Shown piece after piece: positions 1 through 64,000 of a stretch of 64,000 nucleotides of DNA. Source of the stretch: Lytechinus pictus (taxonomy: Eukaryota); contig NC_087251.1 of NCBI RefSeq assembly GCF_037042905.1, positions 45,510,001 through 45,574,000 on the forward strand. Reading direction: 5' to 3'. The position numbers and the translations under genes are program-made. How positions within the stretch are numbered: position 1 is the first letter of the stretch; each line of letters begins with the position of its first letter. Under the pieces are notes generated by a model. It ran no database searches and was not told where the DNA came from. It saw only the letters and a program-made list of their open reading frames with translations.

Positions 1-315
1 CAGCCCCCGAGCAAGAAAACCCCTGGCACAATCAGCATCCTTTCTCCTCGGTCAAGCTACTCCCGGCTCACCACCCCTTCCTCGTTTCCTGCCAAGAGGG
101 TCCATACCATCGGAACCATAGCATCCATCGCCGACGTCCCCAACGCCAACACCACGGCGAAACCTGCTGCTGAAAAGAGACCCATCCCTCCTCTTGGTCC
201 GATATCATCGGCCTCCAAAGGCATGGAATCGAACACCAAAGCTTTTGAATCCAGCCCGACGGCCAAGACAACCAGTGTGACGACGGCGTTGCCACCACTC
301 AAGCCTATCAGAACA
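1..315 (+). CDS. Internal coding exon of an unidentified gene (Pro/Ser/Thr-rich, low complexity); 5' boundary at or before the window start
   Basis: Frame 1 open from base 1 (QPPSKKTPGTISILSPRSS...PPLKPIRT) ending at ACA|GTGAGT donor, phase 0; GC-rich versus flanking intron. Confidence 0.75.
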
Positions 316-759
316 GTGAGTGCCTATTTCATTGAATCAGTTGTGTGAATGTGTCTTTTTTTTCTTATTCAGAAATGATAACTTAAGCTTTATTCATGTT
401 ACCTTAAGTTAGTCGTTAACTAATTACATTGGTGCCATAAAGTCGACAACCATACTTGCATATGCATTGAGTTTTCATTCTCTATCTCACATGCTCTCTC
501 CCCCTCTTCTCTGCTCTCTCTTTCTTTCTTGTCTCAGTCTCTTCTCTGTCTTAATCTGTGTATTCCCCCTCTCTCTCTGTTACCCCTCTTCCCCCAGATA
601 AATAAATGTAACTATTGATTGTACATCAAGTAATTAATCTTACAATGTACATCACAATTATTATAAGCTTGACGAACATTATTCACAATGGAGTGGACAT
701 ACTAAAGATAATTTTTATTCCCAATTATTTTTTTTCTTAATTTAATTTCATAAAAAAAG

Positions 760-942
760 AAACCTACCAACACCCAGTCAACATCGTCACAAGAGAGCAA
801 GACCACCACCAGCCCTGCTACTACTACTACCACTACACCATCATCAGAACAAAGCACTGCCATTGAGGATGATACAGCCAAGGAAAGCTCTAGCTTATCC
901 TCAGACTCACAGCTCCTCACATCTACTCAAGATTCTCCTGAT
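760..942 (+). CDS. Penultimate coding exon of the same gene (Ser/Thr-rich)
   Basis: AG at 758-759, open phase-0 frame KPTNTQSTSSQESKTTTSPATTTTTT...QDSPD, donor GAT|GTAAGA; 183 bp. Confidence 0.7.
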
Positions 943-1427
943 GTAAGAATTTCTATTTATGACTGCCATTTATCTTAAGCCATATTGATTATTCCGACTT
1001 GTGGTATATGTTTGAAGTAAATGGTAGCTTTGATTAGATATGATGTAATCAGCCTTTTCAAGTGACGTACCAATTATATTGTAGTGCAAGTTTGACCTTG
1101 TTGATAATTCATCATGATTATACATGTATATACCAAAATGTCATGGAAAAAAAAATAGGGCATGCCAGAACATAGGTCTTTGACTAATGTGATAAGGTAC
1201 CAGTAACATCATTTTAGTGTCCTGACGAAGGTAAATGACATACATCTATTGCAATCCAACTGATAAGATGCCATTAGAACACACACAAATAAAATCCAAT
1301 GCGACTCGGCCCTTAAAACAAAGGAGGGCAGTCTTCAAATTTTATTGTGCTTGGCAAAGATTCAACTTCTGATGTTCTGCTGTGCAAGGTCAATTTCACA
1401 AATTCCATTATGATTTTTCTTCTTCAG

Positions 1428-1805
1428 AGCAACCCTGCCAAAGCCCAAGAGGCAGAGGCGTCCAACGAGTCCGGTCCACCCCTCATGGAGACGGGAGACA
1501 CCCCCTCAGAAGACCTGGTGGAGCAGACCACCGTCCTACCCGAGGGCACCACCATCATGCAGCTGGAGGACGGCACCTTCCTCCTCCAGAAACCCGACGG
1601 CACCGCCATGCAGATCCAGACGCCCGAGGGCATGACCATCGAGACCGTCCAAGCTCTTCTGTCCATGGAGGGTGGTGCCATTGAGACGGTCGAGGAGCCC
1701 AGCCCGCAGTACATCCTGGACGACGGCAGTTGCGTCCAGCTACCAGCGGGGATGTCCCTGGATATGGCCGTTGAGATGGGTTTGATCAATCAGTCTGCAG
1801 ATTGA
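1428..1805 (+). CDS. Terminal coding exon of the same gene; acidic C-terminus with (Q/I)L(E/D)DG(T/S) motifs
   Basis: Polypyrimidine acceptor TTTTTCTTCTTCAG|AGC, 378 bp to TGA, strong GC3 codon bias; in phase with upstream exons. Confidence 0.8.
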   Translation, partial: SNPAKAQEAEASNESGPPLMETGDTPSEDLVEQTTVLPEGTTIMQLEDGTFLLQKPDGTAMQIQTPEGMTIETVQALLSMEGGAIETVEEPSPQYILDDGSCVQLPAGMSLDMAVEMGLINQSAD

Positions 1806-2828
1806 GAACTCCAAAACCATGGCCAGGTGGATGAGCCTGCTGTCTGTATATATAAACTGCCATTTTGCCCAACTTGCCAGTATTGTGCATCACATGGTCT
1901 TCACCATCAGTCATTGTAGTTTGTCAGGTTAACTTGCCTTTGTCTCGTTTAATTTTCTCAACTTTATCTCTCTTTTACTTCGTCTTTGATTGTGTATACC
2001 TTACACTGCAATCACACTATCTTTTTCTTCTATCATACATATTTATCCAGTATTTCAGCTTAATATGTATGCACTTCATTCATGGTCAGTAATATCTTCA
2101 AGTAGCAAAAGTATTAATTTGTGTAAATGTTCTGACATATCTGTCTCTATATTTGGTTTGGATGCTGATTTTTAGAAAAATATCTATTGGAGGGGGGGGG
2201 GGGGCTTGTAGTATTCCTAACAAAAGATAATGCATGCACTTAATAGCTAGAATTGCAACTGGCTAATTGCGTAACTCAGTGAAGAAAGTGATTTTATTTT
2301 GACCGCCAAAATTCTGAAGTTGGATTTGTCAATAGTGTACATCAGTATGAAATAGACTTAAAAAACAAATGAAGTAGGCAGCCAGCTTGTTTTGTCAGTT
2401 TCTCCTCTGCAAAATATATCATGCATTGTAAATATTGTAATATATGTTTGTGTATATTTTTGAAAACGGCAACATATGTTTTTTTTAGATATTGCTTGGT
2501 CTACTTTATACGTGCATGAATTTGATATGTGTATTCAGCTACTATTATTAGGTTGAGTATGGGAGTGTGCTCTGTACATTGCATGTCTGGTCTGAAATGT
2601 CTTGAAACACGTCTTTTCCGATGTTTACTATATATGCACATATGTACATAGTTTAGTAGTTTGATATATATATAGCTAATAAGCCCGTTTTTGAGGTGCC
2701 AATTATTGTTATCCCTAGAGTCCTCCACCACCATCACCACTAATAATGTAGGCATTAAATGCTCGGTGTAGTTGTCTGTGAACACATATATTTTCTTTAT
2801 TTTCATCTGGTACAACCAGAGAGTTATT

Positions 2829-3270
2829 TGCCCGAATTCACAAAGGTCATTTCTAATTTTAAAAGCATCGGTTGAACCCATGGTTTATGCAGATTTCCTG
2901 TATAAAGTATGCTTATTTACCGGGTATATTAAAAAATGTCCAGTGCTGATGCACGCTTTTGTCACAGTGCGCCAAACTGACACCTGTTGCCATGGTTAAG
3001 TACCAGTATATTATATAAGGTATAAGGTATTATATTCAAGAGTCCACTGTTTGAAGAGTGGACTCATTAATTCAAAACAGTGGACTCATTAATAAAATAG
3101 AGTGGATAACCACGGCAATAGGCGTCAACTTGGCGCACTGCAACAAGACCGTGCATCAGCATTGGAAATTTTTAATATACCTGGTAAATACTCGTAATTT
3201 ATACAGGAAATCTGCATAGACCATGGGTTTACCCGATGGTTTTAAAAACCACCTTTGTGAATTCAGGCCA
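2829..3270. mobile_element. Palindromic MITE (~170 bp imperfect inverted arms)
   Basis: GCCCGAATTCACAAAGGT...CCATGGTTTATGCAGATTTCCTGTATAAA mirrored by TTTATACAGGAAATCTGCATAGACCATGG...ACCTTTGTGAATTCAGGCC. Confidence 0.8.
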
Positions 3271-4026
3271 TTGTGTTTATTCATCAGATGGGTGTTATAA
3301 CTTCTTCACATTATCTGTCTACATTGTTTTTCGTGACAACTTAAAAGCGGACATAATCTGAATCTTATTCTTGATTTTTTTTTACTGGACATATCTGACC
3401 AATAAGTTTTACAAGTCCTTGAAATTTACTTGACCTGCAGTGATTTTTACCAGTTACGGACTACTGGCACCGGTGTCGACCTCTGTCTTTTCCAACATTT
3501 CAGAATATGACTTACTGGTTGTTGAAATCCTACACAGTGTGTATTGTGCTCTTATCAATGGATACACATGTTTTATACACCAAAGTGTAGATCTAGACCA
3601 ACAGGTTTTTATGTTTAATTTTTCAATGAATTTGTCGTTTTTAAATCATCAAAGTAAAAAAAATGTAGATGTACCTGGACACATTTCCGTTTGAACTAAT
3701 TATTCAATTCCTTGATCCCACATATAAAATTGATTTTGTAACATCAACTGGAATTATAAAAATATATTGGCTTTTTGCAATTAATGTTATTAGAAATTCA
3801 AATCAAGTCATATTAGATAATGAGATAATATAGTAAGTTTGCGTTTTGAGTTTGAAGTAGGATAAGAATATGCAATTTGTAATAGTGGGCTTTCTACTCT
3901 TAATAGGAATGAAATATATTGAATACAAAAATAGTTTGCTTTGATAATAATGAATGATAGGCAAAAAGCAAAGCTCCAAGTAGGTAGTTGGGAATAAATC
4001 ATACCATAGTTGACTGTGGATCCTAT

Positions 4027-4339
4027 GGCCCGTATTCTGAAGTCGGGTTCAACTCAAACTCAGGTTTAAAGTTGTGGTTTAAGTATGGATAGCCAATTGT
4101 TCCATAAATCACTAACGATAGAGATATCATATTTCAGCTCATTTGGCTCTCAAAGCATTCATAATTGTCTAGGAAGTATAAATAGATGATTGTCTTCACT
4201 GTCGATGAATCAGGAAAGAGCACAGTAAACATAAGAAACATACAACTTGATAAAAAGAAATTGACACTTATGGCTTCCCATAATTTTAGCACAGAGTTAG
4301 ACCATGGTCTAAGTTAAACCTGACTTCAGAATACGGGCC
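4027..4339. mobile_element. MITE with GGCCCGTATTCTGAAGTC TIRs (Harbinger-like); a diverged right end recurs at ~4590-4657
   Basis: GGCCCGTATTCTGAAGTCGGGTT ... AAACCTGACTTCAGAATACGGGCC. Confidence 0.8.
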
Positions 4340-4777
4340 CCAGTTTCTTTTGGCTTTTGATTTGCATTCTGTGATATTAATTCCTACTGTTGTAACTTGT
4401 TGATTGTTTAACTATGGAAAGCCACATGTGACCAATCTCCAGCAGTATAGCTTTGAATCGTTGGCACATTTGGCACTAAATTCTTTCATAAATGTCTGGT
4501 AATGATAACTGAAGTAGTTTTCATCACCATTGAAATATGGGGAATGATCACAGAAAACAATGAATATATACAATATAAATTTTGAAATTTCAGCTTCCCA
4601 TAATAGCACAGGGTTAGACCATGGCCTAAGTTAAACTTGACTACAGAATATGGACCACTGTGTTAAGAATCCTCTAATAAAGGGGTTTGGAGAAAATGTG
4701 CATGTTGATATGATCAAATATGATATTGTACTGTTTTGCCAAATTCAAGTGGTTTTTATCAACTGGATATTGAGCGA

Positions 4778-4990
4778 TCTGTGCCGACCGCACAGAAAGG
4801 TTGTTAGCGTAACAGATTGCGAAGAGTAATAAGCCCAGTCACATCTTTCGGATTGTGAAGCCAAAACATTTATTTCAATGTGTCATGCATTGTTGTAACA
4901 TTGGGCATCGCTGCCACATTACCAGTTGTAACAGGGCCTCTGTTAGCGCATTGTTAGCGCAAAAAAACGTTTCTGTGCGGTCAGTACAGA
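4778..4990. mobile_element. Small MITE
   Basis: TCTGTGCCGACCGCACAGAAA ... TTTCTGTGCGGTCAGTACAGA inverted termini. Confidence 0.65.
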
Positions 4991-5513
4991 CTGATAGTTT
5001 CATCATTTATTTAAAGTAGTCCCCATACATGTATCTCCATCATTACTGGAAATACTTTGAAAATATGACTTAAGTAATCAATTCCATCCTAGTACTTTGT
5101 TATCAAATTTGGTAGGTTGGATATGTGAGATAGTTTCCTGTAGGAAATATGTTGATGCACAAGTAGCTATAGGGTAGAAAAGAGGTTGAATATATCTGTC
5201 TAGGCTTGTAACTTCGTTTTATGTCTTTGTAAAGAGAACCATTTTCTCCACTTCAAAATAGAATTACATCAAACTTTATGACAATTATAATGATTGTTAT
5301 ATTTGTTAAAAACCAACTTAAAAAAACATCCAATATGTCACAAGGCCACTTTCTGTTAGCCATGACAATACTCTTATTAATGCTCAAAGTTTAAAATTTA
5401 AAAAATCAACTCATGTGAAAGACCTACCTACATGTGCTCTGAATTCATGAAGGTTTGAAAGTGAGAAACAAACATTTCAACAACAAAAATTCTTAGACTG
5501 CTTCGGGTTTCAA

Positions 5514-5654
5514 CAGGGTGTATTTCATGAAAAGTTTGACGATGATTTTCTCTTACAGATGTTACAAGCTACTGCAAATTCTTCAATCTGATTGGCTGAG
5601 AGCAAAGTAGTCAGTGAACATCATTGATGAAACATTTTGTGAAATGTTCCCCTG
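5514..5654. mobile_element. Degenerate small MITE (GGG-TGTTTCATGAA family; relatives at 25086-25257, 42337-42645, 45456-45613)
   Basis: CAGGGTGTATTTCATGAAAAGTTT ... AACATTTTGTGAAATGTTCCCCTG. Confidence 0.5.
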
Positions 5655-6859
5655 ATCTTGTACATTGGATCCAGTATTATTTGGGTTATGGTTAATTAAA
5701 AAGTAATGTCACCTTGAAGTATAAGATTTGCTTACAATACAGAAAATTCAATCGCCTCCCCTCTCAAGTAATATTGTGGGTTTTGCATGTAAACATGTTG
5801 GTTTAGACATCCATAATATATACTTTTGTTGTTATAAATATGGCGATCAAGTTACACAACATAACACTCACTACCTGTCAAACAGGTATGCTTCTTCTTT
5901 TACCTTTTACTGGTAATTGAAAAGTGCAAAAGGTACTTTTTTCTGGTTAGAATGGTTCATTTAACTCTGGGCAATGCATGTCGTAGTTTACTTTACATAA
6001 AACGAAACATTTTTTCATCAAATTTGATATTTTCCCTAAAAATCTAGATACATTTTGCCTGGAGAGGGAGATAACAATGTTTTCCTTTTTTTTAATTGTA
6101 CAGTATAAATATTTTTTCTTTTATTATTGCATTTGTGAAAAAATTATTTATTATTAAAATAAATTACAATTATATACAGAATGAGAAGAAAATGATCAAA
6201 AAGAAAATTGTTGAAATGATTCTTTTACATAACCCAATTATTGGTCTTTCCTGTTGATAGACAATCTGTCCATCATGAAATTATAATTCATACTCTGAAG
6301 AGAACAAATATACAGCCATGCCTAGGAATTGAATGAATTTTAGTGACATTTCTAATTCAAAACCTTCATAATATTTATGTGAATAAAAACAAGCAATGTG
6401 AAATATTTTTGAAGTATTCATAGCGTTGCCCTTGTATATACACATTTCATGTGAATATTCCATTAAATGAGTATGAACAAATAATTGGTGTCTTGTCTAT
6501 GTGTTCACTATTCTTTTTTATATTACTTTAGAACAATAATGTAGTACAAATTAGTTGAATTTTCATGTATGTTTTGCATAAAGTGGTCTAAAAATTGCTT
6601 CGACTTGGGCGAATATTTGGCTGCAGAAGGTTGACTCAAACAAGTTTACCTGTATGTTTAACCACCTGTGGTTAAAAAGTTAAATAATCATAACAATGGA
6701 ATTCAGGTTTTGCAAACTTCTTAGAATAAGTTAATATTAATGTATTTGGTAAATGGTGAGCATTGAGTGAAGTTTTGCAGCACTACAAATATCAAACGTA
6801 CAATTAAATATTTTTCCTCCCGAAGAATCTGAAAATTCATTTGGATATGACAGAAATTA

Positions 6860-7362
6860 CAGAATAAAGCAGCAAGGGTCAACCATCATATACACAGACA
6901 ACCCCCCCTGATAAGAGAATTACATTGGCTGAAAGAAAAAAATCGAATTGAGCATAAGTCTCTGACTATCACATTCAAATGTCTTAATGATCAAGCTCCA
7001 TCATACCTGTCAGACCTCCTAACAGTTCGCCAGCCAATCAATGTATAACACTCGGTCATCATCACATATCCCTCTTCACATCCCCCGGACATTCAAATCA
7101 GTCGGTGATAGGTCATTTTCTGTGTTCGCCCCAAAATATTGGAATAGATTACCCCATAAACTTCGACAATGTTCTTCTATTGATGTGTTTAAGAAGATGC
7201 TTAAATCTCATTGTTTTAACATGTTTAATATATTGCAAGTAGTGTTTCATTTTGTGTAGTTTTGTTATAAGTTTTCACCGATTGTATTTGTTTTGTCATT
7301 TGTACAGCGCTTTGTAACTTCTGAAAAAGCGCTTAATAAGAAGTATTTATTATTATTATTAT
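6860..7362 (+). mobile_element. 5'-truncated LINE (L2/CR1 group) 3' end
   Basis: LHWL..RIEHK..APSYL, GDRSFSVFAPKYWNRLP..FKKMLKSH C-terminal ORF2 motifs, then AGCGCT..(TAT)n tail. Confidence 0.8.
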
Positions 7363-7829
7363 TGTTATATGAGCTATTCAATATAGAAAGGTTGAGACCT
7401 TTCTATACTGAATATGGCACAGAAACAAATTATTTCAAAGAAATGGTTATAAGAAGAAAGAAAGTCATACATTATGAATATAAAAACATATTTACGAAAT
7501 GAAAACAAAAACACGTAAAATAATAAGACCATTAGTCTGAGTAACATACATCTTCAAAATAATAAACCTTTTCTTTATTTAAATAAACGATACATGGTCA
7601 AATCTCTGCAATTATAAAGACAAGAAATTCAACAGATGATTATTACATTTACTTGTACAAAATGTTAAATTGTCAATGTCAGGTTAAATCACTAAAGTGC
7701 TTATTCATACTTCACATTCCACATACTCAAAATCTTGCTCTATGATTGGTCAAAAGTTAATCATGTGATAAAGTGTAATTTCACCATCAATCATTACTTA
7801 CAGCGACAGAACATTTATGTTAAACTGAT

Positions 7830-7946
7830 CAGTAATGTACGCAGGATATTTGAAAGGGGGGGGGGGGGTTCAAGCTGAATGAATGAAATGTACATTTCAT
7901 TCAGCTTGAACCCCCCCCCCTTTCAAAAATCCTGCATACGCTACTG
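7830..7946. repeat. Near-perfect spacerless palindrome with G-run/C-run arms
   Basis: CAGTAATGTACGCAGGATATTTGAAAG(n)TTCAAGCTGAATGAATGAAATG|TA|CATTTCATTCAGCTTGAAC(n)TTTCAAAAATCCTGCATACGCTACTG. Confidence 0.85.
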
Positions 7947-9429
7947 CATGGTCTTATCCTTGCCCCGGGGACTTCAGACCTCAACATGTCTTCAGACAGT
8001 AAGGTCTTATCCTAGTTTATTCACTGATAATTTGTCAACTTCGAGACTGGATATATCACTTACTCTTTATGATATTAAGATGAACTATACAGTGTGTTTC
8101 AATAAAAAAATACATTTTTGGAAAAGCTGTCATGTTATGTCAAGTCATGTTACAAATAATTTGATATAGGTAGATGTTCTAAAGTCTTCTCTTTATCAGT
8201 AAGAAACAAAAATGCAACCGAGTGATGCAGGTTAACCATAGGCGGATCCAAGCCAACACCCCCCCCCCCTCTATTGGCAGAGCAAATAAAGGAAAAATAG
8301 GACAGAAAAAAAAAGAAGAAGAAAAAAGAGAGAAAATAGGTAGAGCAAAAAAAAAAATACTAAACCGAAAACAATATATAGACCTCTTTTTCTACCTCTT
8401 GTTTTCGCTCTGTTATTGATCTAGGAGGCCGAAATGAGGGCCAAAACGGTCACCCATCCTTATCACCCCACTTCCGTTGGCAGAGCTTAAAAAAATGGAA
8501 AAGAAGAGAAGAGAGACAAGAAAAAGAGAAAAAACGGAAGACAGGAAATCAGCCAAAAATACAAAATAATTATCCAAACGCCTTTCTTTTCACTCTCCCG
8601 TTTTTTTATTTGGGGGGGGGGGGGCTCTCTGTTAATATAGGAGGGCGACAGGAGGGCTAAAAGTGGTGCCCTTGTCTCTTCCTTTGCGGAGAAAAAGGGA
8701 GAATGGGAAAAAGAGAGGGAGAGAAAGAAATAAGGCAGAAATAAGAAAACAGAGGGAAAATAGCAAAAAGAGAAAAAGAAAGAAGAGAAAAAAGAGAGAT
8801 ATAATACTAGATGAAGCAATCAAGCTAAATAAAAAAAAGAAGACGAAATGAAAATAAAAAGAAAAAGAGTTAAAAAAACATGAAGTTTTTAGCAACACGA
8901 CCTTGTTTTGGCACTTGTTTGCGTTTGGGCGAGTGTGAGCCTGTGGTCAATCTGTCACCACCTTGCAAAACAATAAGTAACATGATGATACATTACAAAA
9001 CAACGGCGATCCGTTGCTACGATGATGCGCTCGTCGAGACCAGTGGGCAGTGGACCATGTCTTCGTCTTCCCTTGTTTAAAACTTCTAAGATCTGGAATT
9101 TGTGACAGTGCAGTGGACAGAAAGCCTATGACGATGCGGAAGACACTAAGAGAAAGACGAAAGGTTATTCACTTTTTATGCTGTTTATAAACCTTTTGCA
9201 CTTATTCCTATGTCATTTTGATGCAAAGTATTGGTCACAATTTCTGTCCTGAAAGGGCATGCATGCTGATCATCATCTTAGGTGTAGACATGACCACATC
9301 CCTTCTGGATACTTTAATTTGCACCTCCAATGGTTAAACGAATAGCCATAAAAGTAGTGAACGTTCGGTCAAGATATTTGTAGTCATCACTTTTTTTAAA
9401 ATTTCAGTTCACAGATTTCTTTTTCTTTT

Positions 9430-10140
9430 GCCCACCAGATCAATACCCCAAAGACATCGCAACCGAATTCAAGATTGTGGTTCTAGAAGAGGGCAAAATG
9501 TAAAGAAACGTCACAAGATGAGGGTAGGTGTTATCGTGTTATTATTGCATATCTTCATCGTCTTGGACAGCGATTGGGAGTTACGTTATGAAGAGTTCGA
9601 CCTTCATTGCCGCATTCCAAACAGTTCTGTACCTATTCGGATTCACATTTGGTCTGAGCAGGAACTTACAAGGAACTTATGTGGATTTTGTTGCAGCCTA
9701 TGACCGAATCAGTCAAGTCAAAGAAGAACTGACGAAAGTCAGAACCAAAGCCAAGATATCTTTCAGAGGTGTCTGGAAAAAAGCTGAGTCCATGTCCATG
9801 ACAGCAGGTGAAGTCATGTCAGTTCCTCGTACATGTCAGAGACAGACCCTTCGAAGTATCACTTCCCGGAAAGGGGCTTGCACTTTCTACAGACGTACTA
9901 TATTCCTACCATTCCTTGACAGTCTGTTGCAACAACTGGCATACAGATTTGAAGGATTGTCTGCTTCAAGGGATGCTGTTGATTGCCTAGGATGATACAC
10001 AAACTTACTGGAAACATGCAAGACAGACTGATTGATTTCTATGGGCCAGATCTACCATTTCCCAGAGTGGCATCACAGGAAATACAACTTTGGAAACGTC
10101 ACTGGTTAGTATTGATGTACTAAAGTTTCCGAGAATGCCT
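9430..10140 (+). pseudogene. hAT transposase fragment (P52rIPK/ZMYM1-like, Tip100 group)
   Basis: LSRNLQG..DFVAAY..I..VKEEL..R, VPRTCQRQTLRS, FYRRTIFLPFLDSLLQQLAYRF motifs; truncated both sides. Confidence 0.75.
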
Positions 10141-10159
10141 TGAAAAAAATCTTGGTGTG

Positions 10160-10307
10160 TGTAATGTATGTACGTATACTTGTATTGCGCCATCTACTGT
10201 TGAGATGTGATACATTTGTGCTAGTCGATTGGCACCTTAATAAAGACACTCTGCAACTGTATCTCTTGGAGTCAAGAAGTATCTTTTATTGTGCTCGTCA
10301 CATCACA
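10160..10307 (+). repeat. 5' LTR of Gypsy element A (148 bp)
   Basis: TG...CA, internal AATAAA, immediately followed by PBS TGGTGTCAGAAG (complement of tRNA-Leu 3' end) and a gag ATG 49 bp later. Confidence 0.8.
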
Positions 10308-10356
10308 TGGTGTCAGAAGGTTTTAAGAACCAGCGCTTTCTTGAGAATTTATAACT

Positions 10357-11433
10357 ATGTCGGGTCTGCGACCTCCTGGACAACTGTCCTTTGAAGGGAA
10401 CTTGTCCAAGAATTTCAACGATTGGATACAGGAATTTAACGTCTATGAGATTGCTACTCAACTGACGGAGAAGCCGGAGATTGTCCGGTGTGCAACTTTT
10501 CTCCACGTGGCAGGGCCACATGCTCAGGCTATATGCCAAACTTTTCAATTTGCGGATGACGAAAGGAACAGGATAAATGTCTTGAAGCTGAAGTTCAGAA
10601 ATTATTGTGAACCTAAAAAGAACACAACTGTGAACAGGTATTTGTTCAATACCCGCAATCAGCATGATGGTGAGCCTTTTGCTAAGTTCCTGACGGAGAT
10701 CAAAAGACTCGCAAACGACTGTGAGTTTGAGCAACTTGAAGAATCCCTACTGAAGGATCGCATCGTCTGCGGAATAAGGGATCAAGCGCTCCAGGAAAAA
10801 CTCCTACAGATCGAGAACTTGACTTTAAAGCAGTGCACAGATATGTGTACTTTGGCAGAAGTCAGCGCCGAGCAAGTGAAACAGCTTTCCTCGCACAATG
10901 ACGGCGTCGAGAAAGGAGCCGTGGATGCCATCGACGCAAGGCGCCGAGGACGTGAAAGCGCTAGAGGGCAGCGAAATGGAAATGGAAGGGATGGAGACCA
11001 CAGCTCGAAGTCATTCAGGCGAGATCAACGTCATGAACGTGGTCGACGTTATCCTGAAGATAAACGCCAGACACAGGCAAACTGTAAATACTGCACATAT
11101 CGACACGCAGATGCCGACAGATGTCCAGCCGAATTTGAGAAGTGCAAATCCTGTGGACGAGAAGGACACTTTTCGCGATCAATGTTGTGCCAGAACAACA
11201 ATCAACACAGACGGAATGACAGCCGCCGCGATGACGATCGCCGCCGTGACGATGATCGCCCCGCCGGGAGACGACAGCGACAACGCCGTGACGCAGAAGT
11301 CCGCGAAGTGAGAGCTGAGATGTACGAGGAAGATCAAGAGACTGAACACCTTAATGAGGATTTTGAGACATTATACATCGATGAGATATCGATCGGAGAA
11401 GAAAAAGGTGACAAATGGACGCAATCATGTCAG
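10357..11433 (+). mobile_element. Gypsy element A gag (retrotransposon gag + CCHC knuckles), truncated at start of protease
   Basis: F..YCEPKKN....RYLFNTRNQ..GE...FLTEIKRLA..CEF...LKDRIVCGI; C-x2-C-x3-H-x5-C and CKSCGREGHFSRSMLC knuckles. Confidence 0.85.
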
Positions 11434-14080
11434 ATAGAACACCCCAACAGCATCCATACCCTTCCTGATTTCACAGTTTTACAGAAGAAGCGGAAGAGAG
11501 TCGGATCAAGTCCCACAAAGGAGCACTGTGGAGTTCATGGCACGAGAACTTGGGGCTTTGGCAGAGCTGCAGACAGCGGAAACTCTTCTGTCTACGAAGG
11601 ATGTTACCATGGGCTTCGATGCCACCACCCAGGAGGAAATGCATATCAATAGCGTGCACTTCACTACAAAATAATCTTGTCTTGCTGCAGCTGTAGATGA
11701 ATTAGCTGGCGGCACGGCAGATGATTATGCCCAGCACATTTGCGACACAGTGGAAAATTTATGTCAAACCTACTGCTATTTCAATGGTGCTGACTTACAA
11801 GAGACCAGAAAAAAGATGATTAACAACATTTCCAATACCATGTCCGATAGGTGTGCTGCCAACCACACTGCCATAAGAGTGGTAAATAGTGAGTGGGGCA
11901 AGACATTAAATGAACTTAATTGCCACCTCCATCCTCTAGATTCCATTGCATCCTCTGTTCGTTCTGCTCTTAAACATCACGAGGAATCTATAACACGCAA
12001 GGTTTTTGGGAAGAATTGCTTAGCAGCTAATATCATACTTCAAATGAACAAACTGCGCTACAAAAAAAGGAGATCCTCGTGGATTCATAGCTTTCCTTGA
12101 TGACAAGAAAATACCACGTGGTGTACTTCCTCGCTACCGTGGAAATCGTCTACATATCATCTTTCACATTGGTGGGAAACTTGTGGAACACTATGATGAC
12201 TTTCTCACTCTGCTCAGGACCGGGACATCATGTGGTGGCTTGCGAGCTGCAATTCTTCATGATCTCACCATGGACCAAGCAAGATCTGAGCTTCATGTGC
12301 TGGGCATTCTCGGAAAGCATTTGACAGGTCCATGGATGAGGAAATTTCACACGTCAAATGAGAATGAGCTCAACCATGCTGATTACATTAGAGTTGTCGA
12401 AGTGGTCATTGTGGCCCTAAAGGAAGCCGCTAGTCATCCAGAGAATATGCTTTACGCAACAGAAGATTTCTTCGGTGCGCAACTTCAGATTGACACAACC
12501 CTGCAGGCCTGGCGAGAATTTGAGTACGATGACCACCAGTTCTCTGCTATGATGAGTAGTAGCCTCCAGGCAATCGTCGATGTCTTGGAAAGACAGTATA
12601 GCAGGTACTTTGATGTTGATATCACAGAGAAATTACGGGAGGAAGTAGCGTCTACCAGATCCCACAATATCGACGCAGAAGAATTAATGGGTATGTTCAG
12701 CTCGCTCAAGAAGAAAGCCCCAAATGCCACCATGTGTTAACTCTCTTGCCGGATGCGTGCCTGTAAAAATAAAACAGTCCAGTATTTGGACAAGTTGGAA
12801 GAGGGCAGGAAAGAGGATGTCCTGCAGAAAGCTGTGAGATGGGGAAGAATGCAGAGGAACAGGAGGAAAAAGAAACAGAGAGAACTGAGAAAAGAGATCA
12901 TGCGAAGACACAAGGAGAAAGAACAGTCACATCAAACAAAAGAAAGAAGAAAGCTGGAGAAAAAATTGAAGGAAACAGACATAGAAAATGTTAGGGAGGC
13001 ATTTCCTCATCTGGGGTTTTCAGAATCAAAGTGTGAAATTGTGAAAGCTATTCTGAATGGTCAAGTTATTGGCAGAAAAGCCTGCCATGCCTGGTATGAA
13101 CAACAAAAACTAGAAGTGTACAATGCAAAGTGTGAGAAACTGAAAAATGAAATGTACCGGATGGCATATTGGTCACAATCAGACAAATATGATGATGCTA
13201 CTGATTACAACATTTCTATGTATCGGCTTGCTGCTGACGTCTTGTATGGAGATCTGGTCTTTTGTTAAACAGCTGTTTCATGAGTGTACTGTTGTTTTCA
13301 TCAGTAACAAAGTTGCTATTTTGTCATGCTTAATTAAGGTGATCTACTTGTATTTTTCTTCTAAATGAAGCTTTAACATGGATCAATTATCAGTAATGTT
13401 ATTAATTATTCTGAATTTGTTGATTGACTGTTGATACAAACACATCTGAAATTAAAATGCATTTTATACAGTGGAAACTCAGTATAATGAGGTCCTTGGG
13501 ACCATCAAAATTTCCTTGTTATAGCAGGAATCTCGTTATATCAGGGTTAAAAAAAAAGAATATAAAGAGCTGGGACCAAAATATTATCTTGTTATATCAG
13601 ATCTCTTTATACCGCGTTTCCACTGTATCATATATGTATTTTTTTAAATCGGGAATTCCTAAAGTCGAATAGCAGGATCTGGTTACCCCAACCTTAATTA
13701 GTTAATTAATTACTAATTGATTAATTAGTTGATTAATTATTAATTAATTAACTAATTACTGATTTTGTAAATTATTGTCAATTTCATATATAATTAGTCT
13801 GCCAGAATATTTTTGCCATGAAAGAGGCAGTTGTAAAGCCTTTCTCCTTAAATTCGCATCAATTCCTATGAAAGCTATTGCATTAATATGTGTTAATTAA
13901 TTAATTAATTAATTTTTCTGATGTTATCTAGAAGTAAACTTGATAAAATGGATGGCCTTGTATTCAGCATATACCTTACTATCATCCCTGAAAGTTTCAT
14001 GTAAAAAAATCTTATTTCATAAGGAAGTTATGTTCTTTTTCGTTTAAAAAAGTGTACTTTGGTCACAGTTGTGATCACAG
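11434..14080 (+). mobile_element. 5'-truncated DNA transposon with a decayed hAT-related DDE transposase (11434-13268)
   Basis: Across stops/frameshifts: VTMGFDATT (D1), NTMSDRCAAN (D2), LNCHLHPL (CxxH), SHNIDAEELMG (E); candidate right terminus GGTCACAGTTGTGATCACAG at 14061-14080. Confidence 0.65.
13469..13625. mobile_element. Tc1/mariner (Tigger-like) MITE nested in the DDE element
   Basis: TA|CAGTGGAAAC ... GTTTCCACTG|TA. Confidence 0.75.
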
Positions 14081-14314
14081 CTTTTGTCTTTCAAAACAAA
14101 GGATAACATAAGAATTAAATCGACATTTTTGCGCATTGGAAATTGGCGTAACTTTTTTATTACTGGGACTATATGGATGAATGAGGTATCAAATTAAAGT
14201 TCTTGCTGAGCTCAAAATGATGGTACCAAAATTATACACTAATATTGATTTTTCATTTTTTTGTAACATACCTATATCATATTTTTCTGTTCTCCCTTTT
14301 TGTCTTTTCTGTAG

Positions 14315-15997
14315 ATGGAGGAAGCGTTCTATCTTCCGCTACCCTCTGATGGGGAACTTGAGGGCTCCGTTGGAGAGGAGGACGGCCTGATCTCTTCTCT
14401 GGGCCACACTGACCTTGGGACAGGTGTTCAGGACCAAGGCGAAGGGGTAGAACCCGCCCCTTCACAGGTAATGGGGGCTGGGGAGCCGGTCAAGGTTCCA
14501 TCAGCCACTGGGGACATTGCGGGGGCCCAAGCGGCACCCATCACAGGGGGAACTCCACGAGCGCCTCCAGGGTTTGAGGAAATGGAAGGGACTAACCGGC
14601 CCATCCATGAGAGGCAAATGCGCTGTTTGGAGGCATTGGAGTGGCTCGTGCAGGGCCAACTCCTTCCATATAAGAATACATATGATTTATATAGCGTCTT
14701 TTCGATTTTGATTAAATGCTCAAGGCGCTTTGAAGGAAGTAAAACATTAAAGTAAAGAGAACTAAGAGAATTACAAAAAAGGGTAATTAAAAATGACGAA
14801 AAATGACTGTCTTCAAACCTAGTACCTGCTGGTAAACAAATGCAATTTTAGGTTGCCCTTAAAGGATGTTGCAGAGTTTGAGTTCTTCAGCTCTTGTGGT
14901 AGTGAATTCCACAGGGCTGGTCCGGCACGAGCAAAGACTTGATCGCCCCAGGATTTTTTAGATAGTGGGATATGCATGAGACTAGATTGGGTTGATCGCA
15001 GTGTGCGTGCAGGTTGATAGTGGTGTGTAAGAGACTTGTTGTAATCAGGTGCGGATCCATTGATGATATGATGAACCAAAAGTAGAATTTTGAAAACTAT
15101 GCGATCCTTTATCCGGGCGCAATGATTAGGATGGCCCCATCTGCGCTACCCTGGGATTTTTGGAAGGGGCATATGCGCATGCGGTGGAGATGGCGTATGC
15201 TGGTTGGGTCTGCTGTCTACACGAATACCTCGCGGAACGGCTGTCCCCAGGTCAAAATGGGGACCGGTTCCCTTTATTGGATGGAGGGGGTGGGAACGAT
15301 GGATTGGTGTTTCTTTACCCCGACACTCCCTGGTGGGAACCCGCCATGGAGCGGCAGCGTCACCTCTGGCCTACCTGCCTCACTTCGAGGGAGGGCATCG
15401 GCGCCATGGGTCCAGGGTGAGCGGGCGCGCCACCAACTGCTAGAGGGGGAGCATCGGCTACCCCTGCGGCACCGAAGGGCCCGGCTCCGCCCCCGGTTTG
15501 GAAACGAACCCAGGGGCTTAACCCGGAGGCTGGGCGTGTTTCTTTTGAGGAGGTCGCTGCAAAGCCCCCCATACCTCTGGCCGTGGACAGTCTCTTCCAC
15601 CTAGATTTCCTGGAGGGTCCTCTTGGAAAGAAGGGCTGGAGGTGTGCCGAGTTGACATCGGGCAGGGAGCCTCGGGTCCCAGTCTGTCTAACCGGGGGTG
15701 TCGCGAATTTCTGCAATCACCAGAGGTACAAGAACATCGTGTTCCCGGAGGGTCGTAACTGGAAGGTCTCGGTGGGGGGTACTCCCCTGCTTCACTTCCA
15801 GTTTCGAGGAAGCAGACTTAGATGCCCTGGGCCGACTGGCCTGTGACCCTAAGACAAGCGCGCTCGGGGAGATTGGTTTGGATCACTCTCTCCCGCCCTC
15901 GACCCGGTCGAAGCAGTTGCTGGTCTATACGACCATCCTGGAGCAGGTCGGGGCTACTGGTAAAGTCCTCGTACTGCACCTGCGGGGACAAGAGGGA
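14315..15997 (+). pseudogene. TatD-like nuclease ORF, 5' copy, with long N-terminal extension; split by a LINE fragment and ended by Gypsy insertion
   Basis: Acceptor-like TTTTCTGTAG|ATG at 14315; GC-rich coding-like DNA resumes at ~15113; VDSLFHLD (degenerate DxHxH), GGVANFC, ALGEIGLDH, VLHLRG. Confidence 0.65.
14672..15112 (-). mobile_element. 5'-truncated LINE (L2/CR1 group) 3' end
   Basis: RIVFKILL...APDY...RTLRS...WGDQVFARAGPALWNSLPQELK..FKGNLKLHLF followed by 3' UTR with AAAGCGCCTTGAGCA...CGCTATATAAAT tail motif. Confidence 0.8.
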
Positions 15998-17819
15998 TGT
16001 AATATACTGTCAACTCACTATTTCATATTCTGTAGGCTGTTTTCTAATGCCTATTCATAAGATTAGTCCATTCTGTATCCTTATATATTAAAGAGAAAGT
16101 AACTTCTACTGTCATGACTCATTACTGTGGAATGTATCTTAACCATGGGATTGACCACTGGCATTCTGAATAAACCACTTGAGCTTAAGTTTTCATACTA
16201 CCAAGACATGTGTACCTGTCTCTCTCCTTTGTATTGAGTAATATAAAGGGTTGCTGGAACTGTTTGACTATTGAAATATTATAGTTTGTCCAGTATATAA
16301 AATTGGCGACAAGGATTTAACGAATTCTCCACGATGGCAGTGTACGGAAATATTGGAAGTTTTGAGGAGTCAATTGAGTCATTTGATGATTATTCGGACC
16401 GCATGGATGCTTTCCTTAGTGCCAATGCAATACCAGCAGAGAGGCAGGCTAATCTTTTCTTGGCTAGTGTCGGTCCTGTGGCTTATAAACTCCTGAAAAA
16501 CCTTTGCAGCCCAAGTCAGCCCAATACTAAATCGTATGAGGAGCTTAAGCGGTGTCTTAAGGAACATTTTAAAGTTTTGGACGGCTCAGCAAGGGGAGAG
16601 GGAGACAGTAGCAGACTTCATCGTTCGGCTGAAAAATTTGGCTTGGACGTGTGACTTTGGAGCTTTCCTGTTGGAAGCTCTTCGAGACAGATTAGTTTCA
16701 GGACTCCACCAGAAGATGTCACGTACCCAATGGCAGCTTCTCGCCATAAGCTTAACTTTTGAGAGTGCTAGGTCCCGTTGATGATGAGATGGCTGGTGCT
16801 GCTAATAAGCAGCACATGGGACCAGCAGTGGCCAGCAGTGAAGTTCATCGTGTAGCATATCAGGGGCATTACCAGGGTAACCGACAGTTTCCAAGGAAAT
16901 CACCTGGCGCATCCCCTCCTTGGAAGAATTCGTCTTGTAAATGCTGTGGAGGAGACCATCCGGCGGATAGATGCCGATTTAAGGACGCCACATGCCACAT
17001 CTGCAAGAAGAAGGGACATATTCGTTCTGTGTGCCGATCGAGGAGACGGGAAGAGGGACGAAACCAGTATGTTGCCCAAGTGCCAGATGGAATAAACTCT
17101 GACTCAGAAACAATAGTAGACCATGATCATGATGATGATGTGAATTATGTTGAGAGTAGTTTTGGATTACACAATATTGAGGGTGAGTGCAATCATACAT
17201 CTTTGCCTTATTATGTACATGTTAATATAGGTAGTACTAGTTTGGAAATGGAGGTAGATACCGGGGCGGCACGATCAACGGTGTCGGAAGTCGTGTATCA
17301 GTCTGAATTACCGAGATACCCTCTTCGTAAACCCAATATAACTCTACGTAGTTATTCCAAACATGTCGTACCCCTTCTTGGCTGTATTACTATACCTGTG
17401 GTGTATAATGGGGGGAGGACGGTGATGCTAGAACTTCTAGTAGTAAAGGGCAGAAGACCTGCCCTGTTTGGGAGAGATTGGCTAAACAAGATAAAGCTGG
17501 ACTGGAAAAGCATTTTTGCCATGCAAAATAAAATTTCTGTAACAACAAAGGAACAAAAGAGGGTTGATCCCAGCATAACAAGGGACAAGCTTAATGCTTT
17601 CCTACTAAACATGCAAAGTTGTTCAAAAAGGATAAGACTGGAATAAAAGGGTTCACTGCATCCTTAAAACTGAAACCGGATGCAAAGCCTTGCTTTCAGA
17701 AGGCTAGACCAGTCCCTTATTCCCTGGTGGAAAACGTAAATAAAGAGTATGAGAGACTGGTAAAGGATGATATTTTCTAGCCTGTCACTCACAGCGAGTG
17801 GGCGTCACCAACTGTTCAT

Positions 17820-18790
17820 GTGTCTAAAGCACAGGGTGCCATTCGCGTGTGTGGTGATTACAAGAGAGTGAATGAGGTAATCGAGGATGATGGTTACATA
17901 TTGCCAAATGCACAAGACTTGTTCGCAAAACTTGCTCAAAACGGTACCACTCCAAAAGTGTACTCGGTCATTGACCTTACTGGCGCTTTCAATCAGCTTT
18001 TTCTGGATGAAGAATCTGCGAAGCTTCTTGTGTTGAACACTCACAAAGGTTTGCTCGCACCAAAGCGTTTGTGTTTTGGAGTCAAAACAGCGCCATTTTT
18101 GTTTCAAGCTACCATGGACAAAATAATATCAGGCATGCCGAATGTCTTCTGCTATGTTGATGATATACTTGTGGCGACAGAAAGCATTGACGAGCGTATG
18201 AATGTACTCACAGAGTTATTTGCCAGGTTAACTAAGCATAATGTGCGGCTAAATCAGGATAAGTGCAAATTCCTACAATCCAAAATCAGATATTTGGGGC
18301 ATATTCTCACTGCTGAGGGCATTGAACCGATTCAAGACAAAGTTGAAGCCATTAACAAAGCCCCCAAGCCTAAGAATGTATCTGAATTGAAGTCTTTCCT
18401 AGGAATGATTAATTACTATGGCAAGTTCATTCCAAATCTGAGCACCGAGCTCCAGCCCCTCTATGCATTACTACAGCACTCAACTGAATGGAAATGGTGC
18501 AAAAGATGTGAAGCCGCGTTCACATATGCGAAAAAGGCCCTTGCTAGCGATAGGGTTTTGGTTCATTATGATGCTTCAAAGCCAGTTGTTCTAAGTGTGG
18601 ATGCGAGTCCATATGGATTAGGGGCAGTTTTAAGCCATAAGCTTGCGGACGGTTCAGAAAAACCGATTGCCTATGCTTCTAGGACTTTGAATGCTGCAGA
18701 GAAAAATTATGCACAAATTGATAAAGAGGGATTAGCTATTATCTTTGGGGTGAAAAAGTTTCATCTGTACTTGTATGGTCGGGAGTTTCC
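17820..18790 (+). pseudogene. Gypsy B pol: reverse transcriptase and RNase H N-half
   Basis: IRVCGDYK, IDLTGAFNQL, RLCFGVKTAP..FQ, YVDDILV, LKSFLGMINYY; upstream in-frame TAG and frameshift. Confidence 0.9.
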
Positions 18791-19421
18791 ACATGTTCAT
18801 TCAAGCGTGAATGTTTAATTAAACGCCTTTGAATCATTGAAGCATGTTAATTGGTCATGAACATAACGAAAAAGTTGAGAAAAGATCATTTTCAGTTACC
18901 AAAATGAAACAGTACATGCCTATGATATTTGAAAATCATATTTTTTGTTTTCAATAAATGTTCATTGAACCGTGAAACGATGAAAATTGTTGAAGATACT
19001 CTTCCCAAATATAACTGTCATCATATTCTATCATTTTTATTGATAAAAATGTGTAAAACATCCAATTATAGCAAATTTGGACTTGTGTTTATTCAACCGT
19101 GAAATTTAGCCAAAAAAGTTGTATCGTCTTTTAGAAAGTACCTTTTACAAGTCTTCTGACTATTTTTCATGATGAGAATGTGGAATTAGTTCCAATAAAA
19201 TGGAATCAAAGTAATGATATTTGGCTTGTGACTTTTGAAAAGTGACATTTTTGCCTTCTGACGGTGCTCACTGAAGCATGGCGTAAAATACGTCCATAAC
19301 TTTTACTCAGAGGATAGCTTATAAAATTACCTACACGCTCATGTAAAAATATATTAAAAACTCGCATCGGTTCGGAAATTATTGATGTTTGTTTAAGGGG
19401 GGACTTACTTTTTTTGTTGTG
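18790..19421. mobile_element. One-ended non-coding DNA-transposon fragment replacing Gypsy B integrase/3' LTR
   Basis: Abrupt switch from RNase H coding to AT-rich DNA; ends GGGGGGACTTACTTTTTTTGTTGTG|TA at a TA inside the 3' LTR. Confidence 0.5.
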
Positions 19422-19466
19422 TATAGTTTGTCCAGTATATAAAAAGGGACAAACTTCTGATATCCC

Positions 19467-20238
19467 TTCCTGGAGGGTCCTCTTGGAAAGAAGGGCTGGA
19501 GGTGTGCTGAGTTGACATTGGGCAGGGAGCCTCGGGTCCCAGTCTGTCTAACCGGGGGTGTCGCGAATTTCTGCGATCACCAGAGGTACAAGAACATTGT
19601 GTTCCCGGAGGGTCGTAACTGGAAGGTCTCGTTGGGGGTACTCCCCTGCTTCACTTCCAGTTTCGAGGAAGCAGACTTAGACGCCCTGGGCCGACTGGCC
19701 TGTGACCCTAAGACAAGCGCTCTCGGGGAGATTGGTTTGGATCACTTTCTCCCGCCCTCGACCTGGTCAAAGCAGTTGCTGGTCTATACGACCATCCTGG
19801 AGCAGGTCGGGGCTACTGGTAAAGTCCTCGTACTGCACCTGCGGGGACAAGAGGGACAAACTTCTGATATCCCTTCTCGGATTGTCCGAGAAGCAACCAG
19901 GAAAAGGGTCAACAGATATCAGAGGAATCATATCCACTGTTGTACCCTTGGACCTCAAGAGGTCGAGGCTTGGGGAAAAGTTTTCCCCAACACCTACTTT
20001 AGCTTCAGCTGCATGGTGAAGCATTTCACTGGGGAGCAGTTGGACGCCTTGAGGAGGGTCCCTCTTGATAAGCTATTGCTGGAAACAGATTCTCCATATC
20101 TCCCTGTTGGGGGTGTCAAATTCATGACCCCTGCATATATCGGGGAGGTGGGAGAGCACGTCGCCTCAGCCCGGCGGATATTTTCTCACCCTCATGAAGC
20201 GAGCTAGGATTAACCATCTGGCGCTCTATGGGGTGTAG
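19467..20238 (+). pseudogene. TatD-like DNase, second (tandem-duplicated) copy running to the C-terminus
   Basis: ALGEIGLDH, VLHLRG, HIHCCT, YFSFS, VPLDKLLLETDSPYL, TPAYI; frameshift near 20180 then FLTLMKRARINHLALYGV*. Confidence 0.85.
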
Positions 20239-20479
20239 TGAGGAAGAAAAATAGCAGATATTGGTGACAACAGCAAGGTGAAGATGCCATGTGTGTACAC
20301 TGAGGATAATATCAATGTCAAAGGTTTACACATGGTCAAGCTATATGACAAAAGAGGACTGATCCACCGAAAAGGTTTTGACATCTCTGTGTTGAAGAAG
20401 TATACCAATCTGTCGAGTCATAAAGGGTTGTTTCAACAAAAACTGATTGGTCTTTGGTCTTATTGAGCAAGTTTTACAG

Positions 20480-20600
20480 GATTTGCCGGGAGTGCAGGCA
20501 TACTGGACGATATTCTTGTGTCAGGTCATTCAGAGGATGAGCATTTAAGAAACATGATAGAGTTCTGACGCAATTGGAAGAACGCAATTTGACACTGAAG
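20480..20600 (+). mobile_element. Gypsy RT scrap
   Basis: Degenerate LPGVQA.LDDILVSGHSEDEHLRN. Confidence 0.55.
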
Positions 20601-20609
20601 TGTGAATTT

Positions 20610-20870
20610 GCGAAAGAATTGGTTGACTGTTTGGGTCATGGAGGAAGGAGTACCTGCCTACACAATTCAATCGCGACAGAGATGGAACGAGCAGGAGAAC
20701 GATGTTTATGTGGGTGACATTGTCCACATTATGGAAGAATTGCCACATAACCATTGGAATATTGCTCATGTTGAAAAGTCTTTCTTAGAAGAAATGTTAT
20801 GGTAAGGTCAGCTCAAGTTCAAACCTAATATTCAACCCTTGTTGGGCCCATTCTCAAGCTGTATCTTTTG
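20610..20870 (+). mobile_element. BEL/Pao integrase C-terminal scrap
   Basis: FW..WRKEYLPT(I)QSRQRWNEQENDVYVGDIVHIMEELPHNHWNIAHVEK...VRSAQV. Confidence 0.65.
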
Positions 20871-21024
20871 GAATATTGACTGGATGTTTATTTTGTCTGT
20901 TGTGTTCGATTACAGAATGACTTTGCTGATATGTACAGATGAGTGATGATAATGGGTACTGGGCTGCCTGACGTCTTCCAGACTCAAGATGTCTATAGCA
21001 GGGCACATTATGGTTTAGAGCATA

Positions 21025-21323
21025 TATAATAATAATAATAATATGGTCCATTTATATAGCGTAGCTACTATAATTGCATATACTCTACTGCGCTTGATAC
21101 TTGGTATCATAATATTACTCCGGCTGTAGCTGAGCTGCCATATAGGCGCTAAAGCATTTAAGGAATAAATCCTACCGGGTACCCATTCACCTCACCTGGG
21201 TCGAGTGCGGCACAATGTGGGTACATTTTTTTTGATGAAGCAAAACACGCCACGGCTGGGGTTCGAACCCACGTCTCTCTGATTGAAAGACGAGAGTCGT
21301 AACCAGTAGACCACGACACCCCC
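21025..21323 (-). mobile_element. tRNA-derived SINE
   Basis: Minus strand GGGGTGTCGTGGTCTACTGGTT (A box) ... GGTTCGAACCC (B box), core CACTCGACCCAGGTGAGGTGAATGGGTACC, (TAT)n tail. Confidence 0.8.
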
Positions 21324-22688
21324 GGGATTTTCAGAAAATGCAAAGTGTTGTAAATCATAGGAATCACAGAGGATCTAGCAGAAGAATGTAAAAGAATACT
21401 AAAGAAGCCAAATGATATAATGTCTAATAAGAATCACAATCTCAACCTCCTGTTTAAGATCTTGCCTTCAGGAAGAAGGTTGGGTTCGATGAAGTGTCGG
21501 ACAAGTCGGTACTCAGACTCATTCATGGCATTTTCTATTTGGTTGCAAAACCCAATCGGAAACGTATGATCCGTGATATCGAATGTCAACAGTGAATATC
21601 ATTCAACTGGACAATTTATCAATTTGTTTTCTTATTCCACACCCCCTCTTATCTTTATATATTTTCATTATTTAAAATATTTTTGCTTTGGAATTGCATT
21701 ACATGTTTCTTCTCCGCCGGACCTTGCTTCCTTCCTCTTGCTATTGTGCAATACAGAAACATCTTTGAAATATTAATCTTAGAACATCTTTCTTTTTAAC
21801 TGGTTTACTTCTTATTTACAAATGCATTAGCAATATATTTTTGGGTTACAAATTTTCTTTCTGCCAGATTTCTTTCAAACAGTGCAATAAATAAGTATCA
21901 ATGGAATTTTCATTTCTGTCCAATTTCATTTAAACCCAATTGTCTCTACAATAATTTGATTCCTTTTTTTTTATCGCCAATAGGTTATAATATTCAATTC
22001 ACTAATTTCAATTACATTTCTCAAAAACCTTTAATTTATAAATTGCCCTTTTTCAACGTCATTTCATCATTTTTCTAGTTTTATATTAGTGCAATTAATT
22101 GTAAATATTAACTAAGCAGTGCCCTTCAAAGTGTATAATTTCAGCATTTTTGATGATATGTACTTGTTATATTATGGAATCTTATATGTGACCATGACGC
22201 ATTTCTTGTGCTATTATTGACAATAAAGAATAAATTGAATTGAATTGTCAGCGTAGCCTCATCTGGACCAATACCACGTGCTCCTTGACTGATTATTTAT
22301 CATCAGTAGGATAGTCACAGCCTACCTCCATTAGTCAGTATTTGGTCAAGCTGGAACGAAAATGTGCATTTTTGTTATCAGATGATAAAGAAGACTTTAG
22401 AGCATCTACCAATATCAAAAAGTCTCCTTCATATTCATACACAAAATTCTGACAGCTTTTCCAAGTAAATGTAACATGTTCTATACGCACTGTATAAGAA
22501 TCAAATTTTCATTTGACAAAGCGCAAAATGAGAAGCAGATGAAGTGGCGATTAGACCATTTGGGCATTAGACTAAATAACAAAGAGACTAAAGTGAAAGG
22601 ATAAAGAGCAAGTGTAGTGTAGACAAAACGGAAATTTGACCAAATCAAGACTAGACCAAATGGGCTAGCCAATGTGGTGTTAGACATC

Positions 22689-23655
22689 TTGTCACCCAAA
22701 TCCTGTTTCTGTAAGCATACTCTGCAACGTAACTACTGCATCACCTTCAATTTATGGCTGATGTAGCCAAGAAGAGTTAAACACCATCATGATGTCATGG
22801 TAGAGAGAGCAGGTCACACTGTCACCTAAATCCTGTCTTTGTAAGCATACGACGCAAGATAACTACTGCATCACCTTCAATTTATGGCTGATGTAGCCAA
22901 GAAGAGTTATACACCATCATGATGTCACGGTAGAGAGAGCAGGTCACACTGTCACCTAAATCCTGTCTTTGTAAGCATACGACGCAAGATAACTACTGCA
23001 TCACCTTCAATTTATGGCTGATGTAGCCAAGAAGAGTTATACACCATAATGATGTCACGGTAGAGAGAGCAGGTCACACTGTCACCTAAATCCTGTCTTT
23101 GTAAGCATACGACGCATCGTCTTCAATGTAAGGCTGATGTTGCCAGGTGGAAGCACACATCATCCTGATGTCATGGTTAAGAGAGCAGGTCACACTGTCA
23201 CCTAAATCCTGTCTACGTAAGCATACTCTAGTTTCAAACGTAACCACTGTATCAGCCAAGAAGAGTTATACAACACCATGCATGATGTCACGGGTAAGAG
23301 AGCAGGTCACACTATCACCTAAATCCTGTCTATGTAAGCATACTCTGCAACATAACTACTGCATCACCTTCAATTTACGGCTGACGTAGCCAAGAAGAGT
23401 TATACAACATCATGATGTCACGGGTAAGAGAGCTAGTCACACCATCACCCAAATCCTGTCTCTGTAAAGCATACACTCTAACGTTATTACTGAATCATCT
23501 CCAAACTATACTTGAAGGAACCAGGTGAAAGCATACAACAGCATGGTGTTATGGTCAAGAGAGCAAGTCACATCATCTTCAATGAATGGCTGATGTAGCC
23601 ACATGGAAGCATACATCATCATATGGTGTCTTGGTTAAGAGAGCAAGCCACACTG
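22689..23655 (-). repeat. Tandem array (~130 bp unit, ~7 full + 1 partial) derived from the CINP C-terminal codons and stop
   Basis: Unit starts at 22689, 22819, 22949, 23079, 23195, 23312, 23442, partial ~23571; each aligns to 23653-23766. Confidence 0.92.
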
Positions 23656-23852
23656 TCACCTGAATCCTGTCTCTATAAGCATACTCTCCAATGTGACGAT
23701 GGCATCATCTTCTATATATGGCTGATGTAGCCAGGAGGAGGCATACATCATCATGATGTCACGGTTGTCATGGTGAGCTACATCCTCGACGATCACCTTC
23801 TTGACCTCAAGTTCCTTCTGGTACATTTCTTGAAGATGCTGAGAGGCTTGAA
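23656..23852 (-). CDS. CINP: CDK2-interacting protein, exon 5 (terminal)
   Basis: ASQHLQEMYQKELEVKK...SWLHQPYIEDD...LESMLIETGFR*, matches the CINP C-terminus (WLHQPY, LESMLLETG); acceptor TTGCAG, phase 1. Confidence 0.9.
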
Positions 23853-24338
23853 CTGCAACGAGGAAGAGCAGAAGAAAGAGATGCATTAGATGAAGGATGA
23901 GAGAGATAGGCTAAGTCACATTTATTTCATTTCATTTCATTTTTCATTTTTCATTTTTCATTTCATTCCATCCATTTTCTCTGGGGTGAACTTAAAGCTT
24001 TACACAGACACAATATAATATTTTCAATCATGAGCCTGCTTCACATATTACATGATGGATCTGTTTTCAAAGAGTTCTTACAGTAAAGATTCTATACTTA
24101 AGTAAACCAAAGGAATTTAAAAAAACAAATAACAAATTCCAGAGGAAAATCAGTTAAGGTTGATTCTTAACCTACCATGAGTGACCTAATGTTTTCATAT
24201 GAGTTCAATACAGTAAAGGAATGAGACACGGAATGATGTCGTATCTAATTCCAACTTCCAATTATACAATTTAAACTTGTACAAAGCAATTTAATGGTGA
24301 TATGTTGGTTAGAGAGATCATTATTGACCAGTACTTAC

Positions 24339-24465
24339 CAAACTTGCCTACTGACCAGCTTGTAAACAATGGACTGGCATCCTGGTCAGATTTCTTTTTC
24401 TGCTCCAATTTCTCCACACCTTGGAAGTGCTTAGTGATAGATGCCATCTTGCTCATCAGTGTAGT
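24339..24465 (-). CDS. CINP: CDK2-interacting protein, exon 4
   Basis: TTTAG|TTLMSKMASITKHFQGVEKLE...PLFTSWSVGKF G|GTAAGT; 127 bp, phases 0/1. Confidence 0.88.
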
Positions 24466-25584
24466 CTAAAATGCGATCAGAAAAGAATTTATTTTTTTTT
24501 GAAAAAAGTATAAGATTCTAACCCCTCATTTTATTTCAGGTAAAAAGTACATGGGCCTCAGGGTAATCCACAAAATAAAATGCCCCTTAGAGCCTTCATA
24601 AACTTTAAAAAGAGCCCCTGAAATTCTCAAAGGGTCCAATGTAAACTGTAACCAATGCAAATTTTCGCTTCTGAGCAAAAAAAAAGTACACAAGTTTTTT
24701 TTAATGAATTTTTGCACCTGTGCGATTAAAAAAATATTGTGATAAAAAATGGCAAGCTTAATAAACATTTTAAGGTACTGTTTTAAGATATTTGAAATGA
24801 TTCAATTTGACCAGATAAAGAGATAGTTTGTCACAACAATTTATCAAAAGTCGTTGTAAACAATTATGACAGGGTCCAATATGAAAGTATTGTTCAAAGA
24901 GAAAATTTCAAGAACACAAGACAAAATGGTCAATATACCAGATTACATCTACTCTAAATCCAAAGATAAAATCCTGAGAAAATGATTAGGAAGAAATATA
25001 ATGTTTATTAACTACTAACAACCTTTCAAATACGGCAAGTCACATCAATACAAATTTCATTGCAGAGGCTCTAATGAAAACTGGTGGGTGTTTCATAAAG
25101 CTGTTTGCAAGTTACAACTGACCTTATGAATGACTGTTGACCCTTTCTTTGGAACTAAATCAACGCCAATGGAAATCTGGTGTGTATCACTTACAAGAAA
25201 GAATCACAAGTCGCTCATAAAGTTGCTCGTAATTTAAGAACAGATTTATGAAACACCAACTTGGTTCACAAGGCTTGTAACTGATGACAAGTCATTTGCA
25301 ATAAGCTTCTGAAATTATACTTGACCAAATTTCGTGTTATGGAAGTGGGCCTTCGTTTTTGTTCATAACTGTGAATAGACCGTACGCATATGATTACATT
25401 ATCTCATAGCGCCCTCCCTCAGAGGATATAGAAATACGCTTGCAGAGTTATCAAAGATATGCAAACTGCAGATCACCAAACACATGCTAAGCATTGGCTT
25501 CAGCCTCTAAGATGGCGGCGAGATGAAGTCAATGCATAAGGTTGACCTGTAAAACTAACATGCAAGCAATAAAGTGTTACTTAC

Positions 25585-25720
25585 CATAGATGTATGTATG
25601 GCAGTCAGCTGTTCACACAGTGTCTCGAGGCCTTCTGGCATTCCATCATTCAGCTCACTCAAGAACTCTACTTCACTCTTGGTCCTCGTCTGAACATCAA
25701 GCTTGCTTTCTCTATCACTC
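25585..25720 (-). CDS. CINP: CDK2-interacting protein, exon 3
   Basis: TTCAG|...EGLETLCEQLTAIHTSM|GTAAGT; 136 bp, phases 2/0. Confidence 0.88.
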
Positions 25721-26162
25721 CTGAATGAAAAGAGACAAGCAGCAATTGATCTGTTTGTTTTCAATGAAGAATAGACACAATTGTTTGCCAACAACTTTAT
25801 GCATTGACAACAAGAACTTCAAGAAGTATTACATGTAGTATACTTGGTGATTTGGCCAATGACAAAAGGAGAGGTCATAAGTGAGAAGTTTTCAGTTTGC
25901 TATCATGTTATCAAATGCTGAGTCACAGTCAGTTTTGGTAGATCTAAATAGCACTTATTTTATAAGTTAAATTCATTGTCAGAAGAGATGCAGTCTAAAA
26001 TCGGATTTACATTTTAAACCTGGCAATTAAATTTAAAATCTGCAGTATATCCATTTCTGTTTCAACAGAGCATTTATCCTTGTGAAAACCTTTTCTTGTC
26101 TCCTTGCGTTATCTTTACAAACAGGTTTCACCGTTAGAAATCAAGATTGTACACCCACTTAC

Positions 26163-26325
26163 TTATATTGAAGTTTAAGATTGATGATCTTGTTGATGAT
26201 GTCGAAGCCTGCATCATTCATTCCATTCCATTTCTCAATATGATTGTGCCAATCGGCGCAGTGGTCCTTGATGACCCTAGCACTCCCTTGAAGCTTCTGC
26301 TGCTGATGACCAGATGGACTAGCAC
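26163..26325 (-). CDS. CINP: CDK2-interacting protein, exon 2
   Basis: GSARVIKDHCADWHNHIEKWNGMNDAGFDIINKIINLK, the conserved CINP N-terminal motif; 163 bp, phases 1/2. Confidence 0.9.
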
Positions 26326-26819
26326 CTGAAAGAAATAAGATTGCAATCTTCAGTTTATCCTTTTCTTCCTTCTTTGGTTTTGATGGCAACCAGTCAGAAT
26401 TGACTATTATTGCCACAGCTTTTAAAAGAAAGAATTAATAATCTTCTTTAAAAAAATTCAGTTATTCTCCTTTTCTTTATTTCTCCTTCATTTTTTTTTT
26501 TTCTTTCCTTTTTTTCAGGTAACTTTTATCATGTTTTTTTCCTATCATGCAGTAAAGAGTCTAGACAGAAATAAGTTTTTTTTACTGGGGATTCATTAAA
26601 CAATTTCAGGCATTTCTTTCCATCATCCCCATCAGTGGAGTCAACGTAGTTAAGCTGAACAACCGATGGTATATAGATTGAAGCTTTTTGGTCTACAAGG
26701 GGGTGAGGTAGAACATGGTCCACACAAATTTCTCATGAACCTTCCATAACTAACAAACTTTCTATAGTGCTGACAATTTTAAATAATTGTTGTAATTTTG
26801 TTAAGGGTTGGAATCTTAA

Positions 26820-27396
26820 AAGGGTACTCCAGGCTGAAAATAATATGATTTGAACAGATAAAGAAATATCAGACAAACAAAACAAAAATTTGATCAAAAT
26901 TGGACAATGAATAACAAAGTCCTGAATTTTAATAGATGATTTTGGTGAAACAGTTCTAAAAACATGTCTTAATGAATATTCAATGAGCAAACTGCTGATG
27001 TCATATGCCCACTTGTTCTTTTGTATTTTTATGATATGAAATTATGTGTATACAACTTTTTCTTTCAAGAACTAAAAAAACAAGTGGATTGACAATTGAT
27101 TTCATGAATAAGTTATTCATCGCTGCAAAATAAAGGGAGACATATCATGTACACATGTATGAAAAATTGAAATAATTATGATTTCAGGTAACATAAGAAA
27201 AAGGAAAGTGAAGATGTGACACTAATCACCAGCTCATCTAATGAATGATGATGTACATACATAGTATAACTCTCAACTGTTTTCACAAAATATTGCTTGA
27301 TTTTGAAATTCTATAGCTTCGTTATTTGCAATCAGATTTTGATCAGTGAATTTTACTTTTTTATGTAAATATAATTATTTTCAGCCAGGAGTACCT
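26820..27396. mobile_element. Non-autonomous Kolobok-like element (TTAA TSD); diverged relative at ~44526-45027
   Basis: TTAA|AAGGGTACTCCAGGCTGAAAATAAT ... ATTATTTTCAGCCAGGAGTACCT|TTAA. Confidence 0.75.
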
Positions 27397-28010
27397 TTAA
27401 ATCAGTCAACATCGATGAAAAAACACTTTTAAAAAATATGTTCTTCAAAAGATTTCATAATACCTTAACAAATTTAATACTCATTAAATACAACTTTCAA
27501 AAATAATATGAACCGGAATTGAGGATTTCAAGTTCACACATGATGATGGTGATAATTTTAAAGCTTCTAAAAAATTGTAACAAAGTGTAAAGTAAGGGAA
27601 AACAAGGGGGTGGCAAAGAGCAATTTTAAATAGAAATGACTGCCAGAATACAGATTTTCAGACATCCTGATTATTCTTCTCCTGCATCGTGCTCCTATTT
27701 TAAATTTTAAGAAAATTTCAACAAATTACCCAATGAAGTTGTTTTAATCTAAGAAAAGACTAAAGAAAACAAAATTCATATGATATATGTCCGGTCCCTA
27801 GAGATTTGCCTAATTTCAGTTTGAGATAATTGGTTGATGATAAAGTTGTAAGATATTAAATAAGGATGTGTCAATTCTTACTGATCTTGCCGAGCTAGCT
27901 GGGGAAAGGAGTTGAAATCTTTGATCCAATCCAAAAATCAAAATCATCAATCATCCCCATCCTGCCTCTTAAGTTCATAATTGCCATAAACCACTAATCA
28001 TATATTATGG

Positions 28011-28414
28011 CAGGGTGCTACATAAGCACTTGCCCAGGGCAAGTAAAAGTTATAGTCGGGCAAGTGTTTTGAAGTAAAGACCAAAACTACTTGCCCGAAT
28101 TGGGCAAGCAAAATTCTCACAGTAGAATTACCAAATTGGGTCGATATGATATACCGACCCTAAATTTGGTCATGGCGGGCAAGATAAAATCACTTTGTAA
28201 AAAAAATGCAAGAACGAGGTGCATCGGTTCATGTCAAAAGAGAGAAAAAAGGGTCAATGGTTTCTAAAACCTTAATATTTTCTTTGAAGAAGTAAAACTT
28301 TTTTCAAGGATTTTTCGGGCAAGTGAAATTGATTTCAGGCAAGTATATTCCAACTATTTAAAAATTTACTTGCCAAACAGGGCAAGTTCATCTAAAAAGT
28401 TATGTAGCACCCTG
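28011..28414. mobile_element. MITE with 7-bp TSD (P-element-like)
   Basis: ATTATGG|CAGGGTGCTACATAA ... TTATGTAGCACCCTG|ATTATGG; internal GGGCAAGT repeats. Confidence 0.85.
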
Positions 28415-28504
28415 ATTATGGTGATCAGAATCAGATCTCTCTTTCTCATCATCGCATCTTCACTCCATCCTCCTCCATGATCCATCAAATCGTACTCATG
28501 ATCT

Positions 28505-30325
28505 AGCCTCGAGGGCTCCGTGATGATATTCAAAAATATTTTTACATATACTTTTACATTACGGAGCCTTGACATGCTGCGCATACATGTAAACACGGAT
28601 GGATTTCCCTACGAAATCCATCTTTAGAACTAGAAATCACTTATATTAGTGGGATTTTATTTTTCTATTAAACCTTCATACGCCTAATGCGTATGAAGGT
28701 TTGAAAAATCTCTTAGTATTAATATGAATAAGTGGAACGCCTCTGGCAGTCTCGCCTGCATTACGCGATTCGATATAGCAGCAGTGCTGAATTTGAAAAC
28801 AGCTACAGTGTATTAAATAATTAATCACAAAAGAAAACGCTCATATGATAATAAAATATTATGCCCATTGACCCAACATGACCTTTGACCATGATCATGT
28901 GACCCAAGACAAGTGCAAAACAATCATTCATACTTGATTACCCTTATGTCTATGTTTCATGAACTACATGTGTAGATCCATAAACTTTCTAATTCAACAA
29001 ATACCCACAACACGGCCAAAGTTCATTGACCCTAAATGACCTTTGATTTTGGTTATGTGACCAGAAACAAGCACAAGATATTCAGGGATACATGTACATG
29101 GTTACTGTACTCTTATGTCCCAAGTTTCATGAATTAGATCTATAAACTTTAAAGTTATGATGACAATTCCACCAATACCCCCAACATAATCAAAGTTTGT
29201 TGACCCTACATGACCTTTGACCTGGGTCATGTGACCTGAAACTCACACAGGATGTTTAAGGATACTTAGTTGCTCTTATGTCTAAGTTTCATGAACTAGA
29301 TCCATAAAATGTCAAAGTTATGACAATTTCACAAATACCCCCAACATGGTCAAAGTTTGTTGACCCTAAGTGACCTTTGACCTCGGTCATGTGACCTGAA
29401 ACTCAGGCAGGATCTTCAGTGATACACTATCACCCTTATGATCAGTTTCATGAACTAGGTCCTTATACTTTAGAAGTTATGACGACATTTCAAAAACTTA
29501 ACCTTGGTTAAGATTTCGATATTGATTCCCCCAACATGGTCTAGGTTCATTGACCCTAAATGACCTTTGACCTTAGTCATGTGACCTGAAACTCAGGCAG
29601 GATATTCAATAATACTTGATTATCGTTATGTCCAAGTTTCATGAACTAGGTCTATACACTTTCTAAGTTATGATGACATTTCCAAACTTAACCTTGGTTA
29701 AGATTTCAATGTTGACGACGCCGCCGTCGCTGCCGTCGGAAACGCAGCGCCTATAGTCTCGCTCTGCTACATGTATGCAGGTAAGACAAAAATAAGAGGT
29801 TTTTTACCAGACCGATCTCGTGTATCCATTTGTTAACACCACAAATACAATAGGCTTGACCCTTGAACCGCTTCGTTATGACGTAGCTTCGATGAGCTAC
29901 GTTATAAAATGCCATTTTGAAGAACAATTCAAATTTTATTATTTGTTAAATGATAATTTTTATCTACATGTAGGCCTATAAATTGTTCTTCAAAACGGCA
30001 TTTTGTAACATAGCTCATTGAAGCTACATCATAACAAAGCAGTTCAAGGGTCAAGCCTATTGTATTTGTGGTGTTTATGAATGGATACAGGAGATTGGTC
30101 TGGTAAGAAACCTCTAATCTTTCTTATACTAAGAGATTTTCAAACCTTCATACGCATTAGGCGTATGAAGGTTTACAGATAAATCAAATCCCACAAATCT
30201 AAGTTATTTCTAGTTCTAAAGATGGATTTCCTAGGGAAATCCATCCGTGTTTACATGTCTTGTATGTCAAGGCTCCATGATGTAAAAGTATTATTAAAAA
30301 ATATCATCACAGAGTCCTCAAGGCT
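28505..30325. mobile_element. Large fold-back (palindromic) element, left arm interrupted by an insertion at 28727-29790
   Basis: 28505-28726 is the reverse complement of ~30120-30325; 29791-29935 is the reverse complement of ~29978-30120. Confidence 0.85.
28727..29790. mobile_element. Helentron/HINE-like non-autonomous element with ~160-190 bp internal tandem repeats
   Basis: Subterminal IR GTCTCGCCTGCAT / ATGCAGGTAAGAC, A-rich ends without clear TSD, five units containing TGACCTTTGACC, GGTCATGTGACC, AAGTTTCATGAA. Confidence 0.65.
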
Positions 30326-30454
30326 TCTCATGTCGTCATGATCCCTTCTTCCATGGTAAATTCATTTTGTTCTCATCCTCATCGCAATATTCCAGATCAA
30401 GTCTTCTCCCAAACTAAACTATTAAACCCCTAAAAGTAGAAAAGACCCACCACC

Positions 30455-32294
30455 CAGGGTGACCAGACGTCCCGTATTTTCCGGGATCATCCCATATTTT
30501 GCTCCTTTGTCCCAAAAACCTTCCCGGGACGCCTATTTGTCCCATATTTCAGAATGTTGAACAAAAAATAATTAATACATAGAAAAATTAAGAATTTTCA
30601 CAAAATAACCAACAGATGACGAAGCAGAGACAACAATAAAGTTGATTACTGTAAACAAATTCTGCAGTGATTTCTTGCTACCCATATTTTCTTCGATCTA
30701 CACACACACACACGCAAAGTCAATAGGCCTACATACATACTGTACTAACTGCTGCTTGCACGTGGCCTGGACTGGCCTCCTGCCTGTGTGCGGCAGGCTC
30801 CTCCACTAGCTACATGTAGGCATGTTGTAGGATCGGGGCAGATTCTCAATGGTGCAAAGAATCCCAAACAATCTGACATGATAAACAGTTTTTTCACCAA
30901 AATAATCACAAAAACGGCAGGAAATTTTTACAATTATAGTATGGATTCTCGGATTACTGATTTGGTAATTTAATCGGAGGAGCAAGTTATTCATAACTAA
31001 ATTTCAGCTTTTGTATTTGTCAGTTTTGAGACTTGTGATCGGTGCAAACTTGTAGTGGGATGAGAGATGCCTGTGTGTGATGCCGCAATGTTAATTTTTA
31101 AGTTCGATAAAGTTTCACTTTTGAAATTTTATTCATTTCTTAAATATTTTAGTTTTCTAACAATTTTTTAAAATATATCAAAAACTCCCCAAATACTTGT
31201 TGAGATTTTCGTTAGATGATTTGATTTTTTTTATTTGTGCTTGAAGTTTGAACTTTTTTCCTCTTTCTTTCATTTTTATTTCTTTTCTATCATCATCATC
31301 ATCATCATCATCTGGTACGGGATGAAGGCGCAAGCCCGTAATTCCCGGTCGCTTCTTGCATGATTGGTCACTGAAAACTACTACTTCATGAGCTTGCGTG
31401 AGGAGTCATGGAAGCTCAAAGAGTATTTTTTGCCAAAATATATCAATATGTCTTTTAAATTTGTCTGTTGTTGGCATTTGTATAAGGTTTTCAGGAAGAC
31501 TATTCCAGTCATTGATTACTCTTTCTTCATCCTTCTATATTCTTCCTGCTTGCCTTTTGTAAAATATTGTTCCATCTATCTTTATTTCCAATCTTTCCTA
31601 GCTTTCTTTCCTGATCCTTTCTCTCTGTTCATTTTTCTTTCGATCCTTCTTGCTCTTACTCTCGTTTTTTTAGATTTCCTTCATTCTTTCTTTCCTTAAA
31701 CTTAGTTTCTTTGCTTCCTTCTCCCTTCCTCTCCTTTTCTTTTTATTCCTTATCTACTTCCAATATTTTCTTTCTCACCTCCCTCTCTTTCATCATTCTT
31801 ATTTTCTTTTTTCCCCCTTATTCTTTAGCTTCCTTCCTGTTTTTCTTTCTTTCAAAGAATAAAGGAAACATTTTTCTATCCTTCATTCTTTCTTCCTCCT
31901 TTTTTCTTACTTTCTTTTACCTTTCTCTCCCTTTTTCATTCACACATTCATTCATCTTCCCTTCCTTTTATTCATTTCAAAGAATGACAGAAAACCTTTT
32001 TTCTTTCATCCTTCTTTATTCTTTCTTTTAATTCTTTACTTAATTTTCCCCTTCATTTTTCTTTCTTTCCTCTTCTCTCGATTCATCTCTTTTCTTTCTC
32101 TCCTTCATTCTTTCGTTCACCCTCGAGCTCCCTTCCTATAAAAGACTTTATTTTGTTTTTTTACAAGTCTAACATTGTGTAGCATTCTTTAGGCTTTTTT
32201 TTTTAATAAAGAAAGACCTGGCTCGGTCGATCTGCTGGTGCATCGTGCTTTGTCGATTGTCCCGTATTTCATTTTGTGAAATCTGGTCACCCTG
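30455..32294. mobile_element. Non-autonomous hAT-like element in CINP intron 1 carrying a long pyrimidine-rich tract
   Basis: TIRs CAGGGTGACCAGA / TCTGGTCACCCTG, subterminal TCCCGTATTT repeats at both ends, degenerate 8-bp TSD CCACCACC/CCACAGCC. Confidence 0.75.
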
Positions 32295-32395
32295 CCACAG
32301 CCAAGTACCACCAGCATGACCAGGGGCCTCGGAATTGGCAAGAGCACAGTTCTTGTGTCTTGTTGTGACACTCCTGTTTTGCATTTAGTGCTTAC

Positions 32396-32465
32396 CTGTA
32401 TTGTTGTCTGTGTTACTTTTGTGAGCACGACGAGAAGAACCTTTCCTCTTTTTTTCATCTGTCAT
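32396..32465 (-). CDS. CINP: CDK2-interacting protein, probable first coding exon
   Basis: ATG MTDEKKRKGSSRRAHKSNTDNNT G|GTAAGC, phase 1 fits exon 2; sits below a CpG-rich promoter-like stretch. Confidence 0.7.
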
Positions 32466-32770
32466 TCTCACTGATTTTTGCGCTTGCCAGAGGCCGGCCG
32501 AGGAGAAGTGGATCCACGTCGAAAAATCCTTCCACTTCCAGGGGCAGGGTAGCGGATATCGGATCGGAGGAGCAAGCTCGCGATGGGGGAATCATCAGCA
32601 GCGCACGTACCGGGATCACGTCGGCTGGGAATTCGCCGGGTGCACGGCATGCATGCAGGACGGACCTGTGGCTTGAAGCGAGTACCGTACGAGTCAGTCG
32701 CTCAAGCTGTCACGTGATCGTTACGATCAGGTGATAAAGTAGCGTCGTCTGCTTGACAACTCTTTTAATT
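32466..32770 (-). promoter_or_regulatory. CpG-rich 5' UTR/promoter of CINP with E-box GTCACGTGAT at ~32709
   Basis: Local GC/CpG enrichment directly upstream of the ATG exon. Confidence 0.5.
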
Positions 32771-35511
32771 CTCTTCGGCTTTTTCTCTCTGTGTATTTTA
32801 AGCCCTACGTTCTGGTGACCACCCATCCCATCCCAATCAGCAGCTACCTTTTTACCTACCCCTTATAATCTAGATGTAGACTGCAGCTCTATTATTCCTG
32901 CTGTTATGCTAAAAGTATAAGCAATGCACTATGAAGTCCAAGAAAAAGGTCATCCTGATAGCTGACAGTGGGATAAACATGCGAGTTGTAGACAATTTAT
33001 ATGTCTGAAAGTCTTATACTATATTATCAATGGAAGTATTCTTAGAGATTGGCTAAAAGTATGAGCCAATATCTCAGGCGGCCGGACCAATATTTGGACA
33101 CATATTATATTACCGGTATATTTTTTTAAATTCTGTTTCTTTGATAGTCATTTTGACTACCTTGCTTGATATGATTAAAAATGTACTAGCACTTTATATA
33201 TAGATGAAAACAATTATATTTTAAAATAGAAGGATTGGTTGAATTGTCTCATAATGACCATGGGAAGTATTTTTTTAAAATGAAAATTGCAAAATTGCAG
33301 CCGATATTTGAAAATGACATCCAACAACATATCATATTACATATCAATCTACTCTTGCAATAGCCATGTTGAATTTTCTCTCCGGATGACAATTCTCAAG
33401 GCCGAGGGTCTCATGGTTGATAATTGTTTATCTTTTTATTTATTACTTATATAATTATTTATTTATCTATCTTGTTATTTAGTTTTCATGTTATTTATTT
33501 ATTTATATGTTAATTTTTTGGGTAGGGATCATCAGGGTTCGTTTTTTTTAGTAAATATACAGGCACCCATAACCCATACACATGTAGACCTTCATATTTC
33601 ACAATTAATATCCATTCTGTCTTAATATCCATTCTGTGCAAGCATCATTAACTCTTTATGAAAACTTCAATTCATGTACATATTACACATTGCTGATAAT
33701 AGATTTCTATTTTTATATTGCAATTTTAGTCATAAAAATTAATTATGTAATGTTGAAAATAATGTATTTTCATTCATATTGCATTTGGGTGTTAACTAAA
33801 TCAGTCAATGGAACACACAAAAAATACATTCTTATAAGCAATGAAAACTTTGAAATAGAGCATCAAAATGGCATTTATTAGTAAAATAGAGTAATACCTT
33901 ATACATATTTGTCATGAATTCTTTGGAAAATGTTGCTTGATTTTGCATATAGGACAAACATTGTCATTTCATTTAATTGCTTTGGTCAAAATTAACTGAG
34001 GTTGATTTTTATACAAACACACACATTACAAGTATTATGAAGCATTACCATTTCAGTTTGGAAAAAAAGAAAAATATTGTGAAAGAATAATTGAATAACA
34101 CAAATATATATCACACAAAATAGCACTCAGTGACTATGATAGACATTGGCAAAGGAGCAAGAAAAAATGGCTACAGTCCATATTTCAAAAGAACACAATC
34201 TGTCACAGTTTGAATAACACTGTGTCAGATAAAATTAACAAATATTATGTGAAAGGTAAGATATAGACTACTTCACAAGCATTTAAGAATACTATTCATG
34301 TGATTATTGTAAAAATAAAATGTATAGGATACATATGTAGAACATCATAAGGGGGTAACACCACAACAACATCATACTATATTTTATCTAATGATCATAA
34401 ATTTGAAAAAGAAAGATATTTAATAACTGACAAGTTTCTTTAAAAAAAAGGGCTGTCTAGGGTAAAAATGCTTCTCGATTTGCCCCCACACACAAAATAG
34501 ATACTTATCATATAAGACAGTCCTTGTTGGCAGTTACAGTTAACTATTAAAAAATGTAAACTGTAAATACAAAGGGTCATACTCTGGACTCTGGTTTAAC
34601 TAAAACAATGGTCTAAGACTAGGTGTTGAAATTATGAGTAGCCATACTATGAACATATAAAAATCAACAGTAAAACATCAAATATCAATACCCATAATCT
34701 AGAATAACTGCCACAAGCAGTAGGCAAGGAATGGTTGTCCAAAATCAAACATATCAGTTGATATATACTGCATAGTATAATTGCACTCCATATAGCAACA
34801 TGTCCATAAAAAGATATACCCATAATTCTTTCAAAACAAATTTATCACTTAATTTAATTAAAAGCCGAATTGACTTGATTTGATTTATTTTTCTTATACA
34901 TGACAATATAATATAACATAAATATAACAAATATCCATTGAAAATAAATCAGGCATACATCATTTAGCATAAATCAGTAGCAGATGATGGATTGCCATTG
35001 TAAATAAAAAATGCTTGGAAATATGAGAAACCAAACCATGTATTAATCATATAATCATATTATGAGCAGAATGGATGAAACCATATTGATTTGAATTTAA
35101 TAAATTATGTGTATCCAAAAACTTGTATAGCCTCTTGTAAATAATCTTTTCAATGATTTTAGAAATACTAGGAAGAATCGATATAGGTCTACTAATTTCA
35201 TGAGAGTTGTCTTTCTTAAAAATAGGATTTACTTAAGCAATTTTTAAGCACTCTGGATAAAAATACGTCTGATATATGATGACTATATAATACGATACCA
35301 AGTATCAAAGCGCAGTTGAGTATATGCACATAGTAACTGCGCTATATAAATGGACATATTATTATTATTATATACTGTATGTGATGAGACATTCCACAAC
35401 AATGAAATATGAAAGAATCATCCTATCCTTAGGATTTTGATCCTCTCCTGTTTTGGAATCACTCTTTTACAATAGGTTAAGATAATAGTGCTATTATCTT
35501 GATTAAATCAT

Positions 35512-35760
35512 GTGAGAGAAAGTCTCCAGATTTTGAACTACAGGTCCAGGGTTCTATTCCCACTGCAGTACCCGCATCCTTTGACAAGGCGTTTATCTAC
35601 ATGTGCCACTCTCCACCCAGGTGTAGTGGCCCCGGTAGGAAGGAATTCCTTGAAGGCATCAGGGCCTAATCAGGGTAGCCTTGCTTAAGCCAGGGTAATA
35701 GCATGAAGCACTTTGAAACATTGTATTAAGCGCTATATCAATGTGGCATATTATTATCAT
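35512..35760 (+). mobile_element. Diverged tRNA-derived SINE
   Basis: GGTTCTATTCCC B-box-like, core CACTCTCCACCCAGGTGT..CCCGGTAGGA shared with the 21025-21323 SINE, AAGCGCTATAT tail. Confidence 0.65.
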
Positions 35761-35928
35761 CACCTTAGGAACAGAAAGGGTAAGACTATTAGTATGGCAG
35801 ACACTTAACACCCTCCAAACTCCACAGAATAATGGTTTAACTTCTCACAAAGGTTAATTTACCCATGAGTTATTCAAGCACATTTTTTTTCATCAAGTTC
35901 ACTTTTTTCAGCTTAATCTTCTTCATCT

Positions 35929-36066
35929 CTAAGAGCAGACACTGGATATTTCCTTGATCTTGTTAGCATGGACATCATGAAACGGCAACCAATCGACGGC
36001 CATTTTGACCTCTCCTGTCGCATCCATGAACCCTAGCTCCACCATAGCCTCAAGAACTTTCTCTTC
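35929..36066 (-). CDS. DGLUCY: D-glutamate cyclase, terminal exon 10
   Basis: CATAG|EEKVLEAMVELGFMDATGEVKMAVDWLPFHDVHANKIKEISSVCS*; 138 bp phase 0. Confidence 0.85.
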   Translation of the reverse strand, partial: EEKVLEAMVELGFMDATGEVKMAVDWLPFHDVHANKIKEISSVCS

Positions 36067-36533
36067 CTATGAAAAAAAGAACAAAATGAATTTTGTCAGT
36101 GTACCAATGACCACAGCCTTAAGTACCTTACACTCCTACTGAAAAAATGTACCAATGACACTCAATTGCAACTATATACCATCAAATGTTCTGATGCAGG
36201 TAAATTTTGACCCAAAACACAAATAACACCTGGTTTCAAGGAAACATCTGCAAAGAATGTCATGCAAAGACTGCATGACATGAATCTATACAGATATACA
36301 AACTGATATGTGATTTATGTATACTGATCAATAAGATGAATTTATGTGGACAATTTATTTGGCTATTATTTTTTAGAAGTTATGTCATATGTATATTCAA
36401 TTTTTTCATAATAAAAAACATTGTTGAAATTTGAAATACCAAATATTTGCTTGAGAAATGTAAAATGAAGCAGAATGAGCCAAGTGGATTTCTTTTGTAA
36501 TTTTAATAATATTATACATGATTTATAGCCAAC

Positions 36534-36808
36534 CTTGTCCACTGTTGGTAGAGCGTCCTTGATGCTCTGAATTTCTTCTTCAGTAGGGGGCAGTCCGATG
36601 GCCCGTCGACGATAGCGGTCATGTATTGGGCACAACCTCAGGAGAGCGAGAGCCGTAGCTATGGCATAACCGCCCCAGTTACTGACTCCAGCACAGATGA
36701 GGTAATCCGTTGAGGTGACCGTAGCAATAATGTCGCCCTTCGGGATATGGCTCACCACTCTTTCTTTGACCTTGCCCATTCCTATCTCGTTACCGCCATC
36801 TCCAATCC
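36534..36808 (-). CDS. DGLUCY: D-glutamate cyclase, exon 9
   Basis: GIGDGGNEIGMGKV...AGVSNWGGYAIA hallmark motifs of the DGLUCY C-terminal (DUF4392) domain; 275 bp. Confidence 0.95.
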
Positions 36809-37000
36809 CTGCAAAAAATAATAAAAAATATTGAAGTCAAATTTTCCGGAACCAATGAAATAATTACTGTAATTTCAAAAGTTTACAATATAGAAAAAAA
36901 AAATTCACTGCTTTCACAGACCAAAGACGGTTTCAAATAGTACTGTAATTTCAGTTTATGGGCATTTCAAGTAAATAAACAACCTTTTTTGTATGTCCTA

Positions 37001-40000
37001 TGGGGTGTTGCAAGAAAGTTACGTTGCAATTGATTGCAAATCGACTGCAACTTTGCAGCCGATCCCGATCGACTGCAACTAGCAATCAATCGCCAATTTG
37101 CGTTGCAAGAAAAAGGCTTGCGATTGAACGCAAGTTGCAGCTGATTTGCAGACGATTTGCAGCTGTAAACAGGGTCTGCAGCACAAGACTAGCTGATGAA
37201 GCAAAATAATCCTTGCAATAATCGTGATTGTGGAAGAGAGTAAGTAGAAAATATTCATTTTTCACTGCTTTCTTTCTCCATTATGTATGTTTTCAGAGAA
37301 TTTATATGTTTTAGACCTATGCCAGGGAAAAAATTATTTTGTAAAATGTGAAAATGTATCTTTATCGCCAGTCGAAATTTCACCTTCAAATTTTTTTTTA
37401 CCACACAGTTTAAACCCAGTCCCACACTTGACTTTTTGTGTCGGTAATGCACTGTTGTACCAACAACACGGCAGGACATTCCCGGTGCAGTGCTGTTAAA
37501 AATCACCCTGAAGCAAGTAAATTTGTAGGCTCTAATTATGTATGAAACATCGAAAATGACCTTAAAAGATTATTATTGTTCATATTTGAAATGATTTTTA
37601 AGTTATATAAGTTTCAACGGCTAATAACCATCCAGTAAATGGATTCAATGCAGTCGAATGGCCACAACTTTTGAGAAACACTCGACAGAAAGCAATTTTT
37701 TGTTTTTAACTTAAAGGATTTTTAATCTAACGTTAGGCTTTAAATCAAAGACTTCCATTATTAGATCCTCTCCATTAGTCTCTCTTTTTTAAGAGTCTGT
37801 CTAACCTCCCTTTTTATGACTTTCCTTTGCCTGGCCTGGGATAGAATGAAAATTTTGCTCTTGACTTTGGAGGAATTGTTTAGATTTATTTAATATTATT
37901 TTATTTATTTATTCCTTTATTTTTAATTTTTTGGAGGGGGGGGGGGGGTTCTCCACATTTTTCGCCAGGCCAAAAAAACAACAACAAAGGTATAGGGGGT
38001 CTACATGTAGGCCTATATTATTAATTATTTTTAAAGATGTTATTGGGCTATTAAACCTATTGGCCACATCTGCCACATTCTTTGGGAAGTTTTAACATTG
38101 AACAGGGAGTTGCCCGCCCGGGGCTCTTTTTAAAATTTCTTACGGGCAGATTGCACAAGAGGTTCTTTGCAAGGACAGTCTATTTGTGTCGTTGATTTGT
38201 AATGATGTGCCGTATGAGTCACATTTTTAATATCCATCACATATAAATATAAAAAGATATAGGGCCTACATGTAAGCCTAAATAAATCTATTTTTTAGAT
38301 TCAATATGTAGGTCTACTATGCCGGGGGGAAGGTACTTAGATTTGGTTTGGACAAATTCACAAAGGTGTGCGGCTGAAGGTTTGAAACCCGTACCCATAT
38401 TTACAGGTCATTTCGGCTAAAAAGGTACCCATTATTAGGGATTCATTACAGGGGCGGATCCAGGATTTCCACAAGGGGGGGGGGGCACATTTTCGCCTGG
38501 AAAACTTGACAAGCAAAAAAAAAAGAAAAAAGTTATCGCCCAAAATGTAAGGTAATTTTGTATTTGCACCAAAGACAAGAGTAGAATATGGACCCATGTT
38601 TAAGGCCAGTATCTAAAAATTGGGCCATGTTTAGGGATTTTCCAGCATAAAATCATACCCCATGTTTAGGGATTTCTTCCAAAAAGGCGACCCATTCCAG
38701 CGGCACATCCCCATATGCATTATTTTGTGAGTCCCCCCCCCCCCCCCCGGGCTACTATTTAACTGACTCTAGTGTTAACTTGATTTTTATGCAAGCACAT
38801 GAGGTGCTATATAGATGACAGATTTTTTTTCACTTTAAATTGTTTAATGGATGATTACAATGCTTTTCCAGGTGCTTACAGTAAAAGGGTGTCTCATATG
38901 GTGCATCATTATCATTTTATTAATATTGAATGCATAATCATGATTTTTTTTTTACATCCTTTTACATCAAGCACAATACTCGGGGGGGGGGGGGGGCATA
39001 TGGTCCCCCTTCACATTTTTCAGAATAAATCTGCCACTCAAAATTTTATTACCGCACCACTGACTGGCGTTTTACTTTCAAGTCTCGCGCAACTTTTGAG
39101 ACCAAATTTGCAATTCCCAGGTACAGGGTCAGGAAATTTTGCAACATTGTGTTTGTTTAAGTACATGTCAGACAAAAACATGATTACATGTAAAAAGTTA
39201 ATTGGGTAATTTTTTTTATTGACAATAGTAATTTAATGTCACTGATGAACTTTGTCTTGAAAATAACAAAAACAAAAAATACATTTAAGAAGTTAAGAAA
39301 AAATATTTAAAAAAAAACATGAAAGGATTTTTTTTTATACCAGATTTTTTAAAGTAAAGTTGTTAGGAATGCTCTAGAAAGGAATATGTACACCAAAGTT
39401 TAGCATTCTATTACAAGCTTTTTTTAGTAAATTAAAGCAAAAGGTATGATTCATAATTTTTTATTGCGCCGCCCATAGCTGAGGAACCATAGTACCCCTC
39501 CCCAGGACAGAAGTGACTTTAATCAAAACACCCTGGGACTACTATAATGATTAACACACTGGCAACTGAGCTTAACTTGTATATTAATTTCATGAACATG
39601 TTTTATCTCTTTGCTTTTTGCTTTTAATTGCTTACTACAGTTATGACAAGGAAGTCTGGAATAAACCGAACCACCATAACTGTGTCTGCTACCATGTGTG
39701 TTCTTGCAACCAGCTGATTGATTCATTTTATCAACTCTTGAATGGTAGGTTACATGTAAACTGTATTATTATTAATAATTCACCATGATTGTAATGCGGA
39801 TGGGGGTGAAATCTGTACACATTGACCAAAGGATAATGCAAAATGAAAAAAAGGCAAACACAAATCTCTATCTTGACTGGACTTCTCAGCAATGAAGACA
39901 TCCCATTGATGGGGGGGGGGGGGAGGGGAGGGGGCGGTTGTTGTGCTCATCCAAGGTGTACTGTATGAAAGTGTGTATTTTGCTTTCATTGATTTAATTT

Positions 40001-41763
40001 ATTGCATATTTTAATTTCCATGATTCATTTATTTGGGGAAAAACAATCAGTTCACACTTTTTTAGATTACATCATGGCAAATTGCCAATTACTATGGTCT
40101 CAGGAGTAAGCCACTTTCCCTCTATCATATCATCATGTCGGTGCAAACAACGCCCTTACCAGCAGGCATAGGGGCATTTCTGCACCAATGGGGTGCACAA
40201 AACTGTTTTGCTAAGGGCGTTTTTGCACTGAAAGGACAAAATTTGAACTAACCCAAGCTACATGTATGTATAGTTATGGGCTTGCATTATTTCCTATATT
40301 ATTATTTTTTTATGGACAGGTTGATTATCAGAACTGAATTCAGAGCTGCTCCTGTCTGTAGTAAGATCATTTAGAGTGGACTTCAGAATGAGGGCGTTGC
40401 TTGTTTAAAATCTTCACTCCATGAAGCTCTCCAAATTCATCTCAAATTAGACTGCTTCTGGAAACCAGATTTGTTCCTTCAAGCAGAGACGCTTGTGGCT
40501 TTCCTGACTGGACTTCTATGGATTCTTCATGCCAACCTTAAGGACTGTGGTCTTCTGCATGATACGTCAATTTCAAACAAGACATTCTGTGGTGAAACAC
40601 TTGATGTAGATGATATGAAATTTTATTTCATATAACTGAATCTCAGAAGTAATTCCTCGGGAGCAAGAAACATTGAAAAATAAAAATAAAAGGTCCATCA
40701 ATAATGAATGTCTTGAGCAGTGTTCTTTTTTTGTGCACAGATCAATGGATCTTTTCAAGTCCAAGCAGGGATGTAGTCAATGCTGACCTCGAGGCAACAT
40801 TTTGCTGGCCTTGGTCCGAGTCACTGTACAGAATCTATGGGAAGTTCTCTCAAGCTGCCTCATGACTCGGAAGAATCAGCCTCGACCTCATCCCTGTATG
40901 CAAGTGTGATATATATCTACGATGCAATCTTATGATTAAAGAGAGCTTCAGATTTTGAAGTGTAGCAATCTCCTGAAATGTATGTTTTATTTGAAAATCA
41001 AACTAAAATAACTTAATTGGGCATGTTATTCATTATGATATGTATGAATGAAAGCATTTAAGCAATTTAGTGCTCTTGCAAAATAAATTCTGAGTTGTAT
41101 TTACTGCAAACCCTCAGATATATTTATAAGCATTTGCCAGTGCATGAAGTGTTTTAATAAAGAGTGGCTTTTGTGCCTATGGAGAGTTATTATTTCTTCA
41201 ACATTTCTTCATACAAATTATTTCAGAAATCACAATTTGAATATTCCATGACCTCTGATAACAAGAGCAGAATATTTTTGGTGATTGACACACTTTAAAA
41301 TGATATTAGGAGAGAATGTACTGAAATTGTGTGAAAATAATGGCATAATTGCTGAAGAGGCCTATAAAGATTGAAAATAACATTATTTCAAGTTTTTCTT
41401 GAAAAAAACCCATGGAAAATTGAAAATGGCATAATTAATTACACAAGTTTTCAAAACAAAATACAAAAAAAAAATTTTTTGCAGAATTTTTAGTACACAA
41501 GCCTATGGACAATCAATTGAACGTAAATCGAACGCAAATTTTGCGCGTCCTCCAAAATCTCACATAAGTTACGTTCGATGTGCAATCAATCGCAAAGCTT
41601 GCGCTTGATCTACGTTCAATTGATCAAACGCAACTTCTTCTTGCAACAGGATTGAACGTAACTTGCGTTCAATTGCAGATTTGCGTTTAATCGGAGGACT
41701 TACGCTCAATTTTGGGAGTTGCGTTCGATTTGCGTTCAATCGCAAGTTTCTTGCAACACCCCA
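37001..41763. mobile_element. 4.8 kb non-autonomous PIF/Harbinger-like element filling most of DGLUCY intron 8
   Basis: CTA|TGGGGTGTTGCAAGAAA ... TTTCTTGCAACACCCCA|CTA (17-bp TIR, 3-bp TSD); TTGCGTTCAAT-type subterminal repeats; nested MITEs ~38323-38750. Confidence 0.85.
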
Positions 41764-41912
41764 CTAGTGTAACCCAATTTGTCTCAGATTCTTACTTTTA
41801 CTCCTTATTTCTGCAAAATAGAAGATAGAGGATGCAAAATAAAGAGGATAGTTTTCACAAAGCATAGTGGCAATCAAATAGTCAAATCAACATCTATTGA
41901 TAAGTCACTCAC

Positions 41913-42170
41913 CTGTGGTAAATACATGTCCCACATCTCTCGCTGCATTAAACAGAGCATCGATCCCTCCAACCTTCGCATTATTGACTCTCCCAGAGGC
42001 TGAATGGTAGAGTCCATCTTGACCCACTCCGGCTCGCTCTATCGCCACCAGGTGATCGAACCTAGGAGTTTGGCCATCTTGGGAGGTCAGGAAGGATACA
42101 GCATTCTCTTTGGAGGCGGACTGACCAGTAGGAGGGTAGCATTCTATAGGAATGGTCTTGGACAGGACAC
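41913..42170 (-). CDS. DGLUCY: D-glutamate cyclase, exon 8
   Basis: PRFDHLVAIERAG..DGLYHSASG...IDALF; 258 bp, phases 1/1. Confidence 0.93.
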
Positions 42171-42722
42171 CTGATGGAATAAAACATTTAACCATTTTGT
42201 GGATCAGATCTTAATTATATATTTCAATTAATTTTTCGGTACATTGTCGTTTTCATGATTAATGAAAAATTCAGATAACACCTATCATTCAATAAAAGTA
42301 AAGACTAAAATCTTTTAGTCTGGAGTTTGACCAATTGGGCGTTCATAGATTACAAGCAACTTTACGAATGACTGGTGATCCCTTCTTACAAACTAAATCA
42401 ACACCTATGCAAATATCATACCTCAGTCAAATTTGCTCTACGGCGGCCGTACGGCGAGTCGAAAACAGCCGTTTTATTCATTTTCATTCAAACCACCTAT
42501 ATGTAGCTGTTACAAACAATGTTAAAACAGCTCTTTTCGACTCGTCGCATGGTCGCCCTAGAGCAAATGTGACTGAGGTATTAACCACAAGAAATTAAGG
42601 GTCACCAGTCACTTGTACCTTACGAAAAGCTTTATGAAACACCCTTCTAGGATCAATAAATCATGCAAGGTCTCCAGACAAACAAATGCTATGTCACCAA
42701 GAAGATTCAATTCCATACCAAC

Positions 42723-42989
42723 CTCTTTCTACTAACATGTCTACCAGTTTGATCATCCATCCAAGAAGTCCTCCAACATCATCTATCACTAGCACCACGT
42801 CTTTGCCAAGGACCTGGAGCATGGTTGCCATGGCGATAGCTCCTGGAGGTCCGTCGGTCTCAAAGAGGTTGTCTCCCTCAAGCTTCACCGGGAAACCGGT
42901 CGTTACGGCAACTGATTTTGCATGGGAGAGTGACAGGGCAGCCTTCAGGAGATCGTCTTCTACAAGGAGATGGCCAATTTGCCGCTTTC
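42723..42989 (-). CDS. DGLUCY: D-glutamate cyclase, exon 7
   Basis: LLKAALSLSHAKSVAVTTGFP...ETDGPPGAIAMA; 267 bp, phases 1/1. Confidence 0.93.
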
Positions 42990-43385
42990 CTGTACATTTT
43001 TATTTGAAAATAGCACAGCAAATGTAAATCTATTTTTCTTAAATAATTATCATTTTTGGTAATGTGTATATAACCAAAAATATTTCACACAATTAAATAA
43101 AATACAAAATGAAAGATATCATATCCATTTTAGGTCAAGATATATGTCACGCATTTTTAAAGAATACCAGTAGAAATTATTTTTCAATAAAATTGAAAAA
43201 AAAAATTAAATGTGAACCTAACCAAAATAATTTAAACAAGAATATGAAAATTTATGCAACACATGTTGATAAATCTGTTCTAAGTACAATATGAATTGTA
43301 TTCTCACCCACAATAACAAATTTCATCCACCATTTTGAGTTTAATTTTAGTTGTTGGATGATGTTTTTTAAAGATTTGATCTTAC

Positions 43386-43586
43386 CTATATCCTCAATTG
43401 CTGCAGTTTCAAGTTTCTTAATCCTATCCATGGTAGCCTGAGAGAGGGTGCTCCCCAGGGGTGGGGTATCAGCAAGCCAGACTACCCTGGGGAGATCCTC
43501 TGGGGGTGGGTTGGGGTTGGGTTTCGTGCAGGGGGAATCCGTCAGAAGCATGCTACCAGGTCTGTGTGTGAAAGCCAATGGTAGTT
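43386..43586 (-). CDS. DGLUCY: D-glutamate cyclase, exon 6
   Basis: LPLAFTHRPGSMLLTD...IKKLETAAIEDI G|GTAAG; 201 bp, phases 1/1. Confidence 0.9.
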
Positions 43587-45092
43587 CTGGAAAACAAAGA
43601 AAAAAGAAAAAAAAAGAGATGCAAAATTTATCTCTATATAATTTAACCAATTGAAGAGAAGAGTAAAAAGCACCACTTTACTATCATATACCAGAAGGGG
43701 TAGATACAGCTAGATTAAACATTGTGGCAGCGGAAGCCAAAAAGTTTAGGGGGGGGGTCCACCTGAAATTTTGGGATGGACACAGGTAAAAAAAGAATTA
43801 AAAGCAAAAAAAAAAAAAAAGTTATAAACCAAGATTTTAGGGAGGGGGCAAATTTTTTTTAAGGGGGTTGTCCACCTGAATTTAGAGGAGGGACGTAGGA
43901 AATAAAATTCACAAGCAAACAAAAAGAAAAAAAGGTTAACAAAAAATTTAGGGGGGCCATCCCCCCCACATCAAATTTAGGGGGGACAGGTCCCCCTGCC
44001 TATGATTAGACACAATATTTTAGACAGCCCCATTGTTGCGTACAGACAGTATAGCCATGAAATGGCACTGTATCTTACTAGGCTGGATTTGCAACTGTAC
44101 CATGTTTGCCTATTACTGCACCAAATGGATTTAAGGAGGAGCAATATTTAATTCATCATTTGATTACAATATTTCATTTCATTTATTTACATCTCCAACA
44201 TTTACAATATGTTTTGTTCCATACATCTTGATAATCAATAGAACAAGGAAAATGTATATTACAATAATCAAGATAACTATTCAAACAGGCTGGAAATGTA
44301 GGAGGCTGCTGAAAAGCGGAGCTTGTAGAGTGCAGCCTCCTAATAAACTATTTGTATAAACAGTATAAACAGAAACAAATACAACATGGTGAGAATTTGG
44401 GTATAAATCCAGTTAAATGTAAATCAAATTTAAAAAAATGAGAGAAAGAGAAAATGAAAGAAAGATTGAAAGTCTCCAGCTTTTGGAAGCTAATGGATTT
44501 AATATTCAACTGTAACTATTTGACGGGGTACTCAAGGCTAGACATACTTTGACAGATGGAATAAAATCAGACAAACATACCACTGAGAAATTTATCAAAA
44601 TCTGACAATTCATCGAAACCATAATGCATTATTTTGGGGACCAGTTCTATGCCTGTCTTCATGAAAATGCAACAAGCAAGCTGATGTCATATTCCAAATA
44701 TTTCTTTTGTATTCTATCATATGAAATTATATTCATTAAAATTTCTCCAAGAATGTAAAAGATGGATTGACTACTGATTTAATGAATAAGATCATAATAG
44801 CTGCAATGTATTTTGTTACAAAGGGTACATATCATATAAAACTATTAATTCATGCAATTAATACAATTAATAATATAAATAAAAAAAGAAAAAGAGGGAA
44901 CATGGCATCATCCGCTAATTTTTGAGCATATCTCCATGCATATAACCATTTTTACAAAATATTGCTAAACTATCTTAAGAATTTTACCATACTTATTTGG
45001 ATATAATAATTTTCATCCTGGTGTACCTCGATGTAAAAATAGACCCCACAATGGCAGAACGAGAGTAAATTGTTTAAATCGTTTACACTTAC

Positions 45093-45212
45093 TGGCAGCT
45101 TTGACAGTTTCTAGACCAGTGACACCACACGGCCAGAACACTGCAACATCTCCTTCATGAAATCGAGTAGCTATCCCATAGTCAACCTTTTCAACATCTA
45201 TGCCGATGACAG
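45093..45212 (-). CDS. DGLUCY: D-glutamate cyclase, exon 5
   Basis: VIGIDVEKVDYG...GDVAVFWPCGVTGLE (DUF1445 FWxCGVT motif); 120 bp, phases 1/1. Confidence 0.9.
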
Positions 45213-45359
45213 CTAAATGACAAAGGGATAATAAAATTATTTATATCTTATTTATTTACATTTATTGGCATTATAATTATATTGGATGGCTCAGAATGGG
45301 ATATCACAAATATCCAAAAATTAGTGCCATAGTAAAATCAATATTTAGATGATTGCAGC

Positions 45360-45635
45360 CAGTGGCGGACCGTGACCCGGAGGAGACAAAGCAATGGAGG
45401 GGCACAGCTTTGTTCACAAACAATACAGTGCCCCTCCAATCATTGTCTCCTCCAGGGGAGTGTTTCATCAACATTTTCATCCGACAAGTTGTCAGATCTG
45501 ACATCTTTCTCTGATGTTGATTGGCTGAGAGGTACTGTTACTATGGTAACTGTCGGATAAAATGGGACTTGTCGGATAAAACGTCCGACAAGTCCTTTCA
45601 TGAAACGCCCCCCAGGTCACGCGGGTCCGCCACTG
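45360..45635. mobile_element. hAT-type MITE with perfect 8-bp TSD, containing a nested Harbinger-type MITE (45456-45613)
   Basis: ATTGCAGC|CAGTGGCGGACC ... GGTCCGCCACTG|ATTGCAGC; inner GGGGAGTGTTTCAT ... ATGAAACGCCCCC. Confidence 0.85.
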
Positions 45636-45653
45636 ATTGCAGCATTGGCACTA

Positions 45654-47422
45654 CAGTGCGTCCCAAAAAAAACTATACACTTTTGAAATGGCTGCCAAAT
45701 AAAAAATGTATCATTTTGGGGGAAAAGACTTATAGATAAGGAAAGCCTATAACGTCAACTTTCAAATGACACCAAAAAGTTTGAAAACTATTCATGCTTG
45801 AGCGAGCACTGCCCACTGAAACAAAGGGTATGAAAATTAGGGTGGGCTGGAATTAGCCTTCCAATTTCTTTCAGGTTTTTTTGTTTGGTACTTGCAAAGT
45901 TGATGGTAATTTGGTGAATTAAAGATCAGTTGTGATCAGTTTGTTGTTTGTGACAATTTAATGCGTTATTAAATTGAAATTTAATGCACGAGTGATCATG
46001 AATTGGGTGCAGCATTTTGTCTTATCGTGTGGATCTCAACAATGTGTTCACGACAGTCAGGAGAAGAGGGGGTAATATGACTTAGGTAGGTGAAGTACGT
46101 TGATGGGATAAAGGTCAACAGAACATTTAGCAACCCCTTTCTCTATCTCAACCCCCCCCCCCCCCGCTTCTCTCCTCCTGAGAGACTACGCTCAGCTAGG
46201 CTGGGCAGGAATTAGCCTTACAGTTTTTTTAGTGGTTAGTCCTTTGGAACTTGTTAAGCTAAATTAATGAGTGAGATAAGTTTGGGTTTCTTAGGCAAAT
46301 TTTATGAGTTACTAAATTGAAATTTAATGCATGAGTGAACAGGAATTGTGATTTTATTGTAGCATATTCATCTTGTGAACCTCAGAAGTGTGTTCATGAG
46401 AGTCAGAGTAATGTGATGGTACCCGTTACAAGCAAGAGGGCGAGATATGCTTAGACTTGGTTAAAAGGGCATTCCTCTTCTTTTTTTCATTTTACAAATT
46501 AAAAGTCATATGTACCCTCCCCTCTCCACCTCCATTTCCCAGCCCCCCCCCCCTCTCTCTATCTCACTTCCTGCATTGTAGCCTATTCAAAACTTAACTG
46601 CCAAGTGACTGGTGGCTGATGGTCAGGGTTTTTTTCAATGATTACCAAGAAATTTAATGATTAATGAAATAATTAATTGAAAAAAAGGAATGTTTGATTG
46701 ATCACCTTGCACATTGAATAAGTTGATTTACTGATAAATTGTTGATTAAATGATTGATAGGAAAAATTTGATGTCCCAATTCAGAATTAATCATAATCAA
46801 CATTCTGCTCTGGACTCCACGCGTACATGACAATAGCCATCAATCTCTCAACAGGAGGGGAGGGCGGGAAAGAGGGAGGGGGCGGGGGCTGAATGTTCTG
46901 TTGACCCTTATTCCATCAACCTACTTCTCTCACTTAAGTCCTATCTCACCCCCTATTCTCCCGACTCCCATGAACACATTGCTGAGATCCACATGATAAA
47001 TTTGAAATGCTGCCCAAAAGAGATCCAAATGATAAAGTTGAAATGCTGCCCAAAAAGTGTAATTTGTGTTCACTCATGCATTAAAGTTCAATTTAATAAT
47101 TTATAAAATTTGCTTAAGCAACCAAAACTGGTCATGGTTGATCATTAATTTATCACATCGCCCTTAACTTTGCAAGTTCGAAAGGATTTGCCTCTCAAAA
47201 ACTTACATAAATTGGAAGGCTAATTCCAGCCCACCCTAATTTTCATACCCTTTGTTTCAGTGGGCAGTGCTCGCTCAAGCATTAATAGTTTTCCAACCTT
47301 TTGGTGTCATTTGAAAGTTGACTTTATTGGCTTTCCATATATGTAAGTCTTTTCCCCCAAAATGCTACATTTTGTATTTGGCAGCCATTTCAAAAGTGTA
47401 TAGTTTTTTTTGGGACGCACTG
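45654..47422. mobile_element. Tc1/mariner-type non-autonomous fold-back element with long TIRs
   Basis: TA|CAGTGCGTCCCAAAAAAAACTATACACTTTTG ... CAAAAGTGTATAGTTTTTTTTGGGACGCACTG|TA; >200 bp near-identical arms, weaker homology further in. Confidence 0.9.
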
Positions 47423-47751
47423 TATAATGAGTTGCATGATTCTGATATCCCATAAAAGCCATCCAATAAAATTATTATCATCTTTATAACGATCATTATT
47501 CATTAGACTGTGCAATACGGCATGATATTCCACAGGAAAATAATGCACTATATCGAAAATAAAGCAAAGGCGATAGATCACATCCAATGAAACAAGAATT
47601 ATAGCAGTGAAAGTGTGACATTGCGGGTTCTTTACAAGACTTAGTACCTTTGGGGTGTGAGTGAACACAGCTGAAATTGCAAGTTCACAAAAAGTCGAGA
47701 AAATAAATTAGCTGAACTGAGCTAAACAAACCAAACTGTAAAACACTTGTA

Positions 47752-48559
47752 CAGTGCGTCCCAGAAAAAACGAAACCGAGATTTAGCGATGATTTATCAT
47801 AACTTAATCATAAATAAAATAGACAAATGACCTACCAATGTAAAGCTTAGAATCTCCTCTTTCATCTGGTATTACTTAGATTATTCCTCATTCACGCATA
47901 ATTGAGCAAAAACAATTCGAAGAAAGGATGCCAAATACTCATTTGGCGGGGGGTATCTGAATTTCAAAAAGAAAATCACATGACTAAAAAGTTAAATATC
48001 TTCTCTTTTCTTTGATACCTAAATCACAGAAAATGGTCAAGTAGTAAAAAAGTTATGATCCCTCGAAACAATGCTTGTATTTCCATAATTTCATTAAATA
48101 AACGTGTTTTCACCGGTTTCCCACTGAAGCTATCGCACGGTAACAAAGGACTTAATGCATGGCTGATCGTCAACAAAACGGAGTGTGAACGCTAGCCTGT
48201 AAAACCTCTTCATTTTATGAAATTATTGAAATTCAAGCCTTGTTTCAAATAACCAGAACTTTGTTATTTCTTGACCATTTTCTGTAATTGAGGTATCAAA
48301 TTAAAGAGCAGATATTGAACTTTATAAAAATGTGGTTTTCTTTTTAAAACCCAGATACGGCCCGCCAAGTGACTTTTTGGTATCCCCTTTTCAAATTGTG
48401 TTTGCTCACTCATGCGTGAATGAGAAATAATCTAAGTAATTTCAGATAAAAGAGGAGATTCTAAGCTTTACAATGGTAGGTCATTTGTCTATTGTATTTG
48501 CGATTAAGTTATGATAAATCATCGATAAATCTCGGTTTCGTTTTTTGTGGGACGCACTG
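47752..48559. mobile_element. Second Tc1/mariner-type fold-back element sharing the CAGTGCGTCCCA terminus
   Basis: TA|CAGTGCGTCCCAGAAAAAACGAAACCGAGATTT ... AAATCTCGGTTTCGTTTTTTGTGGGACGCACTG|TA. Confidence 0.9.
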
Positions 48560-48626
48560 TATATCAATTGGCTACAAAACAGCAATTTTTTTCTATCACT
48601 TGGTTCACTAATATAGACAAACTAAC

Positions 48627-48777
48627 CCGGATCTCCTATGTGCATCGGGGCTCCATGGACGTCTCCCAGCGGATGGGTAATCTGATAACTCTTCTCAACC
48701 AATTCCTTAGGTATGGGCTTCATGGAAACTACCTGGTTACCATAGAAACAGCCATACCCATGACACTGAACATTGCT
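48627..48777 (-). CDS. DGLUCY: D-glutamate cyclase, exon 4
   Basis: SNVQCHGYGCFYGNQVVSMKPIP...HGAPMHIGDP; 151 bp, phases 0/1. Confidence 0.92.
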
Positions 48778-49394
48778 CTGGAAGGGATAGGAGAAAATGA
48801 CCGAAATTAGTGTTCAGAAAACATTTGAAACCGTGAATGAATATCACTCAAGGATACTGTAATTCCAATGAGGAATATATAAATTGGTCTTTATTATAGT
48901 GCAAAATACCTTAAATACTGTACCAACATTTTCAACCCATTAAAAACTGGATCCTCAACAGTAACAACTATTTGTAATACATAATTACATTATGGTCTAC
49001 TCTGCACTTTTAATTTCTCCAATGTCAAATTAGTAAGATTATCTGTTACTCTAATATCTAATTGGTCTAAATTATGTAGGTTGAAATACTTGAAAGTGCT
49101 GCAAATAACATGGAGCAATGCTCTAGGCCAAGGCCGGAAATCTCTCCCCAAAGGTAGGGGGGACCAGGGGCTGGAAAATTTGACTAGCCCCCCCCCCCAA
49201 AAAAAAAAGGGTTATCACCAAAAAAGTATGGTCATCTCGTCCAAAATACATGTCTTATTTCGTTTTTGAATGATGTATTTCTTTCCATCATTTAAGACCC
49301 AAAATAGTAGGGGGGACATTTGATATTGTGTCCCCCCTACTATTTTGGGTGGGGGGGGGGGGGGGACACGTCCCCCCTGGGATTTCCGCCCATG

Positions 49395-52300
49395 TTCTAG
49401 GCGAGCATTGCATATGAATCTTTGGTATAGATGAGACCAGTGGTGAGAATACGGATACCATCGTAGCTGACATTGTGACAAAACGGCTTGGTGTCTCCCT
49501 TGATGTGGTTTGTAATAAGATCGTTCGCATCGTGTCGGGAGAATGAAGGATACACAATCATCTTTGACAACCCAAGCTGAACTGTCAGAATCTTCATCAT
49601 CTGAGTCAATTAAGGGAAGCATCTCACAAACGTAAGAAGAAACTTCACCCAAGATCGATAATCGTAAAGTTAACCAGTTAACCAGGAAGAATAAAGAGAT
49701 CTTGGATGATAGGAAAAAGCTCAAAAATTCTGGAATATCAATTGTAGAAGACCTGACGTCAAGAAATCAAAAGTTGCTTGCAATGACTCGGGAACAGATG
49801 GAGTAATTTCAGCTTATTCTTCGGATGGTGGAATAATAGCCTTTTTGATTCCTGCCAGCGGTGGGATAAGTGTCAAGAAGCTCATCAGTTGTGAAAGTGA
49901 CCTTCAACATATTGAACTTGTATACATGTAGACTTATAAATTATCTGCCGAGAACTTGCCATTTCAACATGCTTGTAATTGCTAAGATAATATTCTGATG
50001 CAACCCAATCTGCTCAATATTGATACTACATTGAATTTCATTTGTATTGTAATTTTTGTGGATTTTGATGTATTTTGAATTTATAATGTCTATTCTCTTC
50101 TTGCTTGAAGTTTTTTCAATTCCTCTTCTGTTTGTTTTACAGGAAACCATGTCGTATATTATGCTTTTTCATTCTTCCAGTACGGTTTTATGATAGAAGA
50201 CACATTGGATGAAACATGTACTCCAAATAATGATAATACCATAAGGAATGTTTCGAATGAAAATAAATTTGTAAACGATTATTTCGATATAGATATGTTC
50301 AATGCAAGATATGAAGATACAAAAAAACATTTATCCATAGCTCATTTTAACTGCAGAAGCCTTCCTATAAACTTTGAAGACTTTGAAATATTATTAAATA
50401 ACATATCGCACAAATTTAAAATAATAGGTATCACTGAAACTTGGTTATGTGACACTTTGTCGGTATAACCTAGATAATTATACTCTTTTGCATGAAAATC
50501 GAAAAAACAAAAGAGGTGGCGGAATTGGTTTATATATCAACAAGTCACTAAAATATATGGTGATTAAGGAATTGACATTTATATCAGAATCCATGGAAAG
50601 TCTATTTAATGAGTTGTATGGCAAACATATAACATGCAAGAAAATGGTGATTGGCGTTGTTTATCGTCCACCTGGACAATCTGTAATTAATCTTATAAAT
50701 GAATTTACTGCTGAATTGGGTAAAATAAATGCAAGTTTTCACAATTGTTTTATTATGGGGGATTTTAACTTGGATTGAATGAAAATAGGTTCAAATTCAT
50801 ATGTGGATAATATTCTTGACATTTTATACAGTTTTTCACCCCAGCCAATCATAGAAATCCTGACACATATTACATCATCATCTGCACCAGTTTTAGATAA
50901 TATTTTTACTAATGACAGCATCCATATGAGTTCGGCAACTCTTGATAAGTGATATAAGTGATCACCTGCCAGTATTTACAATACTCAATTGAAGCTTTTT
51001 ACAAAATAAGAAAGAGAATTCAACTTTAACCAATAAGCATGCTTTATCTGAGTCGAACTTGCAGTTATTTTCCTCAAAATTAAGTGAATTATCATGGAAT
51101 ATTTACAGAAGTGAAGATATTAATATTGTATATGGAAATTTTATGAGCAAATTCATGAAACTGTACAATGAATGTTTTCCTTTTAAATCTGCTGGCACTA
51201 GAACATGTAATAGAAAACAGTGGATTACTCGAGAATTTAAATACTCGAGCTATGTAAAAAAGGTCTAGATTATACAAGAAATGTCTTCACAAACCATCAA
51301 ACGTAAATGAAAAAAATTATAAACAATTTCATAATTATGTACCATGGAAACTAAGACAGGCAAAAAAAAACTTTTTCTATTGAAGGTTTATAGATGTAAA
51401 AAACAATTCTAAATCTACTTGGAATTTGATTAATGTATTGTTGAAAAAAATATTTAAAAATCAGTGAATATTGATACCATCAGTCTTGAAAATAGTAAAC
51501 TTACTGATATGTAGTAGATATTTCCGATGCCTTTAACAATTTCTTTGTAAATATTGGTGAGAAATTATTTGAAAACCAAACACGTACATGTTGTAATCCC
51601 TTTAAATCAAACTTGAATAGTCCTAATAACCAAACAGCTTTTTAAAAACCTATTAGCACATCTGAAAATTGTGAATGATAATGAAGAATGAAACTAGTGC
51701 TGGAATTGATTCTATACATATTAAGGCTATTTAACGTGTAATTTGTTTTATCAGTGAAAAATTGTGCAAAATCTTTAACCAAAGTTTAAATTCTGGAGAA
51801 GTACCAGATGACTTGAAGGTTATTCGTATAACTCTGATTCATAAAAAAGGAAGAACTGATGATATAAACAACTATCGACCAGTTTCTGTTTTAAATATTT
51901 CTTCTAAAGTACTAGAACGTTGTAATGTATTTATAATTGTTTACTTGATGTTGTTCACAAGCATGACATTTTGTTTAATTAAGAATCAGTTTGGATTTAG
52001 GCAGGGGCACCCCACATCTACAGCAATTTTAGAATACACAATATCAAGCAATTGATGCTGGTGCCTTTACAGTTTTCATAGATCTGTCAAAGCCTTTGAT
52101 GTAATTGACCATTCAATACTCTTACATAAATTGCATTACTACGGAATAAGAGGCATTCCTCTTACAAGTATGTGGTTTCAAAATTATTTGGATTCAAGAA
52201 AACAACCAACAGAAATCAACAATATAAAATCCGATTGTAAAACAACTAGATGTGGAGTACCCCAGGGTTCAATCCTCGGCCCTTTGCTTTTTGTGCTATA

Positions 52301-53445
52301 TATGAATGATATCACGGTTTGTACTCAGTTTATAAAATTTATTTTATTTGCAGATGACACAAGTATTTTTACTACAGGAAAAGATGCAAATTCTTTGTAT
52401 AAAGTGGTTAATGAGCAACTATCTAATATAAGTGAATGAACGCAAGCAAACAAATTAATTTTGAATACCGGTACTGAAAAAAAAACTATATGATAGTTGG
52501 TACACATCTAGTTGGTAATATTGATTTACAGTTGAAATAAGGAAATTAAAAATCTTGAATGTATTAAATTCTTGGGTATTAATTTAGATGAAAAGCTTTC
52601 TTGAAACTATCATGTCCACGACCTTTGCATAACGCTTGCTAGAAACATTGAAGTACTTTATAGGTTACAATTCTTACCACAGATGATCTTAAAGTAGATT
52701 GTATTTTTCATTAGTTTCATCACACTTAAATTATTGCAATAATCTGGGGGTTCACATCAAAAAATAATCTTGATAGAATTCTCAAGTTGCAAAAACTGGC
52801 AATTTGCATATAGTAACAAATTCAAATTTCTTGAGTCATAGTAAACCCTATTTAAACAGTTGGACATTCTATCACTGCATGACATGATATCATTAAATGT
52901 GGCAGTTTTTATGTTTTCATTATATAAAAATGCATTACTACCAATGCCTTCAAAGAGCATTTTACTCTAAATTGTAGTACATATAATACGAGATATGCCC
53001 AAGATTTTCATCTTCCCTTGGAACATATTTGTCAAAAAATACACTGTTTTTCAATGGTCCAAAACAACATACCCAAACTTATAAAAGACTGCAAATCATT
53101 CCAGCAATTTAAACGTTTATATAATAGTCATTTACATTCATTGGATATGACTTCTTGATATTCTAATATTTTGTACTATTCATTCCTGGAATCTCATTCT
53201 CTACTTTTCTTCTTTTCTGTCCTATCCATAGTTTAAGTTGATATTTGGTATCTTTTATGTTTAAATGTTTTCAATTGTAAATTATATTTTTGTAGGGAAT
53301 CATCATTGGCAAGCCCATATGGCTTCTTATGATTCCCCCACTTCTCATGTGCAATTATTTGTGAAATATACATTGTATAGATCTTTTGATGTTTTTAACA
53401 AGAGAGTGGAATGAATGAAATGAAATGAAAATGAAATAAAAATGA
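49395..53445 (+). mobile_element. Decayed near-full-length CR1-like LINE (ORF1 C-half, APE endonuclease, RT), antisense to DGLUCY
   Basis: ORF1 GISIVEDLT; APE HFNCRSL, ITETWL, GGGIGLY, YRPP, MGDFN, SDHLP; RT NYRPVS, QFGFR, GVPQGSILGP, FADDT; (GAAAT)n tail; many stops/frameshifts. Confidence 0.9.
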
Positions 53446-53505
53446 TTTAGAGTGTATAAGTTATTCTTCATGTATTGATGGTATGTGTAGAAAAGAAGCA
53501 GCTAC

Positions 53506-53707
53506 CTTGTACATGGAGACATTTGTGTTTTTCTGCTCCAGATTTCTGAGAGGAACACCCCCAGCAAGGAGGGCCTCGTCAAACGAAAAGCTGCACCCGA
53601 AGTAGAAGAAGCAAAAATCGTTTAATTGCTCCCCAAATTTCAGAAGGTCTGGAACTGTTTCGGCAAACTCTCCATTGACAAATACATTTAAGGCTCCCAA
53701 ATCAGTC
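53506..53707 (-). CDS. DGLUCY: D-glutamate cyclase, alternative exon 3b
   Basis: TCATAG|G TDLGALNVFVNGEF...FYFGCSFSFDEALLAGGVPLRNLEQKNTNVSMYK|GTAGC; 202 bp, phases 2/0. Confidence 0.88.
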
Positions 53708-54270
53708 CTATGATCGAGATATAAAAAAAAAGATACTTGTAATTAACTTGTTGACTCCTGCATTTTCTAACTGTCCTAGACTTAATTAATAATGGACGTT
53801 CTTGTTCCTGTAGCCATACTAACCCTCCACCAAATCATGGCAAAACTCACTGATTGAGTTCTTAAATCCTCATATTAAGATGATCTGAATAACCTTTGTT
53901 CATTATTTTGCAAAACAAATATTTTTCATTGTTGGATAAAATTTTTTAATGATTTTGCCATATTTTTTTGTCGATGAAATCACATCATTTTATTTTCATA
54001 GAGTGTATTCTTGCTTCAGCAGGTGTAAATATTTGAAATCTGACAAAATGAAAAAGAGAGGAGCCATTTTGTACCAATTAACATACAGCTATTTATATCC
54101 TCCTATGTTGCATTGATATATGTAAAATGCCATTTTGTCATTTAAATTCTGATTTTACTGAATTTGTAGTATTTTTTTTTCTTATGAATACATCTCACTC
54201 CAATTATTCAGATCAACTTCATATCAGCACAAAGAACCCCGGTGAGCTAAAATGTAAATATCCAAAATAC

Positions 54271-54466
54271 CTTAAAAGAAGAAACATTTCCCTTTTCCAA
54301 ATTTCGAAGAGGCACTCCTCCTGACAAGAGGGCCTTGTCAAAGGAAAAACTGCATCCCAGGTAGAAGAAACAGAAATCATTCAACTGATCCCCAAATTTA
54401 AGAAGATCAGGAACCTCTTCTTTTAATTTCCCATCATTGAATATGCAATAAGTAGACAGGTCAGTT
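54271..54466 (-). CDS. DGLUCY: D-glutamate cyclase, alternative exon 3a
   Basis: TCATAG|A TDLSTYCIFNDGKL...FYLGCSFSFDKALLSGGVPLRNLEKGNVSSFK|GTATT; 196 bp, phases 2/0. Confidence 0.85.
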
Positions 54467-54544
54467 CTATGAATCAAAGCATGAAAATTTAAAATGACTT
54501 GTTAATGTTAACATTATATGCCAGAGTAAATGAGCACCGATTTT

Positions 54545-55590
54545 TCAGATTCAGATTCAGATTCATTTATTTCACACCTCTTTAAAATACAAAAATACAT
54601 AAATACAAATAAAAATCTTATACGACAGAACAGATATTGACAAGTATAAAGTATAAGTAGTCATAAACAGATAGTAAAACACAGTAAATATAAACAATGA
54701 TTTCCGCTGTACGGCGGATGTGGGGGAAAGACAGAAAGCCATTGGCCTATCGAGGTCTATCCCCCTGATTACCGTACAACAGGAAAAACAAAACAAACAC
54801 AATGCAAGAAAGGGGATAACAGAGGAATTAAAATCCTAACTAACGGGGGAGAGGGGGGGGGGGGGTGGCAGGCAAAGGAGGGGACACAAGTGTTAATTAT
54901 TTAATATTGTATAATATTGTATTGTAATAAGTCATTATGGCGTATATACACATAAATATACTGATACAGATGTATATATAACATTTAGAATTTCACTTAA
55001 TTATTCTATATTTTATGATAAATATGAATTAAAAGAAGAAAGAAAAAAAAAATAATAATAATATTTGCACCAACATGCTGTATGACATAAGAGGCAGATT
55101 AAGCTATAGTACAGTATGTAAGAGAGCATGTTTGTATTTTCTCTTGAATATGTTTAATGATTGACTATCTTTTAAATGATTTGGAAGGCTGTTCCAAATC
55201 TGGGGCCCTTGATAGCATATACTTGCTCTGGAAACATCATATTTAAGAAGTGGAATATATAGGTCTGTAGAATTTCTGCAGTTATATTTATTTACGTTAT
55301 AGTTATAGAGGAAATATTCATTAATTGAGAGAGGAAGTAGATTATGTATAATAGAATACATAAAGACTGCAACGTGAAACTTATAAAGGTCATTCAAAGG
55401 GATGATTTGTAGTTTTTTGAATAATGGTTCGGAGTGAGCATAATAATTTGAGTTTGTTATAATACGGATAGACTGTTTTTAAAGTTGAAATAATCTTTGG
55501 AAAAGGTAGGCTATCTATGACATTGTCCCCATACAGTTATACCATAAGTAAGATGCGAGAAAATCATCGAATAATATAAATTTACAAGGA
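54545..55590 (-). mobile_element. 5'-truncated CR1/L2-type LINE with (CTGAAT)n tail
   Basis: LYYSMIFSHLTYG...HSEPLFKKL...YQGPQIWNSLP...FKRKYK; (TTCAGA)n on + strand at 54544-54565. Confidence 0.8.
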
Positions 55591-56010
55591 CCCTCAGATT
55601 TTCTTTTTCTATACTAACAGTTTATCATAAGCTATATCTTGATTTTTTTTTATTGTAATCATTACAATTCATAATTCAATTCTAAATCAAAGTGGGAATA
55701 AACTATAAATTATGTTAAAATTTTGGTCACTTCAACACTTTTGGAAATTTATAAACAAAATTTAAAACAACATGATATATATATATGTACATAAACACTT
55801 GCCATATCTGAGGGCAAAGAATATCAGGAAAAACTGAACAATTCACACAATCTTTTATATTGCATTAAGTTCCTACCCCTTAGAAATAAATCAGTAATTC
55901 AGAATCATAATTACATTTCAGAGCCTTGGGCTTCGGTATCTCTCTGCAGCTGCTAAGCTCCGAAAACAGTATAAAGGTCACATGAAAATGCCTCTAATTT
56001 CATTTCATAC

Positions 56011-56164
56011 CTTACATCCGAATCCTGAGAGAGTTGAGGAACATCAAACTGGCCTGGTTCCGAGCTAAAGATACAGGCCATGGGTCCATAGTTCAAACGA
56101 CAATACTCCCTCAGATCCGCTGCTACATCTTTGTGAACAGCCATTAGATTCGCTTGTTTGTATC
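56011..56164 (-). CDS. DGLUCY: D-glutamate cyclase, exon 2
   Basis: GYKQANLMAVHKDVAADLREYCRLNYGP...SEPG...DSDVR; 154 bp, phases 1/2. Confidence 0.92.
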
Positions 56165-56363
56165 CTGATATTGAGAAAAATCAAAGGGAATGACGCAGGA
56201 TATTAGGAATTTATCCAAGCTAAGAAGATAACATATGTACCTGGAAATTTGACTGCAGATATAACTGTGTTTTCTGGTAGATGCGGTAAAAAGGTATAAT
56301 GATGATTGATCATTCTCCCTTTTTTGCAATGAAACCTTTTGAGATTAGAGGTATAGTTATCAT

Positions 56364-56787
56364 TAGACTAAAAGCTTCGGTCTCTGTTATGTTGGTTGTT
56401 CCGCTGAACTCCGTTGGCTCCACTCACCAAATACAGAGACCGAAGTTCTAGCTCGATCTGTACAGGGACTCAATGGCCATATATTTATGTATTAAGTTTG
56501 GATACAACAGGGTCCAAGTGAAATTGCGCGACAGCTGAAGTAAGTCACTGTTTTTTTCCCGTTTTGGTGCATTTCAGGCCAAAACGGAATACTACTCTTT
56601 ATTTTGGTCCAGTTCTTTTTATATATTTTTAAGAAATAAAGACAAAAATTAATGAGCCCCGTCGGGGGGATTTTGCATTGTTACCCCCTAATGGTGGCTG
56701 CACGATAGCGAGCCGTCTGTGTACGAGAAATAAAAAAATATTAAAATGTTAAAAAACTCCTCGAAACAGATGGCTGCCAGCTGTCTG
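56364..56787. mobile_element. Short non-autonomous relative of the AcademH-like element at 58490-62482
   Basis: Starts TAGACTAAAAGCTTCGGTCTCTG (homologous to the large element's end), ends GCTGTCTG; flanked by GTTATCAT direct repeats. Confidence 0.7.
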
Positions 56788-57595
56788 TTATCATTAGATA
56801 TATATACATGATGAATTTTCATAGAAATTACAAACATCTCACTTGCTATAATAATCATATTTCCTGATTGTAGGCATCAACAAGAAGAGAGGACGTGAAT
56901 TTTTTTTAAATAGAATTAAATCATAATGTTGCCCAGAAAGTATGGTGCACACTTTTTTCACATCCCAATCTTGGATTGTTTCTCCAAAATGACTTGATCA
57001 GTTTATAATATATTATATGTAGATTAAAATATAACAAAAGTTTGTTATTTATATGGAAAGTGAATTATTTTACTTTTTTTTATCTTTGTGTATTAACATG
57101 GTTTCAAAGTCAAATGAAACCCCCCCCCCCAAAAAAAAAATGCATATCGTCCATTGTCCCAATGCACAATCTCACAAAGGGGTAATCCAGACATCGCTTA
57201 GAAGCACTATCGTCTAGATGTGATGTCGCTTCCATGCAATGTGCAATATACTCTGGTGAATGACACCTTTCGAGGTATGATTTGAAGGACTGTGTGGAAC
57301 TGAGGTTTTTTATCCCTGGTGGGAGATTGTTCCAGTCTTTTATTGTATCTGGTATAAAACTATTGAGGTAGACTTTTTTTCACTATCTGATTATCTTGCT
57401 CTTACTAACTAGCAAAAAAAGCCTATAAACATCTCTTTTTAGCATTTTATAGTTCTGGTATAAACTAAAGAAATGCCATATAAAATGGCAATATAAAATG
57501 ATTTGAAATTAAACACTCTTTCATCCATCTTGCTATTGATCGATTTGCTTAACATGTAACTGTTAATGATGATACTTGATGATAGTATAGTTACG

Positions 57596-58450
57596 TATTG
57601 TATTACCGGACACTATCATGATTCCGGACGCGCATAGTACTGCGTACGAAAACAATTTTGTACCGTAAGACTTCCGCCATTCAATTTCACAGAGCAATAC
57701 ATAGAACAAGATTGCTAAAACAAGGCGAAAAAATCCAACTTATACCTTATTTATCTCTAAAATGACAGAAAATGATTAAGATATCATATAAGGTAGTTTT
57801 GCATTAACAATTGATATATTTTCTGATGGAAAAATGGGCCTGATTTTGCCGAATTTCAGTCTCGTCCGCTCCTTTGATCGAATGATGAAGTGTGGTGTAT
57901 TGTGGTTAATCGTCGATGGCTAGACTCGAGGTATATCATGCGCGAGGTTTTCGTGACTAGAGCCGTCGATTGACAGCTCATCAAACCTGATGAGCGTTAC
58001 GATACGAACGAGCATAGATTGGAAAATGCCATGGAACATGCAGCTAAGAAGTCAAAATAAAATTTATCAAACACGAATTTATTACCAACATCTGCTCAGA
58101 TTTGATGTGAAAAAAAAACAAAAACATAAGCTTAGAATTTATGCATGATATGATATATGAAGAAAAATTCACACAAATTCTTTCTTACATCATTATAATG
58201 AAGAATATCTTTACCCGTCCGGCGCGCGTCCGGAATCATGATGTAATTTGTCGCGCGCGAAAATAACTGTTTTTCGTGGAGGGGTATGCGACAATTGCGA
58301 TGCAAAGAAAACGGTTGGTAAATATAAAATAATTTTATCATATTCATAATTTTCATAATATTTGGAATAGCAAGTGCAAATATTTCTTGATTGTATTTCC
58401 TCTAGTTGTCATTTTTAAAGCACTGAAATAAAGGTGTCCGGTAATAGGAA
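57596..58450. mobile_element. MITE-like element with terminal and internal inverted repeats
   Basis: TATTACCGGACAC / GTGTCCGGTAATA and ATCATGATTCCGGACGCGC / GCGCGTCCGGAATCATGAT. Confidence 0.6.
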
Positions 58451-58989
58451 TATAGGATACACTGCCATACTATTTTACTACCTCAGTACTAGACAGGAAT
58501 AACCGTCGTTTCTGGGGATTTATTCAACAATTTCTGACATTTTACTGTAATCCCCATTAACCGACGGTAGGGTATACGTGTGGGCTCGCATGTTTTCTCA
58601 TTCCCACCCTTTTGTCAATTCACAGTCCAAAGTTTGATGTAATTTTACACATCGAATTTACAATCTAAGGATGTATAGCCATCAAACTTTTAAACCATGA
58701 TATTTAGTGAAGACAATATTTTAAACGATATAAGATTAAAAGGCATGAAAAATTATACTTTACCGATGTTTAATTGGGTTGAACACGATCAAAATAGTCA
58801 ATATGGCAGCCAAACTGTGAAATATTTACAAACGAACGGAGAGGGCGTCAACAATCACGAATGTGATATCGATATTGCTTTCGATATTATACGATCTGCT
58901 CCTTATGCGAGCGAAACCGCTACGATCACAAGTAGCAGACGACAATCAAACGATCACTTTAGTTCAAGCAGCATAAACGAAAGGCCTGC

Positions 58990-59157
58990 ATGATGGATGC
59001 TGTAGCCAAGGGGATATTCGGGGAACACTTCACTCTCAAGCCTGACCAGCGGGAAGCGCTACAGTGTTTGGAGGACGGGAGAGACCTGTGGGTCCAGCTC
59101 CCCACTGGACATGGAAAGTCGGCGATTTTCACCGTCTTTCCGATATGGAAATCAAAG
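58990..59157 (+). pseudogene. RecQ-like SF2 helicase first exon (motifs 0 and I) of the AcademH-like element
   Basis: LKPDQREALQCLEDGRDLWVQLPTGHGKSAIF..FP then AAG|GT; no downstream DEAH motif found. Confidence 0.75.
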
Positions 59158-61589
59158 GTTATTAATTTTTTAATAGGCCTACTTTATTATAAAATATTGG
59201 GAAAATGATAACTACCGTAGTATTAACTTTGACATTCAAAATGCAGCTTTCATCGTTTAGACCCAGATCTAGGTTTGTGGATCACTTAAATTCAAGCAGT
59301 ATAAACATATGGCCTATTTATACTACATAATCGTTTCAATTGAATATCAAATGGCACTAAAACACTTATATGATGCTATATCTGCATACTAGTCTAACAC
59401 TGAACATAAAATGAGTGAAAAAATGATTTTAACAGAAAATATTTTTATAGGTTAGAAGTTCCCATAGACCACTACTCCAACTGACCAGACATACAGTCCC
59501 AGTTAAATCAAATACACAATTTATTACGTTTATTTACACCTTATTCTTTCTATTCTTCTTTCATTTTACACTATTTATTTTGTGTTGGGCTATTCTGATG
59601 ACTGGCCACATTGAATGCATTTGTTTATTTCAATGTTTTTAAATCTTTTCTATGTGAACACTGACTGAAATTAAGTATAACGTCGATTATTGCAATCCAC
59701 ACAGTCAAGTCCTGGATCTTCTCGTATAGGCCTATACGTTCAAATCGCTGTACAGAGTTGCTATGATTGTCGTCTCAGGGGGATATGAGTCAATTTTGAA
59801 AAGACATTTCCAACATCTTTATACCTATCATATTTAAATGTCTGATTAAGAAACCTTCAAACACCCCCCCCCAAAAAAAAAAGGGGGAACAAACTCTAAG
59901 AAATGATGTTAAAATTCTGCAATAGCTATCTATTCAAAGTGTTATTTGAGGGCTCCAATTATAGGCTTTATCATCGAACCATTCAAATTTGAAGGAAAGG
60001 GGAGTGTCTCCTTTGCGTCGCTATTATCACCACAATAGAGGCTATACTGCTTGTTTAAGACGACTCGTAATATTAGATCCATATTGACCTTTATACTCTC
60101 ATGTAGGACCTTTAGGTCTAACTATTCTAAAAACGCAAAACTTTAAAGACAATCAGACCAATTAATGCTACACAGAGTGAACGCCAATTCAGATCCACCC
60201 AATCGGCTGGCAAGAAAAAAAAGGAGAGAAAGAGAAAGGAAGAAAGAAAGTGGGGTTAAAGAAGAATTATTGTCGACCTATGTTATAATGATAATAATAA
60301 TGGATGTGTAATGCGCCAAATCCACTCGGCAGGGTGCCCGAGGCGCAGTGAAAGAAAGAAAAACACAGAGAGAAAAATACAAAGTATGTTATAATATATG
60401 AAATTATATTACGTGTATTTTTATTTCAGAACTATTTATGAAACATAATTTGCTTAAATGTTAGTCCCTACTGGTGCTTGCGTTGTCTGTTTGATGAGAT
60501 AAATAATCCTGTTTAAGGAGATTAAATGGTTCTAAATCATCCCGTTTCCAAGTCCATAAATATACACCAAATATATTTCCTTGTATTCGGATTTTTCAAA
60601 ATTATTGTATGTAGTGACATTGATTTTTTTTAATGACTACTACATTTGCCGCATTTAAGGTCTAAATATAAAACATTTCCAGTCCGTGCTTACGTTGACA
60701 TTAGTGCATTGGCCATACAGTGGCGTACCGTGTGTCACGGCATGGGGGGACCAGCAAAAAAAAATGAGTATACTAATAGAGGCATTTTAAGGGCAGTGCC
60801 ATTAAACGGATATGTATATTACTGATAAAAAATAATGCGAGCGCCAAGCGCGAGCTGAAAATCTTTGATATTCAGACCTAAAAAGGGACACAAGCATTTT
60901 TTTGTAATTATGATACGTGCCCGTCTCGCTAAACAATGCAAAACTGCTGAAATGTTTGTATTTATTGACCCCAAACAGGGACATTTTAAGGACAATAGGC
61001 CTATTTTAGGAATCCATATCCATGTACATATCTCAAAAGCTACGTTTCTCTTCCCTTCTCCCTCTTTTTCTCCTTTTCCCGTTTTTTAAATAATTTGCCA
61101 GCCGAGGGGGGGGGGGGGTGCCCCCATGTCCCCCGTAGTCACTCCACTGATTGGTGAGATATGTCTACTCTTCATGACACGAGCGTAAATCCAGAGGGGG
61201 GTGGGGGTATGCATCCCCTCCCCCCACACTTTTCAACACAGAAAAAAAATATTCTTTAATTATCAAATGGTCAATAACTTTTAGTATGTGGATTTATCTT
61301 TAAATGCAGTCAAGGTGCTTAAATTGGCCAAGTTTTTCCATTTTAAAGATGAAAAATTTCTCACTCGGCCGCTCTGCCCCGCGCTTAATCTAATTTGGCC
61401 TTGACAATCACTACGTTTAGCTTATTGCAGAGGTTAATTTATATCCACTGCGTAATGGGAATATGTTTATAATAATTCAATTTTTTAATATAAGATTCCA
61501 ATGACTTTTAAATATGATGATAACTATGGACCTTAAACGAATCAAACATCCTTTAAATATACACTTTCGTGAATATGGGGGAGGGGCTG

Positions 61590-61976
61590 TCATAACTTGG
61601 AATCTCTGTGGAAGCGCAGGAATTTTTCACCAAAATATAGGCTCAGTCTTCTTCGTTTCTTCCGAAGAAATGGCGAAGCATAGCTGGTCACTTTCACTTT
61701 CCTCCCCAGGTAAACATTGATTCTACTAATTTTCTTTAATTTGGATTTATTTTCAATTACATTTGAATTGCTTTCAGATAATTTTGAAATTATTCTGCAA
61801 CATCTGTCGCAAATGAATTTTTTTGATTTTTGATCTGGTGTCACTTTAATTCCCAATGATTCGACAGCGTCAGCAGTGGTGTAATCACGGTGATCCAATT
61901 TTGCATTCAAAGATCTTCTTTTATTAGGATGATTATTCAAATTACGGTCACAATTACAACACCAGTAGTCAGCCAT
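61590..61976 (-). pseudogene. N-terminal zinc-binding (CxxC...CxxC) stub, probably the transposase of the AcademH-like element
   Basis: MADYWCCNC...KRRSL...FICDRCCRII, followed by SP-x-RKKRRR basic stretch; lies inside the TSD-bounded element. Confidence 0.55.
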
Positions 61977-62491
61977 AATTACTAAAATGAATTAATGAAT
62001 CAAATAAAATTACCACCAGCAATCAGCACACCTAACGTTATACATGGCAATATACGAATAAAATAATACGATACGATACACTACACGAAGATAAACGATA
62101 CTAGTTATAATCGCGATAAATCGAGACATGAAAAAGTTAATAACGATAATGACGTCATTCAAGATGGCAACTTGCAAGAAAAACCGTCAGGTCAGGTGAA
62201 AATGTCTTAGATGACAGATTTCTCAATCATCCAGAGGATTTTTTTCAATAACTCCGGCCCAAGGTATGCAATTAGCTTAAGTTATCTATATTACACTGAT
62301 AATGGAAACCATGAAAATGTCAATTTTGCCTAAAAAAAGTTTTAAATCGCGATCTATAAAACGCTAGTTCACTATACGTTGGCTGTAGGTAGGGGCCCCC
62401 TCCGCTTCAGTCTATGTATGGTGAGTGAGCCAACGCAGTTCAGCGGAACAACCAAAATACAGAGACTGAAGCTTTTGGTCTACCTCAGTAC

Positions 62492-62624
62492 CTGAACAGA
62501 TGCCAGAAGTGGCTGCCATGAAATATTTCCCTTTGCGGAACTGTAGTCTAACATCCTTTGGAGTTTGGCCTCTCATCATCTCCTGGAAGTTCTTCTGCAT
62601 ATCAGGTGCTCCTGTTGACGTCAT
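62492..62624 (-). CDS. DGLUCY: D-glutamate cyclase, exon 1
   Basis: MTSTGAPDMQKNFQEMMRGQTPKDVRLQFRKGKYFMAATSGICS G|GTACTG; phase 1 joins exon 2 to give TSGICSGYKQANL (DUF1445 N-terminal motif); in-frame TGA two codons upstream of ATG. Confidence 0.85.
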
Positions 62625-63010
62625 CCTTCAATAATCGTTTCTAAGGCTCAGTGAACCTAGTACTAGTAGTAGTCTTACTACTCTTGACTGAGCTGAGCGG
62701 AGGCCCTGACTGCGGAGCTCGCCGTGCGGAGCTGAGGCTTGAGCGGTGAGGCTGAGATTGGGCTTAATTCGAACTTGTGCTGTTCGTTGGTTCGGAAAAT
62801 GTGTAGGCCTTTACCAAATGAATTATGATCCCTGATATGAGCCGGGCAATTAGCTTAGTTTAACTTTTAGACCCGGTTTTCAAGAATATCCTCTCGAATA
62901 TCCTTCTCCGACCGACCTTGGTTTGTTTCCACTCGCCTCGACAGAGTTTACTACACTGTCATGTGACAAGACAAAGTCACATGACCAGTTACGCCTATCA
63001 TCAGGTGACA
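62625..63010 (-). promoter_or_regulatory. GC-rich 5' UTR/promoter of DGLUCY with an inverted pair of E-boxes
   Basis: GTCATGTGAC (62958-62967) and GTCACATGAC (62976-62985); CpG-rich 62690-62760. Confidence 0.45.
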
Positions 63011-63087
63011 TTTGTTTATCTTTGCGAGATGTTCTTTAATCGGGGCAAAATCGGGGGCAAAATGAATGTTACCCCCTTCCCCATCAT

Positions 63088-63668
63088 AAGAAGAAGAGGA
63101 AGGAGATAGAGGAAAGAAGGGCTGAGGAGAAGAAGAAGAAGGAGAAAGATAAGAAGAAGAAATAAAAAGGAGGAGTAGGATGTATGAGAAGGAGAAAGAG
63201 AAGAATAAGAACAGAGAAGAATAATTAAGGAGAAGAGGTGAGAGAGAAGCTAGGAGATGAAGGAGCTAGAATAAGGAGGATAAGAAGAAGGAAAAAAAAG
63301 AGGAGTAGGAGGAGAAGAAGAGGAGGAGGAAGAAGAAGGATAAGAGAGAGGAGAAAGAGAAGGAGAATAAGAAGAGAAGAATAGGAGGGAAAAGAGGAGG
63401 AATATGATTAGGAGAAAGAGAATGGGAGGAGAAAGGGAAGGAGAAGGGAAGGAGAAGGGGAGGAGGAATAAGACAAGAAGGAGAAAGAGAAGGAAAATAA
63501 GAGGAGTAAGGTATGAGAGGAGAAGATGATGATAAAAAGGGGGAAGAGGAAGAAGAAAACAAATTGAATAAAAAGGAGGTGAAGAGGATGAACAGAAGGA
63601 GAATAATTTAGAAGAGATAGAGTGAAGAAGAGGGAGGAGAAAGTAAACAGGAGTGGAAGAGAAGGGGG
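63088..63668 (+). repeat. Polypurine (GA-rich) low-complexity tract
   Basis: ~580 bp of almost only A/G (AGAAGAAGGAGAA...). Confidence 0.9.
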
Positions 63669-64000
63669 ACCAGATGTGCACTGACAAAGAGTGTGACTTT
63701 GCCTTTCAATTTTTATAGAGCTATGATCTGTTTGTTTATAATGGTATGTTATGACCAGTCATTATTCTTATGTATAAACAAAACGTCTTCACTTATAAAA
63801 CAATGAAAGCGTGAAGCATGAGCTGGACTTTTTTTTTTGGGGGGGGGGGGTGTTGAAATAGTGACCTGCAAGTTGCCAATTCTTGCCTCCTTATTTTCTT
63901 CCATTTCTTTTCTTCTTCCTCATATTTTTTTTTGCCTTTCCCTTTTTTTCCCCCTTTTGTTCTTTTTAAACCTCTGATTTTTTTTGTGGGAGGGGGGGGG

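Follow-up and report, generated by a model that had tools for sequence, protein, structure and literature searches.

A broken, GC-rich tract encoding parts of a TatD nuclease lies at 14315-20238 of the window, by which we mean the whole 64,000-nucleotide stretch of Lytechinus pictus DNA analysed here. Its closest intact relative is P0020 (XP_063964571), an 862-aa protein of L. pictus belonging to a family of third open reading frames (ORF3). The tract comprises the following features, with residues numbered on P0020:

14275..14314, plus strand: pyrimidine tract and TAG, acceptor-like and element-derived, forming the left edge of the remnant and abutting the ORF3 ATG
14315..14671, plus strand: ORF3 residues 1-119, an acidic low-complexity N-terminus with 73% identity to P0020
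14672..15112, minus strand: LINE-like fragment of 441 nt, a later insertion in ORF3 (GC 0.38; the alignment diagonal shifts by 441)
15113..15420, plus strand: ORF3 residues ~120-232, interrupted by three small deletions that shift the frame, then a ~925-nt deletion (alignment to P0020)
15421..15997, plus strand: ORF3 residues ~544-735, the start of the TatD barrel, with HxH minus its first His, the FC-x-motif, GEIGLD and LHLR
15998..19444, plus strand: broken, unrelated Gypsy element inside the TatD domain (RT and RNase H Pfam matches; junctions)
19445..20238, plus strand: ORF3 again, from aa ~735-742 back to aa ~606 and on to the stop codon (20236-20238), with GEIGLD, LHLR, HIHC and ETDSP

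The three coding pieces have GC contents of 0.60, 0.61 and 0.54 compared with 0.37 for the whole window, in agreement with the initial annotation, which had described a GC-rich TatD gene. Pfam TatD_DNase matches at 19461-20204 (E 1.4e-25) and 15692-16057 (E 4e-9) uphold the TatD identity; the first His of HxH is replaced by Leu (DSLFHLD). The pieces are all collinear with P0020, at 73% (aa 1-119), 80% (aa 137-206) and 82% (aa 600-843) identity, and 14315-14670 therefore belongs to the same protein as the TatD domain, as had been proposed. The stretch 15113..15420 has a second match, in the N-terminal ORF3 region of P0280, a protein from a Strongylocentrotus purpuratus cluster (E 4e-8). Large extra DNA within the tract, relative to P0020, consists of transposon insertions only, both of them recognised earlier. 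The inserted Gypsy is flanked by the target duplication AGGGA (15993-15997 and 19445-19449), and its RT shares only 31-32% identity with that of the TatD-bearing elements. The fragment at 14672..15112, which we call LINE-like following the earlier naming and the apparent identity of its minus-strand ORF, has very high read depth; a Pfam search of it did not match RT.

The suggestion that coding is continuous once the insertions are removed fails. Relative to P0020, the reading frame of the window copy shifts at five small lesions: deletions near 15148, 15360 and 15395, one extra nucleotide near 15776 and a further shift near 20185. In addition, a ~925-nt deletion near 15420 removes ~aa 233-543, the entire Cys/His domain described below, and a 407-bp tandem duplication relates 15607-15997 to 19467-19856 (97% identical). 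The copy thus has neither the intact frame nor the complete HxH motif of a Group II TatD. None of the gag, pol or LTR of the TatD-bearing clade is found within the window, where gag is without any match and the pol matches (29-30% identity) belong to the unrelated inserted Gypsy; the link of this copy to an element is therefore one of homology. The window copy is a pseudogenised, LTR-less ORF3 remnant, a fossil and not an element, and it cannot produce the ORF3 protein. Because it is a decayed fragment, its position in a nest of transposons is not itself evidence of mobility. The string GGGG-TGTAGT, which resembles the start of the clade's LTR, occurs once in the window, at the ORF3 stop (20230); it may be an LTR start or a coincidence with conserved Y-G-V-stop codons. 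One host exon, D-glutamate cyclase-like, was identified in the window.

Intact relatives have the order LTR (~190-320 nt), primer-binding site, gag, pol, ORF3, polypurine tract and LTR. The gag contains a helix-hairpin-helix (HhH), a capsid-like region and a zinc knuckle, and pol reads PR-RT-RNase H-integrase-PHD finger. Pfam recovers element architecture on L015, L017, L020, L021, L022, L031 and L038, with the order PR-RT-RNase H-integrase in L015, L017, L020, L021 and L031 and PNMA/Retrotrans_gag plus zf-CCHC upstream of pol in L015, L017, L022, L031 and L038. A same-strand pol precedes ORF3 in 19/23 family loci with at least 2.5 kb of upstream sequence (it is absent at L055, L056, L068 and L076). 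The L031 and L038 contigs close as gag-pol-ORF3 circles with one LTR-like spacer each. LTR starts at a polypurine-TG boundary are present in 19 loci, 8 of which have a PBS-like TGG; each contig carries one collapsed LTR, and none shows two LTRs bounded by a target duplication. P0280, an automatic gene model, places the same HhH gag ahead of ORF3 (E 1e-33 to L038 gag). The PHD finger at the integrase end has CXXC1, BPTF and PHF2 as its closest matches (E 2e-17 to 6e-15). These proteins are H3K4me3 readers, so the finger would direct the element to active chromatin and not to silent chromatin; other retrotransposons were already known to carry PHD fingers.

Multi-copy status is established from the family proteins of relatives, which include 28 members in an Elysia cluster and, in L. 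pictus, two copies with 99% identity that lie on separate chromosome-scale contigs. Three predicted proteins that join TatD to an alkaline exonuclease (P0002) or include a sulfatase (P0078) or a P450 (P0204) were treated as chimeric. Scans of viral contigs returned TatD matches of bacterial type only (11 loci, 24-31%) and no pol relatives. In the literature searched, which did not extend to Repbase, Dfam or subscription journals, we found no description of a TatD-bearing Gypsy element. By homology, the window tract is very probably the ORF3 remnant of a clade of Ty3/Gypsy LTR retrotransposons of marine invertebrates. The inferred element-borne, dispersed TatD family is borne out by these multi-copy relatives behind Gypsy pol, in a clade apart from host TATDN2. 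Of the two carriers then suggested, the retrotransposon stands, as a Ty3/Gypsy ORF3, and the DNA transposon does not.

In a tree of TatD domains (from a quick search, with SH-aLRT as its one support measure and no echinoderm TATDN2 included), the element proteins and host TATDN2 form separate clades with supports of 98 and 95, host TATDN2 falling outside the element clade. The latter, 95-supported clade draws its TATDN2 from vertebrates, molluscs and arthropods. The tree does not settle how TATDN2, the element clade and two outliers branch from one another. The window copy groups with 7 pol-linked members (subclade support 95), and P0065, a cluster-mate of P0280, shares a 6-row, 95-supported clade with it. 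The FC[DN]P cysteine is present in 51/51 host TATDN2 rows and in 189/213 rows of the family, against 5/89 bacterial ones. A second active-site cysteine, found in 201/221 family rows, is shared by 77/93 bacterial rows, which leaves the first as the one diagnostic of TATDN2; their human numbering, C538 and C656, was inferred through rodent TATDN2. The ORF3 TatD is, on these residues, descended from an ancestral host TATDN2. The earlier claim that this is not host TATDN thus holds for the separate clade but not in the sense of being unrelated. We reject the idea that the window is of bacterial origin or contaminated, because the best 80 of 591 GTDB matches are ordinary bacterial TatD, at 23-34% identity to the family query.

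The catalytic H, H, E, H, H, E and D are retained in 177/183, 176/183, 214/221, 212/221, 215/221, 213/220 and 210/220 family rows, each 95-97% of ungapped rows, some of which are redundant. In Lytechinus copies, Leu replaces the conserved GxHP His. A model of P0103 (pLDDT 93.7) adopts a TIM-barrel with Z 29.3 to 6l25. The ORF3 TatD is under purifying selection, with dN/dS of 0.10-0.25 in 4/7 measurable pairs and 0.43-0.70 in the other three; dS was saturated in 10 further pairs. Integrase and TatD trees share 4/9 splits (p 6e-4); integrase and TatD distances were not significantly correlated (Mantel rho 0.08, p 0.34).

ORF3 begins with a variable N-terminus, continues with a ~150-aa domain of Cys/His and helical parts and ends in a Group II (HxH) TatD. 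The Cys/His domain has a confident predicted fold. It had no Pfam family above cut-off in 13/13 copies, reached at best Z 3.4 against the PDB and matched no viral fold at E<=0.001. One ESM Atlas query yielded no match; a zf-MYND identity from another was not accepted, as the clusters scored below 0.9 with low recognition. The predicted fold is possibly new, a missing match being no proof.

The initial annotation had also pointed to an acceptor before ATG 14315 and to a spliced accessory ORF. A pyrimidine tract and TAG do directly adjoin this ATG, and acceptor-like sites precede 11/19 ORF3 starts, compared with 246/2504 other ATGs (p 4e-7); 8/19 ORF3 starts fail the acceptor rule. A donor-like GTAAG[TA] lies 150-260 nt into the LTR in 10/18 cases, compared with 3.6% of random windows, this interval having been picked after matches had been seen. 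Raw RNA reads over 9000-22000 gave a mean depth below 3 on the ORF3 pieces, with similar flanks; at this depth, no junction into 14315 was found among the listed joints, beyond which there were 86 more. The splice-like sites are enriched in relatives, and no read in any species shows splicing of ORF3, the window region included at its depth below 3. From these sites, we infer that ORF3 is translated from an env-style spliced subgenomic RNA, which would join a donor in the LTR to an acceptor just after pol.

TATDN2 has R-loop RNase activity (PMC10711561). By analogy, the ORF3 protein would be a metal-dependent 3′ exo/endo-RNase like TATDN2, removing structured RNA or the RNA of R-loops; its site of action would be the element itself or the active chromatin expected to draw the PHD-tipped integrase. 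Such clearance could ease expression or integration of the element, a role that we regard as tenable at somewhat less than even odds. Counting against R-loops, TATDN2 is described as binding them only with its own long N-terminus and as cutting plain RNA-DNA duplexes weakly (PMC10711561), and ORF3 lacks this N-terminus. A bolder proposal, which we consider doubtful, is that an undescribed old Gypsy lineage of echinoderms and molluscs combines an H3K4me3-type PHD on integrase, a captured TATDN2 R-loop RNase and the zinc-binding domain as guide into a transposon-encoded R-loop resolvase. It would enter active promoters and remove R-loops or nascent RNA, which would otherwise hinder integration or give rise to silencing.

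An unlikely alternative role is counter-defence, in which ORF3 would degrade scaffolds of nascent element RNA, or small RNAs that direct silencing, and so blunt piRNA-type silencing. TATDN2 is reported to cut hairpin and R-loop RNA (PMC10711561), a separate env-style expression fits a trans-acting protein, and ORF3 diverges much faster than integrase (mean identity 34% versus 64%). A silencing-related role was also weighed for the DEDDy ORF3s of bdelloids (PMC5408684). However, selection in the measurable pairs is purifying and not positive. Quite unlikely is a repair-type enzyme, a 3′ ssDNA exonuclease or AP endonuclease tidying cDNA ends or integration gaps and perhaps carried in the particle as a Gag-ORF3 fusion. 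Such activities are described for the Group II TatDs TATDN3 and YcfH (PMC10085689), the nearest solved structures are YcfH-type, gag has the HhH motif and one gene model, P0280, fuses gag to ORF3 as a prediction only. Against this, TATDN2, the closest host family, has little DNA nuclease activity (PMC10711561). The structural ranking cannot count against a likeness to TATDN2, because the PDB searches returned no TATDN2 entry.

That the window copy is a processed pseudogene or expanded host TATDN paralogue lying among transposons by chance is largely refuted. Members do carry the database names 'TATDN2-like' or 'tatD', and the window copy is without pol or LTR; yet it groups with pol-linked members apart from the 95-supported host clade, and the Cys/His domain of the family is absent from the aligned host TATDN2 rows. 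Cargo of the upstream DNA-transposon-like element (ORFs 11675-13268, adjacent and on the same strand, terminal inverted repeats not found) is extremely improbable, since upstream sequence and ORF3 start part at 14274/14275 in different contigs of a related organism (one matches the window from 14275 after 102 other letters, another follows it only to 14274), fetched family proteins match the TatD tract only and the family loci are linked to Gypsy pol. A decayed Ty3/Gypsy ORF3 is thus the best explanation as a whole, with a probability of roughly 0.8 that refers chiefly to identity, the role being much less certain.

A captured host genome-maintenance nuclease thereby joins the few known third genes of LTR retrotransposons that encode enzymes and not env. 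Since the ORF3 TatD has been kept under selection across phyla, it is probably useful to the element, and since its enzyme family is well characterised, the role of accessory ORF3 enzymes becomes testable. The Cys/His domain adds a well-folding unit of ~150 residues with no Pfam or PDB match. Many genes annotated as 'TATDN2-like' or 'tatD' in sea urchins and molluscs probably belong to transposons and would swell the counts of gene families; the same is likely of some 'Sedimenticola MAG' TatD entries, whose source DNA is probably host.

Host TATDN2 shares with ORF3 the HxH, the catalytic E/E/D, both active-site cysteines, the FC[DN]P insertion and a long N-terminal extension (PMC10711561, PMC10085689). 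ORF3 differs in forming a separate clade and in being a single ORF within an LTR element; its N-terminus holds a conserved Cys/His helical domain where that of TATDN2 is a disordered region. Host TATDN2 is about 22-28% identical to the window piece. The barrel of P0103 resembles bacterial YcfH/TatD (1yix, 6l25, 1j6o; Z 28.8-29.3, rmsd 2.7-2.9 Å over 250-254 residues), with common metal ligands, but the bacterial enzymes lack the FC[DN]P insertion. As in chromoviruses and CopiaMBD (PMC6673714), a chromatin reader at the integrase end plausibly steers integration, although here the reader is a PHD finger, expected to favour active chromatin over silent. A close parallel in design is Juno/Vesta of bdelloid rotifers, Gypsy-type elements with an enzymatic, non-env ORF3 after pol and intact catalytic residues. 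Their ORF3 is a DEDDy exonuclease or GDSL esterase, and ORF3s are stated to be typically expressed from spliced messages (PMC5408684). The nuclease here is instead a TatD TIM barrel. The ORF3s of Juno/Vesta are described in that paper as having been acquired recently and by individual families, with intragenomic variation that is mostly neutral, whereas a single TatD ORF3 clade spans echinoderms and molluscs, with purifying selection and partial co-divergence with integrase.

The TatD tract is set apart by its composition, with GC contents of 0.60, 0.61 and 0.54 in its three pieces (14315-14670, 15113-15997 and 19467-20238) against 0.37 for the AT-rich window, and two of the three match Pfam TatD_DNase, as expected from the initial annotation of a GC-rich TatD tract. 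All three follow the order of a single L. pictus protein, XP_063964571, so 14315-14670 does belong together with the TatD. This collinearity with one protein is what stands of the proposed continuous coding-like tract; continuity itself is lost to small deletions, a ~925-nt deletion, a duplication and a frameshift.

Breaks in the window copy (forward strand; mapped against the L. pictus protein, except the Gypsy insertion and the tandem duplication)
14672: insertion of 441 nt
near 15148, 15360 and 15395: small deletions
near 15420: deletion of ~925 nt (about aa 233-543)
near 15776: 1-nt insertion
15998-19444: Gypsy insertion, with AGGGA duplication
within the TatD tract: tandem duplication of 407 bp, copies 97% identical
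near 20185: frameshift

The first histidine of the HxH motif is replaced by Leu, and the window copy is a pseudogene, real but dead. No gag or pol of the TatD-bearing clade is found in it, and the inserted Gypsy, with an RT 31-32% identical to that of the clade, is a different family. We place the left edge of the remnant at 14274/14275 because contigs of a related organism diverge there; their depth is zero over 20284-20717. Directly after the ORF3 stop, 20239-20750 holds a primer-binding-like TGG at about 20262, a weakly matching Gypsy RT fragment at 20410-20639 (E 0.04) and a further scrap that resembles BEL/Pao. Upstream, 11675-13268 (+) carries broken ORFs of 141, 230 and 175 aa adjoining an older Gypsy gag (10345-11652), with no Pfam match above cut-off and no terminal inverted repeats found; these are presumably transposase-like, by impression only. 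RNA reads across 9000-21000 lie on a single strand, and the transposon nest may therefore sit in an intron. Repeats of very high copy number (depth up to 380,000) occupy 21029-21330 and 18820-19410; the latter took the place of the inserted Gypsy's end, of whose 3′ LTR about 25 nt is left.

Other features of the window
22690-23765: tandem array, unit about 130 nt
28866-29715: tandem array, unit about 160 nt
36369-36836 (-): exon of a D-glutamate cyclase-like host gene
63089-63667: tandem array, unit about 185 nt

The closest full-length proteins are sea-urchin gene models (L. pictus XP_063964571, 862 aa, 84%; L. variegatus XP_041478390; Diadema, 50%), pointing to a sea-urchin host. When 50%-identity representatives were scored with the window TatD piece, 425 proteins reached E≤1e-10; among the best 150, which were listed, those with a named source are from sea urchins, bivalves and gastropods. 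Common to the long members are a Cys-Cys-His-His motif, a helical region that closes with P-x-NS...HW[RK], and then TatD. The family is dispersed, as first suggested: two L. pictus copies (855/862 residues identical) lie on different chromosome-scale contigs, and an Elysia cluster has 28 members. L. variegatus has a second lineage of ORF3, in the form of two near-identical proteins annotated 'mucin-17-like' (P0076 and P0284), which show some active-site changes and are possibly decaying or repurposed. Three TatD entries filed as 'Sedimenticola sp. MAG' (P0025, P0028, P0054) clearly belong to this ORF3 family and are probably host DNA in the MAG bin; the P0054 N-terminus recurs in the ORF behind the pol end of metagenome locus L070.

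A metagenome scan returned 72 loci; four (L077-L079, L083) were set aside as bacterial, and the 68 analysed appear to be animal DNA. Using five pols from the locus set itself as queries, with self-hits excluded, we found same-strand Gypsy pol upstream in 19 of the 23 loci that extend 2.5 kb or more beyond the start of TatD (absent in four), spanning about six sample sets as judged by contig prefix, in support of an element-borne TatD. Pfam domains follow the order gag (HHH_3, PNMA/Retrotrans_gag, zf-CCHC), pol (protease, RT, RNase H, integrase, PHD) and ORF3 (TatD). Because the seven aligned pols are 56-65% identical to the first, they form one clade, which may already have been named from its RT. 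Loci L031 and L038 are closed circles (8.9 and 8.8 kb) in which ORF3 and gag are separated by a purine tract, an LTR-like stretch that starts with TG, and a primer-binding-like site; the same purine tract-TG start is present in 19 loci. In the S. purpuratus cluster gene model P0280 the same gag precedes an ORF3 whose N-terminus matches the window, and two Mytilus gene models join pol pieces to ORF3. A PHD finger closes the integrase at L015:5930-6100 and at the pol ends of L017, L019-L022, L031 and L038; it is closest to those of CXXC1, BPTF and PHF2, which bind H3K4me3. Between RNase H and integrase, a Cys-rich motif without a Pfam label, LPCGGC-x-YC, is kept in 7/7 aligned pols (L015, L017, L020-L022, L031, L038).

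With ORF3 starts picked by hand, 11/19 loci have an acceptor-like site in the 25 nt that precede the ATG, compared with 246/2504 other ATGs (p 4e-7), and one abuts the ORF3 ATG in the window. Inside the LTR, 10/18 loci carry GTAAG[TA] at 150-260 nt from its start, a range chosen after seeing the hits, versus 3.6% of random windows. These sites would fit an env-style spliced message, and PMC5408684 states that ORF3s are typically expressed from spliced messages. The proposed spliced accessory ORF thus gains enriched donor- and acceptor-like sites, but no supporting read among the junctions listed for the window.

At each of the seven metal-binding/catalytic positions, 95-97% of ungapped family rows retain the residue. 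Of 17 sufficiently similar locus pairs, 10 have a saturated dS, and the other seven give dN/dS of 0.10, 0.11, 0.16, 0.25, 0.43, 0.46 and 0.70. A compact member is predicted to adopt a TatD barrel (pLDDT 93.7; Z 29.3, rmsd 2.7 Å over 250 residues to 6l25). The Cys/His domain alone (predicted fold pLDDT 92.3, pTM 0.87) has no match in Pfam, PDB or viral folds (best PDB Z 3.4).

To place the TatD domain, 92 rows selected from 369 extracted domains were run through a quick IQ-TREE (LG+G4, with SH-aLRT as the sole support measure), and 22 bacterial rows served as the root. Two clades emerge, one of 50 family rows (SH-aLRT 98) and one of 18/19 host TATDN2 rows (95). Both fall on the non-bacterial side (96); P0225 and P0233 are unplaced. 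The window copy and the Lytechinus proteins form a group (100) nested in a subclade of 33 rows (95), seven of them pol-linked; the view that it is not host TATDN is upheld with respect to the TATDN2 of molluscs, arthropods and vertebrates, the host family that the tree covers. Family and TATDN2 share an FC[DN]P-bearing insertion, its Cys found in 189/213 family rows (including duplicates between loci and proteins), 51/51 TATDN2 rows and 5/89 bacterial rows. The family profile scores TATDN1 (E 4e-14) and TATDN3 (E 3e-15) far below YcfH (E 2e-33). We infer from these comparisons that a TATDN2-type gene was captured once, long ago. P0225, a protein outside both clades whose TatD follows an N-terminal Cys/His domain of another kind, may reflect a second such event. 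Integrase and TatD trees for 12 loci share 4/9 splits (p 6e-4); the correlation of their distances is not significant.

We show that a Gypsy clade keeps a TATDN2-derived ORF3 predicted from sequence to be catalytically intact. The protein would be made from spliced RNA and act in the nucleus. Human TATDN2, as described in excerpts of PMC10711561, has two active-site cysteines and degrades R-loop and hairpin RNA, with little DNase activity. Our leading proposal, at a probability of roughly 0.4, is that ORF3 clears R-loops or RNA and so aids expression or integration of the element in active chromatin. An anti-silencing role is rather unlikely. Slightly less likely still is cDNA or gap repair; TATDN3 and YcfH act as exonucleases on ssDNA and as AP endonucleases (PMC10085689). 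Other roles are doubtful, and the selection on ORF3 makes neutral cargo improbable.

We found no report of TatD in Gypsy elements in the open literature (Repbase, Dfam and paywalled papers being outside reach). The accessible portions of PMC6238403, PMC8556966, PMC10294476 and PMC6338049 hold no TatD passage, that of PMC12709183 no transposon passage, and that of PMC6962438 names the TATDN2 gene only in a figure-legend list. The PHD finger at the integrase end occupies the place of the chromodomain in chromoviruses, and chromatin readers on retrotransposons are already known (sections of PMC6673714). An enzymatic ORF3 is likewise a kind already known, since PMC5408684 describes bdelloid LTR elements whose ORF3 is a DEDDy exonuclease.

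Follow-up and report, generated by a model that had tools for sequence, protein, structure and literature searches.

Introduction

The 40-bp repeat of the human SLC6A3 gene is a 3′-UTR VNTR. Another group of human repeats begins at the edge of an exon: according to Borensztajn et al. (2006, PMC1557585), the first monomer spans an exon boundary in the 37-bp VNTR of F7 IVS7, in CBS intron 13 and in the LMNB2 (100-bp) and PDGF (81-bp) repeats. PMC3389668 relays two models of how minisatellites arise (Haber and Louis 1998; Taylor and Breden 2000), for which it names as marks a short repeat at the junctions and an incomplete terminal unit. Finally, Ivanov and Pervouchine (2022, PMC9013439) describe tandem exon duplications in UTRs and mutually exclusive terminal exons.

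Here we describe a tandem array at the 3′ end of the CINP gene in a 64,000-nt stretch of Lytechinus pictus DNA (the window, to which all coordinates refer). The array is the stop-codon counterpart of exon-boundary minisatellites. Like the F7-type repeats, it has an exonic first unit followed by head-to-tail copies; as in them, the signal used is probably that of the first unit, and copy number may vary. It differs from them in repeating a stop codon and not a splice donor, in carrying its copies in the 3′ UTR and not in an intron, and in having units of 130 bp that are far more diverged. Its first unit spans the stop inside the last exon rather than an exon-intron border, and no intron follows in the RNA covered. 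With the SLC6A3 repeat it shares being a tandem repeat, probably a variable one, in a 3′ UTR; it differs in being derived from coding sequence. The marks of the birth models are present as AACC at junctions and an incomplete last unit. Like cases in PMC9013439, the array is an exon-derived tandem repeat in an untranslated region; unlike them, its copies are partial, devoid of an acceptor, all broken and without sign of alternative use. Thus, no copy has the acceptor of its own and the open frame that would make it a member of an alternative terminal exon cluster. A literature search, with subscription journals outside its coverage, found no description of the CINP array or of stop-spanning urchin repeats.

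The end of CINP is repeated eight times downstream of the gene

CINP lies on the minus strand of the window. Its identity was taken from the PDB; Pfam has no family for any of four exons searched. The last exon matches human CINP chains 9gwj, 8rhn, 8cih and 9lgo with E ~1e-15, and exon 2 matches human CINP with E ~1e-10. All four exons tested are found letter for letter within P0001, a 230-residue Lytechinus pictus protein with the NCBI name CINP-like, to which the gene is 100% identical. The first coding exon (residues 1-24; tblastn, 100% to P0001) is at 32394-32465 and is followed by exon 2 at 26163-26325 (PDB match and P0001), exon 3 at 25585-25720 (P0001), exon 4 at 24339-24465 (P0001) and the coding part of the last exon at 23656-23852 (PDB match and P0001), with the splice acceptor at 23852 and the TGA stop at 23658-23656. 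According to PMC12019325, CINP is an adaptor of the SPATA5 complex and acts in 60S maturation. Residue 163 (window 24339-24350) is Gly in the window and P0001 and Asp in RNA run X12 (see below), L. variegatus and S. purpuratus. The 64-codon last exon shows five to six silent differences between X12 and the window, a sign of high allelic diversity. Intron 1 contains a degenerate 160/190-bp tandem repeat (28866-29715) with no kinship to the coding array.

The last 35 codons of CINP, the stop and ~19 nt of 3′ UTR are followed downstream by eight tandem copies (22690-23636). A BLAST search of the window with the gene end returned eight pieces, all within this interval, with E values from 9e-31 to 8e-12. 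The array is not a chance likeness, since the best match elsewhere in the window has E 1.1. A first-pass annotation had reported about eight re-copies of the CINP end; the number holds in both BLAST and unit alignment, while the repeated part, given there as ~36 codons, is 35 codons plus the stop. Counting the gene's own copy (U0), the array consists of nine head-to-tail units of ~130 bp (TRF period 130-131), all read on the minus strand. Minisatellite units usually measure 10-100 bp; those of the CINP array are larger. When copies were sought for nine exons or open stretches of the window, only the last exon of CINP had them; the other match was a self-palindrome.

U0 (23637-23766) comprises codons 196-230, the stop and 19 nt of UTR. 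Next to it is the shortest unit, U1 (23557-23636, 80 nt), which belongs to an older unit type and has a 52-nt internal deletion and a 2-nt insertion, followed by U2 (23426-23556, 131 nt), which has a 1-nt insertion and is the most diverged from the gene (35/130). A distal family begins with U3 (23295-23425, 131 nt) and includes U4 (23179-23294), with a 22-nt deletion and two small insertions, and the full-length units U6 (22933-23062) and U7 (22803-22932), each of 130 nt, which differ from one another at one position. Between U4 and U6 lies U5 (23063-23178), a mosaic whose 5′ half is of the older type and whose 3′ half equals that of U6/U7, with 14 nt deleted. The terminal unit, U8 (22690-22802, 113 nt), ends 2 nt past its stop and lacks the 17-nt linker. 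Internally deleted units of 116-117 bp had been noted before; U4 and U5 are both of 116 nt, but the shortest unit is U1. The translation quoted at that time is that of U7. Units also described then as nearly identical correspond to a recently expanded tract at 22799-23116, offset from the unit borders, with a single mismatch at offset 130 across 22799-22986; in the unit placed at 23079 the identity ends after ~38 bases, where the sequence passes into the older unit type (U5).

Proximal copies are transcribed as CINP 3′ UTR

Four of the 14 listed sequencing runs were aligned to positions 23426-23915, an interval made up of the last exon, 65 intronic nt and 211 bases of the array (947 in all). 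Among the listed holders of the array none is recorded as RNA, a point given no weight as evidence, and the small shares in runs X6-X8, X10 and X11 were likewise set aside. In X12, a stranded, rRNA-depleted run with the same species label as the best-matching runs, of which about 6 in 100 was used, 42 reads aligned, all in one direction. In most libraries a single read direction corresponds to the sense strand of the gene. Depth fell from 10-12 in the exon to 8-9.6 over the 3′ half of U0, then to 6.5-7.4 across U1 and 6-7.4 across U2, while no read covered the 65 intronic nt; hence coverage of the first two copies was ~60% of that of the exon, and continuous from the spliced last exon. At the acceptor, nine loose read ends matched CINP exon 4. 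No pile-up of molecule ends was seen in X12 across the aligned interval. Being same-strand, spliced and continuous, these reads place U1 and U2 within the CINP 3′ UTR, and these two copies are transcribed as part of it. The earlier description of the array as a minisatellite that arose from the end of a coding exon is thus supported, and so, for the stretch from the last exon through U1-U2, is its place within the 3′ UTR.

Transcription of the distal units on the same strand is strongly indicated. Fifteen of the 42 X12 reads, less than 90% alike and aligned at 23702-23765, carry letters of the distal family including its TAA; 12 loose ends match the junction that follows U5, U6 and U7, and a single read runs from U2 into a next unit. 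The array adds 947 nt to the putative 3′ UTR in this allele. No AATAAA is present within 2.7 kb of the CINP stop, and the closest ATTAAA is at 22035. A further run, X1, gave two contigs that do not tell RNA from DNA, and its depths (48 versus 25) were not read as copy number.

All copies are broken and the protein is unaffected

Each of the eight copies is interrupted by a stop or a frameshift. Codon 211 is a stop in U2 (TAG) and in U3, U6, U7 and U8 (TAA); U3 has a second stop at codon 226 (TAG), which U4 also has; and the deletions in U1, U4 and U5 were given above. Unit length is not divisible by three, read-through of the real CINP stop meets a TAA after six codons, and the acceptor of the last exon lies outside the repeated unit, so the array cannot lengthen the CINP protein. 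Both Lytechinus database proteins, which are predictions, end at the first stop.

Within the distal family, pN/pS was 0.92, 1.18 and 1.10 for the three pairs formed by U3, U7 and U8 (8-10 differences each); the distal copies evolve free of codon constraint. Between gene and copies the ratio was 0.31-0.54, where ~0.5 is expected if the gene alone is constrained. A crude count over all copies, in which the consensus leans toward the distal family, gave an excess of silent changes (17 silent versus 36 other, p 0.04). Such an excess would follow if the gene had seeded copies on several occasions, but past constraint may also have produced it.

The array predates substitutions common to two Lytechinus proteins

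That the array is old had been missed in the first-pass annotation. Residues 217 and 225 of CINP are Val and Thr in S. purpuratus, and Ile and Ile in both L. pictus and L. variegatus. V217 is found in all six copies covering that codon and T225 in all seven. Since the copies keep the S. purpuratus-like states, the array predates the two substitutions common to both Lytechinus proteins. Codon 205 encodes Thr in U2, U5 and S. purpuratus, but it was set aside as evidence of age, outgroups being variable at this position.

A second coded species label, organism B, is represented by X9 (its kind guessed to be RNA), from which we obtained a 430-nt contig with a depth of 4.7. The contig leads from the end of U1 through U2 and a single unit of the distal type, TAA included, into the same unique flank that follows U8 in the window. 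From the end of U1 through U2 it aligns to the window without gaps, with seven differences in 146 nt. U1, U2 and a terminal unit similar to U8 therefore persist in two species labels and, since the X9 units are broken, the copies were already dead in the common ancestor of both. Rough ratios, calculated from few sites, would make U2 ~11 times and U8 ~5 times older than the split of the two labels. Organism B shows three copies versus eight in the window, a count that comes from this one contig, where assembly collapse is possible.

Birth and turnover of the units

We propose that the array began with a tandem duplication of 130 bp across the stop codon, joined at a short microhomology, probably the AACC seen at junctions. 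The protein is unchanged because the duplicated stretch contains the stop; the copies, transcribed as extra 3′ UTR as described above, decay in the distal family regardless of their old reading frame. In the coding sequence the unit opens with AACC, which recurs at junctions U0/U1 and U4/U5, and the U1/U2 junction reads GACC in the window and AACC in X12 and X9. The breakpoint proposed here is putative: a metagenome scan for an array-free outgroup, run with the last-exon alignment, gave 214 pattern matches and no confirmed case. The flank past U8 (beyond 22690) starts with CAAGA, like U1, which would fit a small linker deletion from the terminal unit. If the linker was so deleted from U8, the U0/U1 junction would be the original one.

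The array has turned over by unequal exchange, as mosaic and homogenised units are both found in it. U5 and U7 differ at 16 of 62 sites in the 5′ half and at none of 46 in the 3′ half (p 6e-5). In the simplest reading, U5 would once have adjoined U8, and the 130-bp stretch from mid-U5 to mid-U8 would have been duplicated twice to give U6 and U7. Unequal crossing-over of this kind, to judge from the anatomy, would add, remove and shuffle units, and the same loss or gain may account for the shorter allele in the related species label. The 5′ half of U5 differs from its closest relatives at 10 of 62 sites versus 7 of 146 between the window's label and organism B (p 0.011), so the organism B allele more probably lost units than that of the window gained all of them. 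The distal reads of X12 differ from every unit of the window, 13 of 15 sharing a letter at 23741 absent from all window units, and six loose ends combine a U3-like 3′ half with a letter of U6/U7. The share of the array's sampled words was 0.89 in one study (four of the 14 listed runs, possibly the source of the window) and 0.18 in another with the same label. The three copies in the organism B contig and the other distal unit types in X12 would fit the length polymorphism that the first-pass annotation considered possible; within the species, such variation is indicated only indirectly.

A tree of 5′ halves, from which U4 was left out, sets U1, U2 and U5 apart from the gene and the distal family (UFBoot 90; 62 columns, four of them informative). 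In the 3′-half tree, from which gaps excluded U1, U4 and U5, U6/U7 is the only resolved grouping. The 5′-half tree weakly suggests that the array may have been founded twice from the gene end, first by the U1/U2/U5 type and later by the U3-U8 type.

Other repeated features of the window

An exon of a D-glutamate cyclase gene is present in two tandem copies on the minus strand (54271-54466 and 53506-53707), both with PF07286. The copies are 79% identical at the DNA level over their matching part, have AG/GT borders, measure 196 and 202 nt, are in the same phase and open, and are candidate mutually exclusive exons. On the plus strand, a 390-bp pair that is 97% identical (15607-15997 and 19467-19856) flanks a reverse transcriptase/RNase H frame at 17781-18815. 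The second member of the pair lies in a TatD DNase-like frame (PF01026), and this TatD-like piece may be associated with a retroelement of the LTR type. Long, imperfect inverted repeats that resemble MITEs or foldback elements are found at 2830-3268, 29788-30122, 45652-47424 and 47750-48561.

Neutral or functional

The array is silent because the first stop ends translation, and we consider it most likely that it is a tolerated, neutral minisatellite derived from an exon end and carried in the CINP 3′ UTR.

One observation speaks against strict neutrality. Between a single sample, X12, and the window, the tail of U0, U1 and U2 show 5-7 differences over 230 sites, while 5-6 of ~36-47 silent sites of the exon differ (Fisher p 0.001-0.036). 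3′ UTRs commonly vary less than silent sites, so this hint of constraint on the proximal copies is not specific to the array. It could also be expected if the accidental array had become a 3′ UTR regulatory element, with copy number tuning the stability, translation or localisation of CINP mRNA, a reading, akin to the multiplied RNA regulatory sites suggested in the first-pass annotation, that we find unlikely. Sense transcription of the array and the retention of U1, U2 and the terminal unit in two species labels are in its favor, as is an excess of AUUUA (5 versus 1.1 expected) in a count of five motif patterns, which also gave 36 DRACH versus 21. These excesses are not independent, since the motifs are copies of the same sites, the AUUUA being one site copied. 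Motifs of the PUF, CPE and poly(A) types were absent among the same five patterns. The array RNA folds no better than its shuffles (z +1.44; 19 of 20 shuffles fold as well), and Rfam gave no credible match in it, the one match (E 0.62) being outside. Furthermore, indels are many and organism B seems to manage with three copies. We are also doubtful of a broader reading, in which a ribosome-biogenesis gene would have co-opted the array as a 3′ UTR element that is tunable by copy number. The element would have been retained across the species split and seeded anew from the live coding end on several occasions, so that gene end and UTR copies exchanged sequence, and it would be the stop-codon form of a genome-wide bias of this urchin toward exon-end duplication.

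The first-pass annotation had raised the possibility that the copies serve as a reservoir from which gene conversion or unequal crossover swaps the C-terminus of CINP. This now appears very improbable. The 5′ halves of the distal family do group with the gene against U1, U2 and U5 in the tree described above, and gene end and array have probably exchanged sequence more than once in the past. In addition, U6-U8 keep 19 open codons after codon 211, and three letters of U0 in X12 (23707, 23662 and 23648) equal states of the copies; the latter are equally explained as ancestral states. Against a donor role stands the broken state of all copies: a crossover before codon 211 would import a stop or a frameshift and truncate a segment conserved in all 13 proteins compared. 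Both Lytechinus proteins and X12 still have Ile at 217 and 225, and the five listed exon differences of X12 are all silent. Nor do the copies look like donor cassettes, as the distal pN/pS is ~1 and no copy-type residue occurs in P0001, P0004 or X12, few alleles as these are.

Alternative terminal exons and a read-through extension are, as roles for the copies, more improbable still. Precedents exist in Drosophila, where, according to PMC9013439, pip and PGRP-LC use tandem terminal exons alternatively; at CINP, four units have weak acceptor-like sites and the stop is TGA-C. However, the unit does not include the real acceptor, the weak sites resembling one sit just before the TAA at codon 211, the 42 reads of X12 contain no exon-skipping joint over 23426-23915 (an interval that reaches as far as U2), and read-through halts after the six codons mentioned above. 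As for an assembly artefact, the near-identity of U6 and U7 (1/130 differences) means that the exact unit number could be mis-assembled, but the chance that the array itself is one, already judged unlikely in the first-pass annotation, is practically nil given that units differ by up to 41/130, that junctions and units are found in runs of four studies, one possibly the source of the window, and that four of the 14 listed runs, all from that study, hold the 0.89 of sampled words reported above.

Significance

If neutral, as we favor, the array would be a clean, datable example of 3′ UTR growth from coding sequence. Its copies would preserve older states of CINP (V217, T225), much like a fossil record, and the array would be a likely length marker in this laboratory urchin. 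At the CINP 3′ end, the array is also a source of possible errors in read mapping and variant calling. The finding would carry greater weight if CINP, the SPATA5-complex adaptor, were tuned by copy number.

Follow-up and report, generated by a model that had tools for sequence, protein, structure and literature searches.

Tandem-duplicated mutually exclusive exons are a known kind of splicing unit, in which homologous neighbouring exons enter the message one at a time and in which the inclusion of both or of neither breaks the frame (PMC8373072; PMC6071210). Decay of the messages carrying both or neither is a known mechanism of exclusivity (PMC6071210), and independent duplication of the same exon in different lineages has been described for ion channels and for MRP genes (PMC8373072; PMC6071210). 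In serpent exon 4 and in Dscam, a long-range intron stem lies near the either-or exons, and competing or bidirectional pairings loop an exon out (PMC4691838; PMC6071210). Mouse D-glutamate cyclase (DGLUCY), a protein of the mitochondrial matrix, converts D-glutamate into 5-oxo-D-proline; no enzyme that degrades D-glutamate had been identified in mammals before it (PMC5339696). In TON_0340, a PF14336 (DUF4392) protein, six acidic residues bind metal (PMC5132392).

The locus analysed here lies in a 64,000-nt stretch of the Lytechinus pictus genome, hereafter the window, and comprises two copies of a coding exon, 3a and 3b. They are homologous neighbours with the same phases and intact splice sites, and each is spliced between the same flanking exons, 3a being seen in this state in L. 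variegatus only. Such a mutually exclusive tandem pair is of a known kind, repeated exon duplication is also known, and both products are already in RefSeq: isoforms X1 and X2 of L. pictus (XP_054758178.2, XP_054758179.2) and of L. variegatus (XP_041468123.1, XP_041468124.1) are the same two proteins of 632 and 630 residues. These entries are automatic models, in which neither the homology of the exons nor their exclusivity, sample-dependent use or recurrence is remarked upon. The present analysis adds a sample-dependent switch, the same swap with the same motif change in two other lineages, and an intron stem. Compared with the catalogued tandem-exon cases, the recurrence concerns a metabolic enzyme, with one motif altered in every spare copy, and D-glutamate cyclase would join the few genes in which the same exon was duplicated more than once. 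DGLUCY (C14orf159) is absent from the main text of the human tandem-exon catalogue (PMC8373072), and no title or abstract on the pair 3a/3b was found in the literature searched, which lay largely outside subscription journals and supplements.

The coordinates of the gene are collected in Table 1. With 3b, the ten-exon model, running from 62624 to 35929, reproduces letter for letter the 632-residue RefSeq protein of L. pictus, and the form with 3a maps to the 630-residue isoform X2; residues are numbered on the 632-residue (3b) form throughout. The initial annotation, made from the letters of the window, had proposed two open exons of 196 and 202 nt separated by 563 nt, both with TCATAG acceptors and AAG|GT donors, leading to isoforms of 630 and 632 residues. 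All these features were recovered exactly, on the minus strand, and the two protein lengths match RefSeq. A search of the whole genome returned one gene with only two copies of exon 3; a second copy of the gene was not found in it. A pseudo-exon or an assembly duplicate is also ruled out, the two exons being alike at 131 of 195 nt, both present in the second species and both spliced.

Table 1. Features of the D-glutamate cyclase family gene and of the intron between exons 3a and 3b (positions of the window).
Feature	Position	Strand	Basis
Coding exon 1 (start codon, 133 nt)	62492..62624	-	Ten-exon model, equal to the 632-aa RefSeq protein
Exon 2 (154 nt, phase 2 end; common upstream exon)	56011..56164	-	Model and loose read/contig ends
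Exon 3a, alternative copy (196 nt)	54271..54466	-	Open frame, RefSeq mapping, spliced to exons 2 and 4 in run X5
Predicted stem, 5' arm, intron 24-69 nt below 3a donor	54202..54247	-	No change listed in L. variegatus runs
Predicted stem, 3' arm, 138-187 nt above 3b acceptor	53845..53894	-	Pair-breaking change at 53862
Exon 3b, common copy (202 nt)	53506..53707	-	Open frame, RefSeq mapping, spliced in runs X1, X6, X21, X22
Exon 4 (151 nt, phase 0 start; common downstream exon)	48627..48777	-	Model and read/contig ends
Exon 5 (120 nt; second invariant N-domain cysteine, Cys242)	45093..45212	-	Model
Exon 6 (201 nt)	43386..43586	-	Model
Exon 7 (267 nt; C-terminal PF14336 domain begins)	42723..42989	-	Model
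Exon 8 (258 nt)	41913..42170	-	Model
Exon 9 (275 nt)	36534..36808	-	Model
Exon 10 (138 nt to stop codon)	35929..36066	-	Model

Exon 2 ends in phase 2 and exon 4 starts in phase 0, and the proposal that including both copies or neither shifts the frame was borne out: with 3a and 3b together a stop is met 3 nt into 3b, and with both skipped a stop is met 46 nt into exon 4. Stops located far above the last exon junction make messages targets of nonsense-mediated decay. Both of these computed stops are so located, and such messages would therefore be decay targets; in the mechanism that we propose, mis-spliced messages would be removed in this way. The exclusivity had been called obligatory. This is shown for the reading frame only, by virtue of the early stops, and not for the spliceosome. 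Another RefSeq model, isoform X5, has as its first residue a methionine whose codon spans the junction to 3b. Use of a second GT at window position 56016, located 5 nt before the exon 2 donor, would account for it and shifts the upstream frame. This alternative GT looks like splicing noise.

Six of the 22 listed sequencing runs were examined, namely X1, X20, X21 and X22 of L. pictus, and X5 and X6 of a sister species ("organism B"), taken here as L. variegatus since its substitutions agree with the RefSeq proteins of that urchin. The RNA status of X1, X5 and X6 rests on their spliced contigs. In run X1, a contig of depth 17 joins exon 2, 3b and exon 4, and solely an unspliced piece of 171 nt was present on 3a. 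The L. pictus raw runs were sampled at about 6 in 100, giving 9-12 reads on the locus: six reads pass from exon 2 to 3b in X21 and five from 3b to exon 4 in X22, the depth on 3a being zero in both, and X20 shows depth on 3b and next to none on 3a. At this low read depth no spliced 3a was seen in the four L. pictus runs, and in this species the spliced 3a form is known from RefSeq alone. In L. variegatus, run X5 contains a 2334-nt contig of depth 27 that joins exon 2, 3a and exon 4, with 3b present solely in an unspliced piece of depth 3, and in run X6 exon 2 is joined to 3b (depth 9.8), 3a being unspliced only. The overhanging ends of reads and contigs that lie on 3a or 3b agree with exons 2 and 4. 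Among the joints listed for runs X5, X6, X21 and X22, none links 3a to 3b, at low depth and with assembled contigs that drop rare forms. The two splice forms that had been proposed, exon 2-3a-4 and exon 2-3b-4, thus exist: each exon is used alone (3a in X5; 3b in X1, X6, X21 and X22), RefSeq holds both isoforms in two Lytechinus species, and the dominant copy differs between samples of one species. The notion of a regulated switch rests on one run, X5, and the tissue or stage of the runs is not given.

We consider it probable that 3a and 3b arose by an old tandem duplication and enter the message singly, producing a common 632-residue form with 3b and a 630-residue form with 3a that is likely restricted to some tissues or stages, and that independent duplications of this exon took place in the lineages of the brittle star Amphiura and of the acorn worm Ptychodera. 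The 3b copy would be the default, by its purer pyrimidine tract (16 of 20 nt, vs 13 of 20 at 3a), and a cell-type factor would switch 3a on. The 3a form is predicted to fold like the 3b form and would probably differ from it in the activity or regulation of the N-terminal domain.

The encoded protein carries PF07286 followed by PF14336 in one chain, which is the build of the D-glutamate cyclase family. Mammalian DGLUCY (C14orf159) has the same two domains, and the urchin protein is 44-47% identical to four vertebrate proteins. Activity was shown for the mouse protein only (PMC5339696), the urchin forms being assigned by family. In the structure model, the N domain (residues 16-272) resembles the bacterial UPF0317 protein 2pif (Z 30.2, rmsd 2.5, 249 aligned) and the C domain (residues 320-632) resembles TON_0340 (4fc5; Z 32.3, rmsd 1.8, 248 aligned). 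Four acidic motifs of the C domain (362-369, 450-456, 494-506 and 606-613) are present and common to both urchin forms, and three of them align to TON_0340. The Mn-binding domain of TON_0340 (PMC5132392) is the counterpart of this C domain and not of the swapped exon; a metal site likely lies in the C domain, unchanged between the forms, and the swapped exon lies in the N domain. For this UPF0317-like N domain, no assigned chemistry was found in the literature examined. It is found only in vertebrates according to PMC5339696; unlike in that account, we find it also in echinoderms and hemichordates.

The GCSFSF motif had been assigned to a DUF1445/YcsI-like domain. Both exons match Pfam PF07286 above the cut-off, and this family is now named D-Glu_cyclase. 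The isoforms do differ in this conserved domain, as had been put forward, the RefSeq pairs of L. pictus and of L. variegatus being distinct only at residues 100-162, whereas the label of enzyme is given to them by family only. In the model, exon 3 covers a hairpin, a helix, a strand and helix around the invariant Cys134, and the start of the strand of Met161. Both forms keep Cys134 and its surrounding motif. The predicted folds are alike (mean pLDDT 90 and 92, same order of elements), a comparison in which the two models use different alignments and which cannot reveal a functional difference. From its conservation, we infer that Met161 may shape a pocket. An internal repeat of the N domain with two facing cysteines was also considered and is not supported, the profile alignment of the cysteine motifs giving a probability of 0.2% and an E value of 0.29.

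The core of the exon had been described as almost invariant in protein with many third positions differing, and the comparison of 3a and 3b agrees with this: over 40 codons, 36 residues are identical (90%) and silent sites are saturated, with 21 synonymous differences at 27 synonymous sites (pN 0.05, pS 0.77). Over the whole exon, 46 of 65 residues are identical, the synonymous difference is 0.81 (saturated) and the non-synonymous one 0.19, and the upper bootstrap bound of omega is 0.17. The synonymous distance between the copies is at least about 1.6, vs 0.11 between L. pictus and L. variegatus, and the duplication is thus much older than the split of the two species; four-fold sites alone, of which 11 in 18 differ, set the lower bound of this distance at 0.49. 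Each Lytechinus copy is without a different family residue. The 3b copy has Leu in place of Tyr102 and is also derived at position 132, and 3a, which keeps the family-type Tyr102 and Leu132, has Met161 and Tyr162 changed and is two residues shorter.

Between the two species, 3b shows 1 amino-acid and 6 silent changes (neutrality p 0.0007), and 3a shows 4 amino-acid and 2-3 silent changes (p 0.19), three of these four amino-acid changes being present in both L. variegatus runs. The difference in constraint between the copies has a p of 0.10-0.27. The claim of purifying selection on both exons is thus sustained over the long term by the core values, but the recent evolution of 3a is inseparable from neutral by the N/S ratio. 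The 3a copy was conserved over a long time and appears to be now freer than 3b.

The same exon is swapped in two other lineages. RefSeq isoforms X1 and X2 differ only within residues 97-163 both in the brittle star Amphiura filiformis (29 positions) and in the acorn worm Ptychodera flava (37 positions); this is the span of exon 3, and the swap in these animals is known from database gene models. In all three lineages one copy keeps the Met161-Tyr162 of the family, and the alternative copies have Ser-Phe (Lytechinus 3a), Thr-Phe (Amphiura X2) or Val-Phe (Ptychodera X2) at these positions. Asn158 is also lost in the 3a of L. variegatus and in the alternative copies of Amphiura and Ptychodera, and a change of Phe136 to Tyr is common to the latter two. 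Of 109 other distinct exon peptides, mostly from vertebrates and so not independent, 104 retain Met161. The five exceptions are two starfish, one crinoid, one poorly aligned model and one gap; the starfish and crinoid forms without Met161 are single annotated ones. Met161 is also present at 10 of 10 bacterial genome loci with the N domain, an eleventh locus that matched the C domain only being outside this count, and in both solved bacterial structures (2PIF, 3DB9). Tyr162 is replaced by Phe in 15 of the 109 ordinary peptides too, and is thus a weaker mark than Met161. One exon 3 form per gene was found in the protein clusters of Strongylocentrotus, Diadema, Asterias, Holothuria, Apostichopus, Glandiceps and the crinoid Anneissia, and no alternative-type exon 3 was seen among the vertebrate cluster representatives examined, in a sampling that left out amphioxus, protostomes and further urchins.

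In the reading that we prefer, the Amphiura and Ptychodera lines would each have acquired their own duplicate of exon 3, because with its phase 2 and phase 0 ends any copy would immediately be an either-or exon, and the spare copies would each have changed the loop and strand at residues 146-162, Met161 included. The recurrent swap points to a tunable site in the N-terminal domain and supplies ready-made isoform pairs for assay. A bolder proposal, which we advance only tentatively and hold to be doubtful, is that the same switch arose separately in urchins, brittle stars and acorn worms: a second exon 3 with the catalytic-looking cysteine motif kept and Met161-Tyr162 (often also Asn158) replaced would yield an enzyme specific to certain cell types and differing in substrate, direction or domain coupling, and the choice in Lytechinus would be set by a single stem between the exons. 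If this were true, the pairs would be natural mutants revealing the role of the N domain in D-amino-acid metabolism.

It seems unlikely that 3a is a spare copy used in some cells without functional effect, or one that slowly decays, the changes shared between lineages being those at the positions first tolerated. Were the two forms equivalent, the pair would be an ordinary either-or exon already listed by RefSeq. The counts of recent changes lean in this direction, 3a having 3 fixed and 2 further polymorphic amino-acid changes between or within the two species vs 1 in 3b, but its rate of amino-acid change is below that of introns (p 0.03-0.08), and its frame and splice sites are intact and 36 of 40 core residues are retained despite the saturation of silent sites. 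Similarly, spliced 3a is unseen in the L. pictus runs examined, but run X5 contains it, at depth 27, as its sole spliced form. The alternative exon of Ptychodera breaks 10 of 21 conserved positions, as a decaying copy might. With breaks placed at random on these 21 positions, at least one shared position is expected in 22-40 cases in 100, and two in 1-6 in 100; the probability of chance sharing of changes under relaxed selection is put at 5-40%. However, in each of the three lineages the breaks are concentrated within residues 146-161.

The number of duplications was addressed with a free tree of 26 exon peptides and a test of forced grouping under a mixture model. In the free tree each alternative copy groups with its own lineage, the urchin 3a falling within a starred echinoid clade. 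A constraint that joins all four alternative exons lowers the log-likelihood by 13 units, and one origin of them all is not rejected by this test (p-AU 0.063). On a fixed species tree (LG+G4, whole exon), a shared ambulacrarian origin (p-AU 0.002) and a shared eleutherozoan origin (p-AU 0.017) are both rejected, and shared origins are rejected with the core alone too (p-AU 0.0001 for the shared origin). A shared origin is not rejected with the flanks alone (p-AU 0.57); it is favoured by the last 10 residues, with a gain of 5-8 log-likelihood units, but not by the first 17. Within urchins, the best placement of 3a is the echinoid stem, Lytechinus-only and camarodont placements not being rejected. 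Three separate duplications with parallel change at the exon end are favoured over one old duplication with conversion. The latter would consist of a single duplication in the ambulacrarian ancestor that urchins, brittle stars and acorn worms have retained, after which gene conversion from the neighbouring exon repeatedly overwrote the middle of the alternative exon and left a trace of the shared origin in its ends only. We find this improbable. It would fit the values of the free tree, of the flanks and of the last 10 residues, the family-type Tyr102 and Leu132 of 3a where 3b is derived, and the contrast in urchins between a core 90% identical and first 17 residues 35% identical between copies, 3b and sea cucumber being 71% identical there. 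It is at odds with the tests on the species tree and with the lack of support from the first 17 residues; also, the saturation of silent sites in the core argues against recent gene conversion. Since Strongylocentrotus, Diadema, Asterias, Holothuria, Apostichopus and Glandiceps have no second form in their clusters, a single origin would further need many losses or missed annotations.

It is very improbable that 3a is by design a weakened or inactive subunit, by which the switch would turn the N-terminal domain down instead of retuning it: 3a does lose a residue kept from bacteria to birds, the alternative exons of Amphiura and Ptychodera lose more (Asn158 and Phe136 included) and the mammalian enzyme is reportedly a dimer, but 3a keeps Cys134, the whole surrounding motif and the Tyr102 that 3b has lost, and starfish live with a single annotated form without Met161.

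Several related genes are worth recording. The Amphiura isoform X3 leaves the alternative exon halfway by an internal donor and joins the next exon, which removes the cysteine motif. Ptychodera has two D-glutamate cyclase genes with adjacent accession numbers and records of equal length, one of which shows the exon swap. The single annotated form of Asterias is without both Asn158 and Met161, like the alternative exons, and may be an alternative-type copy, the usual one being lost or unannotated. A second gene of Apostichopus and the crinoid protein have an intact N domain and have lost the acidic motifs of the C domain, and thus the N domain can be kept alone. Also, metagenome contigs (L003:2225-4865, and L004-L006) carry an intron-containing, animal-like gene of the D-glutamate cyclase family, with an intron apparently at the same Arg-Thr position, Asp at 158, Val at 161 and a degenerate C domain; no urchin loci were found in this metagenome scan.

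As for the choice between 3a and 3b, all four splice sites are ordinary GT/AG sites (donors GTATTT and GTAGCT), and candidate branch points lie 39 nt above both acceptors. Mixed U2/U12 sites are absent around the two exons, so that spliceosome incompatibility does not apply. Steric exclusivity is expected where the branch point of the second exon lies within about 50-60 nt of the donor of the first. In the middle intron, several AG lie between the candidate branch point of 3b and its acceptor, and branch-like words occur 44 and 55 nt below the 3a donor, within a stem arm; all of these are predicted branch points.

The two stem arms (Table 1) pair over 39 bp at -43.9 kcal/mol, a value reached by 0 of 100 shuffles in a 55-nt scan, and the stem persists in a larger fold. 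A first scan at 30 nt had been borderline (2 of 40 shuffles), and the folding energy of the whole intron is ordinary (z -0.19). Among ten control intron windows, one pairs more strongly than the stem and another nearly equals it. The control window 49002-49564, with an internal pairing of -56.6 kcal/mol and many repeat-derived reads, is probably a small repeat element. L. variegatus shows 1 change in 85 stem-arm nt vs 25 in 365 other nt of the intron (p 0.03), a count for two species that omits 31 nt at contig ends and concerns a conserved stretch noticed before the stem. The sole change in the arms breaks one pair and is found in run X6 and not in X5, and there are no compensatory changes between the two species. 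Over 17 kb, the next best partners of the arms reach -34.2 and -28.9 kcal/mol, in a scan that weak or short sites could escape. With no rival partner the stem is not a docking-selector system, and in contrast to the competing or bidirectional pairings of serpent and Dscam, this one stem lies wholly between the exons and loops no exon out. We propose as a hypothesis that it helps to set the choice between 3a and 3b. An origin of the stem from transposon ends was rejected, the stretch being a single match in the genome by a search that skips very common words. The intron ends before 3a and 3b show no homology above chance (347 of 2000 shuffles; outside the top 8 of 45 acceptor pairs), and a scan for consensus words of splicing factors gave nothing telling near either exon.

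Other features were noted in the window. Broken fragments like LINE-type reverse transcriptase were seen by eye in the introns flanking the pair, at 51735-52960 (+) and 55107-55620 (-). At 16301-18815 (+) lie fragments, interrupted by stop codons and frameshifts, that resemble LTR retrotransposon gag, protease and reverse transcriptase; they are flanked by two related open stretches like a TatD-type nuclease (15692-16057 and 19461-20204, +), all again recognised by eye. Finally, 22484-28608 (-) contains exons of the next gene downstream, the last exon of which is present in repeated copies.
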